Assembly: GCA_964387845.1 (NCBI GenBank) | Contig: CAYLXA010000002.1 | Location: forward strand, 1-64,000 | Length of the DNA stretch: 64,000 nt | Direction: 5' to 3' | From: an uncultured bacterium | GTDB taxonomy: Bacteria; Omnitrophota; Omnitrophia; Omnitrophales; Abzuiibacteriaceae | In this document: positions 1 through 64,000 of the stretch, piece after piece | Layout of the letters: every line of letters starts with the position of its first letter | Numbering within the stretch: position 1 is the first letter of the stretch | Program-made: the position numbers and the translations under genes | Notes under the pieces: generated by a model | Told to the model about the DNA's origin: nothing | The model's input: only the letters and a program-made list of their open reading frames with translations | The model's database searches: none

Positions 1-1260
1 CAAGGCTCTCCAAAGCCGGTGTCAATTGGGATGACCTCAATAAACTCAGCAAAGCGGGTGTTAATTGGGATGATTTGAATAAACTCTCTAAGGCCGGGGT
101 CAATTGGCAGGGCATCGAAGCCCTCTCCAAAGGCGGGGTCAATTGGACGGATGTGGGTGTCCTCAGTAAGGCCGGTATCAATTGGGATGATTTAAACAGG
201 CTCTCTAAAACAGGCGTCAATTGGGATGATTTAAAATCCTTATCCCGCGCAGGCGTCAATTGGGACGACCTCAGGTCACTCTCTAAGGCCGGGGTCAATT
301 GGCAGGGCATTGAGACTTTATCAAAAGCCGGTATTAATTGGGAGGGTATTCGAGAGCTTGGTTCGGCCGGGGTCAATTGGGATGATTTAGAGGCGCTTTC
401 AACCGCTGGCGTTAATTGGAGCAGTCTTCAGGCGTTGAGCCTTGCAGGGGTCAATTGGGAAGGGATTGAAACTTTATCAAAGTCCGGGGTCAATTGGGAT
501 GATTTCTCGCAGCTTTCAAAAGCAGGCGTCAATTGGGATGATTTGAAGCTGCTTAGCAGAACCGGAGTCAACTGGGATGATTTGCGCTCACTCTCGAAGT
601 CGGGTGTCAATTGGAGCGATTTAAGTTCGTTTTCTAAAGCAGGGGTCAATTGGGACGATTTAAAATCCCTTTCACGAACCGGAGTTAATTGGAATGATCT
701 CAGCCGGCTATCAGCGTCTGGCGTCAATTGGGATGATTTACGAGGACTGTCGCGCGCCGGTATCAATTGGGACGACTTAAGCACTTTTTCAAAAACCGGG
801 GTTAATTGGGACGATATTCAGTCGCTTTCTAAATCAGGCATTAACTGGAATGATATCAACCGGCTTTCTCAGACAGGTATTAATTGGAGCGGTTTGCAAG
901 CATTGAGTAAGGCGGGCGTTAATTGGGCCGGGATTGACGCCTTGTCCAAGGCTGGTGTCAATTGGGATGATATTAAATCGCTTAGCCAAGCAGGTATTAA
1001 TTGGCTGGATATCTATAATTTGAGCACTTCCGGTATTAATTGGTCCGGTATTTTAACGATGAGCAAAGCAGGTGTTAACTGGACCGATGTGGGCAGCATG
1101 AGTAAGTCCAATGTCAACTGGACGGATCTTGCTCGCATGACGGGCTCTGGTATGAATTGGACTGATTTGAGTGGAAAAACTCAAGCGGGCATTAACTGGA
1201 CCAATATTTTCTCACTGTCGACTTCCGGCGTTAACTGGGCAGAGGTAGCGCAGTTAGGAA
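1..1260 (+). repeat. About 32 tandem copies of a 39-nt (13-aa) in-frame repeat, consensus L-S-K-A-G-V-N-W-D-D-L-K-S.
   Basis: Direct reading: gtcaattgg recurs every 39 nt from position 1 to about 1260. The translated motif GVNW(D/Q/S)(D/G)(L/I)xxLSKA repeats. Confidence 0.9.
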
Positions 1261-2093
1261 GCCGAACGACCAGTATTTTAAATACAACCAATACTATCAA
1301 TACTTTGGTAGGAACAGCAGCCGACAGCACTACCACTAATACGTTGTTTGGACGGCTTAATTTAATCGATGATACGGTCAGCGGATTGGATGTCGATGCG
1401 CTTTCCGAATTGTTGGAAGGTTTGGATACAGAATCTATTGAAGCATTGAAAAATAATGTGGACTCAATCGCAGAGTTGGTTGGAGATTCAAGCGATACCA
1501 GCGCAGAGACACTCTTTGGATCTATCAATGCGGTCAGAAGCGTTGCCGATACGACCGGTATTGAAGAGCTCCTTGGAACGATTACGGACACGAAAGCATC
1601 ATCAACTGTTTTAGGAAAGATTGCAGATGTCCGGGAGACCTTAGATTCGATTGACGGCGTAACAGCCGATCTTAAAACAAAGTTAAAGGATTTGAGTGAT
1701 TCTGTGGGAACTCCGGGCGTTAAGGCCAGCGGATCGGTCCGTGATCAGGTGCAAACTGTCAAAGATAACATTCAAGAAATTCGCTTATACCTAGACAAAA
1801 TTTCAGATCAAGGGAAAGAAAATCTAGAAGTAGCGAAAGAAACGATCAATAGCATGATCGAGAAGTTCAATAAAACCGCGGAAGAATTGGGTTTTGTGGG
1901 TGTTAAATTAGACGAGCTTGGCCAAGGCCAAGAGGCGTTGGGTAACCAGGTTTTTGAAGATAAGCTCGAGGAAATTAAAACCTACGTTGTTGCGCTGCTG
2001 CAGGCCTTAAAACCGACATCGATCGACACCGGCGAAGAGGGCGCGGAGGCTCAAATCCAGCCGGTTGTAGTCGCATCGTTGTCGCAAGAGTAA
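1..2093 (+). CDS. 5'-partial repeat protein (13-aa GVNWDDL tandem repeats plus a helical/coiled-coil C-terminal domain). The frame is open to the window start, so the true start is upstream.
   Basis: The reading frame is open from nt 3. The repeats continue to the window edge. The ORF-track start at 75 is only an internal TTG. The C-terminal 270 aa are non-repetitive, acidic and helical. Confidence 0.8.
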   Translation, partial: RLSKAGVNWDDLNKLSKAGVNWDDLNKLSKAGVNWQGIEALSKGGVNWTDVGVLSKAGINWDDLNRLSKTGVNWDDLKSLSRAGVNWDDLRSLSKAGVNWQGIETLSKAGINWEGIRELGSAGVNWDDLEALSTAGVNWSSLQALSLAGVNWEGIETLSKSGVNWDDFSQLSKAGVNWDDLKLLSRTGVNWDDLRSLSKSGVNWSDLSSFSKAGVNWDDLKSLSRTGVNWNDLSRLSASGVNWDDLRGLSRAGINWDDLSTFSKTGVNWDDIQSLSKSGINWNDINRLSQTGINWSGLQALSKAGVNWAGIDALSKAGVNWDDIKSLSQAGINWLDIYNLSTSGINWSGILTMSKAGVNWTDVGSMSKSNVNWTDLARMTGSGMNWTDLSGKTQAGINWTNIFSLSTSGVNWAEVAQLGSRTTSILNTTNTINTLVGTAADSTTTNTLFGRLNLIDDTVSGLDVDALSELLEGLDTESIEALKNNVDSIAELVGDSSDTSAETLFGSINAVRSVADTTGIEELLGTITDTKASSTVLGKIADVRETLDSIDGVTADLKTKLKDLSDSVGTPGVKASGSVRDQVQTVKDNIQEIRLYLDKISDQGKENLEVAKETINSMIEKFNKTAEELGFVGVKLDELGQGQEALGNQVFEDKLEEIKTYVVALLQALKPTSIDTGEEGAEAQIQPVVVASLSQE

Positions 2094-2168
2094 TTTTGAC
2101 TTTAGACAGATAAAAAGTATCAGTTTTTTATCAGGTTAAGCCGTTAATATAAAGAGTTTTTAACTGTT

Positions 2169-3593
2169 ATGGTTACTTATCCTGGGAAAAGTATGATGCA
2201 TCATCTGGCCCATATCTTTATCAGAGCCGTTCTTTTGTGCAGTCTAGCGCACTGTTTTTTTGTCTCGAGAGCGCACGCAGAAGGCGAAGTTAAGATAAAA
2301 ATTTTAGCCATGAATCCGTCGCCGTCTCAAAAAATAGAATCCCTAGTCCGTCAAAACCTGCCGCCCGAAATCAAGCCGGAGGACGTTGTCGATAACGCCG
2401 GAATGGAAATCAAATTCAATACCGACGAGGGTGTTTATTATGTTTCAAAACAAGTAAACCTTGAACCGAAAGAAGCGGTAACGATCGAGGTTCTTGTCCG
2501 GAATGTCTGGCTTGTTCCTGAGGAACGATTGACAAGATTGAGGGACACCGTTTCAACAACCACCAAATCTCTCGCAAAGACAAAATACGAAAAAACAGCT
2601 CAGCTGCTACAGGACAAGGTTTCCGAGCGGATCGGAACAATTGAGGAGGAGCAGGGGCGCAATATCGGAATCGGTAAACGCATCGAGCTTTACCGCTCTC
2701 ACTTGAAGCAGCTGGATGGCATTGAAAAAGAAGTTCTGTCTATCAGCGCGCTCCGCGAACTTGAGGGTGAGCAAGCGGAGGGTGTTCGAACCGCCAAGCT
2801 TGTCATTTCAGCAGAGAACCCTTCCGATGAGCCGCGCAAAATGACCGTGCGCTCTGATTTGCCAAAAGAAATTACCGCGAACGATGTACTGGACAGGCTT
2901 GATTTCCTGCTTTTGTATGATGAAACGAAGCAAAGGTTTTCAGTCGAGAAGGAAGATCAATTTGAAGCTCGAGAAACGAAGAAATATGAAATCACGCTCC
3001 GGGATGTTTGGTATATTCCCAGGATCGAATTGGAACGCTATAAGGAACAAACCGACAAGCTGGTCGCTCTTTTAAAAGGCAGTGCCTATGAAAATTATGT
3101 AACACAACAAGCCAAAATCATTGACGATACGCTGGTATCGATTGACCAATTGCAAATTGAGGTGCAATCGGCCGAATCTATTCAGGATAGAATCGAAGCA
3201 TTTGCACTCAACAGTGAACGTTTGGGGCTTATTAATAAGAAGGTCAAAGAATTACAGGATTTGCTTTTGGAAGTGCCTATCAAACGGCAAGTCAGTGAAA
3301 TTGAAAAAATTAAGCAAGCTATTAAATCACTGACAAAAGTCATGGATATTATCCGAATGGGTTTTAAGCCAGATTTGTCCACAACGTGGTGGATCATTCT
3401 TGGCATCATTGCGTTCTTGATCGTTCTGTCTACTACGTTTTATGTAACATGGCTGTCGCGCTTAAAGGATGCAAAAGGCGGAGCGAAGGGAGTTAAGAAA
3501 GATAAAAAGGGGACTGCGGCAAAAACACCGGCCGGTCAAGCGCAGAGTACTGCCGCAGCTACTCAACCGGCCGCGGAAGGAAAGCCGGCATGA
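2169..3593 (+). CDS. Exported or membrane-anchored protein. It has an N-terminal signal or anchor, two internal ~90-aa domain repeats, a coiled coil, one C-terminal TM helix and a Lys/Ala-rich tail.
   Basis: N-terminal hydrophobic segment. Paired motifs VRNVWLVPEERL and LRDVWYIPRIEL. TM segment WWIILGIIAFLIVLSTTFYVTWL. The stop overlaps the atpA start (ATGA). Confidence 0.6.
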   Translation: MVTYPGKSMMHHLAHIFIRAVLLCSLAHCFFVSRAHAEGEVKIKILAMNPSPSQKIESLVRQNLPPEIKPEDVVDNAGMEIKFNTDEGVYYVSKQVNLEPKEAVTIEVLVRNVWLVPEERLTRLRDTVSTTTKSLAKTKYEKTAQLLQDKVSERIGTIEEEQGRNIGIGKRIELYRSHLKQLDGIEKEVLSISALRELEGEQAEGVRTAKLVISAENPSDEPRKMTVRSDLPKEITANDVLDRLDFLLLYDETKQRFSVEKEDQFEARETKKYEITLRDVWYIPRIELERYKEQTDKLVALLKGSAYENYVTQQAKIIDDTLVSIDQLQIEVQSAESIQDRIEAFALNSERLGLINKKVKELQDLLLEVPIKRQVSEIEKIKQAIKSLTKVMDIIRMGFKPDLSTTWWIILGIIAFLIVLSTTFYVTWLSRLKDAKGGAKGVKKDKKGTAAKTPAGQAQSTAAATQPAAEGKPA

Positions 3594-5080
3594 GCCAGTT
3601 AAGTTATAAAGAGAATGGGATTGTGAAAGCGCTTAGCGGATGTATTGCCAGCGTCATCAATCTGCAGAATTGCTTTCTAGGGCAATTGGTCAAATTTGGA
3701 TACGGCACAGAAGGAATTATCATGGGTTTTGATACACAATCAGCCCAAGTGCTGATTGTAAAAGAAAATGAGCCAATTACTCCCGGAAACGTAGTGGAGG
3801 CCACGCTAGAGCCCTTTAATATGCCAGTCGGCGACGGATATATAGGAAGGATCGTCAATCCTTTGGGTGAACTTCAGGACGGCCGAGAGGCAGTGAAGCC
3901 GGATAAATATATCCCGTATTTTAACGATGCTCCCGGAATTATGGACCGGGAAGGTTTGAGCGAAACGCTTGAAACCGGTATTAAACTTGTCGACAGCATG
4001 CTGCCGCTGGGCAAAGGCCAGCGGTCATTGATTTTAGGCGATAAAATGACCGGAAAAACGACCGTGCTGACGGACATTATGGTCAACCAAAAGGGCAAGG
4101 ATGTGATTTGTATTTACTGCGCAATCGGCAAACCGCGCTCATCCATGGCCCGCGTTGTTGATCTCTTTAAGGAAAAGGGCTGTTTTGATTACACAATCAT
4201 TCTAACTGCGCCCGCATCCAGCTCCCCGGGGCAGCAGTACCTAGCGCCTTATGCGGCGTGTTCGATCGGTGAGTATTTTATGCACAAAGGAAAACATGTT
4301 TTTGTCGGATTTGACGATTTTACAAAGCATGCATGGGCTTATCGCGAACTGTCTCTGCTGATGCAGGTGCCGCCAGGGCGCGATTCTTACCCGGGAGATA
4401 TTTTTTATTTGCACTCCCGCATGATCGAGCGGGCGGCCAAATTAAACAAACAACTGGGCGGCGGGTCCATGACGTTCATTCCCGTGGTCGAGCTTTTGGA
4501 GGGCGATTTGACAGCTTATGTTCCCACCAACCTGGTTTCAATGACAGACGGACAGATCTTTTTGAGCATGCCGCTTTTTAATGAAGGTTTCCGGCCTGCC
4601 GTCGACGTTGGTTTGTCCGTATCGCGCGTCGGCAGCCGCGTCCAATGGAAATCAACAAAAGCGGTGTCTAAGTCACTTCGTTTGGAGTTCATTCAATATA
4701 AAGAATTGCTCCGCATTAGCAAACTGCAAACAGGCGGACAATCGGACGAGGTTCGGGAAAAGCTTTCTCAAGGAAAAGTTTTACAAGCATTGCTAACCCA
4801 ACCAGCGAACAATCCCGTTCCGCTGGAAGTGCAAATCATGTGCTTCTTTGCAAAAGGGGAGAATTTGCTTAAGGATCTCGAAAAAGATCAAATCAACGAA
4901 CTGCAAACGGGGCTCTGGGATTACTCGAACAGCAATGATTCGGGCCTGATTAAATTAATTCGGGAGAAAAAGGATCTGACGGACGAAATTAAAACCCGTA
5001 TCCGAAATGTGATTAATGCCTATGTGAAGGAAATCAAGGCGCGGACGGTTGTGCCGGTTGATGAAGTCGAGGTTGGCTAG
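3590..5080 (+). CDS. atpA: F-type ATPase alpha subunit (divergent)
   Basis: Walker A GDKMTGKTT. Alpha signature PGRDSYPGDIFYLHSRMIERAAKL. Also TAYVPTNLVSMTDGQIF and VGLSVSRVGS. Confidence 0.85.
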   Translation: MSQLSYKENGIVKALSGCIASVINLQNCFLGQLVKFGYGTEGIIMGFDTQSAQVLIVKENEPITPGNVVEATLEPFNMPVGDGYIGRIVNPLGELQDGREAVKPDKYIPYFNDAPGIMDREGLSETLETGIKLVDSMLPLGKGQRSLILGDKMTGKTTVLTDIMVNQKGKDVICIYCAIGKPRSSMARVVDLFKEKGCFDYTIILTAPASSSPGQQYLAPYAACSIGEYFMHKGKHVFVGFDDFTKHAWAYRELSLLMQVPPGRDSYPGDIFYLHSRMIERAAKLNKQLGGGSMTFIPVVELLEGDLTAYVPTNLVSMTDGQIFLSMPLFNEGFRPAVDVGLSVSRVGSRVQWKSTKAVSKSLRLEFIQYKELLRISKLQTGGQSDEVREKLSQGKVLQALLTQPANNPVPLEVQIMCFFAKGENLLKDLEKDQINELQTGLWDYSNSNDSGLIKLIREKKDLTDEIKTRIRNVINAYVKEIKARTVVPVDEVEVG

Positions 5081-5092
5081 CGAGAGAGTGTT

Positions 5093-5314
5093 ATGCAGCA
5101 GACAATTATTTTAATCGGAATTATGGTGATCGCTGTGTTGGGTCCGGCCATCGTTATTGCAGTTGTTGGATTTGCGACCATTAAAGCGCTTGGCAGGAAC
5201 CCATCAGCTGCACCGAAGATATTTTTGGGAGTTATTTTAATGCTGGTTTTTGCCGAAGCCACATCAATCATTGCGCTTTTGGTCGTGTTTCAATTGTTTA
5301 GCGGCGGCCAATAG
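5093..5314 (+). CDS. atpE: F-type ATPase c subunit (proteolipid)
   Basis: 73-aa two-helix hairpin. Polar loop ALGRNP. Conserved carboxylate in the second helix (FAEATSI). Confidence 0.75.
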   Translation: MQQTIILIGIMVIAVLGPAIVIAVVGFATIKALGRNPSAAPKIFLGVILMLVFAEATSIIALLVVFQLFSGGQ

Positions 5315-5331
5315 AACTCTAAGGAGAGGGT

Positions 5332-6069
5332 ATGTTTATTATTCAATTTATATTACTTCAAGTAATTGTTTTCTCCGGCGTCATTTTTTTCTTAAAAAAA
5401 ATACTCTACGGTGATACGCAAAGCGCCATCAACCGCCTCAACCGAGAATACCAAGATTTGTTGAACAAACAGAAACAGCTTGCTCAGAAAGTTGAGGAGG
5501 CGGAAAAAGAGCTTGTTCTAAAAAAGGAAGAAGCGGTTCAGGTTAAAAATAAGATGACCACGCAGGCAATGGACGAAATTCGCCAACAAAAGGACGAAAC
5601 GGTCATGAAAGCCAAGCAGGAGGCTGAAGAGATTGTTGCAAAGGCAAAAGCAGCTGCGGACAAAAATTATCGGGAGATCGAGAAGCAAGTGAGGGCAAAG
5701 TTGACAGAAAACGCCGCAGACCTCCTGAGGCAATCGATTAGTGAGCGGATCATTAAAGCGACTCACACCGAATTAATTGCCGAATTTTTAGAAAGAGCAA
5801 AAAGCTTTGATCTGACCAATGTTGACCCAAGCATTCAGAAGTTAATGGTGAAAACAGCTCTTCCGCTTACAGCATCGGAAAAAGAAAAAATTAAAATGTT
5901 TGTGAATGAGCGATTGGGCCGGACGCTTGAGCTGGAAGAGGTTGAAGATAAAACACTTATTTCAGGCGTTGTGCTGATGTTTGGAACGCTGTTGATGGAC
6001 GGCAGTATGGTTAATTATATTAAGGAAGCAGAGCTGAAAATTAAACAAACCATCGAAAAGGAAACCTAA
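5332..6069 (+). CDS. ATPase b subunit fused to a delta (OSCP) C-terminal domain
   Basis: N-terminal TM helix plus long charged coiled coil (b-like). C-terminus LGRTLELEEVEDKTLISGVVLMFGTLLMDGSMVNYI resembles the delta-subunit C-terminal domain. Confidence 0.65.
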   Translation: MFIIQFILLQVIVFSGVIFFLKKILYGDTQSAINRLNREYQDLLNKQKQLAQKVEEAEKELVLKKEEAVQVKNKMTTQAMDEIRQQKDETVMKAKQEAEEIVAKAKAAADKNYREIEKQVRAKLTENAADLLRQSISERIIKATHTELIAEFLERAKSFDLTNVDPSIQKLMVKTALPLTASEKEKIKMFVNERLGRTLELEEVEDKTLISGVVLMFGTLLMDGSMVNYIKEAELKIKQTIEKET

Positions 6070-6075
6070 TCCGGC

Positions 6076-6975
6076 ATGGGTAAGGTAGCTCAGATCAAGG
6101 GCGATTTGGATGACGTCGAGGCGCTTCTTGAAATTATTACCATTTTAAAAGACGTTTCCACAAACCGGTTCTTTGCTTTTGCCCAGCAGAAAGACGATTT
6201 GAGCAAATTTCTGGAAATCTTTCTTATTTTCTTTGACATGGTTGCCGGCATTGAAACAACATGCCCGTTGGTACGGAATGAAAATCCGGCAACCGATATC
6301 GTGCTCATCACATCGGAGTCCAGTTTCATGTCACAAATGAATACCAGGGCCTGTAGTGCGGCGCTTGTAGAATTTCAAAAAAATCCAAGCGCAAGAATTG
6401 TTTGTGTGGGGCGCCGGGGTATCGACCGCTGCAAGCAGCTTGGAATGAAGGTGGATAAGTCTTATGAGAACGTGGATTTGGTCGGCCGTTATGAAACTTC
6501 GCTGATGATCCGGGATTATCTCATTGACCGCATCATGACCGGTACGACAGGAAAAGTGATGTGTATTTATATTTGGCCGAAAAGTTTCAGCGTTTTGAAA
6601 CCGCGCGTTGTGCGCTTGCTGCCCGCCACCGAGCTATTGAGCGATCAGGAAGAACAGGCGGCTGGAGAAGGGGAGCAAAAAGATGATAAACCAGTTCAGC
6701 AGGTGAGGGATGTGATTCAGGAGTCGGGAATTGACGGGATCATGAAAGTACTTGCCGACATCTGGGTTTCTTCGCGTCTTTTTGAAATTCTTTCGGATAC
6801 AAAATTGGCTGAAGCAGCTGCGCAATCGCAGCAGTTAGAATCGGCCATGGAAGGTCTTTCAAAAGAAAAGTCAGGATTGATGCTTGGTTTTAAAAAAGCG
6901 GTGCGCGGCGATTTGAATGCTGCGATGCGCGAAGTGTTTACGTCACAAAAAGCCATCAAATCAAGACGGGGATAA
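6076..6975 (+). CDS. atpG: F-type ATPase gamma subunit
   Basis: The C-terminal helix motif AEAAAQSQQLESAMEGLSKEKSGLMLGFKKAVRGDLNAAMREVFTSQ matches the gamma C-terminus. The central ITSE..FMSQMN region is also gamma-like. Confidence 0.7.
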   Translation: MGKVAQIKGDLDDVEALLEIITILKDVSTNRFFAFAQQKDDLSKFLEIFLIFFDMVAGIETTCPLVRNENPATDIVLITSESSFMSQMNTRACSAALVEFQKNPSARIVCVGRRGIDRCKQLGMKVDKSYENVDLVGRYETSLMIRDYLIDRIMTGTTGKVMCIYIWPKSFSVLKPRVVRLLPATELLSDQEEQAAGEGEQKDDKPVQQVRDVIQESGIDGIMKVLADIWVSSRLFEILSDTKLAEAAAQSQQLESAMEGLSKEKSGLMLGFKKAVRGDLNAAMREVFTSQKAIKSRRG

Positions 6976-6979
6976 ATAA

Positions 6980-8386
<1,407 letters not shown>

Positions 8387-8392
8387 GGATAC

Positions 8393-10579
8393 GTGGTGAT
8401 AATTAGTCCTGCAGAAAAAACATCATTTGATGCGCTGGTTAGTTCGGGCATCCTTCAGAAAGACGATCTAGAGAAGGTTGTCAAAGCCGCTGCGCACGAA
8501 AAGCTCTCGCTGTCTGAATTTGTCGTACGCTCCGGCCGGATCAAAGATGCCGAGCTTCCGAATGTTTATGCAAAGTACTTCAAGGTTCCTGCCATTCAAC
8601 TTAAATCGATCGAAACTGACCGTGCCGTTATCGAAAAGGTTCCCGTTAAGTTCTCCAATTATTATAAATTTTTCCCCGTTAAACTGCACAATCACAGGCT
8701 GACAATCGCCATTTCACAACCGATGGATGTCGGTACGCTGGATGAAATCCGGTTAGGGCTTGGGTTTGACATTGATTTCGTTTTCGCTTCAGGGCGTGAT
8801 ATCGAAGAAATGAGCAAGCGTTATTATGGATTAGGTGCCGAGACAGTTGACCGCATCATGATGCAAAAAAGCGGACAAGATTTACCCGCTTCCGCGCACA
8901 TGAGTGCCGCCGTTCAGGTTGAGGACATAGAAAAACTTGCAGAGACCGCATCAGTTGTGCAGCTCGTGAATCAAATTTTCCTGGATGCTTACCGAAAAGG
9001 CGCCAGCGATATTCATATCGAGCCTTACCGAGGCCGTGTTCGGCTGCGGTATAGGATTGACGGTGTTCTGCAGGAAGCGCGTGTGCCGCCCGATTTGATG
9101 CGGTTTTTTATGCCGATTTTGTCACGCATTAAAATCATGGCAAATCTTAATATCGTGGAACGCCGGTTGCCGCAAGATGGCAAGGCGCGCGTCAAGACAC
9201 AGGATCAAACCTTAGATTTACGGATTTCATCGATCCCCACACCGCTTGGCGAGAGCATGGTGGTCCGGATCCTTCCCAGTAAAATGATTCTGAGCTTGGA
9301 AGAACTTGGTTTTGAGGCGGATCATTTGAAGATATTTAAGGACCTGCTCAAGCGGCCCCATGGCGTGATTTTCCTGACAGGCCCGACCGGCAGCGGTAAA
9401 AGCACGACCTTATACTCTGGGTTCAGCTCAATGGATACGATGGTGAAGAAAGTTGTAACCATCGAAGACCCGATTGAGTATGAAATCGACGGAATCACAC
9501 AAGTGCAGGTTATGCCCGAGATCGGCCTCACATTTGCACGCGGTCTCCGGAGCATGCTTCGGCACGATCCGGACGTGATGATGGTCGGCGAAGTCCGGGA
9601 TTTGGAAACGGCCGATATTGCCATTCGGGCGGCTTTGACGGGGCATTTGATTTTATCGACATTGCACACCAACGACGCCGCGAGCGGAATTACGCGCCTG
9701 ATCGACATCGGAGCGCAGCCTTATCTGGTCGCTTCGAGCGTTATCGCTTTTATCGCGCAGCGGCTGGTTAGGGTGATTTGCCCCAACTGCAAGCAAGAGA
9801 ACAAATCTCTTTCGGAAGCAACCCTCAATCTCATCAAATCCGACCTAAATTTGACAGCGGACGATTCAGTTAAAACTTATATCGGAACCGGTTGTGATGA
9901 GTGTAATCAAACAGGATTTCGCGGGCGTGTCGCTGTGCACGAGATCATTCTGATCAATGAAGAAATCCGAAAATTGATCTACACAAAAGCATCGTCAGAG
10001 GAAATTAAGTTGAGGGCTCGCAGCCTCGGCATGAGGACGCTCAGGCAGGATGGATGGAAAAAGGTCTTGAGAGGCATTACGACTGCCAACGAAGTGATGG
10101 AAATTACGCCGGCCGATGAGATTGAAAACAGGGAATTGAAAGAGATGTTTCAAGAGGTTACGATTGCCCAGTCTCCGATCAAGCAGACCGATGAGTTTGT
10201 GGAGCGCAGGCGCTATCCCCGAGCGGTTGTTAAGTTTCCTTTGTCATTCCGCGTCATTGGCCAAGGATCTCCCGCTTCCAAAAGTGCATCGAGCACCGAA
10301 GAATGGGTGGAAGCCGAATCGGAGGATCTGAGTGCCAGCGGACTCATTTTTTCTAGCGCTCAAATCGCACAAATCGGCCAATTGCTCGAGTTTAAGCTAG
10401 AACTCCCCGATCGAAGTCAACCGGTCCAATGCATCGGACGCGTGCTCAGGGTTGAAGAGAGCGATCAAAATATATCCCGAAAGACAGTGGTGTCCTACCG
10501 TGTTTCAGTAACTTTTTTGTCGATTAATAGTGTCGACCGATCAAGAATTGAAGCTTTTTGCCAGGGCCGCGTGTCATGA
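8393..10579 (+). CDS. gspE: GspE/PilB-family secretion/pilus ATPase with a C-terminal PilZ domain
   Basis: Walker A GPTGSGKST. His box. Tetracysteine CPNC..CDEC. C-terminal extension with RRRYPR and DLSASG PilZ motifs. Confidence 0.85.
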   Translation: MVIISPAEKTSFDALVSSGILQKDDLEKVVKAAAHEKLSLSEFVVRSGRIKDAELPNVYAKYFKVPAIQLKSIETDRAVIEKVPVKFSNYYKFFPVKLHNHRLTIAISQPMDVGTLDEIRLGLGFDIDFVFASGRDIEEMSKRYYGLGAETVDRIMMQKSGQDLPASAHMSAAVQVEDIEKLAETASVVQLVNQIFLDAYRKGASDIHIEPYRGRVRLRYRIDGVLQEARVPPDLMRFFMPILSRIKIMANLNIVERRLPQDGKARVKTQDQTLDLRISSIPTPLGESMVVRILPSKMILSLEELGFEADHLKIFKDLLKRPHGVIFLTGPTGSGKSTTLYSGFSSMDTMVKKVVTIEDPIEYEIDGITQVQVMPEIGLTFARGLRSMLRHDPDVMMVGEVRDLETADIAIRAALTGHLILSTLHTNDAASGITRLIDIGAQPYLVASSVIAFIAQRLVRVICPNCKQENKSLSEATLNLIKSDLNLTADDSVKTYIGTGCDECNQTGFRGRVAVHEIILINEEIRKLIYTKASSEEIKLRARSLGMRTLRQDGWKKVLRGITTANEVMEITPADEIENRELKEMFQEVTIAQSPIKQTDEFVERRRYPRAVVKFPLSFRVIGQGSPASKSASSTEEWVEAESEDLSASGLIFSSAQIAQIGQLLEFKLELPDRSQPVQCIGRVLRVEESDQNISRKTVVSYRVSVTFLSINSVDRSRIEAFCQGRVS

Positions 10580-11793
10580 AAAAATTTGTTTATCAAGCCA
10601 AGAAAAAACCCGGTGAATTTGTGAATGGATCATTGATGGCCGATTCGCAAGATGAAGCTATCGACAAGATAAGTGCGCAGGGCTTATTTCCAATTGAAGT
10701 CAAAGAAGAGGTGGCTCAAGAAGTTCCCAGAACAGCGGTGCCGCAAAACTTTTCAAAACGCATACCCTCACGAGACTTGATCATGTTTTACCGGCAAATC
10801 GCCAAAATGACGCAATCCGGCATTCCAATTTTAAGAGCTATTGGTTTTATTTACGACCAATCTACGAAATCGCCCCTGAGACCCGTTTTAGAAAATGTGC
10901 AGACCATGATCGGCCAGGGCGAGAACTTTTCGGGCGCTCTTAGCCGGTACCCGCGCGTATTTTCATCCTTTGATTTAGCTATGATCGCAGCCGGAGAGAG
11001 TGTTGGGAAACTGAATGAATCGCTTTTGCAGCTTGCAAAACACAGGGCCGACCAGCAGGCGCTTTTGTCGCGCGTCCGCGGTGCGTTGGCTTATCCGGCA
11101 TTTATTCTCGTGATGGGTGTTTTGACCGTAAGCTTCATGTTGACGCATGTGATTCCGCAATTTTCACGCTTTTTCGCCGATCTCGGCCAAAATTTACCCA
11201 TTCCGACACAAATTTTGATCGCAATTAGCCAGTGGCTTCAGGCAAACTGGGTTGGGATTGTTGCTATATTGGTTTTTCTATTTTTTTTATTACAGCGGAT
11301 TTTAAAATCTGAGAGCGAAAGGCGGATTTTTGATCGCCTGGTCCTTAAGGTTCCGCAAGTTGGGAATTTGATCTTAAAAGTGGAGATTGCACGATTTAGC
11401 CGATCTCTTGAAATTTTAATCAAGAATAAGATGCAGGCGCTTCAAGCGGTCTCAATCGTGATTCCGATTGTTCAAAATCGCTCCATCCGAGATGAGTTGG
11501 AAAAAAGTCGCCAGCAAATGGAGCAGGGCGGTTATTTGAGCGAAGGCCTAGGGCAATCTGAGGTTTTTCCGAAATTTGTCCATTATCTCATCAGAACGGG
11601 CGAAGAGTCGGGGCGTTTGGATGAAGCGCTTGCCGAAATTGCGGATTGGTACGAATCGGAAATTGATGAAACCGTCAAAGTGACAACCAGTTTAATGGAG
11701 CCCCTTGTTATTTTAGTCGTCGGGTTTATTCTAGGTCTGATCGTTATAGCGGTTTTGATGCCGGTATTTAGCATGAACGCCGCGATTCAATAG
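10576..11793 (+). CDS. gspF: GspF/PilC inner-membrane platform protein
   Basis: GspF-type duplicated cytoplasmic domains and three TM segments. ATG overlaps the gspE stop (ATGA). Confidence 0.85.
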   Translation: MKKFVYQAKKKPGEFVNGSLMADSQDEAIDKISAQGLFPIEVKEEVAQEVPRTAVPQNFSKRIPSRDLIMFYRQIAKMTQSGIPILRAIGFIYDQSTKSPLRPVLENVQTMIGQGENFSGALSRYPRVFSSFDLAMIAAGESVGKLNESLLQLAKHRADQQALLSRVRGALAYPAFILVMGVLTVSFMLTHVIPQFSRFFADLGQNLPIPTQILIAISQWLQANWVGIVAILVFLFFLLQRILKSESERRIFDRLVLKVPQVGNLILKVEIARFSRSLEILIKNKMQALQAVSIVIPIVQNRSIRDELEKSRQQMEQGGYLSEGLGQSEVFPKFVHYLIRTGEESGRLDEALAEIADWYESEIDETVKVTTSLMEPLVILVVGFILGLIVIAVLMPVFSMNAAIQ

Positions 11794-11810
11794 CTAACAG
11801 AGGAATTAAA

Positions 11811-12251
11811 ATGAAACATTATTTTCATCATCAAAAAATGTACCAGCGAGGGTTTTCACTTATCGAAATTCTGCTGGTTGTTGTTATCATCGGAACGCTT
11901 GCCGGCATGATGATTCCGCGGATTACGGGGCGTTCCGAACAGGCCCGCATGGCAGCTGCCAAAGCAGATGTTAACGTTAACATTCCAACGGCGCTAAAAC
12001 TTTACGAACTCGACAATGGGTTTTTTCCGACAACTGATCAGGGTTTGACCGCGCTGTTAAAAAGACCCGATACTCAACCGACACCACAAAACTGGAACGG
12101 GCCGTATCTAGAAAAAATGCCCATCGATCCTTGGGGCAGGCCGTATCATTACAGTTCGCCTGGGGTCAATCGGCCGCACGATTATGACTTATTTTCTTCC
12201 GGCAAAAACGCCGGAAAGGAGAAGGTGGATGATGATATCAAGAACTGGTAG
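11811..12251 (+). CDS. gspG: Major pseudopilin GspG
   Basis: Prepilin N-terminus QRGFSLIEILLVVVIIG. GspG hallmark DPWGRPYHY. Confidence 0.85.
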   Translation: MKHYFHHQKMYQRGFSLIEILLVVVIIGTLAGMMIPRITGRSEQARMAAAKADVNVNIPTALKLYELDNGFFPTTDQGLTALLKRPDTQPTPQNWNGPYLEKMPIDPWGRPYHYSSPGVNRPHDYDLFSSGKNAGKEKVDDDIKNW

Positions 12252-12660
12252 ACGGCGGGCTAGCGCACCTTGTTTAAAATCGCAAACCGGGGTAACTCTG
12301 GTTGAAACCTTGGCAGCCGTTGTCATTTTATCAATCGGGATTGTCGCGGTGTATCAACCGCTTCTACGGTCATTGACGGTGCTGCATGAAATGGATGCCC
12401 GGCTGGAAGCGGACCGGTTGGCATCAGATGAGCTTTGGTTGTTAAAAATGAACCAAACTCGTCTCCAGGCCCTCTCAAAGGCTTCCGAGCAAAGTCAGGC
12501 TGTTGGTGCCGAGCGTGCTTATGCGTACGCAATTGAATCAAAGCCCCTCACAGAAGATAAGGTTTTAAACATGGTTCGTTTAAGGATGGAGTGGAATATC
12601 TCAGGCCGTTTAAAAGGAATTACGCAAACCAGTTATGTTGAAATTCCAAACGCGAATTAA
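12229..12660 (+). CDS. Minor pseudopilin (GspH/I-like)
   Basis: Prepilin-type N-terminus GVTLVETLAAVVILSIG. About 143 aa. The ORF-track start at 12184 overlaps gspG, so the ATG at 12229 is preferred. Confidence 0.65.
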   Translation: MMISRTGRRRASAPCLKSQTGVTLVETLAAVVILSIGIVAVYQPLLRSLTVLHEMDARLEADRLASDELWLLKMNQTRLQALSKASEQSQAVGAERAYAYAIESKPLTEDKVLNMVRLRMEWNISGRLKGITQTSYVEIPNAN

Positions 12661-13258
12661 ACAAACCGCCGGTTTTACCCTAGTGGAAACCATGCTGGCG
12701 GTTCTTATTATTTCAATCGTGAGCGCAGCGCTCTATGGGATTTTTTCCAATGGTGTCCAGGTCTGGCATCGCGCTAGTACTCCGAAGCTAAACTACGAAA
12801 TCCATTTCTTTTTTGAGCAATTAGAAGCGGATCTCCGGAATCTTTTGCCGAACGATCAAACACCTTTCAAGGGACAAAACTATTCTTTTGAATTCTCCTC
12901 ACTGAGCCCGAGCGTAAAAATTGTTAATGCCGCAGAATCGCGCGGCGTGCCGGCCCGCCTTAAGTATGATTTTCACAGTTCAAAACACTCCGTCAGCCGA
13001 ATCGTGAGAGATTATTACAACATTCTGAATAAACAAACCAAGCCGTCGTCAGAGCGAAATTTGCTTCAGGGGATCAGCCGGTGTACGTTTCAATATTTTA
13101 AGAAAGTAAATGAATTACAGGCGCCTTCTTGGAATAATAGCTGGTCAGACCTCTGCGTGCCGAATGCGGTCAAAGCAAGTGTCGAATATATGGAAGCGGG
13201 GCGCCTGCGTGTATTGACCAAAGTAATTCCTATTCCGGCGGGCGGGTGTTTTGTATGA
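12635..13258 (+). CDS. Minor pseudopilin (GspJ-like)
   Basis: Prepilin-type N-terminus AGFTLVETMLAVLIISIV. 207 aa. Confidence 0.65.
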   Translation: MLKFQTRIKQTAGFTLVETMLAVLIISIVSAALYGIFSNGVQVWHRASTPKLNYEIHFFFEQLEADLRNLLPNDQTPFKGQNYSFEFSSLSPSVKIVNAAESRGVPARLKYDFHSSKHSVSRIVRDYYNILNKQTKPSSERNLLQGISRCTFQYFKKVNELQAPSWNNSWSDLCVPNAVKASVEYMEAGRLRVLTKVIPIPAGGCFV

Positions 13259-14760
13259 AACTCCCCGGAACGCCTGCAAGTGGTTTGGGGCTGAAAAAGG
13301 CATCTAAGTCCAGCGAGACCATTTTAATCGAGCTGAGCGACAGCCGTATCAAAATCGTATCTCTCAGCGAATCACAGGGCAATTTAACCGTAGAAAGCGT
13401 TGCGCAAAAATCGGTTGTCGGGCTGTCAGACCAAGATGTTGCGGCATTTATCGCGCAATATTACAAGAAGCAAAATATTAAATCGAAGCAACTGGTTTGC
13501 GCGATACCTTCCGGTTATTTGATTTCCAAAAATGTTGATATGCCTTCCAGTGATCCGGAGGAAATAAAAAAAATAATTGATTTGCAGGCGGGGCGTTATA
13601 CGCCGTATTCGCGCGAGGAAATCGTCATTGATTATCTCTCAAGCAGCAAGCCCGGTCAGCACTACACCAATGTTTTATTAATTATTGTCCATCGTAAAAA
13701 TATTGATCGGCTACTCAAAATCAGCGAACTTGCCGGTCTTGAAGTATCCAGGATTGTCTGCGCATCAGAAGCAATGGCGCTCATTTGCGACCAAGTCCGT
13801 CAGCGCATCCTGCAGAAGAACTCAGCCGTCACAGGGATCCATGTTGCTGAGGAACAGATCGATTTAATATTTTCTGACCAGGGCCAACTTGTTTTTGCGA
13901 GAAGTATTCCGGTCGGATTTCGTCACTTTTCAGCCGGAAAGGAATCGGCAGATGCCGATTTTGCAAAGGAGCTCGACCAATCTTTTTCGGCTTATCAAAG
14001 CCAGGGCATCGGCCAGCCCGTTGAATTGGTTGCTTTTTCTGGCCTTGCCAAACAGTTGGCATCGCTGGAGGGTACGATCAAAAGCTCCGTTCCTTATGCG
14101 TCTGCCAGTTCTCTTGTGTTTGAAATGATACCGGAGGAAAAAGAGTTTCACTTATCAGATGAAGCTTTGGCAGCTTGCAAAAATGATCCGGAGGTATCAT
14201 TTTTTTCGGTTATTGCTTCGGTTTGGATGCTTAAATCACTTAAGCTTGACTTCGTCCCGAAGGAAGTAAAGCTAAGAAAAAAAGTTCAAGAGGGGAGCCG
14301 AGATATTATTGCTTTAGGCGTTCTTTTGATGACCCTTATTTTGTTGATCTGTGTTTTCCTGGGCGTGCAGATTTATCTGAAAAAGGACATCATCAAGCGG
14401 CTTGAATCTATTAATGTGAAGACGTCTGACCAAGCCAAGACCCTCGAGCAGGCTTCCACCAAGAGCCGTGTTCTGCGTAATTTGCTGGATAGCCGCGGAA
14501 AGGGCCTTTATGTTTTTGAGAAAATATCAACGGTGATCGGTGAGGATATTTATTTGGCTAGTTTTAGTTTTGATAAAGACGACATTATTAAATTGGCGGG
14601 CACCGCAGATTCCATGTCGCGTGTTTTTGCATTTGTTACCGAATTGGAAGAATCTCAATATTTTAAGGATGTTAAAACCAATTCAACAAAATCCAGGCGC
14701 CAAGGCCAGCGAGAAGTGGCTGATTTTGAAATCGAGTGTACGTTTTCCGAAGGTATTTAA
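13255..14760 (+). CDS. PilM-PilN fusion / GspL-like assembly protein (cytoplasmic actin-like domain, one TM, periplasmic domain)
   Basis: N-terminal PilM-like region, then TM IIALGVLLMTLILLICVFLGV, then a PilN-like C-terminal domain. ATGA overlap with the upstream gene. Confidence 0.6.
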   Translation: MKLPGTPASGLGLKKASKSSETILIELSDSRIKIVSLSESQGNLTVESVAQKSVVGLSDQDVAAFIAQYYKKQNIKSKQLVCAIPSGYLISKNVDMPSSDPEEIKKIIDLQAGRYTPYSREEIVIDYLSSSKPGQHYTNVLLIIVHRKNIDRLLKISELAGLEVSRIVCASEAMALICDQVRQRILQKNSAVTGIHVAEEQIDLIFSDQGQLVFARSIPVGFRHFSAGKESADADFAKELDQSFSAYQSQGIGQPVELVAFSGLAKQLASLEGTIKSSVPYASASSLVFEMIPEEKEFHLSDEALAACKNDPEVSFFSVIASVWMLKSLKLDFVPKEVKLRKKVQEGSRDIIALGVLLMTLILLICVFLGVQIYLKKDIIKRLESINVKTSDQAKTLEQASTKSRVLRNLLDSRGKGLYVFEKISTVIGEDIYLASFSFDKDDIIKLAGTADSMSRVFAFVTELEESQYFKDVKTNSTKSRRQGQREVADFEIECTFSEGI

Positions 14761-14775
14761 CAAAAAGAAAAACAT

Positions 14776-15411
14776 ATGATTGATGCATTCTATGCAAAGT
14801 TAAAAGGAAGGGAACGAGTACTTTTCGTGGCGGCGGTAAGCTGTGTTGTTATGGTTTTGATGGACCGGCTTGTCATTGGCCCCATTTTGTCACAGATGAA
14901 GCTGATGGATGCCGAGATTTCCGCAAAAACACAGACAGTCCGCCGGAATATGCGAATCCTTTCATTTCGCGATAGTATTTTAAATGATTATTCGCGTTAC
15001 AGCGCCTACTTTGACTCGGTAAATCGAAAACAGGAAGAGATTATTTCCAGACTTCTCAAGGAAATCGAATCAATCGCTGCTCAGAAATCGATCACAATTG
15101 TTAATATTAAGCCCGGTGATGTGCAGGAAAATCCGGTCTTTCATGAGTATAAAACCACCTTGGAATTTTCAGGTAAGCTGTTGGACATACTCGGTTTTAT
15201 GAGCTTGTTGGAAGAATCTGACTATTTGTTCAGAATCACTGAATTTTCGATGACGCCGAAATCAAAGAATTCAGATGTTATGAAGTGCGTCCTCAATGTG
15301 ACCAGAATATTGATGACAGCCGAAAATGTGCCTTCACCGGCGGTAAGCGTGGCGCAGCCGTCTAATGCAGCCGCGCCCGGCGCTTTACCGTTTGGAGGGG
15401 AACCGGCGTGA
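14776..15411 (+). CDS. PilO/GspM-like bitopic assembly protein
   Basis: Single N-terminal TM, a coiled coil and a ferredoxin-like C-terminal region. Position follows the GspL-like gene. Confidence 0.5.
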   Translation: MIDAFYAKLKGRERVLFVAAVSCVVMVLMDRLVIGPILSQMKLMDAEISAKTQTVRRNMRILSFRDSILNDYSRYSAYFDSVNRKQEEIISRLLKEIESIAAQKSITIVNIKPGDVQENPVFHEYKTTLEFSGKLLDILGFMSLLEESDYLFRITEFSMTPKSKNSDVMKCVLNVTRILMTAENVPSPAVSVAQPSNAAAPGALPFGGEPA

Positions 15412-16115
15412 AAATCTTATCTTTTTTTTGCGCTTGGTTGCTTGCCTGGAATGCGGTCTCATGGTGTGAAACCGGCCAAAAACAGAGGGCGCAAGAATTG
15501 TACGGAGAGAGCATCGAACTTCTAAAACAGGAAAAGGTAAGTTTGGCGATTGATTTGTTGTTGGAATCGGTTGAGTTAGATCCTGGCTTTGCACCGTCCT
15601 GGAATGCGCTGGGTTTGGCGTATATGGGCAAGGACGGCTATGCGGCAGATGCCATCGACGCATTTACGCAGTCGCTTGAGCTGAGCCCTGCTCAACCGGA
15701 TGTCTATGCGAACTTAGGCATTGTGCATAGCAGCGACACAAAGGATTATGCTTTGGCAGAAGAATATTTGACTAAAGCGCTTGCGATGGATCCGGAAAAC
15801 CTGCGCGCCAACTTCGGAATGGGCTGGGTCAATTTATGGCACAAACAGGACGGTACAGGGGCGGTTAAATCCTTCAAAAAAGTGCTTAAAAAAGAACCTG
15901 AAAACTTTATGGCGCATTATGGCGTCGGTATGGCTTATTTGGCACAGGACAATCGGGCAATGGCGCTCAAATCAATTTCAATGCTGCGGAAGTTGCGCAA
16001 GAATGATTTGGCAATTCAGCTTGAGTCTCTGATTCAACCTCGCGAGGAAGCCGCAGGGCCTGACGCTTCATTTGGAGCTGATCAATCAAAGGATTTTAAC
16101 TTAGGAAGCTTTTGA
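15408..16115 (+). CDS. TPR-repeat exported protein (PilF/PilW-like pilus-biogenesis TPR protein)
   Basis: Signal peptide plus repeated W-LG-Y-A-P TPR-like units. GTG start overlaps the upstream stop. Confidence 0.6.
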   Translation: MKILSFFCAWLLAWNAVSWCETGQKQRAQELYGESIELLKQEKVSLAIDLLLESVELDPGFAPSWNALGLAYMGKDGYAADAIDAFTQSLELSPAQPDVYANLGIVHSSDTKDYALAEEYLTKALAMDPENLRANFGMGWVNLWHKQDGTGAVKSFKKVLKKEPENFMAHYGVGMAYLAQDNRAMALKSISMLRKLRKNDLAIQLESLIQPREEAAGPDASFGADQSKDFNLGSF

Positions 16116-16120
16116 TCCTG

Positions 16121-16468
16121 TTATTTTGAATCAATCGCTTTCTGGCACTGATACTCCAAAATACCCACGGTTTGCGCAAGCGCTTCGATGCGGGAATTTT
16201 GCTCATTGATATAAATGGTCAGGAATAGGGTTTGCAGCAACAGGAAAGCCAGCAAGCAAAAAAAAGCAAAGTTGCTTGGTAGTGTAAAACCCATCCAGCT
16301 TGAAATTTGAAAAAGCGCCTGGTCAACAATGGAGAAAAAGAGGGCAATAACTGACGTTCCAAGCCACAACACAGAAAATTTAAATGTCATTTTTTGCCGC
16401 CGGATTAAATTAATGACGACCAGCATAATCACTACGGAAACAAAAATTGCCACGGTTCGTGCTTGCAT
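16121..16468 (-). CDS. DUF2304-like small membrane protein (glycosyltransferase-associated)
   Basis: 115 aa with three TM helices. Sits immediately beside a Dpm1-like GT2, as is usual for this family. Confidence 0.5.
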   Translation of the reverse strand: MQARTVAIFVSVVIMLVVINLIRRQKMTFKFSVLWLGTSVIALFFSIVDQALFQISSWMGFTLPSNFAFFCLLAFLLLQTLFLTIYINEQNSRIEALAQTVGILEYQCQKAIDSK

Positions 16469-16480
16469 GAGATATGCTCC

Positions 16481-17188
16481 TTATTTTTTTTCTTTTAAAA
16501 GATCCACCAAAATTGCAAATGTTACTTTTATCATGTAATACAGAGTGGCAAAATAGCGGATTGAAGATACACCGCTTTTTCGTTCGCGCATGTTAACAGG
16601 GACTTCCCCGATACGCGCAGAAAGCCGGTTGGCAATCTTGATTGCTTCCGGCTCAGGGAAATCAATCGGGTAGTAATCTGCAAAATAGGGAATTAGTTTT
16701 TTGCCCGTTGCGCGGAAACCGGATGTGGGGTCGGTTAAATGAATTCCGGTTAAAATACTCAAAAGGTTGGCAAAAAAACGGATCCCAATCCGGCGCGTGA
16801 ACGTAGATTTAAAGTGGGATGACGTGGTTAAGAACCGGCTCCCAATGCAAAGATCCAGCTTGTCGGACAGGACCGGTTCTAGGATTGTGTGCAGAAATGC
16901 CGGATCATGCTGAGCATCGCCGTCAAGCTGAATAACCGCGTCGTATTTTTCTTTTAAGGCAACTTTGTACCCGGTCTGGACGGCGCCGCCAATACCCAGA
17001 TTAAAAGGGTGGGTAACGATTGATGCGCCTCCAGCAACCGCTTCATCGCGAGTTGTGTCTTTAGAGCCGTCATTAATAACAAGCGGCGTATAGGTTGGAT
17101 ATTCACGCTTGATGGTTTGCACTAACTCACGGATTGAGCCGCTTTCGTTATAGGCGGGTATAACAATTAAAACTTTTGGTAGCGACAT
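16481..17188 (-). CDS. GT2 polyprenyl-phosphate sugar synthase (Dpm1-like)
   Basis: VLIVIPAYNE. INDGSKD. LDGDAQHD, a GT-A DxD region. Confidence 0.8.
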   Translation of the reverse strand: MSLPKVLIVIPAYNESGSIRELVQTIKREYPTYTPLVINDGSKDTTRDEAVAGGASIVTHPFNLGIGGAVQTGYKVALKEKYDAVIQLDGDAQHDPAFLHTILEPVLSDKLDLCIGSRFLTTSSHFKSTFTRRIGIRFFANLLSILTGIHLTDPTSGFRATGKKLIPYFADYYPIDFPEPEAIKIANRLSARIGEVPVNMRERKSGVSSIRYFATLYYMIKVTFAILVDLLKEKK

Positions 17189-17253
17189 GCGATTATCTTA
17201 TCGTTGCGCAAGGCCAAGCTCAAGTCAATTCTATCAACGGAAAATTGAACCAC

Positions 17254-19800
17254 ATGCTAGCTGACAAACGATCGATAGGATATTTCATATCCTTTATTTT
17301 GGTTGCCGTATTTTCTCTTCATTTACGGACTGCATGGATCCAAAATCCCGGTCAGGAATCCCGGACAAATGCCAAACAAATGGCAAGCATGCTCGTTCTG
17401 GCGTCTGTACGTGAACAAGTTAAGGCTTCTGTGATTTCCGAAAATCCGGGCCGTGACGCACGGGAAGTTGACCGAATAGTATCGGAGCAGGTTGAAAAAG
17501 TCATTCAGTCAGATAACCGTCAGTTCGAAGAAGCCATTCGAAATGCCGAGACTGAAATTGCGGCGCGGATACAGCAAACCCAAAAAAACCGCCAGCAGCC
17601 CTTTCTCTTGGAGGCAGATCCGTATTATTACTATTACGCTGTCCAGAAAATCGAGGAGGAGGGCTCGCTATTTTTAAACCGAAAAGACGGCCTTTTTTTT
17701 AACCCGCTGAGACTTGCGCCTTCCGGTTCGTGGGATTGGCTGACGCTTCATCCTTATGTTGGATATTTTCTTCACCATTTTTTTAAAATATGGAAGCCGG
17801 ATCAGGTCATGATGGAATCGCTCGGATGGGTCCCGATTTTGTTGTCCATGATCGTTGCGATATTATTTTTTCAGATTTGCCGAATCATGAATTTTGAAGC
17901 GCTCCCTGCATTGCTGGGCGGTTTTGTTTTAATGACGGCGCCCATTTTTATCCAGCGCAGCGCCTTTGGATGGTTTGATACGGATCCTTACAACTATTTA
18001 TTTCCGCTGGCCGTGCTGATGACGCTCATGCTTTGCATCCAAACTAGGTTTCGAGGCGGCTTTGCAGGAGCTCTTGGCGGTTTTTTGACGGGTTTATATG
18101 CATTATTCTGGGCGGGTTGGCCGTTTCTATTGGTTTTGGTTGTGATTGCTAGCGGTTCCATTGTTTTTTTGGAGTGTTGGAGAGTGAAGAAGTTAAATTG
18201 GGCCCCATGTTTTGAATATCTGATTGCGTACCTGTTTTCGTCCATTTTATTTTCATTTGTCTTTATTACGCCAAAGAGCACTATCGATGTTATCTACAAT
18301 GGATTGGTTTTTATTCCAAAATTCTCAGTCTCAACATTCGAAAGCTGGCCAAGCGCATTTCTTACCGTCGGTGAAGCAAAATCAATTTCATTGCAGAAGT
18401 TAATTTTTTTAACAGGGAATTATGTTATTTTTGGGATAGCACTGATAGGATTTATTGCCTCGGGTATTTATTGGTATAGACGGAAAAAAGACAACTCCAG
18501 ATTTTACGAATGGCTTGTAATCGCGTTATTTGCGCTTCCTTTATTTGTTTTATCCATTAAAACCGAGCGTTTTTCTGTCTTGTTTGCTCTCCCGCTTGCA
18601 CTGCTTGTTGCTTTTGGTGCTGAGTGGTTGATGCGCATATCAGCCGTGCTTTTTGGCCGCGCTAAGGATGAGAAGTCTAAAAACTTTGCACCCAAAGCCG
18701 CTGCCCTTGTACTCCTTCTTGCTGTCTTGCCGATGGGGTTTGTGCAAGCCAACATTGTCTCGCGGCAAATATCTCCCATTATGGATCTTGTTTGGTATCA
18801 AGCACTTACAGAAATTAGGGACCAAACACCAGAGAATGCAATTGTTCATAGTTGGTGGCCGCCCGGTTATTTTATTATTTCGGTCGCGCGCCGGAGGGCA
18901 TTGGTGGACGGCGGAACGCAGGAACGCCCGCAATCTTACTGGATCGCTAAGGCATTTTTGTCGTCTGATGAAAGCCAGTCGGCAGGTATTTTGCGCATGT
19001 TGTCCACAAGCGGTAATGAGGCAATGGATTTTTTGCAGGGTAAATCGATGAGCTTGTCAGACGCATCCAATCTAATTCTAGACATCGTCAAGCGCCCACG
19101 ATCGCAAGCATTCGATGTGCTGCCAAACCAATTTACAAAACAGGAAAAATTGAAGCTGCTTGACCTGACGCACGGCGAGAACCCTGCGCCGAGCTATGTA
19201 TTGTTGTATAAAGATCTGATTGATCAAAATTTGGCTGTGACGCTGATGTCCGAATGGGACTTCGAAAAGGCAAAAGCGCTGGAGACTGCAAAACATACCG
19301 GCAAAGAAAAAAAGACCGCGCAATCAAATGCCGAAAACTATATTCAAAACATGTTGCAAGTAACCGGCGGCGTTTTGAAATACTGGCCGCAATCTGAAAT
19401 GAGGCGGCAAGATGGAAAAGTTATCTATTTTCAGAACGGAGTCAGTATTGATCTTGAAAGCGGAGACGCAAAAATTCAATCGCCCGGTGCGGGGCCTAAC
19501 GGAAATTTATTGAGTTTGTTTTATCTTGATGAAGATGCGCTCATCGAGAAAGAAAGCAGCGAGCCCTCGGTTGACGCCTCCGTTTTACTGATCCGTCGAA
19601 ATGATGTGTATGCTTGTGTGGTGGCGGACCGAAAGCTGATTCGTTCCATGATGTTCCGGTGGTATTATTTAGACGGCAAAGGACTCTCGCTATTTAACCT
19701 ATTTACAAAGCAGGACAGTGAAGACGGTAGTAATCGCGTAAGTGTATTCCAGGTGAATTTTGAGTCTGTGCTCGCAGCTGAAACCGAGGTGAAAGCATGA
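17254..19800 (+). CDS. STT3/AglB/PglB-family oligosaccharyltransferase-like membrane protein (variant WWPPG motif)
   Basis: EL1 motif ADPYYYYYA. Later TDPYNY. TVGE (TIXE/SVSE-like) motif. SWWPPGYF after about 13 TM helices. Large C-terminal soluble domain. The ORF-track start at 17176 overlaps the GT2, so the ATG at 17254 is preferred. Confidence 0.65.
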   Translation: MLADKRSIGYFISFILVAVFSLHLRTAWIQNPGQESRTNAKQMASMLVLASVREQVKASVISENPGRDAREVDRIVSEQVEKVIQSDNRQFEEAIRNAETEIAARIQQTQKNRQQPFLLEADPYYYYYAVQKIEEEGSLFLNRKDGLFFNPLRLAPSGSWDWLTLHPYVGYFLHHFFKIWKPDQVMMESLGWVPILLSMIVAILFFQICRIMNFEALPALLGGFVLMTAPIFIQRSAFGWFDTDPYNYLFPLAVLMTLMLCIQTRFRGGFAGALGGFLTGLYALFWAGWPFLLVLVVIASGSIVFLECWRVKKLNWAPCFEYLIAYLFSSILFSFVFITPKSTIDVIYNGLVFIPKFSVSTFESWPSAFLTVGEAKSISLQKLIFLTGNYVIFGIALIGFIASGIYWYRRKKDNSRFYEWLVIALFALPLFVLSIKTERFSVLFALPLALLVAFGAEWLMRISAVLFGRAKDEKSKNFAPKAAALVLLLAVLPMGFVQANIVSRQISPIMDLVWYQALTEIRDQTPENAIVHSWWPPGYFIISVARRRALVDGGTQERPQSYWIAKAFLSSDESQSAGILRMLSTSGNEAMDFLQGKSMSLSDASNLILDIVKRPRSQAFDVLPNQFTKQEKLKLLDLTHGENPAPSYVLLYKDLIDQNLAVTLMSEWDFEKAKALETAKHTGKEKKTAQSNAENYIQNMLQVTGGVLKYWPQSEMRRQDGKVIYFQNGVSIDLESGDAKIQSPGAGPNGNLLSLFYLDEDALIEKESSEPSVDASVLLIRRNDVYACVVADRKLIRSMMFRWYYLDGKGLSLFNLFTKQDSEDGSNRVSVFQVNFESVLAAETEVKA

Positions 19801-20123
19801 GGCAAGCAGGTTTAAAAATATATACGGTTTTTTTGGCGGCTTTTCTCGTTGCACAATCGGGAATTTTGCTAGCCGAAGATCAAATGGCTCAAGATAGCGG
19901 TATCCGAAAATATGGGGTTGTTCACAATATTGCCGATGACCGCAAAGTTGAAAAGGTGGGCGGTATTTACGAGCCTGAGGGATTGGATAAGTATTTGCAA
20001 AGGCGGTTAGACGATGTGACTGCCCGCTTGGATGAATTTTCAGAAAAGTTAAACAAGATTGACCAAAAACTAGAATCCTTGAGTTTGCAGTCGCGAACAG
20101 CGTCCGACGGCGATCATTCATGA
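19797..20123 (+). CDS. Small exported coiled-coil protein
   Basis: Signal peptide followed by a coiled coil. Both start and stop are coupled to neighbours by overlap. Confidence 0.4.
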   Translation: MRQAGLKIYTVFLAAFLVAQSGILLAEDQMAQDSGIRKYGVVHNIADDRKVEKVGGIYEPEGLDKYLQRRLDDVTARLDEFSEKLNKIDQKLESLSLQSRTASDGDHS

Positions 20124-21139
20124 ATCAAGCCCAGTTAAGCGGAAAAAGGGGTAGTATTTTCGTGCTTTGCATGTGGGTTTTGCTTTTACTGAGCATTTTT
20201 TCAATCTCAGTCAGTTATTCAGTTCGCCAAAGGATTAAGGTCGTGGAGCGGCTTGAGACGCGTCAACACTTAAGACGCATTGCCGAGTCAGGTATTCAAA
20301 AGGCAATTTACATTCTGAAATTAGACGACAACGGATATGACGGTTGGTCCGAAGGGTGGTACCAAAATGAAGATGAATTTAAAGACATTGCAATCAACGG
20401 CGGCCGGTTTTCGATTTTTCAAAAATCGTCAGGAGTTATCCGCTACGGAATCACCGATGAGGAGTCGAAAATCAATATCAACTTGGTTGGTTCTCCCGTT
20501 GTTTTTCGGCGTTTGTTTCATGACGGCCTGGGATTAGACGAAACAATATCGAATCAGCTGGCAGAATCCATTCTAGACTGGCGGGACGAAGATGACAATC
20601 CGCGCGGAGCCGGAGCGGAAAGCGCATATTATCAAACGCTAAATCCGCCGTATCGCGCCATGAATTCGGATTTTGCCTCGCTTGACGAACTTCTCTTCAT
20701 TAAAGGGGTCGATCAAGGCGTTTTTAGTCTAATCGCTCCTTATTTGTCTGTTGACAGCACAGGAAAAATCAATTTGAATACGGCGAGCACACCAGTTTTG
20801 CGCGCGATGGGTTTTAGCGAGTCTTTGGCAGGGAAGCTGGTAATGTTCAGATCCGGGCTGGATCAGATTCTTGGAACCAAAGACGATAATGCATTGCAAG
20901 ATTCGCAAGACATTGTCGCAGCGATCGATCAATTCGCATCGTTGACCGGTGATGAGAAAAACAGTCTGAAAGATTTTATAGAATCCGGGCTTTTTACGAT
21001 CAAATCATCATATTTTCAGATTCAAGCGAACGCGCGGCTGGGCAACCGCGGGTCTGAGTTATCGGTAGTCAGCGTGGCTGAAAAGAATGATTCGACGATC
21101 AATATCATAGCCTGGCGTGAAAGTTTTTATGTTGAATAA
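20120..21139 (+). CDS. gspK: Minor pseudopilin GspK
   Basis: Hydrophobic N-terminus GSIFVLCMWVLLLLSIF. GspK-type helix-hairpin-helix motifs KININLV and KINLNTAS. Confidence 0.7.
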   Translation: MNQAQLSGKRGSIFVLCMWVLLLLSIFSISVSYSVRQRIKVVERLETRQHLRRIAESGIQKAIYILKLDDNGYDGWSEGWYQNEDEFKDIAINGGRFSIFQKSSGVIRYGITDEESKININLVGSPVVFRRLFHDGLGLDETISNQLAESILDWRDEDDNPRGAGAESAYYQTLNPPYRAMNSDFASLDELLFIKGVDQGVFSLIAPYLSVDSTGKINLNTASTPVLRAMGFSESLAGKLVMFRSGLDQILGTKDDNALQDSQDIVAAIDQFASLTGDEKNSLKDFIESGLFTIKSSYFQIQANARLGNRGSELSVVSVAEKNDSTINIIAWRESFYVE

Positions 21140-22304
21140 GATTAAAAAATTTTGTAGAACAAATCAACTAGCGATTGCGATACTTTCAGCACTGCTGGTC
21201 TTTTCATTTTTTGCTTCAACAGGAGCAGCCCAGCAAGAGATTGAAATTATCGAGGAGTTAAAGCTGTTTTCGCGCGCGCTCGGCGCAATTTTAGAGGGGT
21301 ATGTCGAGCCTCTGGATGGCCGCAAGATGTTTTATGAGGCTGTAAAGGGTATGATGGGCGCTCTAGACCCATACTCCCAGTTCTTTGATATGGAAAAATA
21401 TGAGCTGCTTAAAATTGAAATGAAGGGCGAATATTCAGGGATTGGCGCCAGGATCGGAATTGTTGATGACATTCCTGTTATCGAGGATATTCAAGCGTCC
21501 AGCGCAGCAGAAAAAGCAGGGCTGCAAATCAAAGATATGATTTTGCAGGCGAATCACGATTGGGTGGTTTCAAAAACCGCACCCCAAGTTTCAGCGCTCC
21601 TACGAGGCGAGGCGGATACGCCGCTTAATTTAACCATCTGGCGCGAATCGACCCAAAAACTTTTTGAAGTTGAAATGAAGCGGGAGAAAATTGAGCTCAA
21701 ATCAGTAAATGATATTCGGATTGTCGGAAAAGCAGTCGGTTATATTCGCATTGATGAGTTTTCGGAAAATACCATAGAGCAATTCGACGCTGCTATTAAA
21801 AACTTGAAAGATAGAGGGATGAAGGCCCTGATTATTGATTTGCGAGGCAATGATGGAGGCTTAATGCCAAAAGCCGTGGAGCTTGCCGAAAGATTTTTAC
21901 CGGAAGGGGCCAAAATCATATCTGTTAAAAGCCGCATCGAGGTCCAAGCTAAGGAATATTTATCATCGGGTTCTAAAACCGAATCTAATTATCCGCTTGT
22001 CGTTTTAGTTAACCAAGCTTCGGCAAGTGCATCCGAGATTTTTTCTGCAGCCATTCAAGATAACAAACGTGGTACTATTATAGGCATGAAAACATTTGGA
22101 AAAGCATCTGTGCAGTCAGTGGTTCCGCTGGATGAAACAACTGCGGTTAAATTGACGACAGCAAGATACGTCAGTCCAGGAGGGCGGGTGATCGATGGTG
22201 TTGGAATTACGCCTGACCAGATCGTGGAAAACGGACCTTCGAGCGAAGCCGGTTCTGATTCACAAGTCCGTACGGCATTAAATTTGTTGAAGGAATATCT
22301 TTAA
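21117..22304 (+). CDS. ctpA: C-terminal processing peptidase (S41, CtpA/Prc) with a PDZ domain
   Basis: PDZ region GIGARIGIVDD. S41 catalytic region LVNQASASASEIFSAAIQDNKRGTIIGMKTFGKASVQ. An alternative ATG at 21129 is possible. Confidence 0.8.
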   Translation: MKVFMLNKIKKFCRTNQLAIAILSALLVFSFFASTGAAQQEIEIIEELKLFSRALGAILEGYVEPLDGRKMFYEAVKGMMGALDPYSQFFDMEKYELLKIEMKGEYSGIGARIGIVDDIPVIEDIQASSAAEKAGLQIKDMILQANHDWVVSKTAPQVSALLRGEADTPLNLTIWRESTQKLFEVEMKREKIELKSVNDIRIVGKAVGYIRIDEFSENTIEQFDAAIKNLKDRGMKALIIDLRGNDGGLMPKAVELAERFLPEGAKIISVKSRIEVQAKEYLSSGSKTESNYPLVVLVNQASASASEIFSAAIQDNKRGTIIGMKTFGKASVQSVVPLDETTAVKLTTARYVSPGGRVIDGVGITPDQIVENGPSSEAGSDSQVRTALNLLKEYL

Positions 22305-22340
22305 CGGTATGATCACAAAATTAAAAGGAGGATCAGTTTC

Positions 22341-22823
22341 ATGAAAACCAGTTGGATAGTGTTGTTTTGCTTGATCTCTATACTTGGAAATTCATGTTCG
22401 CAGGCACCCACATCTTACGAGCAATCAACCGCCGCTTCTGAGGAATCGCCATACGTAGACGCCGAAGTCTTAAATCAGGCCGTCAGCCAAGTACTGGCAT
22501 CTTCAAGCGCGTGGTCGTCGTTTGATTATAATGTCAAATACAAGGTTATCGAGACCATGGTTAATCTGTACAAAATCCGAGAGAACACAGCGATTTTAAA
22601 GTTGCCGTCATTTTATGTGCAGCGGGTCGATGACAGCTTTGCGGAAAATACAGAATTACAGCAATTACCGTTCCCTGAGTTTTTTAAAATTTTGGCGGTG
22701 ATGGAATATGATTTTTATAACGGCGAAAATAAAGACGACTTAGCCAGAGGGTTGTTGGGTGAGCGGATGTATGAATCCAACAAACAGAGGCTGCGCGACC
22801 AGGCAGAGGCAGCCGGTCAGTAA
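22341..22823 (+). CDS. Hypothetical small exported/lipoprotein
   Basis: N-terminal signal with Cys. Good RBS AAGGAGG. Confidence 0.4.
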   Translation: MKTSWIVLFCLISILGNSCSQAPTSYEQSTAASEESPYVDAEVLNQAVSQVLASSSAWSSFDYNVKYKVIETMVNLYKIRENTAILKLPSFYVQRVDDSFAENTELQQLPFPEFFKILAVMEYDFYNGENKDDLARGLLGERMYESNKQRLRDQAEAAGQ

Positions 22824-22844
22824 TAATATTTGCGGGGCTTAACG

Positions 22845-24293
22845 CTAATTTGCTTGGTTACCGCGGAACATGTAAAAGACTTCGAATGAGAAAAGCAGGG
22901 CAATCGCACCTTGATGGGCGAGTAGTCTAGAAAGCGACCATTGAATGTGTGATCGAAGCTCAATTGGCGTGATTTGAAATATAAAGATATAGCTGGCGCT
23001 AATCAATAACACCATAGCCGGAAGCATCCAGAAAAAAGGATTCTGCCGCGAGTGCAATTTTAAAAACGGCAGCAAAATAAGCCCCGCAAAAAACAAAATC
23101 CACAAACTTTTCCACAAAGAAAAATTGATCATAAAAGCTGCAAAGCTCGCCAGGATGTACTGAGTTCTCGGCCAATCAGTCAATATCCTGAGGTAGTCTT
23201 GTGGAGATCGGCTGGACTGCAGATAGACCCCAAAACCGCCGTAGGTGATTTTTAAATAGAAAGTTGTCAGAAGGGGGGCGGTTAACCCGGCTAAATAGCA
23301 AGCGATGAAACGCCCCTTTGTTTTGTGGTCCAATTTTCTGGAAAGTATTGCCAGCAGACAAAAAAGAGCCAGCCAAACATTGAACACAATTCCTTCGTTT
23401 TTTGTCCATGCAGCAAGCCCTGCCAAAAATGCCGAGAGCAATAATAATCGCTTACTTTCCGACCTAAGCGCTTGGATGAGGGTTATAAGGGCGGCGGTAA
23501 ACAGAAATGCCAGCGGGATGTCTGCGTAAAGCGCTGCTGTCCAAGTTTGAAGCGCAGAAAGAGAGACCAGAAAAGCGCCGGCCAAAAGTCCGTACCAGAC
23601 ATGCGAAGTTGAAGCTATATACCAAATCACCAGCAGAATCATCGATAAAAAGAAAGTCAGGTTCACCAGCCCCGGCCAAATAAGCACCTCGCGACCAACC
23701 CAATTCCACCCCCAGGCAACGCTGGCCGGCAGCATGAGCGGGTAATCCGGCAAGCTCCAGACAACAATCAGCGGCGAAAACATGTCACGCCAATGCTCGG
23801 TAGATCTAAAAAGGAATTTTGCTTTTAAATTCCACATATACCGCGCATCCCAGCCACCAACCGGATTCCAGGTGAGGCGCGTCAGTAAAAAATCCAAAAA
23901 ATTAAATAAATAAAATCCGAAAATACATAAGGCAGCTACTGTCAAAAGAATCGTCACCTTGGATTGCTTGCCTGATTTTGGAGGCGCGCTTATTGCTTCG
24001 TTGATTTTGCGTGATCTTACCAGTTGAAAAATTGAAACCACAAGCAGGGCCAGGCAAAGCACAATCATCGAAATGATTGTTGCAGATTTTGCATGAGCTC
24101 CCGCCGTTTCATAACTCCAGAACAAAAGCAAAGAACTTAGCCCAAAACCCAAAGGAAATGCAGTGGAAATAAGAAATAAAAGCCTGAAACGAATTTTTGT
24201 TTGGTGTGTAAATAAAAAAGCTGTCAAAAAACCAGCGAGTCCGGGAAGCAGCAGCGCGGATATGGGCGACATCCATAAAATTTGATGCATCAT
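22845..24293 (-). CDS. Polytopic membrane protein (possible GT-C glycosyltransferase or O-antigen polymerase/ligase-like)
   Basis: About 12 predicted TM helices. No soluble catalytic motif recognised. Confidence 0.4.
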   Translation of the reverse strand: MMHQILWMSPISALLLPGLAGFLTAFLFTHQTKIRFRLLFLISTAFPLGFGLSSLLLFWSYETAGAHAKSATIISMIVLCLALLVVSIFQLVRSRKINEAISAPPKSGKQSKVTILLTVAALCIFGFYLFNFLDFLLTRLTWNPVGGWDARYMWNLKAKFLFRSTEHWRDMFSPLIVVWSLPDYPLMLPASVAWGWNWVGREVLIWPGLVNLTFFLSMILLVIWYIASTSHVWYGLLAGAFLVSLSALQTWTAALYADIPLAFLFTAALITLIQALRSESKRLLLLSAFLAGLAAWTKNEGIVFNVWLALFCLLAILSRKLDHKTKGRFIACYLAGLTAPLLTTFYLKITYGGFGVYLQSSRSPQDYLRILTDWPRTQYILASFAAFMINFSLWKSLWILFFAGLILLPFLKLHSRQNPFFWMLPAMVLLISASYIFIFQITPIELRSHIQWSLSRLLAHQGAIALLFSFEVFYMFRGNQAN

Positions 24294-24718
24294 GCACTCT
24301 TTCGGATAAGGCCTTTTGAATGATTCCAGTCAATGACCCAGCTGTAGCGGATTTCTTCTAATCGCTTTTGTGCGATTTCAGCACTTGAAAAAAATGCAAG
24401 CCCAATCGATTCTCCCGGCTTTGGATTTAAAACCAGTGGGCATAGATAGCTTTGTGCATCATGGTAAAATTTTTCGATTTCCAGATCTTGGCCGAATGGC
24501 TTGTCGGATACAAACGAAATAGCGCCCGAGGATGGCAATAGGGTCTTTAACGGCTTCAACTCAGAACCCGGTACCGGGAAGCCAATGTCAGTTCCGTTTA
24601 AAAGGCTGTGCTTTAGAGCGGTTTCGATCGGCTCTTCTTTGGCAGCTCTGACAAGAAGCATGCTCGCCAAGATCGATATACAGAACAAACTATGCAATAT
24701 CAAACGAAATGATGTCAT
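24290..24718 (-). CDS. Hypothetical exported protein
   Basis: Signal peptide. Start-stop overlap with the flanking genes. Confidence 0.35.
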   Translation of the reverse strand: MTSFRLILHSLFCISILASMLLVRAAKEEPIETALKHSLLNGTDIGFPVPGSELKPLKTLLPSSGAISFVSDKPFGQDLEIEKFYHDAQSYLCPLVLNPKPGESIGLAFFSSAEIAQKRLEEIRYSWVIDWNHSKGLIRKSA

Positions 24719-24739
24719 ATGTATTTAAGTCGCACGTTG

Positions 24740-26404
24740 TTATTGGTAGCGTAAAATGTCAACATCTGTGTCATCAGGGCCGTCAACTTTCAATAGCCAT
24801 GTGTGGCGGTCGTGAAAATAACGAACCAGTTCAGAATCCCGGTCCTGATCGATGCTTCGAGCCCAAACCACTTTTGATTCATTGATATTTGCCAAATTAT
24901 AAACCCATTCCTTAAGGCCTCCAGACCTATTTTCTCCGTAAGTAACGATTACCAAATGTTTGCCGGGCAAAGCGCTCAGCCGCTCTTGAACGCTTGCGCG
25001 CTTACGAGCCCACACAATATCAGCGTCTATGTAATGTAATGCGCGGTAAAATCCCGCACAGAACAGTGTCAAAATGATTAATACGATCCCGTAGACCAAA
25101 ATTTTTCCGCTCGGGCGCTTTTTAAATTTCCAAAGACGAAGAAGGCGTAAACTTTGGACAAAAATCAAAAAAAACAGGCAAACTGCAGGTGCTAAATAAT
25201 GATGAAGCGCTCCCATTGTTGTGAGGATAACCGCGAATAGCACAAAAAAGATCCCGGCTGATAAAAGCATCCAGGGATTTTTTAGCAACCACGGCAGCAT
25301 GAGTAAAATTAAAAAACCCATTACAAAACTGGAAAAATAATTAAAAAAGAGATTCGCGAAACGGTCAAAGTGCATTCTGTAGAAGCGTTCCGGCTCTAAA
25401 AGCGCCATTCGTTTAATGAATTGATAAACCACATGAATCTGTTGCATCTCTTCATATCGGTACCGGGGTGTTTTCGGAAGCGGCTGCCACAGGAAGTGGG
25501 GAACGGCGCTGTATTTTTCTCCGTAAGCCTGGTAGGGGAGTTTAAGCGGATTTTCGGTAATTTTGAAATTATAGTACAGCATAAATAGGCCGGTCAAAAT
25601 AACAATGAGCGCAACGGGTGCCATTGCGCGCAGCCGTTTCTGAAAATGGATTTTCGAATTTTTTTTGGCTAACCAAATTAAAAAAATTGCTGCGCAAGGA
25701 ACGCTGACGATTAAACCTCCCATTGGACGACTGTTGGCAAGAACAGCAAGTCCTAAACCTAAAAGGGCACTGTCTAAAACTCGCGCACTCTGAATGATTC
25801 GCCGCAAAGCTCCAAATAAAAGAGCGCCGCCAAATGCGGGCATCATTCCTCCCCAATAACTTTGCGCCCAATAACCGAAGATTCCTATGCGCGCTACCAT
25901 AATTAACCCACCTAAAAAAGCCCAGCGGGGCGGAACCCATGCTTGCAGCATCCAGCAAAGGGCGGCGCAAGCCAAGGCTGAAGAGATCCATACGCCGACA
26001 ATCGGATGGCCGCCGATCAATTTTCCGAGCGCTAAAATCATTCCCTGCGCCGGGGGATACTTAGACATATAGGTTGGCTCATGAATCACGAAGAAAGTTT
26101 CAAAATGATGCCACAGGGGATGCGTCGGGTTTGTGAGGCGCCCTTGCGAGAAGGTGTCGGCAGCCAAAAGGTAGCTGAATTCATCACCAACCGTTGGGAG
26201 TGGTGTGCCCAAAACTTGGGTTGCAAGAGCGCTGCTGACAAAAGCCAAAAAACCGATTAATGCGACAGCGAGTTTTTGCTGATTTGCAATTTTATTAAAC
26301 CATTGGGAGACCGATTTTAACCGGTCGGTTGCGACTTGGGGGCAAAACAAACTGATCGGGATCAAGCCTGTCAGGAAAACCAGTTCAATGGTTAAGCTTT
26401 GCAT
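24740..26404 (-). CDS. GT-C family membrane glycosyltransferase (ArnT/PMT-like)
   Basis: First periplasmic loop has GDEFSY acidic motif. About 11 TM helices. Adjacent GT2 (ArnC/GtrB-like) partner. Confidence 0.5.
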   Translation of the reverse strand: MQSLTIELVFLTGLIPISLFCPQVATDRLKSVSQWFNKIANQQKLAVALIGFLAFVSSALATQVLGTPLPTVGDEFSYLLAADTFSQGRLTNPTHPLWHHFETFFVIHEPTYMSKYPPAQGMILALGKLIGGHPIVGVWISSALACAALCWMLQAWVPPRWAFLGGLIMVARIGIFGYWAQSYWGGMMPAFGGALLFGALRRIIQSARVLDSALLGLGLAVLANSRPMGGLIVSVPCAAIFLIWLAKKNSKIHFQKRLRAMAPVALIVILTGLFMLYYNFKITENPLKLPYQAYGEKYSAVPHFLWQPLPKTPRYRYEEMQQIHVVYQFIKRMALLEPERFYRMHFDRFANLFFNYFSSFVMGFLILLMLPWLLKNPWMLLSAGIFFVLFAVILTTMGALHHYLAPAVCLFFLIFVQSLRLLRLWKFKKRPSGKILVYGIVLIILTLFCAGFYRALHYIDADIVWARKRASVQERLSALPGKHLVIVTYGENRSGGLKEWVYNLANINESKVVWARSIDQDRDSELVRYFHDRHTWLLKVDGPDDTDVDILRYQ

Positions 26405-26412
26405 AGTAGAAA

Positions 26413-27330
26413 TTATTGGCGGCTGCTTTTAACAATAAGCTCTGCAAGAATTCCGAAGAAAAATGTCTGAAGACCGAATAAAAAACATCCCATAACGGCG
26501 TTGACATGTAAAACGGGTTTTGAAATTAGGGCGTTATGCCACATCCATAACTCTGAGAATAAGATCGCAGAGCCAACAACGATAAACACAAGCCCAATGG
26601 GCGCAAAGACGCGCAGAGGTTTCAGGCTCACGAGCGCCATCAGGATCTGTGCGGTGACGGCCAGTGGATATTTCAGGGTTACAAAAGATTTTCCGGTCTT
26701 TCGGCTTCGGAAAGAAACGGGAACGTGTGCAAACCGCATGCCTTTATGGTAAGCATCTAATAAAAGCTGCTGCGTGTAATTGTAGTCACCAAATAGGCGA
26801 AACCGTTCAAGATAGGCATGATTGAGTGCAATGATTCCGGGCTGACTGTCTCTGACTTGCCAACTAGTAAGGCGACGCATGAGCGCTGTAAAAATATGAT
26901 TTCCAATTTTTCGAATCATGGGCATGTTGTAGGAAATTTTTTGGAAGCGGTTCCCATAGACCACATCGGCCTCATCAGACAAGATGGGCTGGATTAATTT
27001 TTCAATATCGTTCGGATCGTGCTGTAAATCTGCATCAATCTTAACAACAATACCCGCTCCGGCTTGCCGAGCTGCAACCAAACCGGTTCGAACCGCTGCT
27101 CCCAAGCCTTGACGTGTAGGATGAAACAATATTTTATCCGCACCCGTTTCTTGGGCGATGCGCCGCGTTGCATCGGTTGAGCCGTCATCGATAACGTAAA
27201 TAGCGGGTTCCAATTTATGTTTTTTGACTGATTGCAATGCTTGGCGTATACCTTGAATCGTTTCGACAATACTCGCTGCCTCATTGTGGGCAGGGATGAT
27301 GACAACTAGTCTGTTGGATGGTTGGTTCAT
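26413..27330 (-). CDS. GT2 polyprenyl-phosphate glycosyltransferase (ArnC/GtrB-like) with a C-terminal TM pair
   Basis: VVIIPAHNE. IDDGSTD. IDADLQHDP. Two C-terminal TM helices. Confidence 0.8.
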   Translation of the reverse strand: MNQPSNRLVVIIPAHNEAASIVETIQGIRQALQSVKKHKLEPAIYVIDDGSTDATRRIAQETGADKILFHPTRQGLGAAVRTGLVAARQAGAGIVVKIDADLQHDPNDIEKLIQPILSDEADVVYGNRFQKISYNMPMIRKIGNHIFTALMRRLTSWQVRDSQPGIIALNHAYLERFRLFGDYNYTQQLLLDAYHKGMRFAHVPVSFRSRKTGKSFVTLKYPLAVTAQILMALVSLKPLRVFAPIGLVFIVVGSAILFSELWMWHNALISKPVLHVNAVMGCFLFGLQTFFFGILAELIVKSSRQ

Positions 27331-28589
27331 GTCCTATCGTCTCCTTGAAGAAAACAGCCAATTTCTTTGACAATATTATCGGAATTTTGCCGCACATCCC
27401 GAAGTCCTTGATTAATGAGGTTTATCAGGGCTGTGCGGTCTTTACAAGCCTCCTCAAACAGGGGTTTAAACCGCTCAAGAGAGAATTGGTCGCATGGCAG
27501 GTAAAATTTTTCCATCTGAAATTCAGCCAAAACCTCCTCGTACTTGTAATCGCCCCATCCAATCGTGATTGGCGGAACTCCGGTGGCCAGGGAAGAAACC
27601 ATTGCATGAAAACGCGAGACAACATTCAGGTGCATCTGCCCCAGGATAGCGCGCAGGGTGCGCGCATCCAGATCGGCATCTAAATAGTGAAAAGCTACGC
27701 GATTATCGAGCCGCTTTATGATTTCCATGCAAATTTGCCGGTCGTTGTTGTGCAGGCCTGTTTTTAGATCGCGATAGCTGTGGGGAATCAAGACCGGTAG
27801 AAAATCTCTTCGTCCAACATCCTCAATGCAGGCAGCCATGCAACCAATATAATCAAGGTTACGTTTTTTTGATTTCTGGAACACGATGCTGTTGGGCGCG
27901 AAGGCGATTGGTTTTTTGCCTGGATGCTGGCCTAGAAATCGATCCAGATTTGCAATGGCCGGATTTTGATTCACAATTTCCGTATACAAAGGAATTTTCA
28001 TCGAGAATGACAAATCCGGTTGGTAGCTGACACGATTAATGCCAAGACGCCGCACGGCCGAAGCGCTTCGTTTGCCGCGTCCTTGAATACCGGAGGCGTG
28101 CTTGATAACTCGTTCGGCAGCCATCCGGTTGAGCGGTTGATCAAGCGGCCCTATGGTTTGTGAAAGAAATATAATTTTCGCGCCAAGCCAAATGCCGGGA
28201 AGAGCGGCAAGCGCGTTCCACGGAACTTTGTGGAGCATGCTGTCCGCGAAAGTGGTGCCGCCCATCAATAATACGGCGTCTGCTTTTTGCACTGCTTCGA
28301 TTGCTTTCCGCCATTTCTCGGAAACCAGCGACGGCAAGACTTTATTTAAGAGAATCGCAGGCAGGAAGCCAAAAAAGAGATCCAGCGGATGTCCGGGATG
28401 GATGTGTACATCGGGAAATTCGGGAGACAGTTTTTTATCGCGTTCAGGATAATAGCTAAAAACATCGAATGAAACAGGGGTCCCGGCTTTTTGAAAGACA
28501 TCCCTCAGGCCTAAAAACATGCTGACAGAGCCTTTGTTGCCGGACAGCGGTACGGCAAAAGTAGCGAAACGCATTTGTTTATTCATCAC
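27327..28589 (-). CDS. Polysaccharide pyruvyl transferase (WcaK/CsaB family)
   Basis: C-terminal RFHAMVSSLATGVPPITIGW motif typical of PF04230. Context is a polysaccharide locus. Confidence 0.6.
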   Translation of the reverse strand: MMNKQMRFATFAVPLSGNKGSVSMFLGLRDVFQKAGTPVSFDVFSYYPERDKKLSPEFPDVHIHPGHPLDLFFGFLPAILLNKVLPSLVSEKWRKAIEAVQKADAVLLMGGTTFADSMLHKVPWNALAALPGIWLGAKIIFLSQTIGPLDQPLNRMAAERVIKHASGIQGRGKRSASAVRRLGINRVSYQPDLSFSMKIPLYTEIVNQNPAIANLDRFLGQHPGKKPIAFAPNSIVFQKSKKRNLDYIGCMAACIEDVGRRDFLPVLIPHSYRDLKTGLHNNDRQICMEIIKRLDNRVAFHYLDADLDARTLRAILGQMHLNVVSRFHAMVSSLATGVPPITIGWGDYKYEEVLAEFQMEKFYLPCDQFSLERFKPLFEEACKDRTALINLINQGLRDVRQNSDNIVKEIGCFLQGDDRT

Positions 28590-29754
28590 GATTTTTACAA
28601 CCCAGTGTATTGTTTAATAACTTGATGAACGCAATATAAAAGTAGAGGAGCGGCCTTGGAATTAAAAGAAAGAAACGCCGGCCCCAACCGGTTTGACTTA
28701 AGCGGTTGTTGGCCAATAGTAGAAAATATGTCAGAAAACTTCGCAGCCGGAATGTTGCTTCTTTCATTCCCGTTTCCTTGACGGGATAGCCGGCGAGTTT
28801 GCAGGCGTAATAACGGCTTTTCAGATCCCTGGACGGCACCAAGATTCGTTTTTGTGCCTGAAAAATAGACAGCGGATCAATTTTTTCGCAAATGATTGTT
28901 CTTTCGCGCATGGCTCCGGAAAACAAGTCTTCACCGGCCTGTGTCCGGACCAACACGGCCGAATGCTTGATCGGATTTCCGCGGTATGGTGGTATAAAAA
29001 TATCGCCAATGCTGATATCGCTTAAGGCACCCAAATGATCATCGCAGTAGCGGCACATGGCCTTGCCGAATAATCCCAAGCTCCGATAAACATTGAAATC
29101 GCGAAAAGGGAGCAGACGCTCTTTGCCGTCGCGCATTAAAAATCGAACATTGCCTCCGAGATAGCCGCGATCGACCTTCATCGAGCAGATTTCTGATTCC
29201 GGAATTTTCGATTTTCTGAGAACAAACGGAAATAATTCTCTTTCGTTATTATGGCCGCAAAAAAGGCTGATGAGAAGTTTGACGTTTCGGAACCGGGCAT
29301 CCTTTTCCATTCGGCTTCGAAGAATGCTGGTATGGCAGGGGAGCGCACAAATTGCCAGACGTCCCTTGAATGCCGCTATTTCTGACGCGTATTTCTCGAG
29401 CGGGATATTAAAGTAAGCGCTTGATGCAAAATCGTCAACCTCGCGCGGACTGGTCACGATTTTAATTTCGTAATCGAGTTTTTGCTTTGAAAAATCAGAT
29501 CGCGCCAGGACTGCGCCGTCGATTATTTTCCGTTCAAGCGCGAACTTGATCAGCGCGGAAGCAACACCGCCCGAAGCTGCTTTTTGTCTTTTGGATGCAT
29601 CGGCTGCGTAGCCGGCGTAAGCATTCCGAAACGGGCCGAGATAGCTTAGGCGGACGTCACTGCTTTCTCTGAACCCCGACGAAAAGAAGCCTTCTTCATT
29701 GGCTTGAATTTGTTCCATATCAATCCGGTAAGAATACGAACTTGAAATAAGCAA
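28579..29754 (-). CDS. Coenzyme F420 hydrogenase beta-subunit-like (FrhB-family) protein, the usual pyruvyl-transferase partner
   Basis: GGVASALIKFALE N-terminal region. Cys-rich CALPCH and CRYCDD. Adjacent to the pyruvyl transferase. Confidence 0.5.
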   Translation of the reverse strand: MLISSSYSYRIDMEQIQANEEGFFSSGFRESSDVRLSYLGPFRNAYAGYAADASKRQKAASGGVASALIKFALERKIIDGAVLARSDFSKQKLDYEIKIVTSPREVDDFASSAYFNIPLEKYASEIAAFKGRLAICALPCHTSILRSRMEKDARFRNVKLLISLFCGHNNERELFPFVLRKSKIPESEICSMKVDRGYLGGNVRFLMRDGKERLLPFRDFNVYRSLGLFGKAMCRYCDDHLGALSDISIGDIFIPPYRGNPIKHSAVLVRTQAGEDLFSGAMRERTIICEKIDPLSIFQAQKRILVPSRDLKSRYYACKLAGYPVKETGMKEATFRLRSFLTYFLLLANNRLSQTGWGRRFFLLIPRPLLYFYIAFIKLLNNTLGCKNRDE

Positions 29755-30121
29755 TAATTCTAAGCACGAAAATCACGGCAGTTGTCAGACAAACCGACAC
29801 GATAGGATTGACCCCGGCCGCATATACGAAAACGTTAAAAAGGACATTGTCAAAAATTTTAAAGAAAGCAGCTTGCTGGATGTAGCGCGAAAAAGTTTTG
29901 CGGCTAAGCGGGATTCTGAAAGAAATTTTTGAATTAAAAATCCATGCGCCGGGCAGCATGACGATCGTCACAATTGCATAGTTTGCCCAGTTCGCCAAAG
30001 GCGTCCATTGATGAATCAGCGCTACGAGCAGTGTTTTGAGCAAGAAAAAAAGAACGGAGCCGCTCGTGATTAACAGCAGTGTTTTTCCACGTGCCTGATC
30101 GGGGGTGTTATGGGGCATCAT
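29720..30121 (-). CDS. GtrA-family small membrane protein
   Basis: 133 aa with four TM helices. Sits in a polyprenyl-P-sugar context. Confidence 0.55.
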   Translation of the reverse strand: MMPHNTPDQARGKTLLLITSGSVLFFLLKTLLVALIHQWTPLANWANYAIVTIVMLPGAWIFNSKISFRIPLSRKTFSRYIQQAAFFKIFDNVLFNVFVYAAGVNPIVSVCLTTAVIFVLRIIAYFKFVFLPD

Positions 30122-30968
30122 GAGGTTTTGTGCCAGCCTTTTTGAACAGCTTCTTGGCCCAACGGATCAGAGCCGGATGTGTCAGGCTTTTGATAATCCA
30201 AAAAATGGAAGAAACCAGGCGGTTTGAGCGCCACGGATCGGTTGGCCGAGGTTTAAAAACAGTCCCGTGGGGGATAAAAATCTTCGTCTGCTCCGGTTTT
30301 TCTTTGGTGAAGTAATAAAGCTGTATCGATTTCCGGGTCATGGAGTCGGGGCAGTTGAGCGGATCGGGCACGCCATGGTAACCGGTTTCGGTTGATGTAA
30401 AAATAACACATCGGTTAAAAACGGGTAAAATTTTTTGGATGCGCTCGGTGGCTGTTTCGTTCCATAGTTCAAGCGCGCCTCCGTATTCATCTTTCCAGTC
30501 CTTATTCAGGTAGAACAAAAAGTTAATTCTCCGGTACAACTTAAGTTCTGCATGCCAGTTGAAATCCGCATGAAGCGCTAATCGGCCGTCGCGCTTAAAG
30601 TGACGAAGCGCTTGCCCGATATCCGGATCCGGAATCAAATGAGGAATGCCGCTTAATGTTTCCACAAACCGGATAAACTCGGGTTTGTTGAGATATTCGA
30701 GAAGCGAGCGTATGAAAGGGCTCATTTGCGTTTCGGACAGCGATTGATATTTTTGTGTCCTCACGGCAGAGGCGTCGTAATTGATCCACATGTCTTGCTG
30801 AAGGCTTGGGAATTCGGCATGAATTTGCTCTGCTACCGCCGGCGGGAAAAAATCATCAAATATAGCGTGCGGAAACGGTTTTGCCGTTTGGTATGGACCG
30901 GCATTTTCTTTGGCCAGTTGGTCCAAACGATTTGGGTCGCAAAAAGCTAGCGAAGAAGGTGAGTTCAC
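30108..30968 (-). CDS. 2OG-Fe(II) oxygenase superfamily protein
   Basis: LHADFNWH (HxD) and a downstream His in a double-stranded beta-helix-like region. Family assignment is tentative. Confidence 0.45.
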   Translation of the reverse strand: MNSPSSLAFCDPNRLDQLAKENAGPYQTAKPFPHAIFDDFFPPAVAEQIHAEFPSLQQDMWINYDASAVRTQKYQSLSETQMSPFIRSLLEYLNKPEFIRFVETLSGIPHLIPDPDIGQALRHFKRDGRLALHADFNWHAELKLYRRINFLFYLNKDWKDEYGGALELWNETATERIQKILPVFNRCVIFTSTETGYHGVPDPLNCPDSMTRKSIQLYYFTKEKPEQTKIFIPHGTVFKPRPTDPWRSNRLVSSIFWIIKSLTHPALIRWAKKLFKKAGTKPHDAP

Positions 30969-32575
30969 GTTGCAACGCCCCCCTCGCTTCTCTCGAGGCG
31001 TTTCAAAATTCCATAACGTCCCCAGTTTTTGACAACTCTATATTGCGACAAAAATTCAGGCGGAAGATGAAGGTAGGCGATTAATTCGTTAATTTTTTCA
31101 GGCGGAAACTGCGGCTCGCGCTCTGTCAGAATCCAAACCGGTGGATCCTTAACCACAATCTGCTCCCAAACGCTTTCCAACTGTTTGCCCGGAGCGGGGA
31201 CGATTTCTAGGCGTAAATCCCACAAAAATGGAACGCCCCGATAGCTGTCGCGGCCCGTTAAGGCGTTGATGATCTGCAGATTGGTTAGAATCAAAAGAGA
31301 ATCTTCTTTTGGAATTTCGGTTTTAACAAATTCGATCATTGGATTGAGAGCGCGGTCGGGATCCTCGCCGACCAACCAGCCTTCGAAAGGGCCCTTTGTA
31401 AAACTATAAGAAGCAACCGGAAAAAATGCAAATTTCCCCTGAGCTCTGCCAAAAGAGTAGGTTGAAACATAGACGATCTGCCAAACCGAGATACCGATTA
31501 AACAAGTTATGGAAACCGCGTAGAATGTTTTTTCAAAAACATTTCGGTAGTACGCTTTTGATTGATAGAGCAGCATGAAAGCTAGCGCCATCGCGACGCC
31601 ATACAGCGAAATATTGCTCGCCTCGCGAAGAGATCCGGTATTCAGTGTAAAAATGGCTGTTGCGATGATTCCGAAGAAAAGAAAAACAATCCGGAGCCCG
31701 GATTTTCTCAGGTAGAAAAGATTGAGCAGAACAACCAGGAAAGGGACCCAGTAGTGGCTCTTCAGGAAGGTTTCGAAAACAACAAAACGGAGAAGGCGTT
31801 GGGAAGCGCTGGCGCCATACGTCGTGAAAACATTTTCAATCAAAGCAGCCGGTGCCGGAATTAATAGAAATATCAACCCTAACGCGGCAAAAATGCCTGA
31901 TGCGTAACCCAATAAGAGCTTCCCGCTTCGAAAGGAGAGGGCATATAACCCAAACACAAGCAAAAAACATGCTCCGATATTGGTTTTGGTCATAAAAGAA
32001 AGAAGCGCCATCGCGCCGCACCAAAACGTAATCCAAAAAGCCCTGCCGCCTAAATGACCTGCGTCAATTTGGATCAGCAGCCAAACAGCCATAACGCCGA
32101 ACAGAAAAGCGGAGTGGTCATACCAAGGATGCGGAAACCACCAATAAAATCCCACAACGCTCAAAAGAGTGGCGATCAACGTGAGTATCAAAGGCATCCT
32201 GCGCTGCGCTATGAAAAAAGTTGCCGCAGCTACGAGCGAGCTGACAGTGATTAAGTGAGTTAAAATCGCAGATTTTCCGAAACCAAGTAAAAAAAAGAAA
32301 AAGGCATTCATGTAAAGATGAATTGGGCCCGTTGTGTAGATAAAATCAATATAAGGTTTTTGGCCCTTGTAGATTCTCCAGCTGGCGTCTAGAAATGCGC
32401 CATGATCGACCAAATTAAAACCTCGAAATGCAAAATACGCCAGAACGAAAGCGTTGCCCAGAAGGATGAAAGCGAGAATTAGCTTGGCCCTGTTAAGCCG
32501 CGTCGGGTCGTTTTTGGGGGAACCGGCAAGAAAATCAATCGTTTCTGTCAGTTTATTTGCTAAAATATTTATCAA
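30965..32575 (-). CDS. Polytopic membrane protein, GT-C-like (PMT_2/ArnT-like)
   Basis: About 12 TM helices plus a C-terminal soluble ~100 aa. Confidence 0.4.
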   Translation of the reverse strand: MINILANKLTETIDFLAGSPKNDPTRLNRAKLILAFILLGNAFVLAYFAFRGFNLVDHGAFLDASWRIYKGQKPYIDFIYTTGPIHLYMNAFFFFLLGFGKSAILTHLITVSSLVAAATFFIAQRRMPLILTLIATLLSVVGFYWWFPHPWYDHSAFLFGVMAVWLLIQIDAGHLGGRAFWITFWCGAMALLSFMTKTNIGACFLLVFGLYALSFRSGKLLLGYASGIFAALGLIFLLIPAPAALIENVFTTYGASASQRLLRFVVFETFLKSHYWVPFLVVLLNLFYLRKSGLRIVFLFFGIIATAIFTLNTGSLREASNISLYGVAMALAFMLLYQSKAYYRNVFEKTFYAVSITCLIGISVWQIVYVSTYSFGRAQGKFAFFPVASYSFTKGPFEGWLVGEDPDRALNPMIEFVKTEIPKEDSLLILTNLQIINALTGRDSYRGVPFLWDLRLEIVPAPGKQLESVWEQIVVKDPPVWILTEREPQFPPEKINELIAYLHLPPEFLSQYRVVKNWGRYGILKRLERSEGGVAT

Positions 32576-32690
32576 TTTTGGCCGTTACTTTCTAAAGGTT
32601 TTTAGTTTCAAATATCACAAATAGTGTATCGACATTTACAGCTAAAAGATTACCTGATTCTATGATAGTATTTTATACAATCGTCCATTT
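32576..32690. promoter_or_regulatory. AT-rich divergent intergenic region between oppositely oriented glycan gene blocks
   Basis: 115-bp AT-rich spacer with TATACAAT and TATGATAGT -10-like hexamers. Strand switch. Confidence 0.3.
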
Positions 32691-33395
32691 ATGAAAATCA
32701 CCCTCCTGATTATGACCTGGAACGAAATCGATGGAATGCGTGTGATCATGCCTCAGATCAAGAAAGAGTGGTATGACCAGCTCATCGTGGTTGATGGCGG
32801 GTCGACGGACGGAACAATTGAATACGCAAAAGAATGTGGTTACGAAGTATATGTACAGAAACAAAAAGGGTTTCGGCACGCGTATACGGAAGTGATGCCT
32901 TATGTTAAAGGTGATGTCATTGTTACTTTTAGCCCGGACGGTAATTCAATTGCCGAGCTGATTCCGGAGCTTAATAAAAAAATGCGCGAAGGCTACGATA
33001 TGGTCATCGTTTCGCGGTATTTGGGGAAAGCAAAAAGCAAGGATGATGATTTGGTGACGGGATTTGGCAATCGGTTATTTACAGGAACCGTAAATTTGCT
33101 TCATGGCGGGCATTATACGGATGCCATGGTGATCTTTCGCGCTTACCGGAAACAGATCGTTTACGATTTAGATTTAGACAAAGAAGAAAGCTATTCGTTT
33201 CCGGAAAAATTATTCAACACCAAAATCAGCTGGGAGCCGCTTTTGTCTGTTCGCGCTGCGAAGCGTAAATTAAAGGTCTCAGAAATTCCGGGCGACGAGC
33301 CGCCGCGAATCGGCGGCGAGAGAAAACTACAAGTACTTAAGTGGGGCGCGGCCTACTATTACCAATTCATCAGCGAAGTGTTTTGTTGGCGTTAA
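32691..33395 (+). CDS. GT2 glycosyltransferase
   Basis: ITLLIMTWNE. VVDGGSTDGT. Confidence 0.7.
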   Translation: MKITLLIMTWNEIDGMRVIMPQIKKEWYDQLIVVDGGSTDGTIEYAKECGYEVYVQKQKGFRHAYTEVMPYVKGDVIVTFSPDGNSIAELIPELNKKMREGYDMVIVSRYLGKAKSKDDDLVTGFGNRLFTGTVNLLHGGHYTDAMVIFRAYRKQIVYDLDLDKEESYSFPEKLFNTKISWEPLLSVRAAKRKLKVSEIPGDEPPRIGGERKLQVLKWGAAYYYQFISEVFCWR

Positions 33396-33419
33396 ATTAA
33401 CATTGAAGAAAGGAAAAGA

Positions 33420-34355
33420 ATGGCAAAAATCTTGGTAACCGGAGGAGCAGGGTATATCGGATCTGTTTTAGTGCCTACGCTTCTCAAAGAAAAGCATGAA
33501 GTAACCGTGCTTGATAATCTCATGTACCAGCAATCCTCGCTGTTGGATGTTTGTTACGATTCTAATCTCACGGTAGTGCGCGGAGATGCCCGCGATGAAA
33601 AACTGATCGCAGGTCTGGTCAAAACCGTCGATTATATTTTCCCGCTCGCATGTTTGACGGGAGCGCCCCTTTGCGACAAAGATCCTTTCGCGGCCAAAGA
33701 AGTGAACTTAGATGCTATTTTGTTAATTTTAAAACACCGCAGTAAGAATCAGCGCGTAATCTATCCGACGACCAACAGCGGCTACGGAATCGGCCAAAAA
33801 GGAATCCATTGCGATGAAAAAACGCCGCTCAATCCGATTTCGCTCTATGGCAAATTAAAAGTTGAGGCTGAAAAGGCGATTTTGGATTCCGGAAATGCGG
33901 TTACCTTTCGTCTCGCAACGGCGTTCGGCATCAGTCCGCGGATGCGGCTTGATTTGTTGGTGAACGATTTTGTCTACCGAGCGATTAATGACCGTGCTGT
34001 GATTCTTTTTGAAAGTCATTTCAAGCGTAACTATGTCCACGTTCGCGATATTTCGCGAGCATTTGTGCATGCGGTGAATCATTTCGATAAAATGAAAAAC
34101 GAACCGTACAATGTCGGTTTAAGCGACTGCAATTTAAGCAAAAAAGAATTGTGCGATGAAATCAAAAAGCAGGTTCCCAAATTTTATTATGTTGAGTCGG
34201 CAATTGGCGAAGACCCGGATAAACGCGATTACATCGTGAGCAACGAAAAAATCGAGAAAACAGGGTTCAAAACCGAGCATCCGTTGACGGTTGGGATACG
34301 AGAGCTGATCAAGGGGTATCAAGTTATCAAACGGAGTCAATACGGAAACGTTTAA
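33420..34355 (+). CDS. NAD-dependent nucleotide-sugar epimerase/dehydratase (SDR)
   Basis: ILVTGGAGYIGS Rossmann motif. YGKLK catalytic Yxxx K. Confidence 0.8.
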   Translation: MAKILVTGGAGYIGSVLVPTLLKEKHEVTVLDNLMYQQSSLLDVCYDSNLTVVRGDARDEKLIAGLVKTVDYIFPLACLTGAPLCDKDPFAAKEVNLDAILLILKHRSKNQRVIYPTTNSGYGIGQKGIHCDEKTPLNPISLYGKLKVEAEKAILDSGNAVTFRLATAFGISPRMRLDLLVNDFVYRAINDRAVILFESHFKRNYVHVRDISRAFVHAVNHFDKMKNEPYNVGLSDCNLSKKELCDEIKKQVPKFYYVESAIGEDPDKRDYIVSNEKIEKTGFKTEHPLTVGIRELIKGYQVIKRSQYGNV

Positions 34356-35348
34356 ATGGCGAAATCAACTTCACCAAAAAATAAAGAAATTCTAATCTCG
34401 CTTTATAAAGCGATGCTGAAAATCCGCCGTGCGGAGGAAAAAGTGGCGGAACTTTATCCGTCCGACAAAATCCAAAGCCCGATTCATCTATGCATCGGAC
34501 AGGAGGCTATTTCAGCGGGCGTTTGCCTTGCCATGAAACAGTCAGATCATCTTTATGGAACTTATCGCGGCCACGGTGTTTATTTGGCAAAGGGCGGCAG
34601 CATGAAACAAATGTTTGCCGAGTTGTATGCGAAAGACACGGGTTGTGCGGGCGGTCGCGGCGGCTCCATGCATTTGATTGCGCCCGAAGTTGGCTTGATG
34701 GGATGTTCAGCGATTGTGGCCAGTACGATTCCGCTGGCGGTGGGCGATGCGCTTGCCACAAAGATGCGGAAGAAAAATGATGTAACCGTGACTTTTTTTG
34801 GCGACGGTGCTATCGGCGAAGGCGTTTTCTTTGAAAGTTTGAATTTCGCGGCGTTGAAAAAGCTGCCCGTGGTCTTTGTCTGTGAAAATAACAATTACGC
34901 GGTTCATTCGCGCGTCTCAGACCGCCATAAACAAACCGATCTTTATAAGTACGCGCAGCCTTTCGGAGTTCCGTCTAAACGTTTAGATGGCAATGATGCC
35001 TTGTTAGTTTATGAATCAATGTCGGATGCGATTGCAAAAGCACGGAAGGGCAGCGGTCCTATCTTTATTGAATATATGACCTACCGCATTTATGAACATG
35101 TGGGCCCGTCCAAGGATCATAAAGAGGTGTACCGCGAGACAAAAAAGTTAAAAAATGCCGAAAAAAACGATCCTGTCATTCGATTGGGAAAAGAGCTGCG
35201 TCAAAAATACAAGATTCCTGAATCTGTATTTGCTGAATGGGAATCTGAATTACAGAAAGAGGTCGAGAGCGCGGTCCAGTTCGCAGAAAAAAGTCCGGAG
35301 CCCCCAGCTAGCCGTTTGTACGAGCACATCTATTTGGAGAGATCATGA
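34356..35348 (+). CDS. TPP-dependent dehydrogenase E1 alpha subunit (pyruvate/acetoin dehydrogenase E1 family)
   Basis: HLCIGQEA. YRGHG. GGRGGSMH. TPP motif GDGAIGEG..N. Confidence 0.8.
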   Translation: MAKSTSPKNKEILISLYKAMLKIRRAEEKVAELYPSDKIQSPIHLCIGQEAISAGVCLAMKQSDHLYGTYRGHGVYLAKGGSMKQMFAELYAKDTGCAGGRGGSMHLIAPEVGLMGCSAIVASTIPLAVGDALATKMRKKNDVTVTFFGDGAIGEGVFFESLNFAALKKLPVVFVCENNNYAVHSRVSDRHKQTDLYKYAQPFGVPSKRLDGNDALLVYESMSDAIAKARKGSGPIFIEYMTYRIYEHVGPSKDHKEVYRETKKLKNAEKNDPVIRLGKELRQKYKIPESVFAEWESELQKEVESAVQFAEKSPEPPASRLYEHIYLERS

Positions 35349-36376
35349 GCATTATCAGCTACGGCGAAGCCAATAAACAGGCGCTGACACTGGCGATGGA
35401 ACGCGACCCGAGCGTTTTCTTGATGGGAATCGGTGTAGATGACCACAAGGCCATTTTCGGTAGCGTGCGCGGCATGGTCGAACAGTTCGGCAAAGAGCGT
35501 ATTTTTGATACGCCGATTGCGGAGAGCGGGATGACGGGAATCGCGATTGGCGCCGCGCTAAACGGTATGCGGCCTGTCCATATTCATATCCGCGCCGACT
35601 TTTTATATTTGGCGATGGACCAGCTTTTTAATATTGCAGCGAAGTGGCATGCGATGTTTGGCGGAAAAATGAGCGTTCCGATTGTGATTCGCGCCGTGAT
35701 CGGCCGCAGCTGGGGGCAGGGTGCGCAGCATTCCCAAAGCCCTCAGGCCATGATTGCCCACGTTCCGGGTATTAAATTAGTAATGCCGACCACAGCGTAT
35801 GACGTGAAGGGCTTGCTGCTCAAAGCAATTACCGATCCAAATCCGGTGGTGATGATTGAACATCGCCTGCTTTACGACATTAAAGGAGAGGTGCCGGATG
35901 GTTATTATGAAATTCCATTCGGAAAGGGTGTTGTAAGACGAACCGGAAAGGATGTTACGATTGTCGCAACTTCCTATATGGTTGTTGAGGCATTGAAAGC
36001 TGCCGAATTTTTAACGAATCAGGGAATTGAGGTCGAGATCATTGACCCGCTTACACTGGTTCCGCTGGATGAAGAATTGATTCTGCGATCAGTTCAAAAA
36101 ACCGGCAGAATGCTGGTTGCGGATACCGGCTGGACCAATTGTGGCGTGAGCGCTGAAATTTCCGCGCGTGTTGCAGATCTCGGTTTTTCGTCACTCAAAG
36201 GCCCGATTCGCCGGCTCGGCATGGCGCCCACTGCTTGTCCGGTCAGCAAAGCCCTTGAAAACGCCTTTTATCCAAACGCTAAAACGATTGTCCAGCAAGT
36301 TTGCGAAATGTTGGGCGAGGCGGTTCCAAATGTAGAAGTCCCGCTTTTGGAAAGCAAATTCAAAGGGCCGTTTTAA
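35345..36376 (+). CDS. TPP-dependent dehydrogenase E1 beta subunit (transketolase-like)
   Basis: FGKERIFDTPIAESGMTGIAIGAALNGMRPV typical of E1 beta. ATGA coupling to E1 alpha. Confidence 0.8.
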   Translation: MSIISYGEANKQALTLAMERDPSVFLMGIGVDDHKAIFGSVRGMVEQFGKERIFDTPIAESGMTGIAIGAALNGMRPVHIHIRADFLYLAMDQLFNIAAKWHAMFGGKMSVPIVIRAVIGRSWGQGAQHSQSPQAMIAHVPGIKLVMPTTAYDVKGLLLKAITDPNPVVMIEHRLLYDIKGEVPDGYYEIPFGKGVVRRTGKDVTIVATSYMVVEALKAAEFLTNQGIEVEIIDPLTLVPLDEELILRSVQKTGRMLVADTGWTNCGVSAEISARVADLGFSSLKGPIRRLGMAPTACPVSKALENAFYPNAKTIVQQVCEMLGEAVPNVEVPLLESKFKGPF

Positions 36377-37560
36377 TGATTAAATATCATTTAGCTAAAG
36401 ACACAATTGATGAAAAAGATATTCAGGCACTGATTGAGTGGCTTAAATCCTACCCACGGCTCACGAAAGCAAATCTCACGCTTCAATTTGAAGAGCGGTG
36501 GAGCAAATGGCTTGGAAAGAAATATTCAACCTTCTGCAATTCCGGCTCATCCGCAAATTTGTTGATGTATTACGCGCTGCTAAGTTCCAAAAAGCTTAAA
36601 AATAAAAAAGTCGTCGTACCGACTGTTGGATGGGTGACCACCATTGCGCCTGCCATTCAATTCGGCTTTGAGCCGATCATGTGTGAAGCTGATCCCGACA
36701 CTTTTGGCCTTGATTTGGGTCATCTGGAAAAACTTCTCAAGAAGCACAATCCCGGCACGGTAGTGTTGGTACAGGTGCTCGGCGTTCCTCATAAAATGGA
36801 CGAAATTTTGGCGCTTAAGAAAAAATACGACTTCTATTTGTTGGAAGATGCCTGCGCTTCAATCGGTTCCACATATCACGGTAAAAAAATTGGGCAGTTC
36901 GGTGATATGGCAAGCTTTTCGTTCTATTTTGGACATCAAATGTCAACCATCGAAGGCGGTATGGTATCGACGGACAATAAAGAGTTTCAGGATTTATTAT
37001 TGATGCTTCGAAGCCATGGCTGGAGCAAGGATTTAGACGCAAAGACTCATGATGCGCTCGTTGAGCAATATAAAATTGATGACTTTCATACGCCCTTTGT
37101 TTTTTATGAGCCGGGGTTCAATTTGCGCTCAACCGACCTCAACGCATTTCTGGGGCTTCGGCAATTGGACAAGCTCGATTGGATGATTTCGCGGCGTGAT
37201 GAAAATCATAAGCTCTATTATAAACTCTTGGCAAATCAGTTTTACGCTCAGAAATATGCGGATCCAAAAGCAAATGTTTCAAGTATCTCATTTGGTGCTT
37301 TGGCCGCTGATCCGGAAGAGCGGCGCAAGGTCGTGAAGGCTTTGGTGCAGAACGGGATTGAAACCCGGATTTTTTCGGCAGGAAATCTAGGTTTGCATCC
37401 GTTTTGGTATAACCGATACGGAAAAGCGAGCTTTCCGGTTGCCGATAAAGTACACCATTGCGGATTTTTCCTTCCAAATCATCCGTCGCTTGCGACGAAA
37501 GATGTTGAATTTGTGGCGCAGGTAACCTTGGATGCGGTATGCACGGGAAAATCCTCGTAA
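36376..37560 (+). CDS. DegT/DnrJ-family PLP enzyme of the 3-dehydratase type (ColD/E1-like, His replaces the PLP lysine)
   Basis: FSFYFGHQMSTIEGG has His where aminotransferases have Lys, as in ColD/AscC. TAATG overlap start at 36376. The ORF-track 5' extension was rejected. Confidence 0.65.
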   Translation: MIKYHLAKDTIDEKDIQALIEWLKSYPRLTKANLTLQFEERWSKWLGKKYSTFCNSGSSANLLMYYALLSSKKLKNKKVVVPTVGWVTTIAPAIQFGFEPIMCEADPDTFGLDLGHLEKLLKKHNPGTVVLVQVLGVPHKMDEILALKKKYDFYLLEDACASIGSTYHGKKIGQFGDMASFSFYFGHQMSTIEGGMVSTDNKEFQDLLLMLRSHGWSKDLDAKTHDALVEQYKIDDFHTPFVFYEPGFNLRSTDLNAFLGLRQLDKLDWMISRRDENHKLYYKLLANQFYAQKYADPKANVSSISFGALAADPEERRKVVKALVQNGIETRIFSAGNLGLHPFWYNRYGKASFPVADKVHHCGFFLPNHPSLATKDVEFVAQVTLDAVCTGKSS

Positions 37561-38468
37561 CCGGCGGCACAGGTCTTTTGGGATCAGCGCTTCAAAAGCA
37601 GTGTCCGGATGCGGTTTATGTTGGAAGTAAAGATTATGACTTGAGACGGTTTGATGAGGCTGAGAGGATGTTTGGCGAAATAAAACCAACCCGCGTGATT
37701 CATCTTGCGGCCAATGTGGGTGGGGTGAAGAAAAACGCGGAGCAAAATGCCACACTTTTCTCGGACAATGTTTTAATCAACACCAATGTGATTGAGGCTG
37801 CAATTCAAGGCGGTGTTAAGCGGTTGATTTCAATTTTATCCAGCTGTTGTTTTAAAATTTATCCGGACAAGCCGTCAACAGAGAGCGATTTGCATGAAGG
37901 TGCGCCGTTTGCCGGCAATTTGGGCTATGGTTATGCAAAGCGAATGCTGGACATCCATAGCCGCTTAGCGTGGGAGCAGCATCGGCTGCAGTTTTCATCG
38001 ATCACTCCAGCGACAATGTATGGGCTTAACGATAACTGGGATCTAGAAAGCGGACATGTGGTGGCTGCGTTAATCCGCCGGACGTTTATAGCGAAAGAAA
38101 GGGGCGAGCCGTTGACTGTTTGGGGAAGTGGAAATGCTGTCCGCCAATTTGTCTTAGCAGATGATGTCGCGAGGCTGCTTTTAGAGGAGATTGATACGTT
38201 TGATGGCCCCGACAATATGATCGTAGCACCGGATTCGGGTGTCTCGATACGCGATTTAACAAGCATGATCGCGGAGCTGATGAATTTTAAAGGAGAAATT
38301 ATTTTTGACCAGTCGAAACCGGAGGGACAATTAAAGAGAGTGTTGATCAGTGAGAAATTTAAAAAGCGGTATCCCGAATTTAGCTTTACACCGCTTCGCA
38401 GCGGCTTAAAAATGACCATTGATTGGTTTCTCAAAAACTATAAAACAGCAAGGGTTTTGAAGGTGTGA
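37539..38468 (+). CDS. NAD(P)-dependent nucleotide-sugar epimerase/reductase, GDP-L-fucose synthase (Fcl/ColC)-like
   Basis: ILVTGGTGLLGSAL. SSCCFKIYP. YGYAK. Follows the ColD-like gene. Confidence 0.7.
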   Translation: MHGKILVTGGTGLLGSALQKQCPDAVYVGSKDYDLRRFDEAERMFGEIKPTRVIHLAANVGGVKKNAEQNATLFSDNVLINTNVIEAAIQGGVKRLISILSSCCFKIYPDKPSTESDLHEGAPFAGNLGYGYAKRMLDIHSRLAWEQHRLQFSSITPATMYGLNDNWDLESGHVVAALIRRTFIAKERGEPLTVWGSGNAVRQFVLADDVARLLLEEIDTFDGPDNMIVAPDSGVSIRDLTSMIAELMNFKGEIIFDQSKPEGQLKRVLISEKFKKRYPEFSFTPLRSGLKMTIDWFLKNYKTARVLKV

Positions 38469-38469
38469 C

Positions 38470-39516
38470 ATGATTATTAGCCGAACCCCTTTTCGTGTTT
38501 CTTTTTTAGGCGGCGGAACCGATTACCCCGGTTGGTACCGTGAGCATGGCGGAGCCGTGTTGGCGACAACCATTGATAAGTACTGCTATATTACTTGCCG
38601 CTATCTACCCCCATTTTTTGAGCATAAAAGCCGCATCATGTATTCCAAAATCGAGTGCGTTCAGTCCAATAAAGACATCGAACATCCCTCTGTGCGGGAA
38701 ACTTTGAAATATATGAATATCCAAGAGGGGATTGAGATTCATCACGACGGCGATTTGCCTGCCCGCGCCGGTTTGGGATCAAGCTCTGCTTTTACAGTGG
38801 GATTATTGAACGCGCTTTATGGCCTTAAGCGTAAAATGTCGTCTAAAGAAGATTTGGCAAAGGAAGCGATTCATGTGGAAAGAGATCTCCTGAGCGAGAA
38901 TGTGGGATCTCAAGATCAGGTACAGTCGTCGTTTGGCGGTTTGAATCACATTGAATTCCTCAAAAACGGACAATTTAACGTTTTTCCGATTGTTTTGAAG
39001 CATGAGCGCCTTCAAAGTTTTCAAGATCATCTTTTGCTGTATTTTACGGGTTTCTCGCGTTTTGCTTCAGACATTGCAAAAGAGCAAATTGATTCGATTG
39101 CGAAAAAACAAAATGAGCTTAAAGCGATGGGGCAAATGGTTGGTGAAGGCCTCAAGATTCTTACGGGTGACGCAAGCTTGTTGGAATTTGGAAAATTGCT
39201 GCATGAAAGCTGGACATTGAAGCGGAATTTGACTAACCGGATTTCAACACCTGCCATTGATCAAATTTATGAAGAAGCGCGGAGGGCAGGCGCCGTGGGC
39301 GGAAAGCTGCTCGGGGCCGGCGGGGGCGGTTTCGTTCTTTTGCTGGTTGAGCCCGGTAAACAGCAAAAAGTAAAGGATGTGCTGCAAAAATTATTGCTGG
39401 TCCCGTTTCAATTCGAAAACACGGGAACGCAGGTTGTTTTTTACCGCCCTCCCAAGGAAAGTACCGAAATGAGTTGGTTTAAGTTCCAAAAGGAGCGGGA
39501 AGCTTCGCAAAAGTGA
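38470..39516 (+). CDS. GHMP sugar kinase (HddA-like D-glycero-D-manno-heptose 7-phosphate kinase family)
   Basis: PFRVSFLGGGTDYP N-terminus. GHMP motif PARAGLGSSSA. C-terminal GAGGGGF. Confidence 0.7.
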   Translation: MIISRTPFRVSFLGGGTDYPGWYREHGGAVLATTIDKYCYITCRYLPPFFEHKSRIMYSKIECVQSNKDIEHPSVRETLKYMNIQEGIEIHHDGDLPARAGLGSSSAFTVGLLNALYGLKRKMSSKEDLAKEAIHVERDLLSENVGSQDQVQSSFGGLNHIEFLKNGQFNVFPIVLKHERLQSFQDHLLLYFTGFSRFASDIAKEQIDSIAKKQNELKAMGQMVGEGLKILTGDASLLEFGKLLHESWTLKRNLTNRISTPAIDQIYEEARRAGAVGGKLLGAGGGGFVLLLVEPGKQQKVKDVLQKLLLVPFQFENTGTQVVFYRPPKESTEMSWFKFQKEREASQK

Positions 39517-40238
39517 ACAAACGCCTGACCGATCCAGCACACATTGACGTGTTAATTATTTGCGGAGGGCTGGGGACGCGCCTCCGTTCTGTCGAGCCCG
39601 ATGCGCCCAAAGGCATGGTTGTTATTGAAGGAAAACCGTTTCTTGAAATTCTGATTGATCATTTGCGTCATTCCGGTTTTCGGCGTTTTATTCTCTGCAC
39701 CGGTTACGGCGCCAAACGTTTTCGGCAGCATTTTGAAGCGGCCAAACAGTCAGAAATTATATTTTCCGAAGAAGTAAAGCCGCTGGGCACGGCCGGAGCT
39801 GTCAAGCAAGCCGAAAAACTCATAAGCAGCGATCAGCAGTTGGTGTTAAATGGCGATTCTTTGTGCTTGGCGGATTGGCAGGAGCTATTACGCTTTCATG
39901 CATCGCATCAGGGGTTGGCAACGCTTTTGGTAACTCAGGACCGAGAGCGAACGGATGTGGGCGGAATCAAGTTTGATCACAACTTCGGCGTAACGCAATT
40001 TAAAGAAAAGGAAAAAGAATCGACCCCATATATTAATGCGGGTATTTATATTTTTGAGCGCCGGTTATTGGAATTGATTCCGAAAAATCAAAAAATTTCT
40101 TTGGAGGAACAAATTTTTCCAAAGCTGAACGAAACCCAACTGTTTGCTTGCGTATCATTAGCAACTGTGTATGATATTGGAACGCCCGAACGTTTAGAGA
40201 AATTTAAACAACTTTATTCTGCAGGAAAATTCAATTAA
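39513..40238 (+). CDS. Sugar-1-phosphate nucleotidyltransferase (HddC/mannose-1-P guanylyltransferase-like)
   Basis: ICGGLGTRLR nucleotidyltransferase motif. About 240 aa. Coupled to the kinase. Confidence 0.7.
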   Translation: MNKRLTDPAHIDVLIICGGLGTRLRSVEPDAPKGMVVIEGKPFLEILIDHLRHSGFRRFILCTGYGAKRFRQHFEAAKQSEIIFSEEVKPLGTAGAVKQAEKLISSDQQLVLNGDSLCLADWQELLRFHASHQGLATLLVTQDRERTDVGGIKFDHNFGVTQFKEKEKESTPYINAGIYIFERRLLELIPKNQKISLEEQIFPKLNETQLFACVSLATVYDIGTPERLEKFKQLYSAGKFN

Positions 40239-40243
40239 ACGAT

Positions 40244-41794
40244 ATGGTTAATACAAAAAATAAACTTGATGTCTTGCTCATTAATCCTGGCAATTTGATC
40301 CAGGTTTACCAAACGCTGGGACTCAATATTTCTGCTATCGAGCCGCCGGTTTGGTCCGGGTTGATGGCCACTTTCGTTCGGCGCAAAGGCTGTTCCGTTC
40401 AAATTCTGGATGCTAACGCCGAGAATCTGACCCCTGCTCAAACTGCGCAAAAAGCGCTTGAGTTGAAGCCGCTTCTGATCGCTGTTGTTGTTTACGGACA
40501 TCAACCGTCGGCTTCGACGCAAATTATGCCGGCGGCAAGTTCAATTTGCTCCGCGATTAAGGCGCAAGACCCAAGCCAAAAGGTGTTTTTGGTTGGCGGG
40601 CATGTCTCGGCGCTGCCTGATCGGACGCTGAGCGAGGAAAGTGCAGATTTTGTGTCGAGCGGCGAGGGGCCGCACACGCTTTTAGAGTTAATTGAGGCGC
40701 TGAAAGCCGGCGGCTCCGAAAATTTAAAGAAGGTTCGCGGATTACTTTATAAAGAAAACGGGAAAATTCAGTTCAACGCACCGGCACCACTCGTCAAAAA
40801 CTTGGATGAAGAAATGCCTGAAATGGCCTGGGATCTTTTGCCTATGGAAAAATACCGGGCGCACAACTGGCATTGTTTCGGTCATTTAGATAAACGCGCG
40901 CCTTATGCTTCGTTTTATACCACGCTCGGGTGTCCGTATCACTGCACTTTTTGTTGTATTCAGTCGCCTTACAAAACCGGAGAAAAAGAGTCTGGTTTGA
41001 AGGAGGAGATTAACAGCTATCGCTTCTGGAATCCCAAAACGGTTGTCGATCAAATCGGAAAATTAGTCAACGAATACGGAGTCCGCAATATTAAGATCGC
41101 AGACGAGATGTTTGTTCTCAATGCGCGTCATGTATTTGGTATTTGCGATTTGATCATTGAGCGCGGTTATGATTTGAATATTTGGGCGTATGCACGCATT
41201 GACACAATTAAGGACAATATGCTGGACAAATTAAAGCGTGCGGGTGTGAACTGGCTCGCGTTTGGCATCGAGTCGGGTAGCGAGCGTGTCCGAGATAATG
41301 TGGACAAAGCGTTTGACCAAGAGGACATTCGCAAAGTAATTCAAAAAGTGAAAGATGCTGGTATTAACATCATCGGAAATTATATCTTCGGGCTACCGGA
41401 AGATGATATGAATTCAATGAAAGCCACTCTGGATTTAGCGCTCGAACTTAATTGCGAATTTACCAACTTTTATTGCGCGATGGCGTATCCCGGGTCTCCT
41501 TTGTATCAGCAGGCTATCCGTGAAAAATGGGCATTACCAAAAGCCTGGAGCGGTTATTCTCAGCATTCGGTCGATATGCTTCCGCTTGCCACAAAACACC
41601 TCCCGGCTTCTGACGTTATTCGGTTTAGAGACCAGGCATTTGAGGTTTATTTTAAATCACCTAAATATTTAGAGATGGTGCGCCAAAAATTCGGCGAAGA
41701 AACTTTAAAACATATCCAGGCAATGCTTTCACATCAGCTTAAACGACAATTCGTTTCTTCAAGCACGTCAAAAACCTCATCGCAAAAGAGTTGA
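40244..41794 (+). CDS. Cobalamin-binding radical SAM enzyme (class B, probable sugar C-methyltransferase)
   Basis: N-terminal B12-binding-like domain. Radical SAM cysteine cluster GCPYHCTFCC. Confidence 0.7.
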   Translation: MVNTKNKLDVLLINPGNLIQVYQTLGLNISAIEPPVWSGLMATFVRRKGCSVQILDANAENLTPAQTAQKALELKPLLIAVVVYGHQPSASTQIMPAASSICSAIKAQDPSQKVFLVGGHVSALPDRTLSEESADFVSSGEGPHTLLELIEALKAGGSENLKKVRGLLYKENGKIQFNAPAPLVKNLDEEMPEMAWDLLPMEKYRAHNWHCFGHLDKRAPYASFYTTLGCPYHCTFCCIQSPYKTGEKESGLKEEINSYRFWNPKTVVDQIGKLVNEYGVRNIKIADEMFVLNARHVFGICDLIIERGYDLNIWAYARIDTIKDNMLDKLKRAGVNWLAFGIESGSERVRDNVDKAFDQEDIRKVIQKVKDAGINIIGNYIFGLPEDDMNSMKATLDLALELNCEFTNFYCAMAYPGSPLYQQAIREKWALPKAWSGYSQHSVDMLPLATKHLPASDVIRFRDQAFEVYFKSPKYLEMVRQKFGEETLKHIQAMLSHQLKRQFVSSSTSKTSSQKS

Positions 41795-42978
41795 CTCAGT
41801 CGCGATCAACGCAGAAGCAATGGATAGTTATCGGCGGCGGCATTATTGGCACCGCGGTTGCCCTGGCTCTTGCTAAGCGCAAAGCTGGCTCAATCTTAAT
41901 TCTAGAGAAAGAATCTTCGCTCGGGCTTCATCAAAGCGGTCGCAACAGCGGTGTCATTCATTCCGGGATTAATCAAAAACCCGGAAGTTTGAAAGCAAAA
42001 ATGTGCGTTGAGGGCAGCCGGCGCTTGCGAGAATATTGCAGACAGCGGCGGATTGTGATGAATGAATGTGGGACTTTAGTGATTGCGCGTCATGCCGAAG
42101 AGCTGGCAACCCTAGACCGTCTTTTAAAAATGGGTGTCGAGTGCGGCGTTGAGGGGTTGATGTTAATCGGCCGCGATGAATTGATTGAGCGGGAACCGAT
42201 TGCCAAAGGCGATAGTGCTCTTCTGTCTCCCTCAGGCGCAACCGTTGATTCTGAAATGCTCCTCAAATCTCTTGCGCAAGATGCGCGCGAGGTCGGTGTT
42301 GAGTATAAAATGGTCCATCGCGTTTTAAAAATCGAAGGAAATACGGTCTATACCAACCAAGGGAGTTTCAACGCCGAATACATCATTAATTGTGCGGGGC
42401 TTTATGCAGATGAAATTGCGCATATGATGAACGCAGGGAGAGGTTATCGGATTATTCCATTTCGCGGCGAGTATATGGAAGTCAAAAATTGCGATGTGAA
42501 ATCAATGGTTTATCAGGCTCCTGATCTCCGGTTTCCGTTTTTGAGCATTCATTTAACCCGGGAAACGGACGGAAGAGTGCTTGCCGGGCCTAGCGCAGTT
42601 TTGGCGTTTGGCAGGGAAGCATATGAGAAGGAATGGGATTGGCGTGAAATGGGCCGCATGTTTACTAGTATGCAATTTTTACGGATGGTTATCAGACCAG
42701 AGTTTGTGCAGCTAGCTTCCGAGAATTTGAAAACATCGCTATCAGCAAATAGTTTTTTGGAGCAGATTCAGTCTCTGGTTGCAGGTGTAACGCAAGAACA
42801 GATTGTGCCGCATCGGGCCGGAATCCGAGCTCAGATGGTGGATCAAAGCGGTAAATTGGTTGATGATATTTTGGTGGAACATCAACCGTCGGCAACGCAT
42901 GTGCTGAATGCAGTATCTCCCGGAATGACGTGCAGTCTGGCATTTGCAGACTATTTAGCGGGGCAAATTTTAAATTAG
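41791..42978 (+). CDS. FAD-dependent oxidoreductase (DAO/LhgO family)
   Basis: IVIGGGIIGTAVALAL dinucleotide motif. Coupled to the radical SAM gene. Confidence 0.7.
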   Translation: MTQSRSTQKQWIVIGGGIIGTAVALALAKRKAGSILILEKESSLGLHQSGRNSGVIHSGINQKPGSLKAKMCVEGSRRLREYCRQRRIVMNECGTLVIARHAEELATLDRLLKMGVECGVEGLMLIGRDELIEREPIAKGDSALLSPSGATVDSEMLLKSLAQDAREVGVEYKMVHRVLKIEGNTVYTNQGSFNAEYIINCAGLYADEIAHMMNAGRGYRIIPFRGEYMEVKNCDVKSMVYQAPDLRFPFLSIHLTRETDGRVLAGPSAVLAFGREAYEKEWDWREMGRMFTSMQFLRMVIRPEFVQLASENLKTSLSANSFLEQIQSLVAGVTQEQIVPHRAGIRAQMVDQSGKLVDDILVEHQPSATHVLNAVSPGMTCSLAFADYLAGQILN

Positions 42979-42993
42979 TGAGATAGTTAACGA

Positions 42994-43968
42994 GTGGCTT
43001 GTATGAAAAAAATTTTAATCTGCGGCGGAACTGGTTTTATCGGCAGGAATTTGGTTGAGTATTTTGTCAAAAAACCAGATTTTGAAGTTTACGCAACTTG
43101 TTACAAGCGTCGTTCTCCCTTAATTCCAAAGGCTAAATTTAAGCGTATTGATTTAACAAATGTTGTGCAAGTTCAAGAAATTGTGAAGGGGATGGATGTT
43201 GTGGTTCAAGCCGCTGCCACAACCTCCGGCGTAAAGGATACGATTGAGGCGCCTTATGTGCACGTTACAGATAACGCCGTAATGAACTCCTTGATTTTTC
43301 GAGCGTGTTTCGAGCAAAAGGTGAAACACGTGATCTTTTTAAGCTGTACCGTGATGTATCCGAATCAGGAGGCGCCAGTTTCGGAAGAAGATATGAATTA
43401 TCAAATTACGGATAATTATTTTGGTGTCGGTTGGACAAAAGTTTACCTCGAGAAAATGAGCCAATTTTATTCGCGAATCGGAAGTGCTAAATATACCGCG
43501 ATTCGGCATTCCAATATTTACGGCCCTTATGATAAGTATGATCTTGAAAAATCACACGTTTTTGGCGCAACGGTTGCGAAAGTTGAAACTGCCAAGGACG
43601 GCAAAGTTGTGGTCTGGGGCACGGGCGCCCAAGAGCGCGATCTTTTATATGTGGATGACCTGTCCCGGTTTATTGATTTGGCAATTGAAAAGCAAACTGA
43701 AAAGTTTGAGCTGGTTAATGTTGGTTACGGAAAAAGCATTTCAATTGCTAATCTGGTCCAGTTGATTATTGACCGCTCCAAAAAGAATTTAAAGATTGAG
43801 TATGATCATTTAAAGCCTTCGGTTAACTTCAAGTTGGTTCTGAATATCGACCGCGCAAAGCGCATTTTTGGCTGGGAGCCGCAGGTGCCGCTTGAAGAAG
43901 GAATTGAAAGGAGTCTTGCGTGGTATCGAAAACATATTCAACCAATGTCTGCCGAAAAGATTAAATGA
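42994..43968 (+). CDS. NAD-dependent nucleotide-sugar epimerase/dehydratase (SDR)
   Basis: ILICGGTGFIGRNL. YxxxK in YLEKMSQ. Confidence 0.75.
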   Translation: MACMKKILICGGTGFIGRNLVEYFVKKPDFEVYATCYKRRSPLIPKAKFKRIDLTNVVQVQEIVKGMDVVVQAAATTSGVKDTIEAPYVHVTDNAVMNSLIFRACFEQKVKHVIFLSCTVMYPNQEAPVSEEDMNYQITDNYFGVGWTKVYLEKMSQFYSRIGSAKYTAIRHSNIYGPYDKYDLEKSHVFGATVAKVETAKDGKVVVWGTGAQERDLLYVDDLSRFIDLAIEKQTEKFELVNVGYGKSISIANLVQLIIDRSKKNLKIEYDHLKPSVNFKLVLNIDRAKRIFGWEPQVPLEEGIERSLAWYRKHIQPMSAEKIK

Positions 43969-46019
43969 AAAGCAAATTAATTTGCGCTGCCGTATTAGTG
44001 GCGCTGATTGTGATTTCATTTTACACCTACCGCTCCGGTGTCATTTCCGTGCCTCGCTCCGATCACTATGGGTTTATGGCGGAGAGGGAATACGCAGTTT
44101 CGGATACCGAGTTTTTGTTGAAGCAGTTGGTCTATAACCGGACCCGCGTCATCGCAAAGGGTGATTCTTTTTTGTTCAGGCCCGGAATGACCGGCACGCT
44201 CGCGCTTTTGGATATTTTTTTTCGGCATAATTTGTATGCGCTTGGCGCTTTCAGTATCCTCGCGCATGCTTTGACGGCTTTTTCATTGTTCTTATTGCTG
44301 AGTTTGTTTTTAAGGCGCTCTTTTGCGTTTATCCTATCCGTTGTATTTGCCACGCATCTGGCAGGTTTTGAAATGGTTTTTTGGCGCCATATCAGTCCTT
44401 ACATGTTTTGCCTGGTTTTTGTAGGATTGGCATTGTACGCGCTTGGCCGCTGGCTTCAGCCGCCCGAAAATCGAAATTGGCTTTTATTATTTTCATTCTG
44501 CCTTTTTTTATCTTCACTATTTCACGAAGTTGTTTTGCCGGCGATGGTTATCTTCTGTCTTTTATTTTTAGTTCTGCATTTTCAAAATCAATCAACGAAT
44601 CCATCTTATTTTAAATCATTGTCAATCGCGTGCCTGGTCCCGCTGGCTGCTAATTTGCTGCTCAACGTCGCTGGCCGGATCGCTTTTAGCAGCCAGGCCA
44701 ACCTGTTATTGAGTGATGCGGCGCAACCGGCAAGCGTTGCTTACGCCTCAAAATTTTTAAGCCACGCGGTTTACGTCGGGGGCCTGATTATCACTGCCTT
44801 TTTGGCGCCGAGCATCATTCGTTTCTCATTTATTAATTTGGATTTTCGGGCGGAGTGGGACTTTCTCAAAATTCCAGCGCCTGTTTTTTACACCGCCGGT
44901 TTTATTTTTCTTACATTGATCGCAGGGGCGTTAATTTATCTATATATTTTCAGAAAAAAGCTCGGTCAGCGACAGCTTTTTCCGATTTTTGCATTCGCGG
45001 GAATATTTTTGATTGTCACTTTTTTGGGACTAACGGTCGGGAGGGCCATTCCGCGCTCAATCGGTTATTTGAAAAACTCCACCTATTATTTCTATCTAAC
45101 CAATTACGCCCTTACAATCATCGTTGCTATGGGCTTGAGAAAAATCAGCAGCTTACCGTATAAAAATTTAAAAATCGGATTAGTGTTTTTCCTGCTCTGT
45201 GTTGCCGGTTATCAGATTAAAAGCGGTATTGCGGGAATCGAAAAGGCAATCAATGCTCGAGGTGATTACGATAAACAAATCGCTTCCAAAACACTCCGGG
45301 TTTGGTCAGAATTAAGCAAGCATCCGGAATATTGCTATGGTGGGACCGGGGCCGAAAGAGTTTCAAGCTTTGTGCCCAATGTTCTGCTGTACCGAAGGTC
45401 ATGCAATGCTTTCCCGGACAAAATCCCGCTCTATTTGCTCGAAAACGAAAAACGCGAACTTTGGTTTATGCAGTTGATTCCTGAGCAGATTGATCAGCAG
45501 GCCTATCGTTATGGGCAGATCAATAATGAGGGGCAAGCCGAGTTTTCCGCTCAATCAACCGATAACCAGCTCAGTTTTAGCGGTTTTTCTCTTAGCAATG
45601 CCGTCCATCATCCTATTTATTACGGCGCCCGGCTTCATGGGGGATTTGTCGGAGGTTTGGTATTTAACTATCACGACCCCGCCAATTTTTCAATCTTAGT
45701 GGCAAATGAACGTTACACTTATGTGCAATTTAACGAGAATGGAAACCCCTCGGAACCGTCGTATGTGGCGCAGCAGATTTTAGATCCGATCGCTTTTGAT
45801 TTGTCGATTCGGAGAATCGGCGGCAGGTATGTTGTATTCTATAACCGGACTTTGCTTGCAGTGATCAATGATGCTGTTTCCGAGGGACGAGTGGGGCTTT
45901 ATCGGAAGCCCCGTCATTCAGCAGGCGAGTATTTTACCGACGTGGTCTTGATTGATGCTTCAGAGGCCAAACAATCGCAGATGGGTGCTTTTGAACCTGT
46001 TTTTCAATTTCAATTTTAG
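43965..46019 (+). CDS. Polytopic membrane protein with a ~280-aa C-terminal soluble domain (glycan-assembly protein, family unassigned)
   Basis: About 11 TM helices followed by a soluble domain. Lies in the glycan locus. Confidence 0.4.
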   Translation: MKSKLICAAVLVALIVISFYTYRSGVISVPRSDHYGFMAEREYAVSDTEFLLKQLVYNRTRVIAKGDSFLFRPGMTGTLALLDIFFRHNLYALGAFSILAHALTAFSLFLLLSLFLRRSFAFILSVVFATHLAGFEMVFWRHISPYMFCLVFVGLALYALGRWLQPPENRNWLLLFSFCLFLSSLFHEVVLPAMVIFCLLFLVLHFQNQSTNPSYFKSLSIACLVPLAANLLLNVAGRIAFSSQANLLLSDAAQPASVAYASKFLSHAVYVGGLIITAFLAPSIIRFSFINLDFRAEWDFLKIPAPVFYTAGFIFLTLIAGALIYLYIFRKKLGQRQLFPIFAFAGIFLIVTFLGLTVGRAIPRSIGYLKNSTYYFYLTNYALTIIVAMGLRKISSLPYKNLKIGLVFFLLCVAGYQIKSGIAGIEKAINARGDYDKQIASKTLRVWSELSKHPEYCYGGTGAERVSSFVPNVLLYRRSCNAFPDKIPLYLLENEKRELWFMQLIPEQIDQQAYRYGQINNEGQAEFSAQSTDNQLSFSGFSLSNAVHHPIYYGARLHGGFVGGLVFNYHDPANFSILVANERYTYVQFNENGNPSEPSYVAQQILDPIAFDLSIRRIGGRYVVFYNRTLLAVINDAVSEGRVGLYRKPRHSAGEYFTDVVLIDASEAKQSQMGAFEPVFQFQF

Positions 46020-46034
46020 TTATGCGGTAGTGAG

Positions 46035-47963
46035 GTGTGTGTGATGATTTTGTTTCCGGTTTTATTATTTGCGGCTTTGGTTCTGATTTTAAACGGCCAT
46101 CCGCAATTTCGAGTCAATGAACGCGATGATTGGCGTTATCAAACGGGTCTTGCATTTGTTGTGACGGGCGTCATCGCGGTTGCTGCGATTGAAGTGTTGA
46201 GCGTTTTTTCTGCGCTTACACAAAAAACCGTTGGCGTGACATGGGGAGCGCTGCTGTGCGTTGCTCTGTCTGTTTGGTTTTTTGGTTATCGAAAAACTCA
46301 GATCCTGCCTTCGATTTCCGGTTTTTCAGGTTTATTCTTAGGGCTTTTGTCCGGGATTTTTTTCCTCGTAATTATTACGAGCGTTGTTGCTCTTTTGGCT
46401 CCGCCCAATACATGGGATTCGCTGACGTATCACATGAGCCGGGTCGCGCATTGGGTCCAAAATAGAAGTGTCGGACACTATCCAACCAACATTTTAAGGC
46501 AATTGTATCATGCGCCAGGAGCCGAATTTATGATCTTGCAAGCCCAGCTCTTGAGCGGAGGCGACCGCTTTGCCAATATGATTCAATGGAGTTTTTATAT
46601 CGGCTGTGTTCTCACCAGTTCTTTGCTGACAAAGCAATTTGGATTTGACCGGTGGGCACAGCTGCTGACCGCGGTTTTTGCGTCAACGCTCCCGATGGCG
46701 ATTTTACAGGCTTCAAGCACGCAAAACGATCTGGCAGCCTCGTTCTGGCTTCTTGCAGCAGTTGTGTTTCTTCTGAGGCTGCAGAATCAATTTAATTGGA
46801 CAGATGCGTGCGGTGCCGGTGCCGGTATTGGGCTTGCGTTTCTGACAAAATCACTATCCTATGTTTACATTATTCCGTTCATAGCGTGGTTTGCTTGGGC
46901 TTGCGTCAGAAACAGGCAGTGGGGAAAGTTGTCAAAAACTGCGGCGTTAATTGCTGCGCTGGTTATCGTGATTAATCTGGGCCACTGGTCGCGCAATTTC
47001 GTACTTTTCCATCATCCGCTAGGGCCAATAAAAACAATAGATTTAACCAACGAGAAATTCGGCGTCCGGCCCGTGTTGTCTAACATAATTCGGGGCGCTG
47101 CCTCGCACGCGAGCTTTCCGATCATTGGTATTAACCACGAGCTGACCAAATGGATTTATGCGTTCCACCGTTCGCTTGGCATGGATGCCAATGATCCGAA
47201 GACAACCTATGATCCTAATTTTGGAAAATTTCAAATCCGTCCGCTTCACGCCCATGAAGATTCAGCGAGCAACCCCATTCATTTTTGGCTGATTGTGATT
47301 TGCGGGATTATTGCGCTGCGCAGGCGCGAGACTCGAAAAGAGCCAAAATTTATATTTTATCTTGCATCGGTCATTGCTGCCTTCCTGCTAATTTGCATTA
47401 TTTTCAAGTGGCAAGTGTGGATCAGCCGTTTGCAGCTGCCTCTTTTCTTTTTTTGGGCACCTGTGGCGGGTTCAGTGCTGTCTTTGATGAAAGCAAAAAG
47501 CGTATCTGGCGCAGTTGCCGTTTTTTTGCTGGTCAGCTCACTTTATTCAGCTTTCTTTAATTTTTCTCGGAGTTTTTTTAAGTGGCCTTTTGTTGACAAT
47601 ATGCCGCCCACTGTTTTTGAAGCAGGACGTGACATGCTGTATATGAATAACGGGGCTAACATTGTGAAGCTTTCATATTTACTTGCAACAAAACATATTG
47701 AATCGAAGCGCTATAAGAATGTCGGACTTATTGTTCATGAGGATGACTGGGAATATCCGTACTGGGCGATACTGCAAGCCAATCGGAATGCGATCCGGAT
47801 TGAACATATAGAAGTGGCGAATATATCGAGTAAAATAAAAAGAAAGCCTTTTCGGCCGGATGTTGTTATTGCATCAAAGCCAACGGATGGGCAAATCCGA
47901 CGCTATGAAGCCGAGTATGGTTCCGGCGAACAGATGGGAATTTTGTGGGTTTTTGGCCGGTAG
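46035..47963 (+). CDS. Polytopic membrane protein, GT-C-like, with a C-terminal soluble domain
   Basis: About 12 TM helices. Early loop PPNTWDSLTYH with acidic residues. C-terminal ~180-aa soluble region. Confidence 0.4.
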   Translation: MCVMILFPVLLFAALVLILNGHPQFRVNERDDWRYQTGLAFVVTGVIAVAAIEVLSVFSALTQKTVGVTWGALLCVALSVWFFGYRKTQILPSISGFSGLFLGLLSGIFFLVIITSVVALLAPPNTWDSLTYHMSRVAHWVQNRSVGHYPTNILRQLYHAPGAEFMILQAQLLSGGDRFANMIQWSFYIGCVLTSSLLTKQFGFDRWAQLLTAVFASTLPMAILQASSTQNDLAASFWLLAAVVFLLRLQNQFNWTDACGAGAGIGLAFLTKSLSYVYIIPFIAWFAWACVRNRQWGKLSKTAALIAALVIVINLGHWSRNFVLFHHPLGPIKTIDLTNEKFGVRPVLSNIIRGAASHASFPIIGINHELTKWIYAFHRSLGMDANDPKTTYDPNFGKFQIRPLHAHEDSASNPIHFWLIVICGIIALRRRETRKEPKFIFYLASVIAAFLLICIIFKWQVWISRLQLPLFFFWAPVAGSVLSLMKAKSVSGAVAVFLLVSSLYSAFFNFSRSFFKWPFVDNMPPTVFEAGRDMLYMNNGANIVKLSYLLATKHIESKRYKNVGLIVHEDDWEYPYWAILQANRNAIRIEHIEVANISSKIKRKPFRPDVVIASKPTDGQIRRYEAEYGSGEQMGILWVFGR

Positions 47964-48031
47964 GTAGCTTTTTGCCTTTACCGGAGCAGTGAAATTGCCG
48001 ATAAAAATAGCTAAATTTAAGGAGTTTTTTC

Positions 48032-49042
48032 ATGATTCAAATCGGTGTAATCGGATGCGGGCAATGGGGGCCTAACCATATCCGCAATTTTACCAACTTA
48101 GAAGATAGCCGCGTGGCTGCCTGTTCCGATTTAGACTCAGTACGTTTAACCGCCATGTCAAAGCTTGTGAAGGGTATTGAAACCACGCGGAATTACCGAG
48201 ACATTCTCCACAACCCGCGCATTGACGCAGTGGTGATCTCCACTCCGGCTGCGCTTCATTACAAGATTGCGAAAGAAAGCCTATTAGCGGGCAAGGACGT
48301 GCTCTGCGAAAAACCGCTTTGCACCAAAGTTAGCGATGCGATCAAGCTGACGGAGCTTGCAAAAAAGCTCAAAAGAGTGTTGATGGTCGGGCATGTTTTT
48401 GTATTCAATCCGGGTATCCGAAAGTTAAAAGAACTGATTCAGAAGAAAAAATGCGGGCGCGTATATTATTTACATTCTGAACGGACCAACCTTGGGCCGT
48501 TCCGGCGCGATGTGAATGCAGTGTGGGATTTGGCCTGCCACGACGTTTATATTTTTAATTACTTACTGAATAGTTTTCCGATCGAGGTTACCGCGCGCGG
48601 AGGAAAGTATCTTCAGAGCAAAATCGAAGACGTTGCCTTTATATCGATGACTTATCCGAGCGGTGTTTTGGTGAACATCCATGTCAGCTGGCTGGATCCC
48701 AAAAAAATCAGGCAAATTACCGTCGTTGGAAATAAATCCATGATTACCTGGGATGATTTGGACAATGTCGGCCCGATTAAAATTTACGATAGCCAGGTTG
48801 TGCACAAGTATTACTACGAAACTTTCGGTGAATTTGCGCTGTTGGCGAGGGAAGGTGATATCACGATTCCTAAAATCGCGCTGCAGGAACCTTTAAAGAT
48901 CCAAGATTCCCATTTTTTGGAATGCGTTCAGAAAAGAAAGCAGCCCGCGGCGGATGGTGTTGCCGGTATCCAAACGGTAAAGGTGCTTACGGCCATTCAG
49001 AAATCTCTGGCAAAGCGGGGCAATCCGGTACGCGTCGGATGA
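48032..49042 (+). CDS. Gfo/Idh/MocA-family NAD(P)-dependent sugar oxidoreductase
   Basis: IGVIGCGQWG. EKPL motif (DVLCEKPL). Confidence 0.8.
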   Translation: MIQIGVIGCGQWGPNHIRNFTNLEDSRVAACSDLDSVRLTAMSKLVKGIETTRNYRDILHNPRIDAVVISTPAALHYKIAKESLLAGKDVLCEKPLCTKVSDAIKLTELAKKLKRVLMVGHVFVFNPGIRKLKELIQKKKCGRVYYLHSERTNLGPFRRDVNAVWDLACHDVYIFNYLLNSFPIEVTARGGKYLQSKIEDVAFISMTYPSGVLVNIHVSWLDPKKIRQITVVGNKSMITWDDLDNVGPIKIYDSQVVHKYYYETFGEFALLAREGDITIPKIALQEPLKIQDSHFLECVQKRKQPAADGVAGIQTVKVLTAIQKSLAKRGNPVRVG

Positions 49043-49776
49043 AAGCGCTCATCATTGCGTGTGCCTATAATGAAGGTGTCAAATTTGAAGCCACGTGCGA
49101 TCGAATCGCGGCTTTTCTGAAAAAACGTGATAAAAGCCGTGTCGTAATTGACGTTCTTGTTATCGATGATGCTTCGAGCGATTCCGCGCCTAAGCAATCG
49201 GCATCCAAGCACGGATTCCCGTATTTACGAAATGAAAAGAGAAGCGGTATCGGTTTCTCAATTCGGCGCGGCTATGAATTTGGTATTCAAAAACAGTACG
49301 ATATCTTGATCACAATCGCGGGAAACAACAAGGACAATCCCGATGAATTGGATCAATTGATTGAACCCATTGTCAGCGGGAAAGCGGATTTTGTCCAAGG
49401 ATCCCGGTATTTGGCGGGCGGAAATTATGGTAACATGCCGTTTTATCGGCTTATTACGACACGCTATGTCCATCCTTGGCTATTTTCTTTGGTGGCGGGC
49501 AGGCGGATTACGGATACAACTAACGGTTTCCGGGCCGTGAAAAACTCAGTTTTGAAAGATGTTCGGATTGATTTGCGGCAAGACTGGTTGGATCATTACG
49601 AACTGGAACCCTATTTATTCTGCCGTGCAATACGGTTGGGTTTTCGTATTGCAGAGGTTCCGGTGACCAAGATTTATCCTGACAGAAAGTTAGGTTATTC
49701 TAAAATGGCTCCCATCACGGGTTGGTGGAGTATTTTGAGGCCTCTGGTGTATCTATTTTTTAATTTAAAAAAATAA
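49039..49776 (+). CDS. GT2 glycosyltransferase (Dpm1-like)
   Basis: ALIIACAYNE. VIDDASSD. ATGA overlap start at 49039. The ORF-track 5' extension was rejected. Confidence 0.7.
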   Translation: MKALIIACAYNEGVKFEATCDRIAAFLKKRDKSRVVIDVLVIDDASSDSAPKQSASKHGFPYLRNEKRSGIGFSIRRGYEFGIQKQYDILITIAGNNKDNPDELDQLIEPIVSGKADFVQGSRYLAGGNYGNMPFYRLITTRYVHPWLFSLVAGRRITDTTNGFRAVKNSVLKDVRIDLRQDWLDHYELEPYLFCRAIRLGFRIAEVPVTKIYPDRKLGYSKMAPITGWWSILRPLVYLFFNLKK

Positions 49777-52700
49777 ATGATTTCCGAAACTACTTCGCCT
49801 TTACCTAATATTAAAACATCGATGAGACCTCGCACGCTGAGCTTGCTCGTCCTATCATTTTTCTTTGTGTCCGGCGCCTGCGGCTTAATGTATCAAGTCG
49901 TGTGGCTTCGGGTGATGGGCCTCGTTTTTGGAAACACGACCTATGCCACCAGTGCGGTACTGTCGGGTTACATGGCGGGATTGGGGCTGGGAGCGCTGTG
50001 CTTCGGCAAGTGGATTGACAAGCCGTCAGCAGGAGATCCGGTTAAGCTTTATGGAATTATGGAGGGCGGAGTCGGAGCTTACGCGCTTTTGACGCCGTTT
50101 ATTTGGTATTTCATCGATTGGATCAACATCGTTTTTTACCGCGCCTTTAATCCCGAATTTCTTCAATTCAGTCTATTCAAATTTGCAGTGTCATTTGTGT
50201 TTTTGTTCATTCCGACATTTTTGATGGGCGGCACGCTGCCGGTGTTAAGCAAATTTTATATAGAGCATCGCGATCAGATTGCGCACAAGGTGGGGATTTT
50301 ATATGCGCTCAATACGGCAGGCGCCGTGCTAGGCGTGATTTTCAGCGGTTTTTTTTGTTTGTATTATTTTGGCGTATGGCAAACCACGGTTTTGACAGCC
50401 GTTCTTAACCTTTTGATTTTTGCCGCATGCTGGTTCTGGATTAAGGGGAATGCTGCGGGCGCTAGCGCTTTGCCGCCCGAAATCGCCGTTCAAGAACTGC
50501 CGGCTCCATCAAAATCGCAGCCAAATGCGTACTATACGACGCTGCTTGTTTTATTTGGGATTTCCGGCGGCGTTTCCATGATGTATGAAATCGGATGGAC
50601 GCGCATACTCGCCATTGTCGTCGGAAGCTCTATCTACGCATTTTCGGTAATGCTGTCGACGTTTCTATTGGGCATCGCCCTCGGCAGCTTTTTGTTCAGC
50701 TGGCTCTCCAAGCGGATCAAAATCGACCTATCCATTTTTGCCACCTTGCAAGCCGCCACTGCATTATTTGCTTTTTTGGGCATGAATCAATTTGAAGAAA
50801 TGCCATACCGCTTTTTAAAGCTCTATCACTGGTCTAAGCACACACCGTTTTTAATCGAGCTTGGAAGATTCGCGCTTTGTACAATCGTTATGCTGGGCCC
50901 GACCATTTGCATCGGCGCCATGTTTGCTTGCTTTATTCATTTGTATCATCAGCAAGAGCGTTTGGGGGGCGATATTGGCACGGCTTATTTTGCGAATACT
51001 GTGGGGACTATTTTTGGTTCGGCGCTGACCGGCTTTTTGATTATCCCAATCCTGGGAATTTACAAAACACTCATGGCCGCCGCCGGATTAAATGCCGCGA
51101 TCGGCGCGATTGCGTTTATGATGAGTTTGCCTAACCGGCAACTCAGGCGGACAATTGCTTTTTCCGTCGTGTTTGTTTTTACTTGGGTTGGTGCTAGCCT
51201 AGCGCGCCCGTGGAATAAATCAGTAATCACAAGCGGGGCGGTGGTTCGTCCGAACATGCATAACGCCAATTCGCAAGAAGAGTTTATCCGGTCTATGGAA
51301 AACCGGCTTAATCTGTTCTATAAGGAAGGGACGAGCGCAACGGTCAGCGTTAACCGAGTGCGCGATGTTATTTCACTCGCAGTGAATGGAAAAACAGATG
51401 CCTCTAACGGAACCGACGCGTTCAATCAATTTTTGCTTGGCCACTTGCCGATGCTGTTAAATCCGGATGCGCAAAAGGTACTTACCATCGGCCTGGGAAG
51501 CGGTTCGACGGTTGCCGCAGTCGCGTCTTACGCGGTCAAACAGATTGATTGCGTCGAACTGGAAGCTGCCGTGGTTGAGGGCGCCAGATTTTTTTCGGAA
51601 CTGAATCGAAATGTGCTAAACGACCCCAGGCTTCGCATGATTGTGAATGACGGCCGCAATTACTTAAAAATCAATCCTACGCTGTATGATGTCATCATTT
51701 CCGAACCTTCAAATCCATGGATGGCCGGTGTCGCTAATTTGTTTTCGCGCGAGCATTACGAAACAATGAAAGCGCGTCTCGCGCCGCAGGGGATCGTGTG
51801 CCAATGGCTTCACGCTTACAGCATGTCCGATCAGGATATGCGTATGATTATTCGAACATTCACGCTGGTATTTCCAAATACAAGTCTATGGACATCGAAT
51901 TATCCTGACCTGCTTCTGCTCGGGTCGAATGAACCGATTGAAATAGATTATCTCGAATTAAAAAAATCCTTTAACCGTCCGGAGGTTTTACAGGATTTTG
52001 AACCCTACGGAATTAAAACAGCGGATGGTTTTCTAGGCGCTTTTTGGCTGGATGACGAAGCGTTGCGTAGTTTTTCCGAAGGAGCCCGAATCAACAGCGA
52101 TAATTACCCCTACCTAGAATTTTCGGCACCGCGCCATTTGTATGACGATACGGTGAGCAGTAATTATCATTTAATCAACGCTTTTGCGTCGAAGCAGTAT
52201 CCAAAAATTAAAAACCTGAATCCTCCGATTGATCAAAATATTGAGTTTCATGTCAATATTGCCAGAAGCAACTTTTACCGGAAAATATACGGGAGGGTCC
52301 AAAGCGAACTTGACTTCATCAAAGAGCTGGATCCTAAAAACCCGGACTTGATCGAAATTTTGGGAATGGTTCAGTATGAGATGGGGAACTTTACAGACGC
52401 AGAGCGGCTGTTATCTGAATCTTTGATTCAAAATCCTGATTCACCCGAAACCCACTTCTACTTTGGATTGATCCAGCAAAGGAAGAAGCGCCACGAAAAT
52501 GCGATATTTTCTTTTGGTGAAGCGATACAGCTCGATTCGCGTGCCGCTAAGTATTACATAGCGCTGGGTGATTCATTGATGGAAATGAATGCGTTTGTCT
52601 CTGCGGTTGATGCTTTTGATCAGGCTTTGATTTATTCGCCTGCCAAGTTTGACTTATTGATTCGGAAGGCTTCCGCTCTCAGCCGTATTGTGCCGATCAA

Positions 52701-53001
52701 CGAGCAAATCAGATTTACGGAAGAGTTGCTTGAAATGTACCCGAAACATGTGGCGCTTTATGAAATGTTGGGAAATCTTTATCAAAATAACCATCAGCGC
52801 GATGACGCGGAAAAAATTTATTTAAGGATGATTCAAGAGTTTCCCCTGGAGCCCAACAGTTATTTGCAGCTCGGCATTTTATACGGCAAGACGGGCTCAA
52901 TGATGAAAGCAAAAGAGCAGCTCAAGAAGGCTGTACGCTATGATCCGGAACTGTTAAAAAACCCTGAAATTCAAAAAGTACTTCAGTATAAAGGTGCCTA
53001 A
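49777..53001 (+). CDS. Fused membrane domain / spermidine-synthase-like domain / C-terminal TPR repeats (1074 aa)
   Basis: About 12-14 TM helices. SpeE-like GLGSGSTV and DVIISEPSNPW. C-terminal TPR-like repeats. Confidence 0.7.
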   Translation: MISETTSPLPNIKTSMRPRTLSLLVLSFFFVSGACGLMYQVVWLRVMGLVFGNTTYATSAVLSGYMAGLGLGALCFGKWIDKPSAGDPVKLYGIMEGGVGAYALLTPFIWYFIDWINIVFYRAFNPEFLQFSLFKFAVSFVFLFIPTFLMGGTLPVLSKFYIEHRDQIAHKVGILYALNTAGAVLGVIFSGFFCLYYFGVWQTTVLTAVLNLLIFAACWFWIKGNAAGASALPPEIAVQELPAPSKSQPNAYYTTLLVLFGISGGVSMMYEIGWTRILAIVVGSSIYAFSVMLSTFLLGIALGSFLFSWLSKRIKIDLSIFATLQAATALFAFLGMNQFEEMPYRFLKLYHWSKHTPFLIELGRFALCTIVMLGPTICIGAMFACFIHLYHQQERLGGDIGTAYFANTVGTIFGSALTGFLIIPILGIYKTLMAAAGLNAAIGAIAFMMSLPNRQLRRTIAFSVVFVFTWVGASLARPWNKSVITSGAVVRPNMHNANSQEEFIRSMENRLNLFYKEGTSATVSVNRVRDVISLAVNGKTDASNGTDAFNQFLLGHLPMLLNPDAQKVLTIGLGSGSTVAAVASYAVKQIDCVELEAAVVEGARFFSELNRNVLNDPRLRMIVNDGRNYLKINPTLYDVIISEPSNPWMAGVANLFSREHYETMKARLAPQGIVCQWLHAYSMSDQDMRMIIRTFTLVFPNTSLWTSNYPDLLLLGSNEPIEIDYLELKKSFNRPEVLQDFEPYGIKTADGFLGAFWLDDEALRSFSEGARINSDNYPYLEFSAPRHLYDDTVSSNYHLINAFASKQYPKIKNLNPPIDQNIEFHVNIARSNFYRKIYGRVQSELDFIKELDPKNPDLIEILGMVQYEMGNFTDAERLLSESLIQNPDSPETHFYFGLIQQRKKRHENAIFSFGEAIQLDSRAAKYYIALGDSLMEMNAFVSAVDAFDQALIYSPAKFDLLIRKASALSRIVPINEQIRFTEELLEMYPKHVALYEMLGNLYQNNHQRDDAEKIYLRMIQEFPLEPNSYLQLGILYGKTGSMMKAKEQLKKAVRYDPELLKNPEIQKVLQYKGA

Positions 53002-53954
53002 TGGAAAAGTTTAACTATGCGCTGAGTGTTATCGTCCCATTTTTCAATGAAGAACAATCATTGCCGGGAATTATAAAAGGTGCGCAAGCAGTTTTGAGCC
53101 ATTTTTCACAGCAAAGCGAAATCATTTTTGTAGATGACGGCAGTGCGGATGCGGGTATTCAGATTGTCAAAAATGAGGCCAAATCAGATAAGCGTATTAA
53201 ATTGGTAGCGTTCAAAAAAAATTTCGGGCAGACCGCTGCCTGGGCTGCCGGTATTGATCATGCCAAGGGTGACGTTATTGCATTTTTGGATGCGGATTTA
53301 CAAAATGACCCGGCAGACATTCTGATGCTTGCAAAAAAACTTGGCGAAGGTTTTGATGTTATCAGTGGCTGGCGGAAGGACAGAAAGGATAGTCTCTTAA
53401 CGAGGCGCATTCCGTCACAGATCGCAAACTGGCTGATTTCAACCGTTACGGGTGTGCATTTGCATGACTACGGATGCTCTTTGAAGCTCTATCGCGCCGA
53501 AATTTTACGCGGCGTAAAGCTTTATGGAGAAATGCACCGCTTTCTGCCTGCTTACGCGGCTTGGGAAGGTGCGCGGATCACTGAAGTAATCGTCAATCAC
53601 CAAGAGCGGCGGCACGGTGTAAGTAAATACGGATTAGGAAGAATTTCAAAAGTAATCCTGGATCTCACGACCGTTTCTTTTCTGGGCGGTTTTGCGACAA
53701 AGCCTATTTATTTCTTCGGGCGGCTCGGTTTTGTGCTATTCCTTCTTGGTTTGGCGACCTTAGGCCTAGTGGCTTATCGTGTTTTGATTTTACAAAATAA
53801 AGAAGCAACGCCTGCGGTCTTTATGATGGTCGTATTTTTCATCTCTTCAATTCAGCTGATTTTAATGGGGTTGCTTGCTGAAATGGTGATGCGGGTTTAT
53901 CACCAAGGCCAGGAGAGGCCGGTTTATCGGATTTCAGAAAAAATCAATTTTTAA
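53001..53954 (+). CDS. GT2 polyprenyl-phosphate glycosyltransferase (ArnC/GtrB-like) with C-terminal TM helices
   Basis: LSVIVPFFNE. VDDGSAD. LDADLQNDP. Two C-terminal TMs. Confidence 0.8.
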   Translation: MEKFNYALSVIVPFFNEEQSLPGIIKGAQAVLSHFSQQSEIIFVDDGSADAGIQIVKNEAKSDKRIKLVAFKKNFGQTAAWAAGIDHAKGDVIAFLDADLQNDPADILMLAKKLGEGFDVISGWRKDRKDSLLTRRIPSQIANWLISTVTGVHLHDYGCSLKLYRAEILRGVKLYGEMHRFLPAYAAWEGARITEVIVNHQERRHGVSKYGLGRISKVILDLTTVSFLGGFATKPIYFFGRLGFVLFLLGLATLGLVAYRVLILQNKEATPAVFMMVVFFISSIQLILMGLLAEMVMRVYHQGQERPVYRISEKINF

Positions 53955-53973
53955 TTATCGCTAGGGCTTCACC

Positions 53974-55875
53974 GTGTGCGGAATCTACGGTTTTATCCAC
54001 CTGTCACAAAATTCCAAAATAGACGCAGGAATCTTAAATCAAATGAGCGGCTCGCTCAGGCATCGCGGGCCAGACGGGGAAGGCGCCTGGGTTGATGGTG
54101 CTGTCGCGTTTGGTCACCGGCGTCTGAAAATCATCGATTTAAGCGATAATGCCCGTCAGCCCATGTCTAACCGGGACGGCAGTATATGGATAACGTTTAA
54201 CGGAGAGATTTATAATTATCAAGATCATATTTCAGCGTTAAAGCAGAAGGGGTATCAATTTAAATCTACCTCAGACACTGAGATTATTTTGCACCTCTAC
54301 GAAGAGCATGGAATTGATTGCTTGAAGCACCTAAACGGGATGTTTGCGTTCGCGATTTGGGACAAGCGCAAAAACGAAGGGTATTTGGTCCGGGACCGTT
54401 TGGGTATTAAACCCCTCCATTATATCGAAGTGAACCGTAAGCTCATTTTTGCATCCGAAATCAAAGCAATTCTGAAGCATCCGGATGTAAGCCGTGAAGT
54501 TGATTTTCAATCGCTCGGTCAATATCTCAGTTTTGACTATGTTCCCGCGCCGAATACGATTTTGAGAAACGTTAAAAAGTTGGAGCCGGGACACTGCCTT
54601 AAGATCAAGCAAGGTTCCGTAGAGAGCATTCAATATTGGTCAGTTTCATATTCCGATCCAATAGAAAAAAAATCCGCAGCTGAATACGCGGAAGCCTTGC
54701 TGGATGTATTAAAAAGATCGGTGCGCCGTCATTTGATCTCCGATGTGCCGCTGGGGGCTTTTTTGAGCGGCGGAATTGACTCAAGTTCAATTTGTGTGCT
54801 GATGCGCGAACTTGGTGTTTCGAAAATCAAAACTTTTCATATCGGATTTGAAGAAGAATCCTTTGACGAAACGAAGTATGCGCGGCAAGTAGCGGCATAC
54901 CTGGGCACGGAGCATCATTCTGAAATTTTATCGGTCACAAAAGCGCGGGATTTGATTCCCGATATGATGGACTTTTTGGATGAGCCTTTTGGGGACGCTT
55001 CGTTTCTTCCAACCCTGCTACTATCCCAATTTACAAAAAAGCATGTGACAGTTTCGCTTAGCGGTGATGGTGGCGATGAAATTTTTGCCGGGTACCCAAC
55101 TTACCAAGCGCATTCGGTTGCTCGTAGTCTTGGCTGGATCCCGAAGTCCGTCTGGCAGCTGATGCGCGGCCTGACATCGCAGCTGCCTGTTTCAGACGAG
55201 AATTTAAGCACCGATTATAAGCTAAAAAAGTTTATCGATGGGATGGAGGAAGAGAATATGATTGCACGGCATTATCGGTGGTTGGGATCTTTTGATCCGA
55301 AAAGCCAGGCCGACTTGCTGTCAGCAGATGTTTGCGCTGCTTTGGGCGCTTTTGATCCGTATCAAATTGCAAAGGAATACGGTAGTGTAACTCGTCCGGA
55401 AGATTGGCTGGGCCGCCTTTTACATTGTGATCAAAGGTTTTATTTACAGGACAATATGCTGGTCAAGATTGACCGCGCAACGATGGCTGCGTCTCTGGAG
55501 GGAAGGGTCCCGTTTTTGGATCATGAAGTGGTTGAATTTGCAACCAAACTGCCGTCAAATTTGAAGTTGAACGGCCTGATAACCAAATACATTCTGAAGA
55601 AAACCATGAAACATCATCTTCCGGATGCCATCATCAACCGGAAGAAAAAGGGTTTTGGAATTCCTGTCGCCAAGTGGTTCAAAGCCGAGTTGAAGCCATT
55701 TTTGAAAGCAATATTTGAGCCGGCCAAAATTAAGCGTGAGGGATTCTTAAATCCGGCAGCCGTATCAAAATTATTAAGCGAGCATTTTGAAGGGAAGTTC
55801 GATCATAGAAAACAAATCTATACACTGCTTAATTTTGAACTTTGGCTTGAGCGGTATATTAGAAAATCGGACTAA
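53974..55875 (+). CDS. asnB: Asparagine synthase (glutamine-hydrolysing) family amidotransferase (AsnB/WbpS-like)
   Basis: N-terminal MCGI nucleophile. SGGIDSS PP-loop. Confidence 0.85.
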   Translation: MCGIYGFIHLSQNSKIDAGILNQMSGSLRHRGPDGEGAWVDGAVAFGHRRLKIIDLSDNARQPMSNRDGSIWITFNGEIYNYQDHISALKQKGYQFKSTSDTEIILHLYEEHGIDCLKHLNGMFAFAIWDKRKNEGYLVRDRLGIKPLHYIEVNRKLIFASEIKAILKHPDVSREVDFQSLGQYLSFDYVPAPNTILRNVKKLEPGHCLKIKQGSVESIQYWSVSYSDPIEKKSAAEYAEALLDVLKRSVRRHLISDVPLGAFLSGGIDSSSICVLMRELGVSKIKTFHIGFEEESFDETKYARQVAAYLGTEHHSEILSVTKARDLIPDMMDFLDEPFGDASFLPTLLLSQFTKKHVTVSLSGDGGDEIFAGYPTYQAHSVARSLGWIPKSVWQLMRGLTSQLPVSDENLSTDYKLKKFIDGMEEENMIARHYRWLGSFDPKSQADLLSADVCAALGAFDPYQIAKEYGSVTRPEDWLGRLLHCDQRFYLQDNMLVKIDRATMAASLEGRVPFLDHEVVEFATKLPSNLKLNGLITKYILKKTMKHHLPDAIINRKKKGFGIPVAKWFKAELKPFLKAIFEPAKIKREGFLNPAAVSKLLSEHFEGKFDHRKQIYTLLNFELWLERYIRKSD

Positions 55876-57812
55876 GTTTTCCGAAACGAAGCTGTTGTAA
55901 CGGAATCGTAAAACACCATCAAGATCTCATCAATCGGGATATCGGCCGTCAACTTAGGGTTCAAAATTTCAAATCGACCGTCCGTAACATTAACGAAACC
56001 AAAAGGCGCGATTTCACGGCTTGGCGCGGCAACCTGAACATAAACTTCGTAAATTCCGTCCGGAAATCCATCCCCTTGAATCAAATACCCCTCCTGCGTT
56101 AAACCGCTTTTTGCCGCTGCCTTTGGAAGCGATTCAGAGAAAAATTCATAACCAGTTTCATCTGCTATTCGGGGTTTTGCTGATAGCCGATAGGTATTAA
56201 CCTGCTCAATCAAAAGAGGTGCCTGTGTTTTGGGAATAGATTCCGTGATATAGAGCGTCGGATCACGATTAATAATAATCACATCGCCTTTTTTAATGAA
56301 TTGGTAAGAGCCGGGCCCTAAAACCAGTGGCTCGCTGGGGTTGTTGGCACGTTGCGGTAAATACGTCGTGATGGGCAGGTGATAGACTGGTTTTCCGGTA
56401 TAAAATTCGATCGCGTTACCGTAGAAGTGGTAGATGTATGTGACTTTATCGTTGATGTCAAAAACATAATCTTTGGGATGAATGGTATAGTAAGGCCCGA
56501 CCCAAAAAATACTAGAATTTTGAGACAAGCTTTTTGCGGCCTTGCTGATCTTGCCTGAAAAATCGTTCGAATAAACGGGATCGGCGAATTTTATGCACTC
56601 TGAAAATCCTTTCTGAAGAGGCGAGAAGGCAAACACAAAGCACAGCATGCCCGCAAAAGCATTCTTGATTTGATCCGATTTGATTCTGAGAGCTATAAAT
56701 TGAATAATTGCCAATGCGCCTTTCAGCGTGAAATAAAACACGGGCGGAAAGAGCGGAAACAAATAACGAGCTTCTCTGACGGCAATTACATAAGTTTGAA
56801 ATAGAAAAAAGGCAAAAAACCAAATGATGAAAAATAGTGACAATGGCCGCCTGTCCTTCGCTGACAGAAAAATCCCACCAACAAAAAGGAGATGGAGCGG
56901 AAAAGGAATCGATTTTAATAAAAATACATAGTTCCAGTTCGGGTTTTCCCAGCCTGTATTTTTTTGATACTGCGCAATCAGGTCTTGGACGAATTTCAGA
57001 ATTGACGAGTGCCATGGTGCTAAATCCAAAAGCGTATAGAGCAGGCCGGCCAGTAAGAAATAAACCGTAACCGGCACGATGAATAAAGCGATTAATTTCA
57101 CAAGCAAACCTACTTGTCGAGGCTTGCCCGTGCTCTTGATTTGAAAAACACGGTTAATGATTTCGTAGATAAGAAAAACGCCGAATAGAAACGGAATTAA
57201 GTTGTAGCGGATCCCGATTGCAAACATAGTCAAAATTCCAGCACTCCACAAAAAACCGGCATTTCCGGAGTTTTGACTCTTCCAATATAAATAAAATGCA
57301 GCCGAAGTGAATAAGGTGGCCGCAATGTCTTCTTTGGCAAACGGAGCATAGTGAATTAAGAGCGTATTGCCGGCCAGAAATAGAGTTCCGAGCAGCGCTT
57401 CGGTTTTACCAAATTCAAACCGCAAGAACTTGAAAAACACGAAAAGCAAAAGCAAGAACAAAGCAACGCAGGTCAGATGGACGGTTATCAGCGAGAAGTC
57501 GGGGCTTTGTGCCCATTGCTCTAAAATAAAGATCGGAGAAAGAAGGATCGGAAAAATAAAAGGTCTTTTCCAATAATAAGTCAGCGATTCATCCAATGTC
57601 GCAATTTTTCGGGCGTTGACCAGGGTTTCATAGGCGTCAAAAAAGTCAATTCTAAGGTGAAGCGCAACCCAAAATAGGTATAAGCCGAGAGCGACCAATA
57701 AGGAAACGATAATGAAGTTGATTTTGCTTCGAATGCGGTCTGTAAACGGGAGTGTTGCTTCAGGCAAGTTCAATCGGTGTACCTTTGCTGTTTTCGAAGC
57801 GCTAATCGACAA
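55872..57812 (-). CDS. GT-C-like polytopic membrane protein with a C-terminal periplasmic domain (ArnT/PMT_2-like)
   Basis: About 13 TM helices plus a ~200-aa C-terminal soluble domain. Confidence 0.45.
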   Translation of the reverse strand: MSISASKTAKVHRLNLPEATLPFTDRIRSKINFIIVSLLVALGLYLFWVALHLRIDFFDAYETLVNARKIATLDESLTYYWKRPFIFPILLSPIFILEQWAQSPDFSLITVHLTCVALFLLLLFVFFKFLRFEFGKTEALLGTLFLAGNTLLIHYAPFAKEDIAATLFTSAAFYLYWKSQNSGNAGFLWSAGILTMFAIGIRYNLIPFLFGVFLIYEIINRVFQIKSTGKPRQVGLLVKLIALFIVPVTVYFLLAGLLYTLLDLAPWHSSILKFVQDLIAQYQKNTGWENPNWNYVFLLKSIPFPLHLLFVGGIFLSAKDRRPLSLFFIIWFFAFFLFQTYVIAVREARYLFPLFPPVFYFTLKGALAIIQFIALRIKSDQIKNAFAGMLCFVFAFSPLQKGFSECIKFADPVYSNDFSGKISKAAKSLSQNSSIFWVGPYYTIHPKDYVFDINDKVTYIYHFYGNAIEFYTGKPVYHLPITTYLPQRANNPSEPLVLGPGSYQFIKKGDVIIINRDPTLYITESIPKTQAPLLIEQVNTYRLSAKPRIADETGYEFFSESLPKAAAKSGLTQEGYLIQGDGFPDGIYEVYVQVAAPSREIAPFGFVNVTDGRFEILNPKLTADIPIDEILMVFYDSVTTASFRKT

Positions 57813-58956
57813 CGACGACTTTTGCCGGAGGGAACCCGTTAAATGCGGCTACGGCACTGGCAGCCGAATAAGCTCCGATATTCTTGACGTAAATCACATT
57901 ACCGACGTCAAGCTCCGGAAGTTCCTCGCTGGCTGAAATCGTATCAAATGAATCGCAAGTCGGGCCGGCAAGCGTGCTTAAAAACCTTTGACCGCGGCGG
58001 AGAGTTTTGAATTCGTACTTGCAGTGATCAAAAACAATGCCCGAGAAATCCTGATAAATCCCATCATTCAAATAATAGTAATTTTTGTTATTCCGGAATG
58101 TGCGCCCCACGACTTCAGTCACTAAAATTCCTGCGGGGCCCACCAAAAAACGGCCCGGCTCAGCCATGAATTTCACGTCTTTATCAAACAAACGCTTCAT
58201 TTCGGTTTTGATGGCGCGCGCCATATTTTCGAATGTTGCGTGCTGGTCGTTGTCAAAGTGGCGGATCGGAAAACCGCCGCCGATATCAACCGTATTAAGA
58301 TAGATTCCTTCACGTTTTAATTCCTTGAAAATCGCCGACGTGACTTCGAGGGCTTGGACGTAGTTGCCGGTATTGGTGCACTGAGAGCCGACGTGAAAAC
58401 AGATGCCGGCTGGTGTTAAGCCGAGCTGTTTCGCTTTTTTCAGCAGGAAAGTGGCCTGATCGGGATCGGCGCCGAATTTGAGCGATAATTCGACTATGCT
58501 GCCCAAATTCGCGACCTTGATTCTTAGTAATACTTTGGCTCGCGGGCAATATTTGGCAATTTTGTATAGCTCGGGCTCATTGTCGAAAACGGTAAATTTT
58601 ACGCGGCAGGCACGCGCAAGCTTTAAATCCTCGGCAGATTTAATCGGATTGGCGAAGATGACTTGATCGGGCGAAGCGCCGAGGTCAATCACAGTCTTCA
58701 TTTCGGCTGCGCTCGCAACGTCAAATTTGGTGTTCAGCCGCAAAAATGTTTTGATGATTTCGGGGTTTGGATTGGCTTTGATCGCGTAATAAATCTGGAC
58801 CTGCGGCAGGTGTTTCTTGAAAAGCTGGTATTGCCTAATCAAAATACTGCGCTTGATCAGCATAAAAGGTGTCGAATGCTTCTTCAGAGATTTTCGGATC
58901 AGCGTTTCGACACCGTTCCCGGAAATTTGAGCTGTCTTGGTTAGGGTAGCGGGCAT
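57802..58956 (-). CDS. Ornithine decarboxylase (PLP fold-type III, eukaryotic-like ODC family)
   Basis: YAIKANPN (PLP Lys). HVGSQCT. DIGGGFP. GPTCDSFD. FNGF. All are ODC hallmarks. Confidence 0.75.
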   Translation of the reverse strand: MPATLTKTAQISGNGVETLIRKSLKKHSTPFMLIKRSILIRQYQLFKKHLPQVQIYYAIKANPNPEIIKTFLRLNTKFDVASAAEMKTVIDLGASPDQVIFANPIKSAEDLKLARACRVKFTVFDNEPELYKIAKYCPRAKVLLRIKVANLGSIVELSLKFGADPDQATFLLKKAKQLGLTPAGICFHVGSQCTNTGNYVQALEVTSAIFKELKREGIYLNTVDIGGGFPIRHFDNDQHATFENMARAIKTEMKRLFDKDVKFMAEPGRFLVGPAGILVTEVVGRTFRNNKNYYYLNDGIYQDFSGIVFDHCKYEFKTLRRGQRFLSTLAGPTCDSFDTISASEELPELDVGNVIYVKNIGAYSAASAVAAFNGFPPAKVVVVD

Positions 58957-58963
58957 CTAGGGA

Positions 58964-60415
58964 TCAACGGACCAAAAAGGTGTTGAACTGCCATGTCTCA
59001 TGCTCGGTCGGAATGTGGCCGTTTGTGTTTCGGAAAAGGCGAAATAAATTTTTCACAGGTGTCCAATCAACCGGCTGAGAAATAAAAGGCCCCAAGTAAG
59101 GCCTTGCGACTTTCATGATTTCATCATGGGGCAGGTCATCCGGAACGCAAACGCCTTCAGACGGATTCGCCATCATCCACATCACCGCCGCAAGCACCGA
59201 GCAAGCGACTTGAAGGGTGGTTGCATTTTGATGGGGTGCCAAGCGGCGAGCCTCTTCGATATCCAGCAAGCTTCCGGTCCACCAGGATTTGAAATCATGG
59301 CCCATGAGCAATACACCGAGTTCGTCGCGCCCGCTCACGATGTCGTCATTCAGGATGCGCTGCTTGCTTTGCAGGTCGAACTGGCGCATTTCAAGCTCAA
59401 TCAATGAATTCATCGCTGCATCGCAAGGACAGTAGGCATAGTGGACGGTAGGGCGGTAAACCGGCTTATCATCCTCCCAAACGGTTAAATAATCGGAAAT
59501 GGTGAATGCTTCACCGTGACGCACAACCATTCCCACAATCTCACCGCTCGGAACCCAGGAGCGAACCCACGTTTTAATACCGGGGCGGGCAAGGCAAATT
59601 TGATTACCGGGGCCTGATAAATGATAGTGCGCATCGGGCGGGAGGTTCATTTCGTGGGTTCCCCAGCCCATTTCGGCGGGTGCAATACCTTCTTCGCGAA
59701 AGCCTTCGACGCTCCAGGTGTTTACAAATTCATTCACTTCTTTTGGTTTGCGCGTAATCTGCGAATCGCGTTCACTGATATGAATGGTTTTCACGCCGCA
59801 AAGCTGCGCTAGCTTGGCGTATTGTTTATGGCGAAGGGCTTTTTGAATGTCCTTCAGCCGTGTTCGGGATTCCTTGGCTTTTGTTTTAAGGATTTTTTCA
59901 GCAATATCCTGAAGCGCTATTTTCGTGAAATGGGAAACGAGTCCGGGATTGGCGCCGTGATCCACAACCGCGCTCGGGCCCTTGTTGTTTTCCCAGCTAT
60001 TGATCAGCTTTCGGATCGCCATTTGGCGGACATAAAGGGTAAGCTCGGTCGGGTGCTGTTCTGTGCCTCCAAAATAAGGGTCCCAAAGCTCAACGGAAGT
60101 GTTGATGTAATTGACGCCGTTTTGATGGCACCAATTGAGAATTTCGACCGTGTCGATGTTGTAGGCCAAATCAACGATCATATCGCCCTGGCCGACAAAT
60201 TGTTTCAGGATCTTGGCGTAATTATCTTTTGTAATTTCTTTTTGTGTGTACTTAACGCCTTTGGCGAGAACGTCTTTTACGTGGCGCCGATTGTCGATCA
60301 TGTCCATGATCGTGATTTTTTCGGTCGGCATTTCGATGTGTTTCAAAAACAAAGGCAGTGTGCATTGCGAAACAGAGCCGCAGCCAATCACTAATAATTT
60401 TCCGTTAAATTTCAT
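58964..60415 (-). CDS. hss: Homospermidine synthase (saccharopine dehydrogenase-like family)
   Basis: LLVIGCGSVSQCTLPLF. GANPGLVSHF. HISERDSQ. FVNTWSVEGF. GWGTHE. Matches the recalled bacterial Hss pattern. Confidence 0.65.
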   Translation of the reverse strand: MKFNGKLLVIGCGSVSQCTLPLFLKHIEMPTEKITIMDMIDNRRHVKDVLAKGVKYTQKEITKDNYAKILKQFVGQGDMIVDLAYNIDTVEILNWCHQNGVNYINTSVELWDPYFGGTEQHPTELTLYVRQMAIRKLINSWENNKGPSAVVDHGANPGLVSHFTKIALQDIAEKILKTKAKESRTRLKDIQKALRHKQYAKLAQLCGVKTIHISERDSQITRKPKEVNEFVNTWSVEGFREEGIAPAEMGWGTHEMNLPPDAHYHLSGPGNQICLARPGIKTWVRSWVPSGEIVGMVVRHGEAFTISDYLTVWEDDKPVYRPTVHYAYCPCDAAMNSLIELEMRQFDLQSKQRILNDDIVSGRDELGVLLMGHDFKSWWTGSLLDIEEARRLAPHQNATTLQVACSVLAAVMWMMANPSEGVCVPDDLPHDEIMKVARPYLGPFISQPVDWTPVKNLFRLFRNTNGHIPTEHETWQFNTFLVR

Positions 60416-60564
60416 TATGTTCTCCGGTTTTGCTTACAGAAATGTATTCTATACAAGTTGCTGTGCACTGCAAGAAAAAAATGAGGTTTTTACGCATATT
60501 TTGCTTTTTGGGAAATCTAGATGTTTGATTGAACAGGGAATCAAATTTTGATAAGATTTTGGTC

Positions 60565-62232
60565 ATGAAAATAAATCAAAATATCCGAATCGGTATCGGA
60601 CAGATCAATCCGACAGTAGGCGACTTTGACGGCAACCGCGAAAAAATTATCGCGCAGATCAAAAAAGCAAATGCCGAAGGCGTTGACCTGCTTGTTTTTC
60701 CCGAATTGTCGGTCTGCGGTTATCCGGTTTGGGATTTGGCAAACAAAAAACAATTTATTGATGCCGGCAAAGACTCTCTGAAAAAAATTACGCAAGCAAC
60801 GAAGGGAATGCGTTTGCATGCGGTGGTTGGCTTTATTGATGACGGGAGCGCCAAAAGCGGAAAATCGCGCAACGCGCTTGCCGTGATTTCAAACGGTAAA
60901 ATCATTCAGACGCATGACAAAGTTTTGCTTCCGACCTATGACGTTTTTTTGGAGCAGATTTATTTCGAATCCGGCGAATCCTACCATCTTTTTAAGTTGA
61001 AAAATATGAAGGCCGGAACGAGTATTTGCGAAGATCTCTGGGACGATTTGTATCCTTTAAAACCCACTCGACAAATTAAGAGAAAAGGCGCAGACCTTCT
61101 TATTAATATATCTGCGTCGCCTTTTCACCGGAATGTGGCACGGATTCGTCATGATTTAATCGCCCGCAAAGCAAAAAAGAATAAGCTCTGGATTATCTAT
61201 GCAAATCAAGTTGGGAGCCAGGATGACCTGGTTTTTGATGGCCGGAGTTTAATCGCAAATCCAAAAGGCGAAATTGTATTTCAGGCACCAGCATTCCAGG
61301 AGGGCCTTTTTATCGCTGAAATAGGCCCAGAATCGAAAAAGCAGGCCAAATCTGACCCGAACCAGGTTGATGACATGTATCGGGCGCTAGTGCTCGGAAT
61401 TCGCGATTATATGCGGAAGAACCGGTTTGCGAAGGCAGTGATCGGTATGAGCGGAGGCATTGATTCAGCGCTCGTAGCAACGCTCGCGTGCGATGCAATC
61501 GGAGCGTCAAACGTTTTAGGCGTCACCATGCCGGGCGAATATTCCAGCACCGGAAGCTACGAAGATTCCGAGAAATTGGCAAAGAACCTCGGATTTGAAA
61601 TCCGGAAGCAGCCGATCACGCCGATGTACAAAAATTTTATCGAAACAGCGATCGAGCAAAAAAATAAGCGCGGCATCTCGGCGGTCGAAAAAGACAAAAT
61701 TACATTGGCCATGGAAAATTTGCAGGCGCGCCTCCGGGCGCTGCAGCTCATGTACATTTCAAATGATGAGAACCGGCTTTTACTTTCGACCGGCAACAAG
61801 TCTGAGCTTGCGATGGGTTATTGCACGCTCTATGGTGACATGTGCGGCGGTTTGTGTGTTTTGGGCGATGTTTACAAAACCGATGTGTACAAAATTGCGC
61901 GCTACCGGAATTCGGTATCTCGCGTGATTCCGGACGCTATTTTGGATAAGGCGCCGTCGGCTGAATTGCGTCCAAACCAAAAAGATCAGGATTCTTTGCC
62001 GCCCTACGAGGCATTAGACAAAATTCTGGAGTTTTATATTGAAAAAAATTTAAGCAAGACGCAAATTGCGCAAAAGTTGAAAGCCGAAAAGGTTTCTCTT
62101 GAATTTATTGCCGACATTTTACAAAAAGTGAACCGTAATGAATATAAACGCCGGCAAACGCCGCCGCTGATCCGCGTAACCGAAAAAGCGTGGTTTGGGA
62201 GGCGAATGCCGATTACCAACCAATTTGGGTGA
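60565..62232 (+). CDS. nadE: Glutamine-dependent NAD+ synthetase (nitrilase domain plus NadE domain)
   Basis: CN-hydrolase N-terminal domain. PP-loop IGMSGGIDSA. Preferred ATG at 60565, with a TTG alternative at 60529. Confidence 0.85.
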   Translation: MKINQNIRIGIGQINPTVGDFDGNREKIIAQIKKANAEGVDLLVFPELSVCGYPVWDLANKKQFIDAGKDSLKKITQATKGMRLHAVVGFIDDGSAKSGKSRNALAVISNGKIIQTHDKVLLPTYDVFLEQIYFESGESYHLFKLKNMKAGTSICEDLWDDLYPLKPTRQIKRKGADLLINISASPFHRNVARIRHDLIARKAKKNKLWIIYANQVGSQDDLVFDGRSLIANPKGEIVFQAPAFQEGLFIAEIGPESKKQAKSDPNQVDDMYRALVLGIRDYMRKNRFAKAVIGMSGGIDSALVATLACDAIGASNVLGVTMPGEYSSTGSYEDSEKLAKNLGFEIRKQPITPMYKNFIETAIEQKNKRGISAVEKDKITLAMENLQARLRALQLMYISNDENRLLLSTGNKSELAMGYCTLYGDMCGGLCVLGDVYKTDVYKIARYRNSVSRVIPDAILDKAPSAELRPNQKDQDSLPPYEALDKILEFYIEKNLSKTQIAQKLKAEKVSLEFIADILQKVNRNEYKRRQTPPLIRVTEKAWFGRRMPITNQFG

Positions 62233-62235
62233 CCC

Positions 62236-62724
62236 ATGAGCGAAAACTTTGTCTACTTTGCCGATACGAGAGCCGGAACATTCAAACTGGTTGCTACAAA
62301 CCGAGGATTGCTGTCGATTGATTTTCCAAAAAAAGGCACGGAACGCCGCACTCGAAAACTTCCGGTTGCAGTGAAGAAAAATTGCAAAATAGCCGAAAAG
62401 TGGCTCATACAGTACTTTCGGTCAAGCGCGCGCGCAGCTAGGTTGCCCAAGATCGATGACGAACGTTGGTCGACGGCACGTAAGCGTATGACAAAAGAAC
62501 TTTTCAAAATTAAAAGCGGCAAAACGCATTCATATCAGGAGCTCGCAAAATCTTGCGGGATTCCCAAAGGCCCGCGCGCTATCGGGCAGCTTTTAGGTTC
62601 AAATCCGCTACCGGTTCTCGTTCCGTGCCACAGAATATTAAGATCGGACGGGCAGTTGGGCGGATTCAGCGGCGGACTTGAGTGGAAAAAGAAGTTGCTG
62701 CGGCACGAGCGTGTATTAAAATAA
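62236..62724 (+). CDS. ogt: Methylated-DNA-protein-cysteine methyltransferase (MGMT/Ogt family)
   Basis: Active-site VPCHRIL. Confidence 0.75.
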   Translation: MSENFVYFADTRAGTFKLVATNRGLLSIDFPKKGTERRTRKLPVAVKKNCKIAEKWLIQYFRSSARAARLPKIDDERWSTARKRMTKELFKIKSGKTHSYQELAKSCGIPKGPRAIGQLLGSNPLPVLVPCHRILRSDGQLGGFSGGLEWKKKLLRHERVLK

Positions 62725-62762
62725 GCTTTCATAGTTAACCCTAAACTTACGCGAGGAAGTTT

Positions 62763-63134
62763 TTGAGACCCCAGCAGTTGGTTTTGGCAGCCGAGCAGGC
62801 CGCTGACGATAAAAAGGCCGAAAATCCGGTTGTCTTAGACCTTCGGAAATCAACGGCCGCTGCCTCCTATTTTTTGATCGTCAATGGTACCTCCGATCGT
62901 CATGCGCGTACGATTGCCGAAAATGTGATCGACGAGCTCGGCAAGAAGGGCGTCAAAGCCTGGCATACAGAAGGTATGCGGGAAGGCCGTTGGATTTTGA
63001 TCGATTTCGTGGATTTGGTGGTGCATGTGTTTCATCACGAAACAAGACGGTTTTATGACCTCGAACGGCTTTGGGGAAAACCTGTAAAACCTGCGGCCCC
63101 GAAAAGGAAAAAGAGAAGTGCGAGAAAGCGTTAA
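62763..63134 (+). CDS. rsfS: Ribosomal silencing factor RsfS (Iojap family)
   Basis: PVVLDLRK..YFLIVNGTSDRHARTIAENV..WILIDFVDLVVHVFHHETRRFYDLERLW. Confidence 0.8.
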   Translation: MRPQQLVLAAEQAADDKKAENPVVLDLRKSTAAASYFLIVNGTSDRHARTIAENVIDELGKKGVKAWHTEGMREGRWILIDFVDLVVHVFHHETRRFYDLERLWGKPVKPAAPKRKKRSARKR

Positions 63135-64000
63135 ATCCCTCGTTGATTCGATTTTACCGGCCCTAGCTCAGAAAATCGATTACGCCATTCCGCCCGGCTT
63201 CGCTTACGATATCGAAGTTCCCAAAAACAAAGCGTTCGGCGATTTTTCCGTTAATTCTGCAATGAAGCTAGCAAAACTTGCCGGCAAAAATCCGCGCCAA
63301 ATCGCAACAGCCACAAAAGAGATTATCGATGCGCAGGCATCTTCGTTTCCTTTCCTGAAAAAAGTGCAAGTGGATGGGCCCGGCTTTATTAATTTTTTCC
63401 TCACCGAAGTTTCCCGTGCAGACATTCTGACGCAGATCCAAAAACTGAATGAACATTTCGGCGAATCTGATTTCGGAAAAGGCGAGAAAGTCATTATCGA
63501 ATTCGTGAGCGCCAATCCCACGGGGCCTCTCACGATTGCTCACGGCCGGCAAGCCGCGGTTGGCGATACGCTTGCCAATATCATGAAAGCTGCCGGGTTT
63601 AAAGTCCATAAAGAGTTTTATTTAAACGACGCCGGCCGGCAGGTTGATCTTTTGGGACAAAGCGTGATCGCGCGCTTGGCACAAAAGGACGTACCGGAGG
63701 ACGGTTATCACGGCCATTACGTCATCGATTTAGCCAAGGAAGCGGCGGCGGCCGTCAAAAATCAAGAGCCTGCAAAAATCAAGGATTTCGCGGTTGAGCG
63801 GATGCTTACGCAAATTAAAAATGATCTGAAGGCGCTTGGGGTTCAATTTGACGAATATTTCAGGGAATCTTCGCTTTATCAAAAATCAATCGACGCAGCG
63901 CTTGCCAAATTAAAGAAGGCGAATCATTTATTTGATGCAGAGGGCGCCACGTGGTTTCGTTCGACCGATTTTGGCGATGATAAAGACCGGGTTTTGAAGC
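63118..64000 (+). CDS. argS: Arginyl-tRNA synthetase, 3'-partial (runs off the window)
   Basis: GTG start at 63118. EFVSANPTGPLTIAHGR (class I HIGH region, ArgS type). NDAGRQVD. Not in the ORF track because no stop codon lies in the window. Confidence 0.8.
   Translation, partial: MRESVKSLVDSILPALAQKIDYAIPPGFAYDIEVPKNKAFGDFSVNSAMKLAKLAGKNPRQIATATKEIIDAQASSFPFLKKVQVDGPGFINFFLTEVSRADILTQIQKLNEHFGESDFGKGEKVIIEFVSANPTGPLTIAHGRQAAVGDTLANIMKAAGFKVHKEFYLNDAGRQVDLLGQSVIARLAQKDVPEDGYHGHYVIDLAKEAAAAVKNQEPAKIKDFAVERMLTQIKNDLKALGVQFDEYFRESSLYQKSIDAALAKLKKANHLFDAEGATWFRSTDFGDDKDRVLK

Follow-up and report, generated by a model that had tools for sequence, protein, structure and literature searches.

A class B radical SAM enzyme of a widespread sugar-nucleotide cassette and an adjoining predicted L-2-hydroxyglutarate oxidase in an Omnitrophota operon

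One of the closest described pathways is that of the capsular GDP-heptoses of C. jejuni, which comprises the C4-dehydrogenase Cj1427, the HS:5 C3-dehydratase and C4-reductases of the Cj1428 type, with separate cupin epimerases, and yields simple heptose stereoisomers or deoxyheptoses. Cj1427 oxidises GDP-heptose at C4 while reducing 2-oxoglutarate to L-2-hydroxyglutarate (L-2-HG), and the HS:5 dehydratase turns its product into GDP-3-deoxy-4-keto-heptose (PMC10680097). Branching chemistry is known from other pathways, in which the PDH-E1-like pairs AviB1/AviB2 and Pau11/Pau12 (E1 alpha/beta precedents; PMC4753412) and the ThDP flavoprotein YerE place a C-4 acetyl branch on 4-keto deoxysugars. 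These act on hexose or pentose NDP-sugars of antibiotics or O-antigens and involve no radical SAM step. Among radical SAM enzymes with a B12-binding domain, BchE is the anaerobic Mg-protoporphyrin cyclase and HpnJ acts in hopanoid cyclitol-ether formation, where it is genetically required for making a five-membered carbocycle from a sugar, glucosamine (PMC9092360). AprD4, from apramycin biosynthesis (PDB 6fd2), acts on a sugar ring. Caryose, a carbocyclic nonose, was isolated in 1996. Its structure is described, and its biosynthesis called "currently unknown", in PMC9092360.

The window analysed here, a stretch of 64,000 nucleotides from an uncultured Omnitrophota bacterium, carries one long packed operon (32691 to ~53954) for a cell-surface sugar that includes genes for a class B radical SAM enzyme and an FAD-dependent flavoprotein (Table 1). 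The stop codon of the former (TGA) and the start codon of the latter (TTG) share 4 nt (TTGA); upstream of its GxGxxG motif the flavoprotein reading frame has no other in-frame start. From 32691 to 47963 every junction falls within -22 to +24 nt, so this overlap is not special. In the best explanation, the two genes are neighbours in the operon but their products serve different steps; taken as a whole, with the pathway and ring closure set out below, we give it a probability of roughly 0.4.

Table 1. Predicted features of the operon and its flank (window coordinates)
Feature	Coordinates	Strand	Remarks
Divergent polytopic membrane protein, 536 aa	30965..32575	-	~8 hydrophobic segments, no Pfam match
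Short GT2 glycosyltransferase, polyprenyl-phosphate-sugar-synthase type (AglJ/DPM/PpgS-like)	32691..33395	+	no TM segment
SDR1, Cj1427-like GDP-heptose C4-dehydrogenase	33420..34355	+	55% identity to PDB 6vo6/6vo8
PDH-E1-alpha-like ThDP subunit	34356..35348	+	PF00676, 250 bits
PDH-E1-beta-like subunit	35345..36376	+	Transket_pyr + Transketolase_C
ColD-like DegT, predicted PMP-dependent C3-dehydratase	36376..37560	+	His replaces PLP lysine
SDR2, GDP-L-fucose-synthase (GFS)/ColC-like epimerase-reductase	37539..38468	+	E 1e-70 to human GFS
GHMP kinase, HddA / heptose-7-phosphate kinase type	38470..39516	+	profile matches
Sugar-1-phosphate nucleotidyltransferase, HddC/ManC-like	39513..40238	+	profile matches
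Class B (B12-binding domain) radical SAM enzyme	40244..41794	+	ATG, 516 aa; cassette signature gene
Flavoprotein, FAD-dependent L-2-hydroxyglutarate oxidase/dehydrogenase (LhgO/L2HGDH family)	41791..42978	+	TTG, 395 aa
SDR3, further NAD-dependent epimerase/dehydratase	42994..43968	+	outside conserved cassette
Polytopic membrane protein, 684 aa	43965..46019	+	>=10 hydrophobic segments, no Pfam match
PMT_2 / ArnT-like GT-C glycosyltransferase	46035..47963	+	candidate transferase

Synteny shows that the radical SAM gene belongs to an eight-gene cassette that travels with it in at least 12 phyla and also encodes the HddA-like kinase, the HddC-like nucleotidyltransferase, SDR1, the ColD-like DegT, both E1 subunits and SDR2. 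Over 83 loci we counted DegT 64 times, E1-beta 63, E1-alpha 55, the GHMP kinase 48, SDR2 46, SDR1 42 and the flavoprotein 2; at locus L012 the gene order is the same as in the window. GmhA or GmhB homologues, both absent from the window, lie within the cassette in 11-13 loci. The nucleotide-sugar context that a first-pass annotation had proposed for the enzyme is thus upheld by very strong conserved synteny. Its description of the modification as rare tailoring is not: members of the family number in the thousands, with identities of 58-83% across these phyla, and tailoring linked to it is widespread. The pathway of which the enzyme is a marker is likewise widespread and uncharacterised; to judge from the predicted functions of its neighbours, it rebuilds a seven-carbon sugar, with substrates likely drawn from the GDP-heptose series.

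The resemblance to the C. jejuni pathway extends to HddA/HddC-type activation, SDR1, the ColD-type DegT with its histidine and a GFS-like SDR; the C. jejuni pathway lacks the PDH-E1-like ThDP subunits, the B12 radical SAM enzyme and a clustered LhgO. The HddC/ManC-like transferase suggests that the sugar nucleotide is a GDP-sugar. SDR1 aligns without gaps over 308 residues (E 1e-114) to PDB 6vo6/6vo8, the former of which we take, partly from the depositor's molecule name, to be Cj1427; by analogy, SDR1 would consume 2-oxoglutarate and release L-2-HG. The DegT protein, whose true start is probably ATG 36376 (a TAATG overlap with E1-beta) rather than TTG 36301, has a histidine in place of the PLP lysine within the motif SFYFGHQMSTIEGG, as do the DegT proteins of all 67 cassettes compared. 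Its GHQ aligns to the SHH of ColD, the histidine of which is His188 by our own count, and its top PDB matches are ColD/WbdK (E 1e-52). The protein is accordingly predicted to be a ColD-like PMP-dependent 3-dehydratase and, with the lysine replaced, not an aminotransferase. SDR2 keeps the catalytic S-x-C, YxxxK and His residues in an alignment with human GFS.

E1-alpha scores 329.6 bits against TIGR03182, under the cutoff of 393.85, and no E2 or E3 genes accompany the E1 pair in the operon. Likened by description to AviB1/AviB2, Pau11/Pau12 and YerE, the pair may be a C2 carboligase of the AviB1/AviB2 type. It adjoins a 3-dehydratase that would make a 3-deoxy-4-keto NDP-sugar, the acceptor type of yersiniose (PMC4753412, PMC9306805).

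The radical SAM protein contains TLGCPYHCTFCCIQSP, with the cluster motif CPYHCTFC. Both of its Pfam domains score above cutoff: B12-binding PF02310 at residues 25-149 (51.6 bits, cutoff 32.1, E 1e-13; profile positions 4-120 of 121) and Radical_SAM PF04055 at residues 226-399 (67.2 bits, cutoff 29.5, E 2.5e-18). The cluster cysteines, C230-x3-C234-x2-C237, are invariant among 37 homologues, the GG motif at residues 118-119 (G118, G119) is invariant too, and the DxHxxG motif is absent from the sequence, as is usual for class B. A Foldseek search with the AF2 model (pLDDT 81.5, pTM 0.85) retrieved AprD4, TsrM, MgmA, CysS, TokK and OxsB at E 5e-22 to 8e-16. Domains and fold thus bear out the class B assignment of the first-pass annotation, and cobalamin use is predicted; since AprD4, which pairs with the reductase AprD3, works without cobalamin, fold alone does not guarantee it. 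The same annotation had named a missing B12 domain and orthology to a non-sugar pathway as grounds for rejection; the domain was detected and no such orthology was found.

Among the curated NCBIfam families, HpnJ (TIGR03471, 168.6 bits, cutoff 577.6) and BchE (TIGR02026, 141.5 bits, cutoff 481.35) score best and align nearly full length, but the protein is a member of neither and the resemblance is weak, every curated-family score being far under its cutoff. The methylase comparison covered PhpK (93 bits, cutoff 600), MgmA (90, cutoff 360), HpnR (63, cutoff 650), TsrM (45.5, cutoff 500) and KedN5 (40, cutoff 700), with GenK and Fom3 outside it, and none of these cutoffs is passed. Neither the window nor any of 90 related loci has hpn genes. 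Unlike HpnJ and BchE, the enzyme has no hopanoid or chlorophyll genes nearby, and it would act on a heptose derivative linked to a nucleotide or a lipid. Its identity to the product of a true bchE, carried by a Skermanella plasmid, is just 27%. The best PDB match by both sequence (E 1.4e-15) and fold (E 5e-22) is AprD4, with a TM-score of 0.75 (normalised to the AprD4 chain) and 18% sequence identity. The C-methyltransferases GenK, GenD1, Fom3, TokK, CysS, TsrM and MgmA share its domain architecture and fold at identities of at most 19%; TsrM matches by sequence at just E 4.5e-4, and TokK, CysS and OxsB match by fold search only.

In the route that we propose, the HddA-like kinase and HddC-like transferase would provide GDP-D-glycero-D-manno-heptose, SDR1 would oxidise its C4 and the ColD-like enzyme would remove the 3-OH, leaving GDP-3-deoxy-4-keto-heptose. 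The E1-like ThDP enzyme would then, at slightly better than even odds, transfer an acyl group of two carbons from pyruvate; the simplest acceptor would be the C4 ketone, by analogy with AviB1/B2 and YerE. SDR2 would invert C5; because a GFS-like enzyme normally also reduces C4, the addition there would face competition. The radical SAM enzyme would abstract hydrogen from C7 of the resulting 4-C-acetyl-branched heptose, and the C7 radical would attack the C8 carbonyl of the branch to close a cyclopentane (C4-C5-C6-C7-C8). Such a cyclisation would be a redox-neutral isomerisation (C9H16O7 to C9H16O7), and its product, a 4,8-cyclo-3,9-dideoxynonose, would have the caryose skeleton.

Several features of caryose can be read against the predicted enzymes. 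Seven carbons plus two would give a nonose; its 3-deoxy position may correspond to the ColD-like step, its C4-C8 bond and C4 tertiary alcohol to the ThDP addition, and its 9-deoxy position to the methyl of pyruvate. Comparing D-ido (C2, C4, C5, C6) with D-glycero-D-manno, C5 appears to be the sole difference, which would match a GFS-type 5-epimerase. Forming the C7-C8 bond, which is of the pinacol type with oxygen on both carbons, would need radical chemistry. By a narrow margin, and without holding either to be likelier than not, we prefer radical ring closure at C7-C8, which would yield a carbocyclic nonose of the caryose type, to C-methylation as the reaction of the enzyme; that the cassette as a whole is a route to such nonoses, with a pinacol-like radical cyclisation as a new reaction type, is a more speculative proposal. 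None of the cassette-carrying organisms is known to make caryose, and no Burkholderia or Trinickia name came up in a search seeded with the Azospirillum homologue.

Most characterised class B radical SAM enzymes are methyltransferases, and the prior therefore favours methylation. A cobalamin-dependent C-methyltransferase would act on an unactivated sp3 carbon of a GDP-linked 3-deoxy, C2-branched heptose, at the acetyl/hydroxyethyl branch or at C7 by analogy with TokK, CysS, Fom3 and GenK, and would yield a C10 branched sugar. This fits the clearly present B12-binding domain, the methylases TsrM, MgmA, CysS and TokK among the structural neighbours, and sub-threshold NCBIfam matches that include, besides PhpK and MgmA, the Sden_1168 P-methylase (88 bits). 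Yet HpnJ and BchE, which do not methylate, outscore every methylase family compared (no score passing its cutoff), and the C10 product matches no known bacterial sugar. In erwiniose and caryophyllose, the known longer-branched sugars, ThDP donors rather than methylation supply the extra carbons (PMC9306805). We consider methylation only a little less probable than ring closure. Ring closure draws some support from the same curated relatives, since BchE makes a five-membered carbocycle and HpnJ is needed for one.

Against the cyclisation stand the reversibility of carbon-radical addition to a ketone, which calls for a trap, and the top structural match, AprD4, which is a diol dehydratase. We judge it improbable that the enzyme carries out a different radical reaction on the sugar without methylating it, such as an AprD4-like loss of water from the C6-C7 glycol (a 1,2-diol), an epimerisation, or ring contraction of the HpnJ or OxsB kind. 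A C6-C7 dehydration would create a carbonyl that the E1 enzyme could then extend in the manner of DXS, and if SDR2, like ColC, reduces C4, the carbonyl required by the E1 enzyme would have to lie at another position; that the best PDB match is a sugar 1,2-diol dehydratase points the same way. However, AprD4 dispenses with cobalamin, while a B12 domain that scores well is preserved in this family; the AprD4 model of NCBIfam gives just 77 bits (cutoff 500) over the radical SAM core alone (residues 191-430), and the top rank of AprD4 may simply reflect that HpnJ and BchE are without solved structures.

The flavoprotein matches DAO (PF01266, 183.8 bits, E 8.6e-54) and exceeds the cutoff of NF008726, the NCBIfam equivalog for L-2-hydroxyglutarate oxidase (359.7 bits, cutoff 299; profile positions 3-387 of 389), in agreement with the earlier view of a DAO/LhgO-like protein overlapping the radical SAM gene. 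These matches and the Pfam matches of the radical SAM protein greatly exceed what chance would give. It keeps all six substrate contacts of the Drosophila enzyme dmL2HGDH (S88, H92, Y289, L299, H302 and R393), and these and the GxGxxG FAD motif are kept also in the homologues of L014, L084, L086, L088-L090 and Solidesulfovibrio magneticus RS-1. By sequence it is a genuine L-2-hydroxyglutarate oxidase/dehydrogenase, with the features of housekeeping LhgO/L2HGDH. The window-type protein recurs in L084 (75% identity to the window copy) and L086 (65%), a 43% identical version lies one gene away from the radical SAM gene in L014, and on RS-1 plasmid pDMC1 a PGAP-named lhgO, just 31% identical, sits 12 kb from it, with cassette genes on one side and a GmhA-like SIS gene on the other. 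Three unrelated LhgO lineages were thus recruited independently to the same cassette. This recurrence is also indirect support for SDR1 making L-2-HG by way of 2-oxoglutarate.

Because Cj1427 makes L-2-HG from 2-oxoglutarate, the flavoprotein best fits a recycler for SDR1. SDR1 would be a "ping-pong" Cj1427-type dehydrogenase whose tightly bound NADH is re-oxidised by 2-oxoglutarate, and the flavoprotein probably regenerates 2-oxoglutarate from the L-2-HG so released; this would pull the SDR1 oxidation forward and prevent L-2-HG build-up. The recycler reading is weakened by the finding of the flavoprotein within 10 kb of the radical SAM gene at only 1 of 80 genome loci, and by LhgO-type genes in L088, L089 and L090, sugar clusters that have other B12-radical SAM enzymes and no Cj1427-like SDR. 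The functional coupling implied by the first-pass annotation is one in which the flavoprotein might oxidise the radical SAM product or supply or remove electrons; such a partnership is very unlikely in our judgement. The 4-nt overlap recurs in L084, and in L088 and L089 LhgO-type genes adjoin unrelated B12-radical SAM genes with no Cj1427-like SDR within 10 kb; but overlapping junctions are the rule in this operon, the flavoprotein is missing at the other 79 loci, its spacing reaches one gene in L014 and 12 kb in RS-1, and the retention of all residues binding both L-2-HG carboxylates argues against a sugar substrate.

SerA and D-2-hydroxyglutarate dehydrogenase have reportedly been shown to be coupled (Zhang et al., PNAS 2017). 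As in the window, a 2-oxoglutarate-reducing dehydrogenase there has its hydroxyglutarate re-oxidised by an FAD enzyme; the window differs in the L-enantiomer, in the sugar-nucleotide dehydrogenase partner and in a gene embedded in a glycan operon. In the searchable literature we found no report of LhgO paired with a sugar-nucleotide dehydrogenase in a glycan operon. If true, the clustering of an LhgO that drives a sugar dehydrogenase dependent on 2-oxoglutarate would count as a second novelty, accounting for the fate of the L-2-HG from the heptose dehydrogenase and giving a rationale for "L-2-hydroxyglutarate oxidase" annotations within glycan clusters.

The radical SAM family is very large, running to thousands of clusters, highly conserved and without a characterised member, and being locked into a defined sugar-nucleotide cassette makes its substrate predictable, accessible with C. 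jejuni-type enzymes, and the enzyme directly testable. Cultured carriers include RS-1 (pDMC1) and, on plasmids, Azospirillum lipoferum 4B and A. argentinense Az39. Should the enzyme be the ring-forming step, the origin of caryose would be solved and a new reaction added to B12-radical SAM chemistry; carbocyclic sugars would then be common on the surfaces of Planctomycetota, Cyanobacteria, Omnitrophota, Desulfobacterota, Azospirillum and other groups, and not a curiosity of Burkholderia caryophylli.

The fate of the finished sugar may be read from the flanking genes. Like the ArnC/ArnT, GtrB/Gtr* and CsbB/YfhO systems, the locus combines a short GT2 polyprenyl-phosphate-sugar synthase with GT-C membrane proteins; unlike in those three-component systems, the GT2 is without TM segments, and no flippase was identified. 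The GT2, kept at 52-78% identity across ~20 cassette loci, would hand the sugar of the GDP-sugar to polyprenyl phosphate, and a GT-C protein (PMT_2 in the window, YfhO in L012, PMT-type in RS-1) would then place it on a surface acceptor; the PMT_2 protein is a candidate for this transfer from polyprenyl phosphate to an extracytoplasmic acceptor. SDR3 is kept in L084 (77%) and L086 (68%), and the 684-aa membrane protein has homologues in L084, L086 and L088, the last adjoining a YfhO-type GT-C. The divergent 536-aa membrane protein, a candidate glycan-handling component, has counterparts at the corresponding place in L084 (50% identity) and L086 (45%).

The window encodes, within a nucleotide-sugar pathway, a member of what would be a new and widespread family of class B radical SAM enzymes (rSAM). 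This enzyme and the FAD oxidoreductase to which the first-pass annotation had coupled it are both present as described there, and the HMM search that it had proposed found both Pfam domains in the rSAM: the B12-binding domain is complete (PF02310, 51.6 bits, E 1e-13) and precedes the Radical_SAM core (PF04055, 67.2 bits). The flavoprotein falls in the DAO family (183.8 bits) and above the NCBIfam equivalog cutoff for L-2-hydroxyglutarate oxidase (LhgO; 359.7 vs 299 bits). The flavoprotein start and the rSAM stop share 4 nt; this overlap is genuine, yet not distinctive within the operon, since all junctions from 32691 to 47963 fall between -22 and +24 nt. Promoter and terminator scans within the operon stayed at chance level, with no interrupting signal above it, and no cobalamin riboswitch or other Rfam family was found in the window. 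For the DegT gene, the mechanically called ORF starts at TTG 36301, while alignment with ColD and with relatives points to ATG 36376, which shares 1 nt with the E1-beta stop (TAATG).

Compared with the curated NCBIfam families, the rSAM is a member of none, all scores lying below cutoff. The best are HpnJ (168.6 bits, cutoff 577.6) and BchE (141.5 bits, cutoff 481), followed at 77-115 bits by ApyD, a ladderane-lipid rSAM, PhpK, MgmA and AprD4; the TsrM family reaches only 45 bits. Its AlphaFold model (pLDDT 81.5, pTM 0.85) has a predicted class B fold, for which the top Foldseek matches in the PDB are AprD4, TsrM, MgmA (9ccb), CysS, TokK and OxsB, at 19% identity or less. Although outside every curated family, the rSAM family is very large and highly conserved, with over 8000 matching database clusters, of which the best 120 have 64-83% identity to the window protein. 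From 164 genome matches 80 loci were kept, spread over Planctomycetota, Omnitrophota, Cyanobacteria, Desulfobacterota/'delta', Binatia, Chloroflexota, Nitrospirota, Poribacteria, Acidobacteriota, Verrucomicrobiota, Myxococcota and Bacteroidota, and Alphaproteobacteria carry a sister subfamily.

We tallied homologues of the operon proteins in 83 loci, with most gaps falling on short contigs. The most frequent companions are DegT (64 loci), E1-beta (63), E1-alpha (55), the GHMP kinase (48), the GDP-fucose synthase (GFS)-like SDR2 (46) and SDR1 (42), followed by the nucleotidyltransferase (33) and a short GT2 (17). A fixed order (GHMP kinase, SDR2, E1-alpha, E1-beta, DegT, rSAM) is common, an Omnitrophota locus (L012) has a gene order identical to that of the window, and two loci that seemed to hold only DegT and rSAM (L047, L054) are cassettes broken by unrelated genes. 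The first-pass interpretation stands in part. The rSAM is of class B, and its recurrence with sugar-cassette homologues places it in a nucleotide-sugar pathway. Such tailoring is common, however, not rare, and the flavoprotein as a conserved partner of the rSAM was rejected on the evidence of the tally (2 of the 83 loci, one being the window's own contig) and of Solidesulfovibrio magneticus RS-1, on whose plasmid pDMC1 the two genes lie 12 kb apart. This plasmid and those of A. lipoferum 4B and A. argentinense Az39 belong to cultured carriers, which open the rSAM question to experiment. In A. lipoferum 4B (plasmid p6, L096) the cassette is split, its rSAM half lying ~20 kb from the SDR1-E1alpha-E1beta-DegT half, and the phosphorylase and MtnA genes flanking the latter are possible candidates for salvage of the 5'-deoxyadenosine produced by the rSAM.

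The other cassette enzymes outline the sugar. SDR1 aligns gap-free at 55% identity (E 1e-114) with PDB 6vo6/6vo8, of which we take 6vo6 to be C. jejuni Cj1427, in keeping with the depositor's molecule name. The tightly bound NADH of Cj1427 is re-oxidised by 2-oxoglutarate, giving L-2-hydroxyglutarate (L-2-HG) (PMC10680097). The kinase is HddA-like and the nucleotidyltransferase HddC-like, and GmhA-/GmhB-like genes lie within the cassette at 11-13 other loci and in RS-1, so that the starting sugar is very probably GDP-heptose. The DegT 'aminotransferase' has ColD/WbdK as its nearest matches (E 1e-52) and carries His at the position of the aminotransferases' PLP lysine, as do 67 of 67 cassette DegTs, divergent types of 24-37% identity included; this argues for a predicted PMP-dependent 3-dehydratase, and an aminotransferase for an amino sugar is excluded by the same substitution. 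The step would be that of the C. jejuni HS:5 C3-dehydratase, which turns the Cj1427 product into GDP-3-deoxy-4-keto-heptose (PMC10680097). SDR2 resembles GDP-fucose synthase (E 1e-70) and retains the Ser/Cys, Tyr-Lys and His residues for epimerisation and reduction; a ColD with a GFS-like enzyme is also the logic of colitose. We consider the GDP-heptose, 4-keto and 3-deoxy steps likely.

E1-alpha/beta is PDH-E1-like, with neither an E2 nor an E3 partner. Such pairs (AviB1/B2, Pau11/12) add a pyruvate-derived C-4 acetyl branch onto 4-keto sugars (PMC4753412), YerE likewise adds a C-4 branch for yersiniose (PMC9306805), and we lean towards a two-carbon addition here. The short GT2, also conserved, looks like a polyprenyl-phosphate sugar synthase and is followed by GT-C-type membrane proteins (PMT_2 in the window, YfhO in L012, PMT-type in RS-1), a set that points to putative delivery of the sugar via a lipid carrier to a surface acceptor. 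In its early steps the pathway agrees with the heptose pathway of C. jejuni, to which the cassette adds an E1-type ThDP enzyme, a B12 rSAM and, in some lineages, LhgO; this combination with heptose steps was not found in the literature searched, nor was any prior description of the cassette, of PDB 6VO6, of L-2-HG with heptose or of caryose biosynthesis.

For the rSAM itself we favour, at roughly 35%, closure of a ring to give a caryose-type sugar, a reading drawn from nomenclature and carbon book-keeping, because the conserved enzyme set matches caryose (4,8-cyclo-3,9-dideoxynonose; PMC9092360) feature by feature. The nine carbons would come from the seven of a heptose and the two of a C2 unit, the 3-deoxy position from the ColD-like dehydratase, the C4 tertiary alcohol bonded to C8 from ThDP acyl-anion addition onto the 4-ketone, and the 9-deoxy position from the methyl of pyruvate. 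A GFS-type 5-epimerase would account for the inverted C5, the sole difference between the D-ido prefix (C2, C4, C5, C6) and D-glycero-D-manno. The C7-C8 bond would then be the radical step, in which the rSAM would take H from C7 and the C7 radical would add to the C8 ketone. Both carbons bear oxygen, and their bond is out of reach of simple polar chemistry; the step would be redox-neutral, since 4-C-acetyl-3-deoxyheptose and caryose are isomeric (both C9H16O7). HpnJ and BchE, the nearest curated families, are both linked to five-membered carbocycle formation. BchE makes such a ring. For HpnJ there is a genetic requirement in forming a five-membered carbocycle from a sugar (PMC9092360).

Methylation, as the first-pass annotation had proposed, is the default for class B rSAMs and makes a serious rival, rated only slightly below ring closure. 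As the origin of the terminal methyl of erwiniose and caryophyllose, rSAM methylation is ruled out by a ThDP-based route, in which YerE-type enzymes use long 2-oxoacid donors (PMC9306805). Other radical chemistry seems distinctly unlikely; AprD4-like dehydration of a C6-C7 diol, with ThDP chain extension thereafter, is a third possibility. When the Azospirillum sequence was used to look for a homologue in B. caryophylli, alphaproteobacterial names alone came back.

In sequence, the flavoprotein is a true L2HGDH/LhgO. The structure of Drosophila L2HGDH has six substrate contacts, S88, H92, Y289, L299, H302 and R393 (PMC10726252), and the window protein keeps all six. Since SDR1 is the only evident L-2-HG source in the operon, we think it quite likely that the flavoprotein recycles L-2-HG to 2-oxoglutarate for SDR1, which would be a new use of LhgO, within a nucleotide-sugar pathway. 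SerA is known to be coupled in an analogous way to D-2-HG dehydrogenase. A DprE1/DprE2-like epimerase pair of flavoprotein and SDR3, acting on a polyprenyl-phosphate sugar, was dropped, as all L-2-HG carboxylate-binding residues are kept. LhgO immediately follows the rSAM in loci L084/85 (rSAM 80% identical) and L086 (70%), lies one gene from it in a Nitrospirota locus (L014; LhgO 43% identical), and in RS-1 a PGAP-annotated lhgO, just 31% identical, has cassette genes on one side and a SIS/GmhA gene on the other. That LhgO occurs in three separate lineages, each at a position of its own, argues that what the cassette requires is LhgO activity, not closeness to the rSAM. Against the recycling role, LhgO is absent within 10 kb in 79 of the 80 genome loci, and three sugar clusters of Omnitrophota type that lack a Cj1427-like SDR within 10 kb (L088-L090) contain LhgO-type genes, with all L-2-HG contacts kept and 56-64% identity to the one in the window. 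There may be further 2-oxoglutarate 'ping-pong' SDRs besides the Cj1427 type.

Coordinates of the features discussed, in the window and in comparison loci
Locus	Position	Strand	Feature
Window	8393-21139		Type IV pilus / T2SS-like cluster: T2SSE ATPase with C-terminal PilZ domain, T2SSF, PilM-PilN fusion, T2SSK-like protein
Window	17176-19800	+	STT3/PglB-type oligosaccharyltransferase, 874 aa, inside that cluster
Window	27327-29754	-	FrhB/FdhB-like protein and polysaccharide pyruvyl transferase pair
Window	30108-30968	-	2OG-Fe(II) oxygenase, just upstream of a divergent membrane protein
Window	33420-34355		SDR1
Window	36376-37560		DegT (from ATG)
Window	37539-38468		SDR2
Window	40244-41794	+	rSAM, 516 aa; motif TLGCPYHCTFCCIQSP
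Window	41791-42978	+	Flavoprotein, 395 aa, TTG start
Window	42994-43968	+	SDR3
Window	49777-53001	+	1074-aa protein in the same operon, flanked by two GT2 genes; spermine/spermidine-synthase-like domain at 553-712, long C-terminal TPR array
Window	57802-60415	-	Saccharopine-dehydrogenase-like gene adjoining an Orn/DAP-decarboxylase-like gene
L012, syntenic Omnitrophota locus	13948-14781 and 18356-19873		Stand-alone B12-binding-domain ORF and second, unrelated B12-rSAM, downstream of cassette and YfhO gene
L088	10001-11206		LhgO-type gene; adjoins unrelated B12-rSAMs and YfhO
L089	10001-11167		LhgO-type gene; adjoins B12-rSAM, SDR, MT/GT2
L090	10001-11176		LhgO-type gene; overlaps SDR located after RmlC and RmlD
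L096, A. lipoferum 4B plasmid p6	16931-19196		MTA/5'-deoxyadenosine phosphorylase and MtnA, on either side of the SDR1-E1alpha-E1beta-DegT half
L097, Azospirillum sp. B510 pAB510f	6004-12927		Cj1427-like SDR (60% identical) with kinase and NUDIX gene, without rSAM or DegT; alongside split transketolase, aldo/keto reductase, O-methyltransferase

The Azospirillum sp. B510 locus looks like a different heptose-remodelling variant. Elsewhere in the window, the oligosaccharyltransferase in the pilus cluster could mean that pilins or secreted proteins are N-glycosylated, and the pyruvyl transferase pair and the 2OG-Fe(II) oxygenase look like additional glycan-tailoring functions. The dehydrogenase-decarboxylase pair would fit a polyamine pathway of the carboxy(nor)spermidine type.

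What the first reader, a model, noticed from the sequence alone, without database searches (positions are those of the whole stretch)
49777..53001. 1074-aa membrane / spermidine-synthase-like / TPR fusion protein inside the glycan locus
A ~450-aa multi-TM domain is followed by a SpeE-fold aminopropyltransferase-like domain (GLGSGSTV, DVIISEPSNPW) and a C-terminal TPR array. It is flanked by GT2 genes. This architecture is unlikely to make free polyamine. It may transfer aminopropyl or related groups onto a membrane or glycan substrate. A separate ODC plus homospermidine synthase pair lies 5 kb downstream.
Basis: partly seen in the sequence, partly recalled or inferred. Interest (0 to 1): 0.5.

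Follow-up and report, generated by a model that had tools for sequence, protein, structure and literature searches.

The report
MFS-fused, periplasm-facing SpeE-like transferase
This is a real, very widespread bacterial membrane protein auto-named "fused MFS/spermidine synthase". It has lost the residues needed to make spermidine and probably works as a transporter-coupled methyltransferase facing the periplasm, a kind of enzyme not yet described in bacteria.

Summary
ORF 49777-53001 (+, 1074 aa) encodes a 13-helix membrane domain, a SpeE-fold domain (PF01564, E 7.6e-23) and seven TPRs, and is translationally coupled to two polyprenyl-phosphate-type GT2 genes. It is not a chimera: more than 100 full-length homologues, an independent assembly, at least 584 species genomes and 9,966 50%-identity clusters carry it. 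It belongs to NCBIfam NF037959, "fused MFS/spermidine synthase".

New here:
- The positive-inside rule (K+R 18 vs 4.6; 175 of 175 sequences) places the SpeE-like and TPR domains in the periplasm.
- Adenosyl-binding residues are invariant, but the dcSAM-specifying Asp is Ser/Thr/Gly/Ala in all 175 sequences and the diamine-anchoring Asp is Asn.
- The glycan context holds only in close relatives.

Best reading (about 0.45): a SAM-dependent, probably N-methylating, transferase on the outer face of the inner membrane. Its fused MFS would supply SAM or the acceptor, and the TPRs would dock a macromolecule. Separate eukaryotic precedents are fungal NHMT and plant GoSAMT.

The parts
49777..53001 (+). 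Whole gene, 1074 aa: MFS + TM13 + SpeE-fold domain + TPR array
   Evidence: ORF. Member of NF037959 at 119.5 bits against a cutoff of 40. AF2 model pLDDT 94.1, pTM 0.92.
49828..50439 (+). MFS N-half, TM1-6 (aa 18-221). Conserved residues: Y39, E/Q40, W43, R45 (TM1); E96 (TM3); N179, T180 (TM5). Conserved periplasmic turn FGNTT(F/Y)A (aa 51-57).
50440..50523 (+). Disordered cytoplasmic linker between the MFS halves (aa 222-249)
   Evidence: pLDDT below 50. Top-residue frequency 0.17.
50524..51123 (+). MFS C-half, TM7-12 (aa 250-449), an internal duplicate of the N-half. Conserved residues: Y270, E271, W274, R276 (TM7); N407, T408 (TM11). Conserved periplasmic turn GSSxYAF (aa 283-289).
   Evidence: BLASTP of N-half against C-half gives E 5e-19. 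Other evidence.
51142..51204 (+). TM13 (aa 456-476), the extra helix that carries the chain from cytoplasm to periplasm
   Evidence: Helix 456-475 in both models. Hydrophobic in all 175 homologues, mean Kyte-Doolittle 1.9 over 19 aa. Positive-inside bias.
51307..51414 (+). SpeE-type N-terminal 4-stranded beta domain (aa 511-546). Conserved: K539, D541, D547. The positions of T. maritima Y76/H77 are N/T550 and Q551.
51415..51927 (+). SpeE-fold Rossmann (class I methyltransferase-like) domain (aa 547-717)
   Evidence: PF01564, E 7.6e-23. Foldseek TM-score 0.62-0.76 to SpeE structures. Family profile against PDB SpeE chains gives E about 1e-25.
51490..51510 (+). Cofactor loop G572-L-G574-S575-G-S-T578. 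Ser replaces the dcSAM-specifying Asp of the GGGDG motif.
   Evidence: Alignment to 1inl and 3o4f. Position 575 is S99/T1 of 100 and S65/T6/G3/A1 of 75, never acidic.
51556..51558 (+). E594, the ribose-binding Glu (equivalent to T. maritima E121 and NHMT E340)
   Evidence: Conserved in 175 of 175 sequences. E340A inactivates NHMT (PMC10349129).
51649..51651 (+). D625, the adenine-binding Asp of the D-G motif
   Evidence: Conserved in 175 of 175 sequences.
51688..51723 (+). Family signature D638-V-I-I-S-E643-P-S-N646-P-W648-M. E643 sits at the SpeE catalytic-base position and N646 replaces the diamine-anchoring Asp.
   Evidence: The motif is positionally equivalent to NHMT D388 plus its segment 389-394.
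51928..52221 (+). Conserved alpha/beta C-terminal extension (aa 718-815) with invariant D740, D775, E781 and the motif (T/S)D(N/D)xPxLEFSAP
   Evidence: Present also in the TPR-less homologues of about 800 aa.
52240..52986 (+). TPR array: 14 helices, about 7 repeats (aa 822-1070). Poorly conserved and optional in the family.
   Evidence: Top-residue frequency 0.25 with no position at 90% or more. Versions without TPR exist.
49036..49776 (+). Upstream operon partner: DPM1/AglJ-like GT2 (polyprenyl-phosphate hexose synthase type). Its stop codon abuts the target ATG.
53001..53954 (+). Downstream operon partner: ArnC/GtrB-like GT2 with C-terminal TM helices. Its start overlaps the target stop (TAATG).
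   Evidence: PRK10714 at 205.7 bits over the full length, below the cutoff. Also.

Best explanation
The protein is a three-module inner-membrane enzyme, not a spermidine synthase.

**Module 1: transporter.** A 12-TM MFS transporter domain, an internally duplicated 6+6 unit, has a conserved polar and charged cavity. A 13th helix follows it and takes the chain across the membrane.

**Module 2: enzyme.** A SpeE-derived Rossmann domain sits on the periplasmic face. It still binds an adenosyl cofactor. It has lost the Asp that selects decarboxylated SAM and the Asp that anchors a diamine. It keeps an acidic residue (E643) at the catalytic-base position, inside an aromatic and acidic pocket. It most likely uses SAM to alkylate an amine-type acceptor. 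Methylation is the most probable reaction, and 3-amino-3-carboxypropyl transfer is not excluded.

**Module 3: docking.** A variable, optional TPR array docks a macromolecular substrate or partner.

**Role of the MFS domain.** The periplasm has no known SAM pool, so the fused MFS domain is proposed to deliver SAM, or alternatively the acceptor, to the tethered catalytic domain.

**Local context.** In this lineage the gene is co-translated with two polyprenyl-phosphate-sugar synthases. It lies among GT-C glycosyltransferases, so the local target may be a periplasmic glycoconjugate or exported protein.

**Shown:** the architecture, the folds, the residue pattern and the distribution.
**Predicted:** the topology.
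**Inferred:** the cofactor, the reaction, the acceptor and the transport role.
For: **Fold and architecture**
- AF2 model with pLDDT 94.1.
- The two halves are internal duplicates, E 5e-19.
- MFS_1 passes Pfam's own threshold in a homologue.

**Topology**
- 13 helices.
- K+R is 18.05 on the N-terminal-side loops against 4.63, in 100 of 100 sequences, and 16.9 against 4.5 in 75 of 75 phylum-diverse sequences.
- TM13 is hydrophobic in all sequences.
- MFS termini are cytoplasmic (established knowledge).

**Cofactor site**
- G572, E594 and D625 are conserved in 175 of 175 sequences; G574 is G in 167 and A in 8.
- Position 575 is never acidic.
- E643 is conserved 97-100%, N646 94-99% and W648 99-100%.

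**Literature**
- SPDS D103I abolishes aminopropyl transfer and yields methyltransferase activity. T. maritima D101I lowers kcat about 2000-fold. [quoted passage not shown]
- Fungal NHMT is a TM-anchored SpdS-like enzyme with Ile at the same position. It methylates secreted LPMOs, and both E340A and deletion of the TM domain inactivate it (PMC10349129). Its motif spacing matches ours.
- Plant Golgi SAM transporters are MFS proteins (bioRxiv 10.1101/2021.07.06.451061).

**The MFS is not a mere anchor**
- 53 positions are at least 90% conserved across phyla, including E40, E96, E271, R45, R276, N179/T180 and N407/T408.
- The periplasmic turns TM1-2 and TM7-8 are the best-conserved loops.

**The fusion is obligate**
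- Apparent short forms were truncated gene calls.

**Not needed for polyamine synthesis**
- ODC and HSS lie next door, and no SpeD was found in the 64 kb.
Against: - No experiment exists on any bacterial member, and no paper on the fusion was found.
- Topology is predicted, not measured.
- No periplasmic SAM-dependent enzyme or bacterial MFS SAM exporter is known (own knowledge).
- The domain is much closer in sequence to true SpeE (E about 1e-25) than to METTL13 (E 0.005) or NHMT (23-34 bits).
- The TM domains of NHMT and this protein show no significant similarity.
- No conserved gene neighbour points to a substrate.
- The TPR region is poorly conserved, so a single universal protein substrate is unlikely.
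Confidence: 0.45

Rival explanations
1. One reading: a dcSAM-dependent aminopropyltransferase that puts aminopropyl groups on a membrane or glycan acceptor instead of a free diamine.
For: - SpeE fold with the N-terminal beta domain.
- An acidic residue is kept at the base position.
- Operon coupling to two polyprenyl-P GT2 genes within a large glycan locus, here and in L005.
Against: - The acidic residue that salt-bridges the dcSAM amine and repels the SAM carboxylate is absent in 175 of 175 sequences. Its loss abolishes aminopropyl transfer in SPDS.
- The domain is predicted to be periplasmic.
- No SpeD lies in the window.
- The glycan context is absent from distant members; only 3 of 80 loci have it.
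Confidence: 0.1
2. The database annotation is right: a membrane-anchored but genuine spermidine/polyamine synthase.
For: - PF01564 hit.
- Sources name homologues 'spermidine synthase' or 'polyamine aminopropyltransferase'.
- Partial match to PRK03612 at 151.8 bits.
Against: - Scores are far below every SpeE equivalog cutoff: 85.5 against 249.6, 96.4 against 260 and 151.8 against 472.
- D101->S, D173->N and Y76->N/T.
- Predicted periplasmic location.
- The organism has ODC+HSS.
Confidence: 0.04
3. A transporter with a non-catalytic periplasmic cap. The MFS moves a cationic solute (for example a polyamine) or a lipid, and the SpeE-like domain is a ligand-binding pseudoenzyme that hands the cargo to a TPR-bound partner.
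For: - The closest MFS structures are amine/drug antiporters and lipid transporters: VMAT2, VAChT, NorA, FLVCR, Spns2 and LtaA.
- Membrane-embedded acidic residues are conserved.
- The aromatic and acidic pocket suits an ammonium ligand.
- No SAM pool is known in the periplasm.
Against: - Residues that bind the adenosine of SAM (the G-x-G loop, E594, D625) and the acidic residue at the base position are invariant across phyla. A mere polyamine-binding module would not need them.
- NHMT shows that such a domain can be catalytic on the extracytoplasmic side.
Confidence: 0.18
4. The topology prediction is wrong: the SpeE-like and TPR modules are cytoplasmic. The protein would then be an ordinary SAM-dependent methyltransferase tethered to a transporter, acting on a cytoplasmic or inner-leaflet substrate.
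For: SAM is available only in the cytoplasm as far as is known. TPR domains occur in both compartments.
Against: - This would need either an N-out MFS, contrary to the family rule and to an 18 vs 4.6 K+R bias in 175 of 175 sequences, or a non-spanning TM13, although it is a 20-residue hydrophobic helix in all members.
- The periplasmic MFS turns are the best-conserved loops.
Confidence: 0.1

Closest known systems
NCBIfam NF037959, 'fused MFS/spermidine synthase' (uncharacterised subfamily model)
   Same: The protein scores 119.5 bits against a cutoff of 40. Many homologues carry this name.
   Different: The name asserts spermidine synthase activity, which the residue pattern contradicts. The model covers only the MFS and SpeE parts (aa 266-709 matched) and not the TPR array. 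No function has been tested.
Fungal N-terminal histidine methyltransferase NHMT (A. nidulans AN4663, Q5B467; PMC10349129)
   Same: - Auto-annotated 'spermidine synthase'.
- Order of modules: polytopic TM domain ending in an odd-numbered helix, then a 4-stranded beta sheet, a SpdS-like Rossmann domain and a helical extension.
- Non-acidic residue in G-x-G-(D/E)-G (I322 there, S575 here).
- SAM-binding Glu (E340 there, E594 here).
- Acidic residue after beta-4 (D388 there, E643 here) with identical spacing.
- Acts on secreted substrates.

   Different: - NHMT has 7 TM helices and no significant similarity to this membrane domain (19.6 bits, E 0.57).
- Only the Rossmann core aligns (23-34 bits).
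- The signature hexapeptide is VFTGEA there and PSNPWM here.
- NHMT has no MFS duplication and no TPR, and is eukaryotic and ER-located.
Canonical spermidine synthase SpeE (T. maritima 1inl, E. coli 3o4f, human 2o05)
   Same: Same fold, including the N-terminal beta domain (Foldseek TM-score 0.62-0.76). The family profile matches SpeE chains at E about 1e-25. The adenosyl-binding Glu and Asp are conserved.
   Different: D101->S, D173->N, Y76->N/T and D170->E. The protein is fused to an MFS domain and TPRs and is predicted periplasmic. It scores below all SpeE equivalog cutoffs.
Plant putrescine N-methyltransferase (PMT), evolved from SPDS (PMC3725402)
   Same: A SpeE-derived enzyme in which loss of the loop Asp switches the cofactor from dcSAM to SAM and the reaction from aminopropyl to methyl transfer.
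   Different: PMT is soluble and cytosolic and keeps the diamine-anchoring Asp. Here that residue is Asn, so putrescine is an unlikely acceptor.
Plant Golgi SAM transporters GoSAMT1/2 (MFS; bioRxiv 10.1101/2021.07.06.451061)
   Same: MFS proteins proposed to supply SAM to an extracytoplasmic compartment for methylation.
   Different: They are separate polypeptides from the methyltransferases. No sequence relationship to this protein was tested, and SAM transport by this MFS domain is pure inference.
DHA1-type MFS antiporters (VMAT2 9kqa, SotB 6kki, NorA, VAChT) and FLVCR choline/ethanolamine transporters
   Different: Sequence identity is 10-14%. MFS_1 reaches only 12.6 bits for this protein. 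The canonical motif A is present only as a remnant, G-(R/K)-x-I-D-(R/K). An extra TM13 and a large periplasmic enzyme module are added.
Human METTL13 C-terminal SpdS-like domain (5wcj), the eEF1A N-terminal methyltransferase
   Same: A SpdS-like fold used for protein N-terminal methylation.
   Different: Only marginal profile similarity (E 0.0054, 18.8 bits). METTL13 is soluble and cytosolic.

Membership tests
NF037959 fused MFS/spermidine synthase | HMM score above the curated cutoff | tested here: met
   119.5 bits against a cutoff of 40.
NF037959 fused MFS/spermidine synthase | MFS-fold membrane domain N-terminal to a PF01564 domain in one polypeptide | tested here: met
Spermidine synthase / polyamine aminopropyltransferase (SpeE; TIGR00417, PRK00811, PRK03612) | Score above the equivalog cutoffs | tested here: not met
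   85.5 against 249.55, 96.4 against 260 and 151.8 against 472.
Spermidine synthase / polyamine aminopropyltransferase (SpeE) | Acidic residue in the G-G-G-(D/E)-G loop that binds the dcSAM amine and excludes SAM | tested here: not met
   S575 here. Across the family the position is S/T/G/A in 175 of 175 sequences.
Spermidine synthase / polyamine aminopropyltransferase (SpeE) | Catalytic Asp after beta-4 (T. maritima D170, human D173) | tested here: inconclusive
   Replaced by Glu (E643), which is 97-100% conserved. This keeps an acidic residue, but it is not the canonical Asp.
Spermidine synthase / polyamine aminopropyltransferase (SpeE) | Second Asp of the D-x-x-D-P motif, which anchors the distal amine of the diamine, and the Tyr of the Y-(Q/H)-E motif | tested here: not met
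   N646 (94-99% conserved) and N/T550. [quoted passage not shown]
Spermidine synthase / polyamine aminopropyltransferase (SpeE) | Access to dcSAM: cytoplasmic location and AdoMetDC present in the genome | tested here: inconclusive
   The domain is predicted periplasmic. No SpeD was found in the 64-kb window, but the rest of the genome was not examined.
Major facilitator superfamily | 12-TM fold made of two homologous 6-TM halves | tested here: met
Major facilitator superfamily | Pfam MFS_1 above the gathering score, and motif A in loop 2-3 | tested here: inconclusive
   12.6 bits against 33.4 for this protein, but 47.7 bits in homologue L047. Loop 2-3 carries G-(R/K)-x-I-D81-(R/K), with D81 90% conserved. 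This resembles motif A but is not identical to it.
Major facilitator superfamily | Transport activity | not testable with these tools
   Only the conservation of cavity residues is available.
Fungal NHMT family (7TM N-terminal His methyltransferase) | Homologous 7-TM domain | tested here: not met
   No significant similarity: 19.6 bits, E 0.57. The family HMM aligns only to the Rossmann core.
Fungal NHMT family (7TM N-terminal His methyltransferase) | Non-acidic residue in G-x-G-x-G together with the SAM-binding Glu | tested here: met
   S575 and E594 here, I322 and E340 in NHMT.
Fungal NHMT family (7TM N-terminal His methyltransferase) | Conserved signature segment 389-394 | tested here: not met
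   VFTGEA in NHMT against PSNPWM at the equivalent position here.
Fungal NHMT family (7TM N-terminal His methyltransferase) | Methylation of the N-terminal His of secreted proteins | not testable with these tools
   No substrate information is available.
TPR-repeat proteins | Tandem 34-residue helix-turn-helix repeats | tested here: met
   TPR_2 at E 8e-18 and TPR_1 at E 5e-15. 14 helices in the model. Consensus-TPR structures match at E 3e-35.

The most novel reading that the evidence does not exclude
The protein is a self-contained trans-membrane methylation machine. Its MFS domain exports SAM from the cytoplasm directly to a covalently tethered SpeE-derived methyltransferase on the periplasmic face, which modifies exported proteins, lipids or glycans recruited by the TPR array. 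That would be the first SAM-dependent enzyme system shown to act in the bacterial periplasm and the first bacterial MFS SAM exporter. It would be present in roughly 10,000 sequence clusters across more than 15 phyla, currently mis-annotated as spermidine synthase.
Probability: 0.28. Interest if true: 0.85.

Novelty: new variant of a known kind. Interest (0 to 1): 0.55.

Why it matters
- **Annotation.** Thousands of bacterial genomes carry a gene propagated as "spermidine synthase" or "polyamine aminopropyltransferase" that almost certainly does not make polyamines. This distorts metabolic reconstructions, especially for uncultured phyla such as Omnitrophota, NC10, Acidobacteriota and Nitrospinota.
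- **Biology, if the reading is right.** Bacteria would carry out SAM-dependent chemistry outside the cytoplasm, with the cofactor supplied by a fused transporter. That would open a new class of envelope modifications affecting proteins, lipids or glycans. It would also give a compact bacterial model for how eukaryotic lumenal methyltransferases (NHMT, pectin methyltransferases) obtain SAM.
- **Testability.** The question is directly testable because the family occurs in cultured Anaeromyxobacter.

Tried and rejected
1. **Assembly chimera: rejected.** Full-length homologues, synteny and a second assembly all support the gene.
2. **Degenerate or structural domain: rejected.** The pocket is invariant.
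3. **Conserved operon partner as a clue to the substrate: none found.**
   - Clustering 686 neighbour ORFs from 80 loci gave only generic families: NtrC-like regulators in 17 of 80, mostly not adjacent, and ABC ATPases in 10 of 80.
   - phmmer with the window's GT-C, STT3, GT2, AsnB and Gfo proteins hit only 3 of 80 loci.
   - A type IV pilin-like neighbour in 5 NC10 loci is too rare to build on.
4. **Fused compartment-marker domains in long or short variants: none found.** The variants differ only by more or fewer TPRs.
5. **Stand-alone signal-anchored versions of the catalytic domain, as independent proof of export: rejected.** The candidates from the 1.84-billion-protein search were artefacts. 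P0158 is cut by a 110-N scaffold gap with the MFS upstream in frame (E 6e-69). P0131 is cut by a contig end. Forms starting at 'M(I/V)YE' begin inside TM7 and are likewise truncated gene calls (judged by reading the sequences, not checked on their contigs).
6. **Membership of the NHMT family: rejected**.
7. **Literature on the bacterial fusion: nothing relevant** in five searches.
8. **afdb50 fold search for distribution and annotation:** the library was unavailable.
9. **Model coordinates are not exposed**, so domain-interface geometry could not be measured.
10. **Thr578 as a SAM-carboxylate ligand (as V106T in PMT): dropped.** It is not diagnostic, because T. maritima SpeE also has Thr there.

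Full report
**1. Observation**

The window contains an ATG-initiated ORF at 49777..53001 (+) of 1074 aa. Pfam finds PF01564 Spermine_synth at aa 553-712 (E 7.6e-23) and a battery of TPR families over aa ~845-1060. MFS_1 is only faint, at E 0.065.

The upstream gene (49036-49776) is a DPM1/AglJ-like GT2. The downstream gene (53001-53954) is an ArnC/GtrB-like GT2 that matches PRK10714 over its full length at 205.7 bits, below the cutoff. The junctions are TAA|ATG and an overlapping TAATG, so the three genes are translationally coupled.

The neighbouring polyamine pair is real. 57805-58956(-) is a Lys/Orn decarboxylase (5gjm, E 2e-82). 58967-60415(-) is a full-length homospermidine synthase (2ph5, E 3e-102).

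**2. Not a chimera, and not rare**

A word-indexed search returned 2,683 proteins at E <= 1e-10. The best 120 are almost all 1,030-1,110 aa with the same architecture and 35-72% identity. Those that carry a source name are called "fused MFS/spermidine synthase" or "spermidine synthase", mostly from Omnitrophota but also from Verrucomicrobiota, Methylomirabilis and Deltaproteobacteria.

The identical protein sits on a 275-kb NCBI contig and on an independently assembled 26-kb Logan contig with the same neighbours.

They come from Omnitrophota, Planctomycetota, NC10, Verrucomicrobiota, Lentisphaerota, Kiritimatiellales, Acidobacteriota (three paralogues in one MAG), Nitrospinota, Myxococcota (including the cultured Anaeromyxobacter terrae SG22), Bacteroidota, Ignavibacteriota, Chlorobiota, Elusimicrobia, Binatia and others.

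A profile of the catalytic module alone finds 9,966 50%-identity cluster representatives at E <= 1e-30. NCBIfam already has a model for the fusion, NF037959 "fused MFS/spermidine synthase", and the protein passes it at 119.5 bits against a cutoff of 40. The architecture is therefore catalogued, but I found no paper that characterises it.

**3. Anatomy**

AlphaFold2 on a 100-sequence alignment gives a very confident model (pLDDT 94.1, pTM 0.92). In order, it contains:
- six long helices (aa 18-220)
- a disordered linker (222-249)
- six more helices (250-449)
- a 13th hydrophobic helix (456-475)
- a four-stranded beta domain (511-543)
- a Rossmann domain (547-717)
- an alpha/beta extension (725-802)
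- 14 TPR helices (822-1055)

With the full model, Foldseek matches only SpeE structures (TM-score 0.62-0.76, about 280 aligned columns, so the N-terminal beta domain is included) and TPR proteins. No full-length relative has been solved.

**4. Topology**

MFS proteins have both termini in the cytoplasm (established knowledge), so a 13th spanning helix puts everything after it outside. I tested the orientation with the positive-inside rule.
- Over 100 homologues, loops on the N-terminal side carry 18.05 K+R on average against 4.63 on the other side. The inequality holds in 100 of 100 sequences.
- On 75 phylum-diverse sequences (27-50% identity) the values are 16.9 against 4.5, in 75 of 75.
- TM13 is hydrophobic in all of them, with a mean Kyte-Doolittle score of 1.9 over 19 residues.
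- Loop 2-3 carries a remnant of MFS motif A, G-(R/K)-x-I-D-(R/K).

The SpeE-like domain, its extension and the TPRs are therefore predicted to lie in the periplasm. This is a prediction, not a measurement. I put it at roughly 0.85.

**5. The catalytic pocket**

Aligned to T. maritima SpeE (1inl) and E. coli SpeE (3o4f), the cofactor-binding elements are kept:
- G572-x-G574
- E594, equivalent to the ribose-binding E121
- D625-G, equivalent to the adenine-binding position

The aminopropyltransferase-specific residues are changed:
- the Asp of G-G-G-D-G (D101) becomes S575
- the Tyr (Y76) becomes N/T550
- the catalytic Asp (D170) becomes E643
- the second Asp of D-x-x-D-P (D173) becomes N646

The pattern is family-wide, not a private feature of this gene. 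Counts below are for the 100-sequence set and the 75-sequence set.

| Position | 100-sequence set | 75-sequence set |
|---|---|---|
| 575 | S99, T1 | S65, T6, G3, A1 (never acidic) |
| E594, D625, G572 | 100% | 100% |
| E643 | 97% | 100% |
| N646 | 94% | 99% |
| W648 | 99% | 100% |

Further invariant aromatic and acidic residues (W677, Y681, W705, D547, D711, D740, D775, E781) surround the site. I read this as a pocket for an ammonium-type acceptor; that is an inference.

The loop Asp has been studied experimentally. In Datura SPDS the single D103I exchange abolishes aminopropyl transfer and creates methyltransferase activity. T. maritima D101I lowers kcat about 2000-fold. That Asp is thought to repel the SAM carboxylate. 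[quoted passage not shown]

I conclude that the domain still binds an adenosyl cofactor and is probably catalytic, that it is not tuned for dcSAM, and that it does not bind a putrescine-like diamine in the canonical way. The SpeE equivalog models agree: 85.5 against 249.6, 96.4 against 260 and 151.8 against 472 bits.

**6. A characterised analogue**

Fungal NHMT (A. nidulans AN4663) is auto-annotated as a spermidine synthase. It consists of a 7-TM domain, a four-stranded sheet, a SpdS-like Rossmann domain and a helical extension. It has Ile at the loop position. It is the SAM-dependent methyltransferase that methylates the N-terminal His of secreted LPMOs in the ER. E340A or deletion of the TM domain inactivates it, and the authors note that SAM availability in the ER may be limiting (PMC10349129).

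I rebuilt its sequence from Supplementary Note 3, repairing OCR errors. The numbering is validated because E340 falls in IVEID. The motifs compare as follows:

| Element | NHMT | This protein |
|---|---|---|
| Cofactor loop | VIGLGI322GTT | TIGLGS575GST |
| SAM-binding Glu | IVE340ID | CVE594LE |
| After beta-4 | YD383YIVHD388-VFTGEA | YD638VIISE643-PSNPWM |

The spacings are 18/49 residues in NHMT and 19/49 here. Only the Rossmann core aligns significantly (33.9 bits by BLASTP; 23 bits with the family HMM). The TM domains show no significant similarity.

The family profile is far closer to true SpeE (E about 1e-25) than to METTL13 (E 0.005). NHMT is therefore a mechanistic analogue and a distant catalytic-domain homologue, not the same family. 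The present family looks like an independent neofunctionalisation of SpeE.

**7. What the MFS does**

It is not a passive anchor. Across phyla, 53 of its 432 positions are at least 90% conserved. They include a pseudo-symmetric set on the cavity-lining helices:
- TM1: Y39, E/Q40, W43, R45
- TM7: Y270, E271, W274, R276
- TM5: N179, T180
- TM11: N407, T408
- TM3: E96

The two periplasmic hairpin turns, FGNTT(F/Y)A and GSSxYAF, are the best-conserved loops, with top-residue frequencies of 0.62 and 0.71 against 0.26-0.50 for the cytoplasmic loops.

The fusion appears obligate. Every apparent short form I checked was a truncated gene call. Bacterial periplasm has no known SAM pool (own knowledge), and plant Golgi SAM transporters are MFS proteins. 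The most economical model is that the MFS domain hands SAM, or else the acceptor, to the tethered catalytic domain. This step is inference only. The structural neighbours (amine/drug antiporters, choline/ethanolamine and lipid transporters) are compatible with a cationic or amphipathic cargo but do not identify it.

**8. Context**

The window is rich in envelope-glycosylation genes:
- sugar-nucleotide enzymes between 33420 and 43968
- three PMT_2-type or unassigned polytopic proteins
- an STT3/PglB-type oligosaccharyltransferase (17176-19800)
- several GT2s, a pyruvyl transferase and an AsnB-type amidotransferase
- a type IV pilus/T2SS-like gene set and a periplasmic S41 protease

A 70%-identity relative has the same arrangement (L005).

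More distant members sit among unrelated genes. Clustering 686 neighbour ORFs from 80 loci gave no conserved partner. Only 3 of 80 loci have a glycosylation-type neighbour by phmmer. The glycan link is thus a property of this lineage. Here the tight coupling to two polyprenyl-phosphate-sugar synthases suggests that the local target is part of a periplasmic glycosylation pathway. It cannot define the family's function.

The TPR array is the least conserved part (0.25, with no position at 90% or more) and is absent from versions of about 800 aa. That fits an adaptable docking module rather than a fixed substrate site.

**9. Verdict**

The specific proposal of aminopropyl transfer onto glycan or membrane is only partly supported. 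The cofactor loop argues for SAM rather than dcSAM, the domain is predicted to be outside the cytoplasm, and the glycan association is not general.

My best explanation, at 0.45, is a transporter-coupled, periplasm-facing, SAM-dependent transferase, most likely an N-methyltransferase. The rivals are:
- a transport protein with a non-catalytic periplasmic cap (0.18)
- dcSAM-dependent aminopropyl transfer (0.10)
- a cytoplasm-facing methyltransferase, if the topology prediction is wrong (0.10)
- a genuine spermidine synthase (0.04)

The family is catalogued but uncharacterised and, in my reading, misnamed. Relative to the nearest characterised systems (SpeE, PMT, NHMT) it is a new variant of a known kind. 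Interest is moderate to high (0.55). This gene is one ordinary member of a huge family, but the family poses a sharp, testable question about SAM-dependent chemistry in the bacterial periplasm.

Noticed in passing
window 17176-19800 (+), with GT2 at 16481-17188 (-): An 874-aa STT3/PglB-type oligosaccharyltransferase (PF02516, 83.7 bits) lies between type IV pilus/T2SS-like genes and the glycan cluster. This suggests periplasmic N-linked protein glycosylation in this (probably Omnitrophota) organism.
   Followed up: no
window 8393-16115 (+) and 20120-21139 (+): A type IV pilus/T2SS-like set: a PilB/T2SSE ATPase carrying an MshEN N-domain and a C-terminal PilZ domain (c-di-GMP-binding modules at both ends), T2SSF/PilC, a PilM+PilN fusion protein, a TPR protein and a T2SSK-like minor pseudopilin.
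   Followed up: no
window 43965-46019 (+): A 684-aa protein with no Pfam or NCBIfam hit sits immediately upstream of a PMT_2 GT-C gene. Its 725-aa counterpart in the syntenic locus L005 is also unannotated. It may be a divergent GT-C or polymerase.
   Followed up: partly
window 40244-42978 (+): A B12-binding radical SAM enzyme (best hit HpnJ-like, 168.6 bits, below the cutoff) and a DAO-family FAD oxidoreductase are embedded among sugar-nucleotide genes (GHMP kinase, nucleotidyltransferase, epimerases, DegT aminotransferase, a TPP-dependent E1 alpha/beta pair at 34356-36376). This suggests an unusual C-modified amino sugar.
   Followed up: no
window 57802-60415 (-): The ODC + homospermidine synthase pair is convergent with the glycan operon. 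It keeps the same position in the 70%-identity relative (L005 18824-21437). No SpeD/AdoMetDC or canonical SpeE is present in the 64 kb.
   Followed up: yes
L018 5362-5856 and four other NC10-type loci among L007-L086: A type IV pilin-like gene (N-terminal GFTLIELLIVVAIIGILAAIA) lies next to the fusion gene in 5 of 80 loci, within 300 bp in 3 of them. This is too rare to interpret, but pilins are classic N-methylated exported proteins.
   Followed up: partly
L088 1-1465 and 4949-7201: A distant homologue (38% identity in the MFS domain) is flanked by a PMT_2+TPR GT-C protein and a YfhO-type GT-C protein. This is a second, independent case of GT-C neighbours. The gene itself is split by a 110-N scaffold gap, which produced a misleading 494-aa 'short form' in the protein databases.
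   Followed up: partly
window 48922-49776 vs 49036-49776: The longest ORF for the upstream GT2 (284 aa) overlaps the end of the Gfo/Idh/MocA gene by about 120 nt. Gene calls in relatives (245 aa in L005 and L087) indicate that the real start is near 49036-49039.
   Followed up: partly
window 3590-8386 (+): ATP-synthase-like genes appear in the order alpha-like (no N-terminal beta-barrel hit), OSCP/delta-like, gamma-like, then beta-like. The gamma and delta matches are weak. This may be a divergent or N-ATPase-type operon.
   Followed up: no
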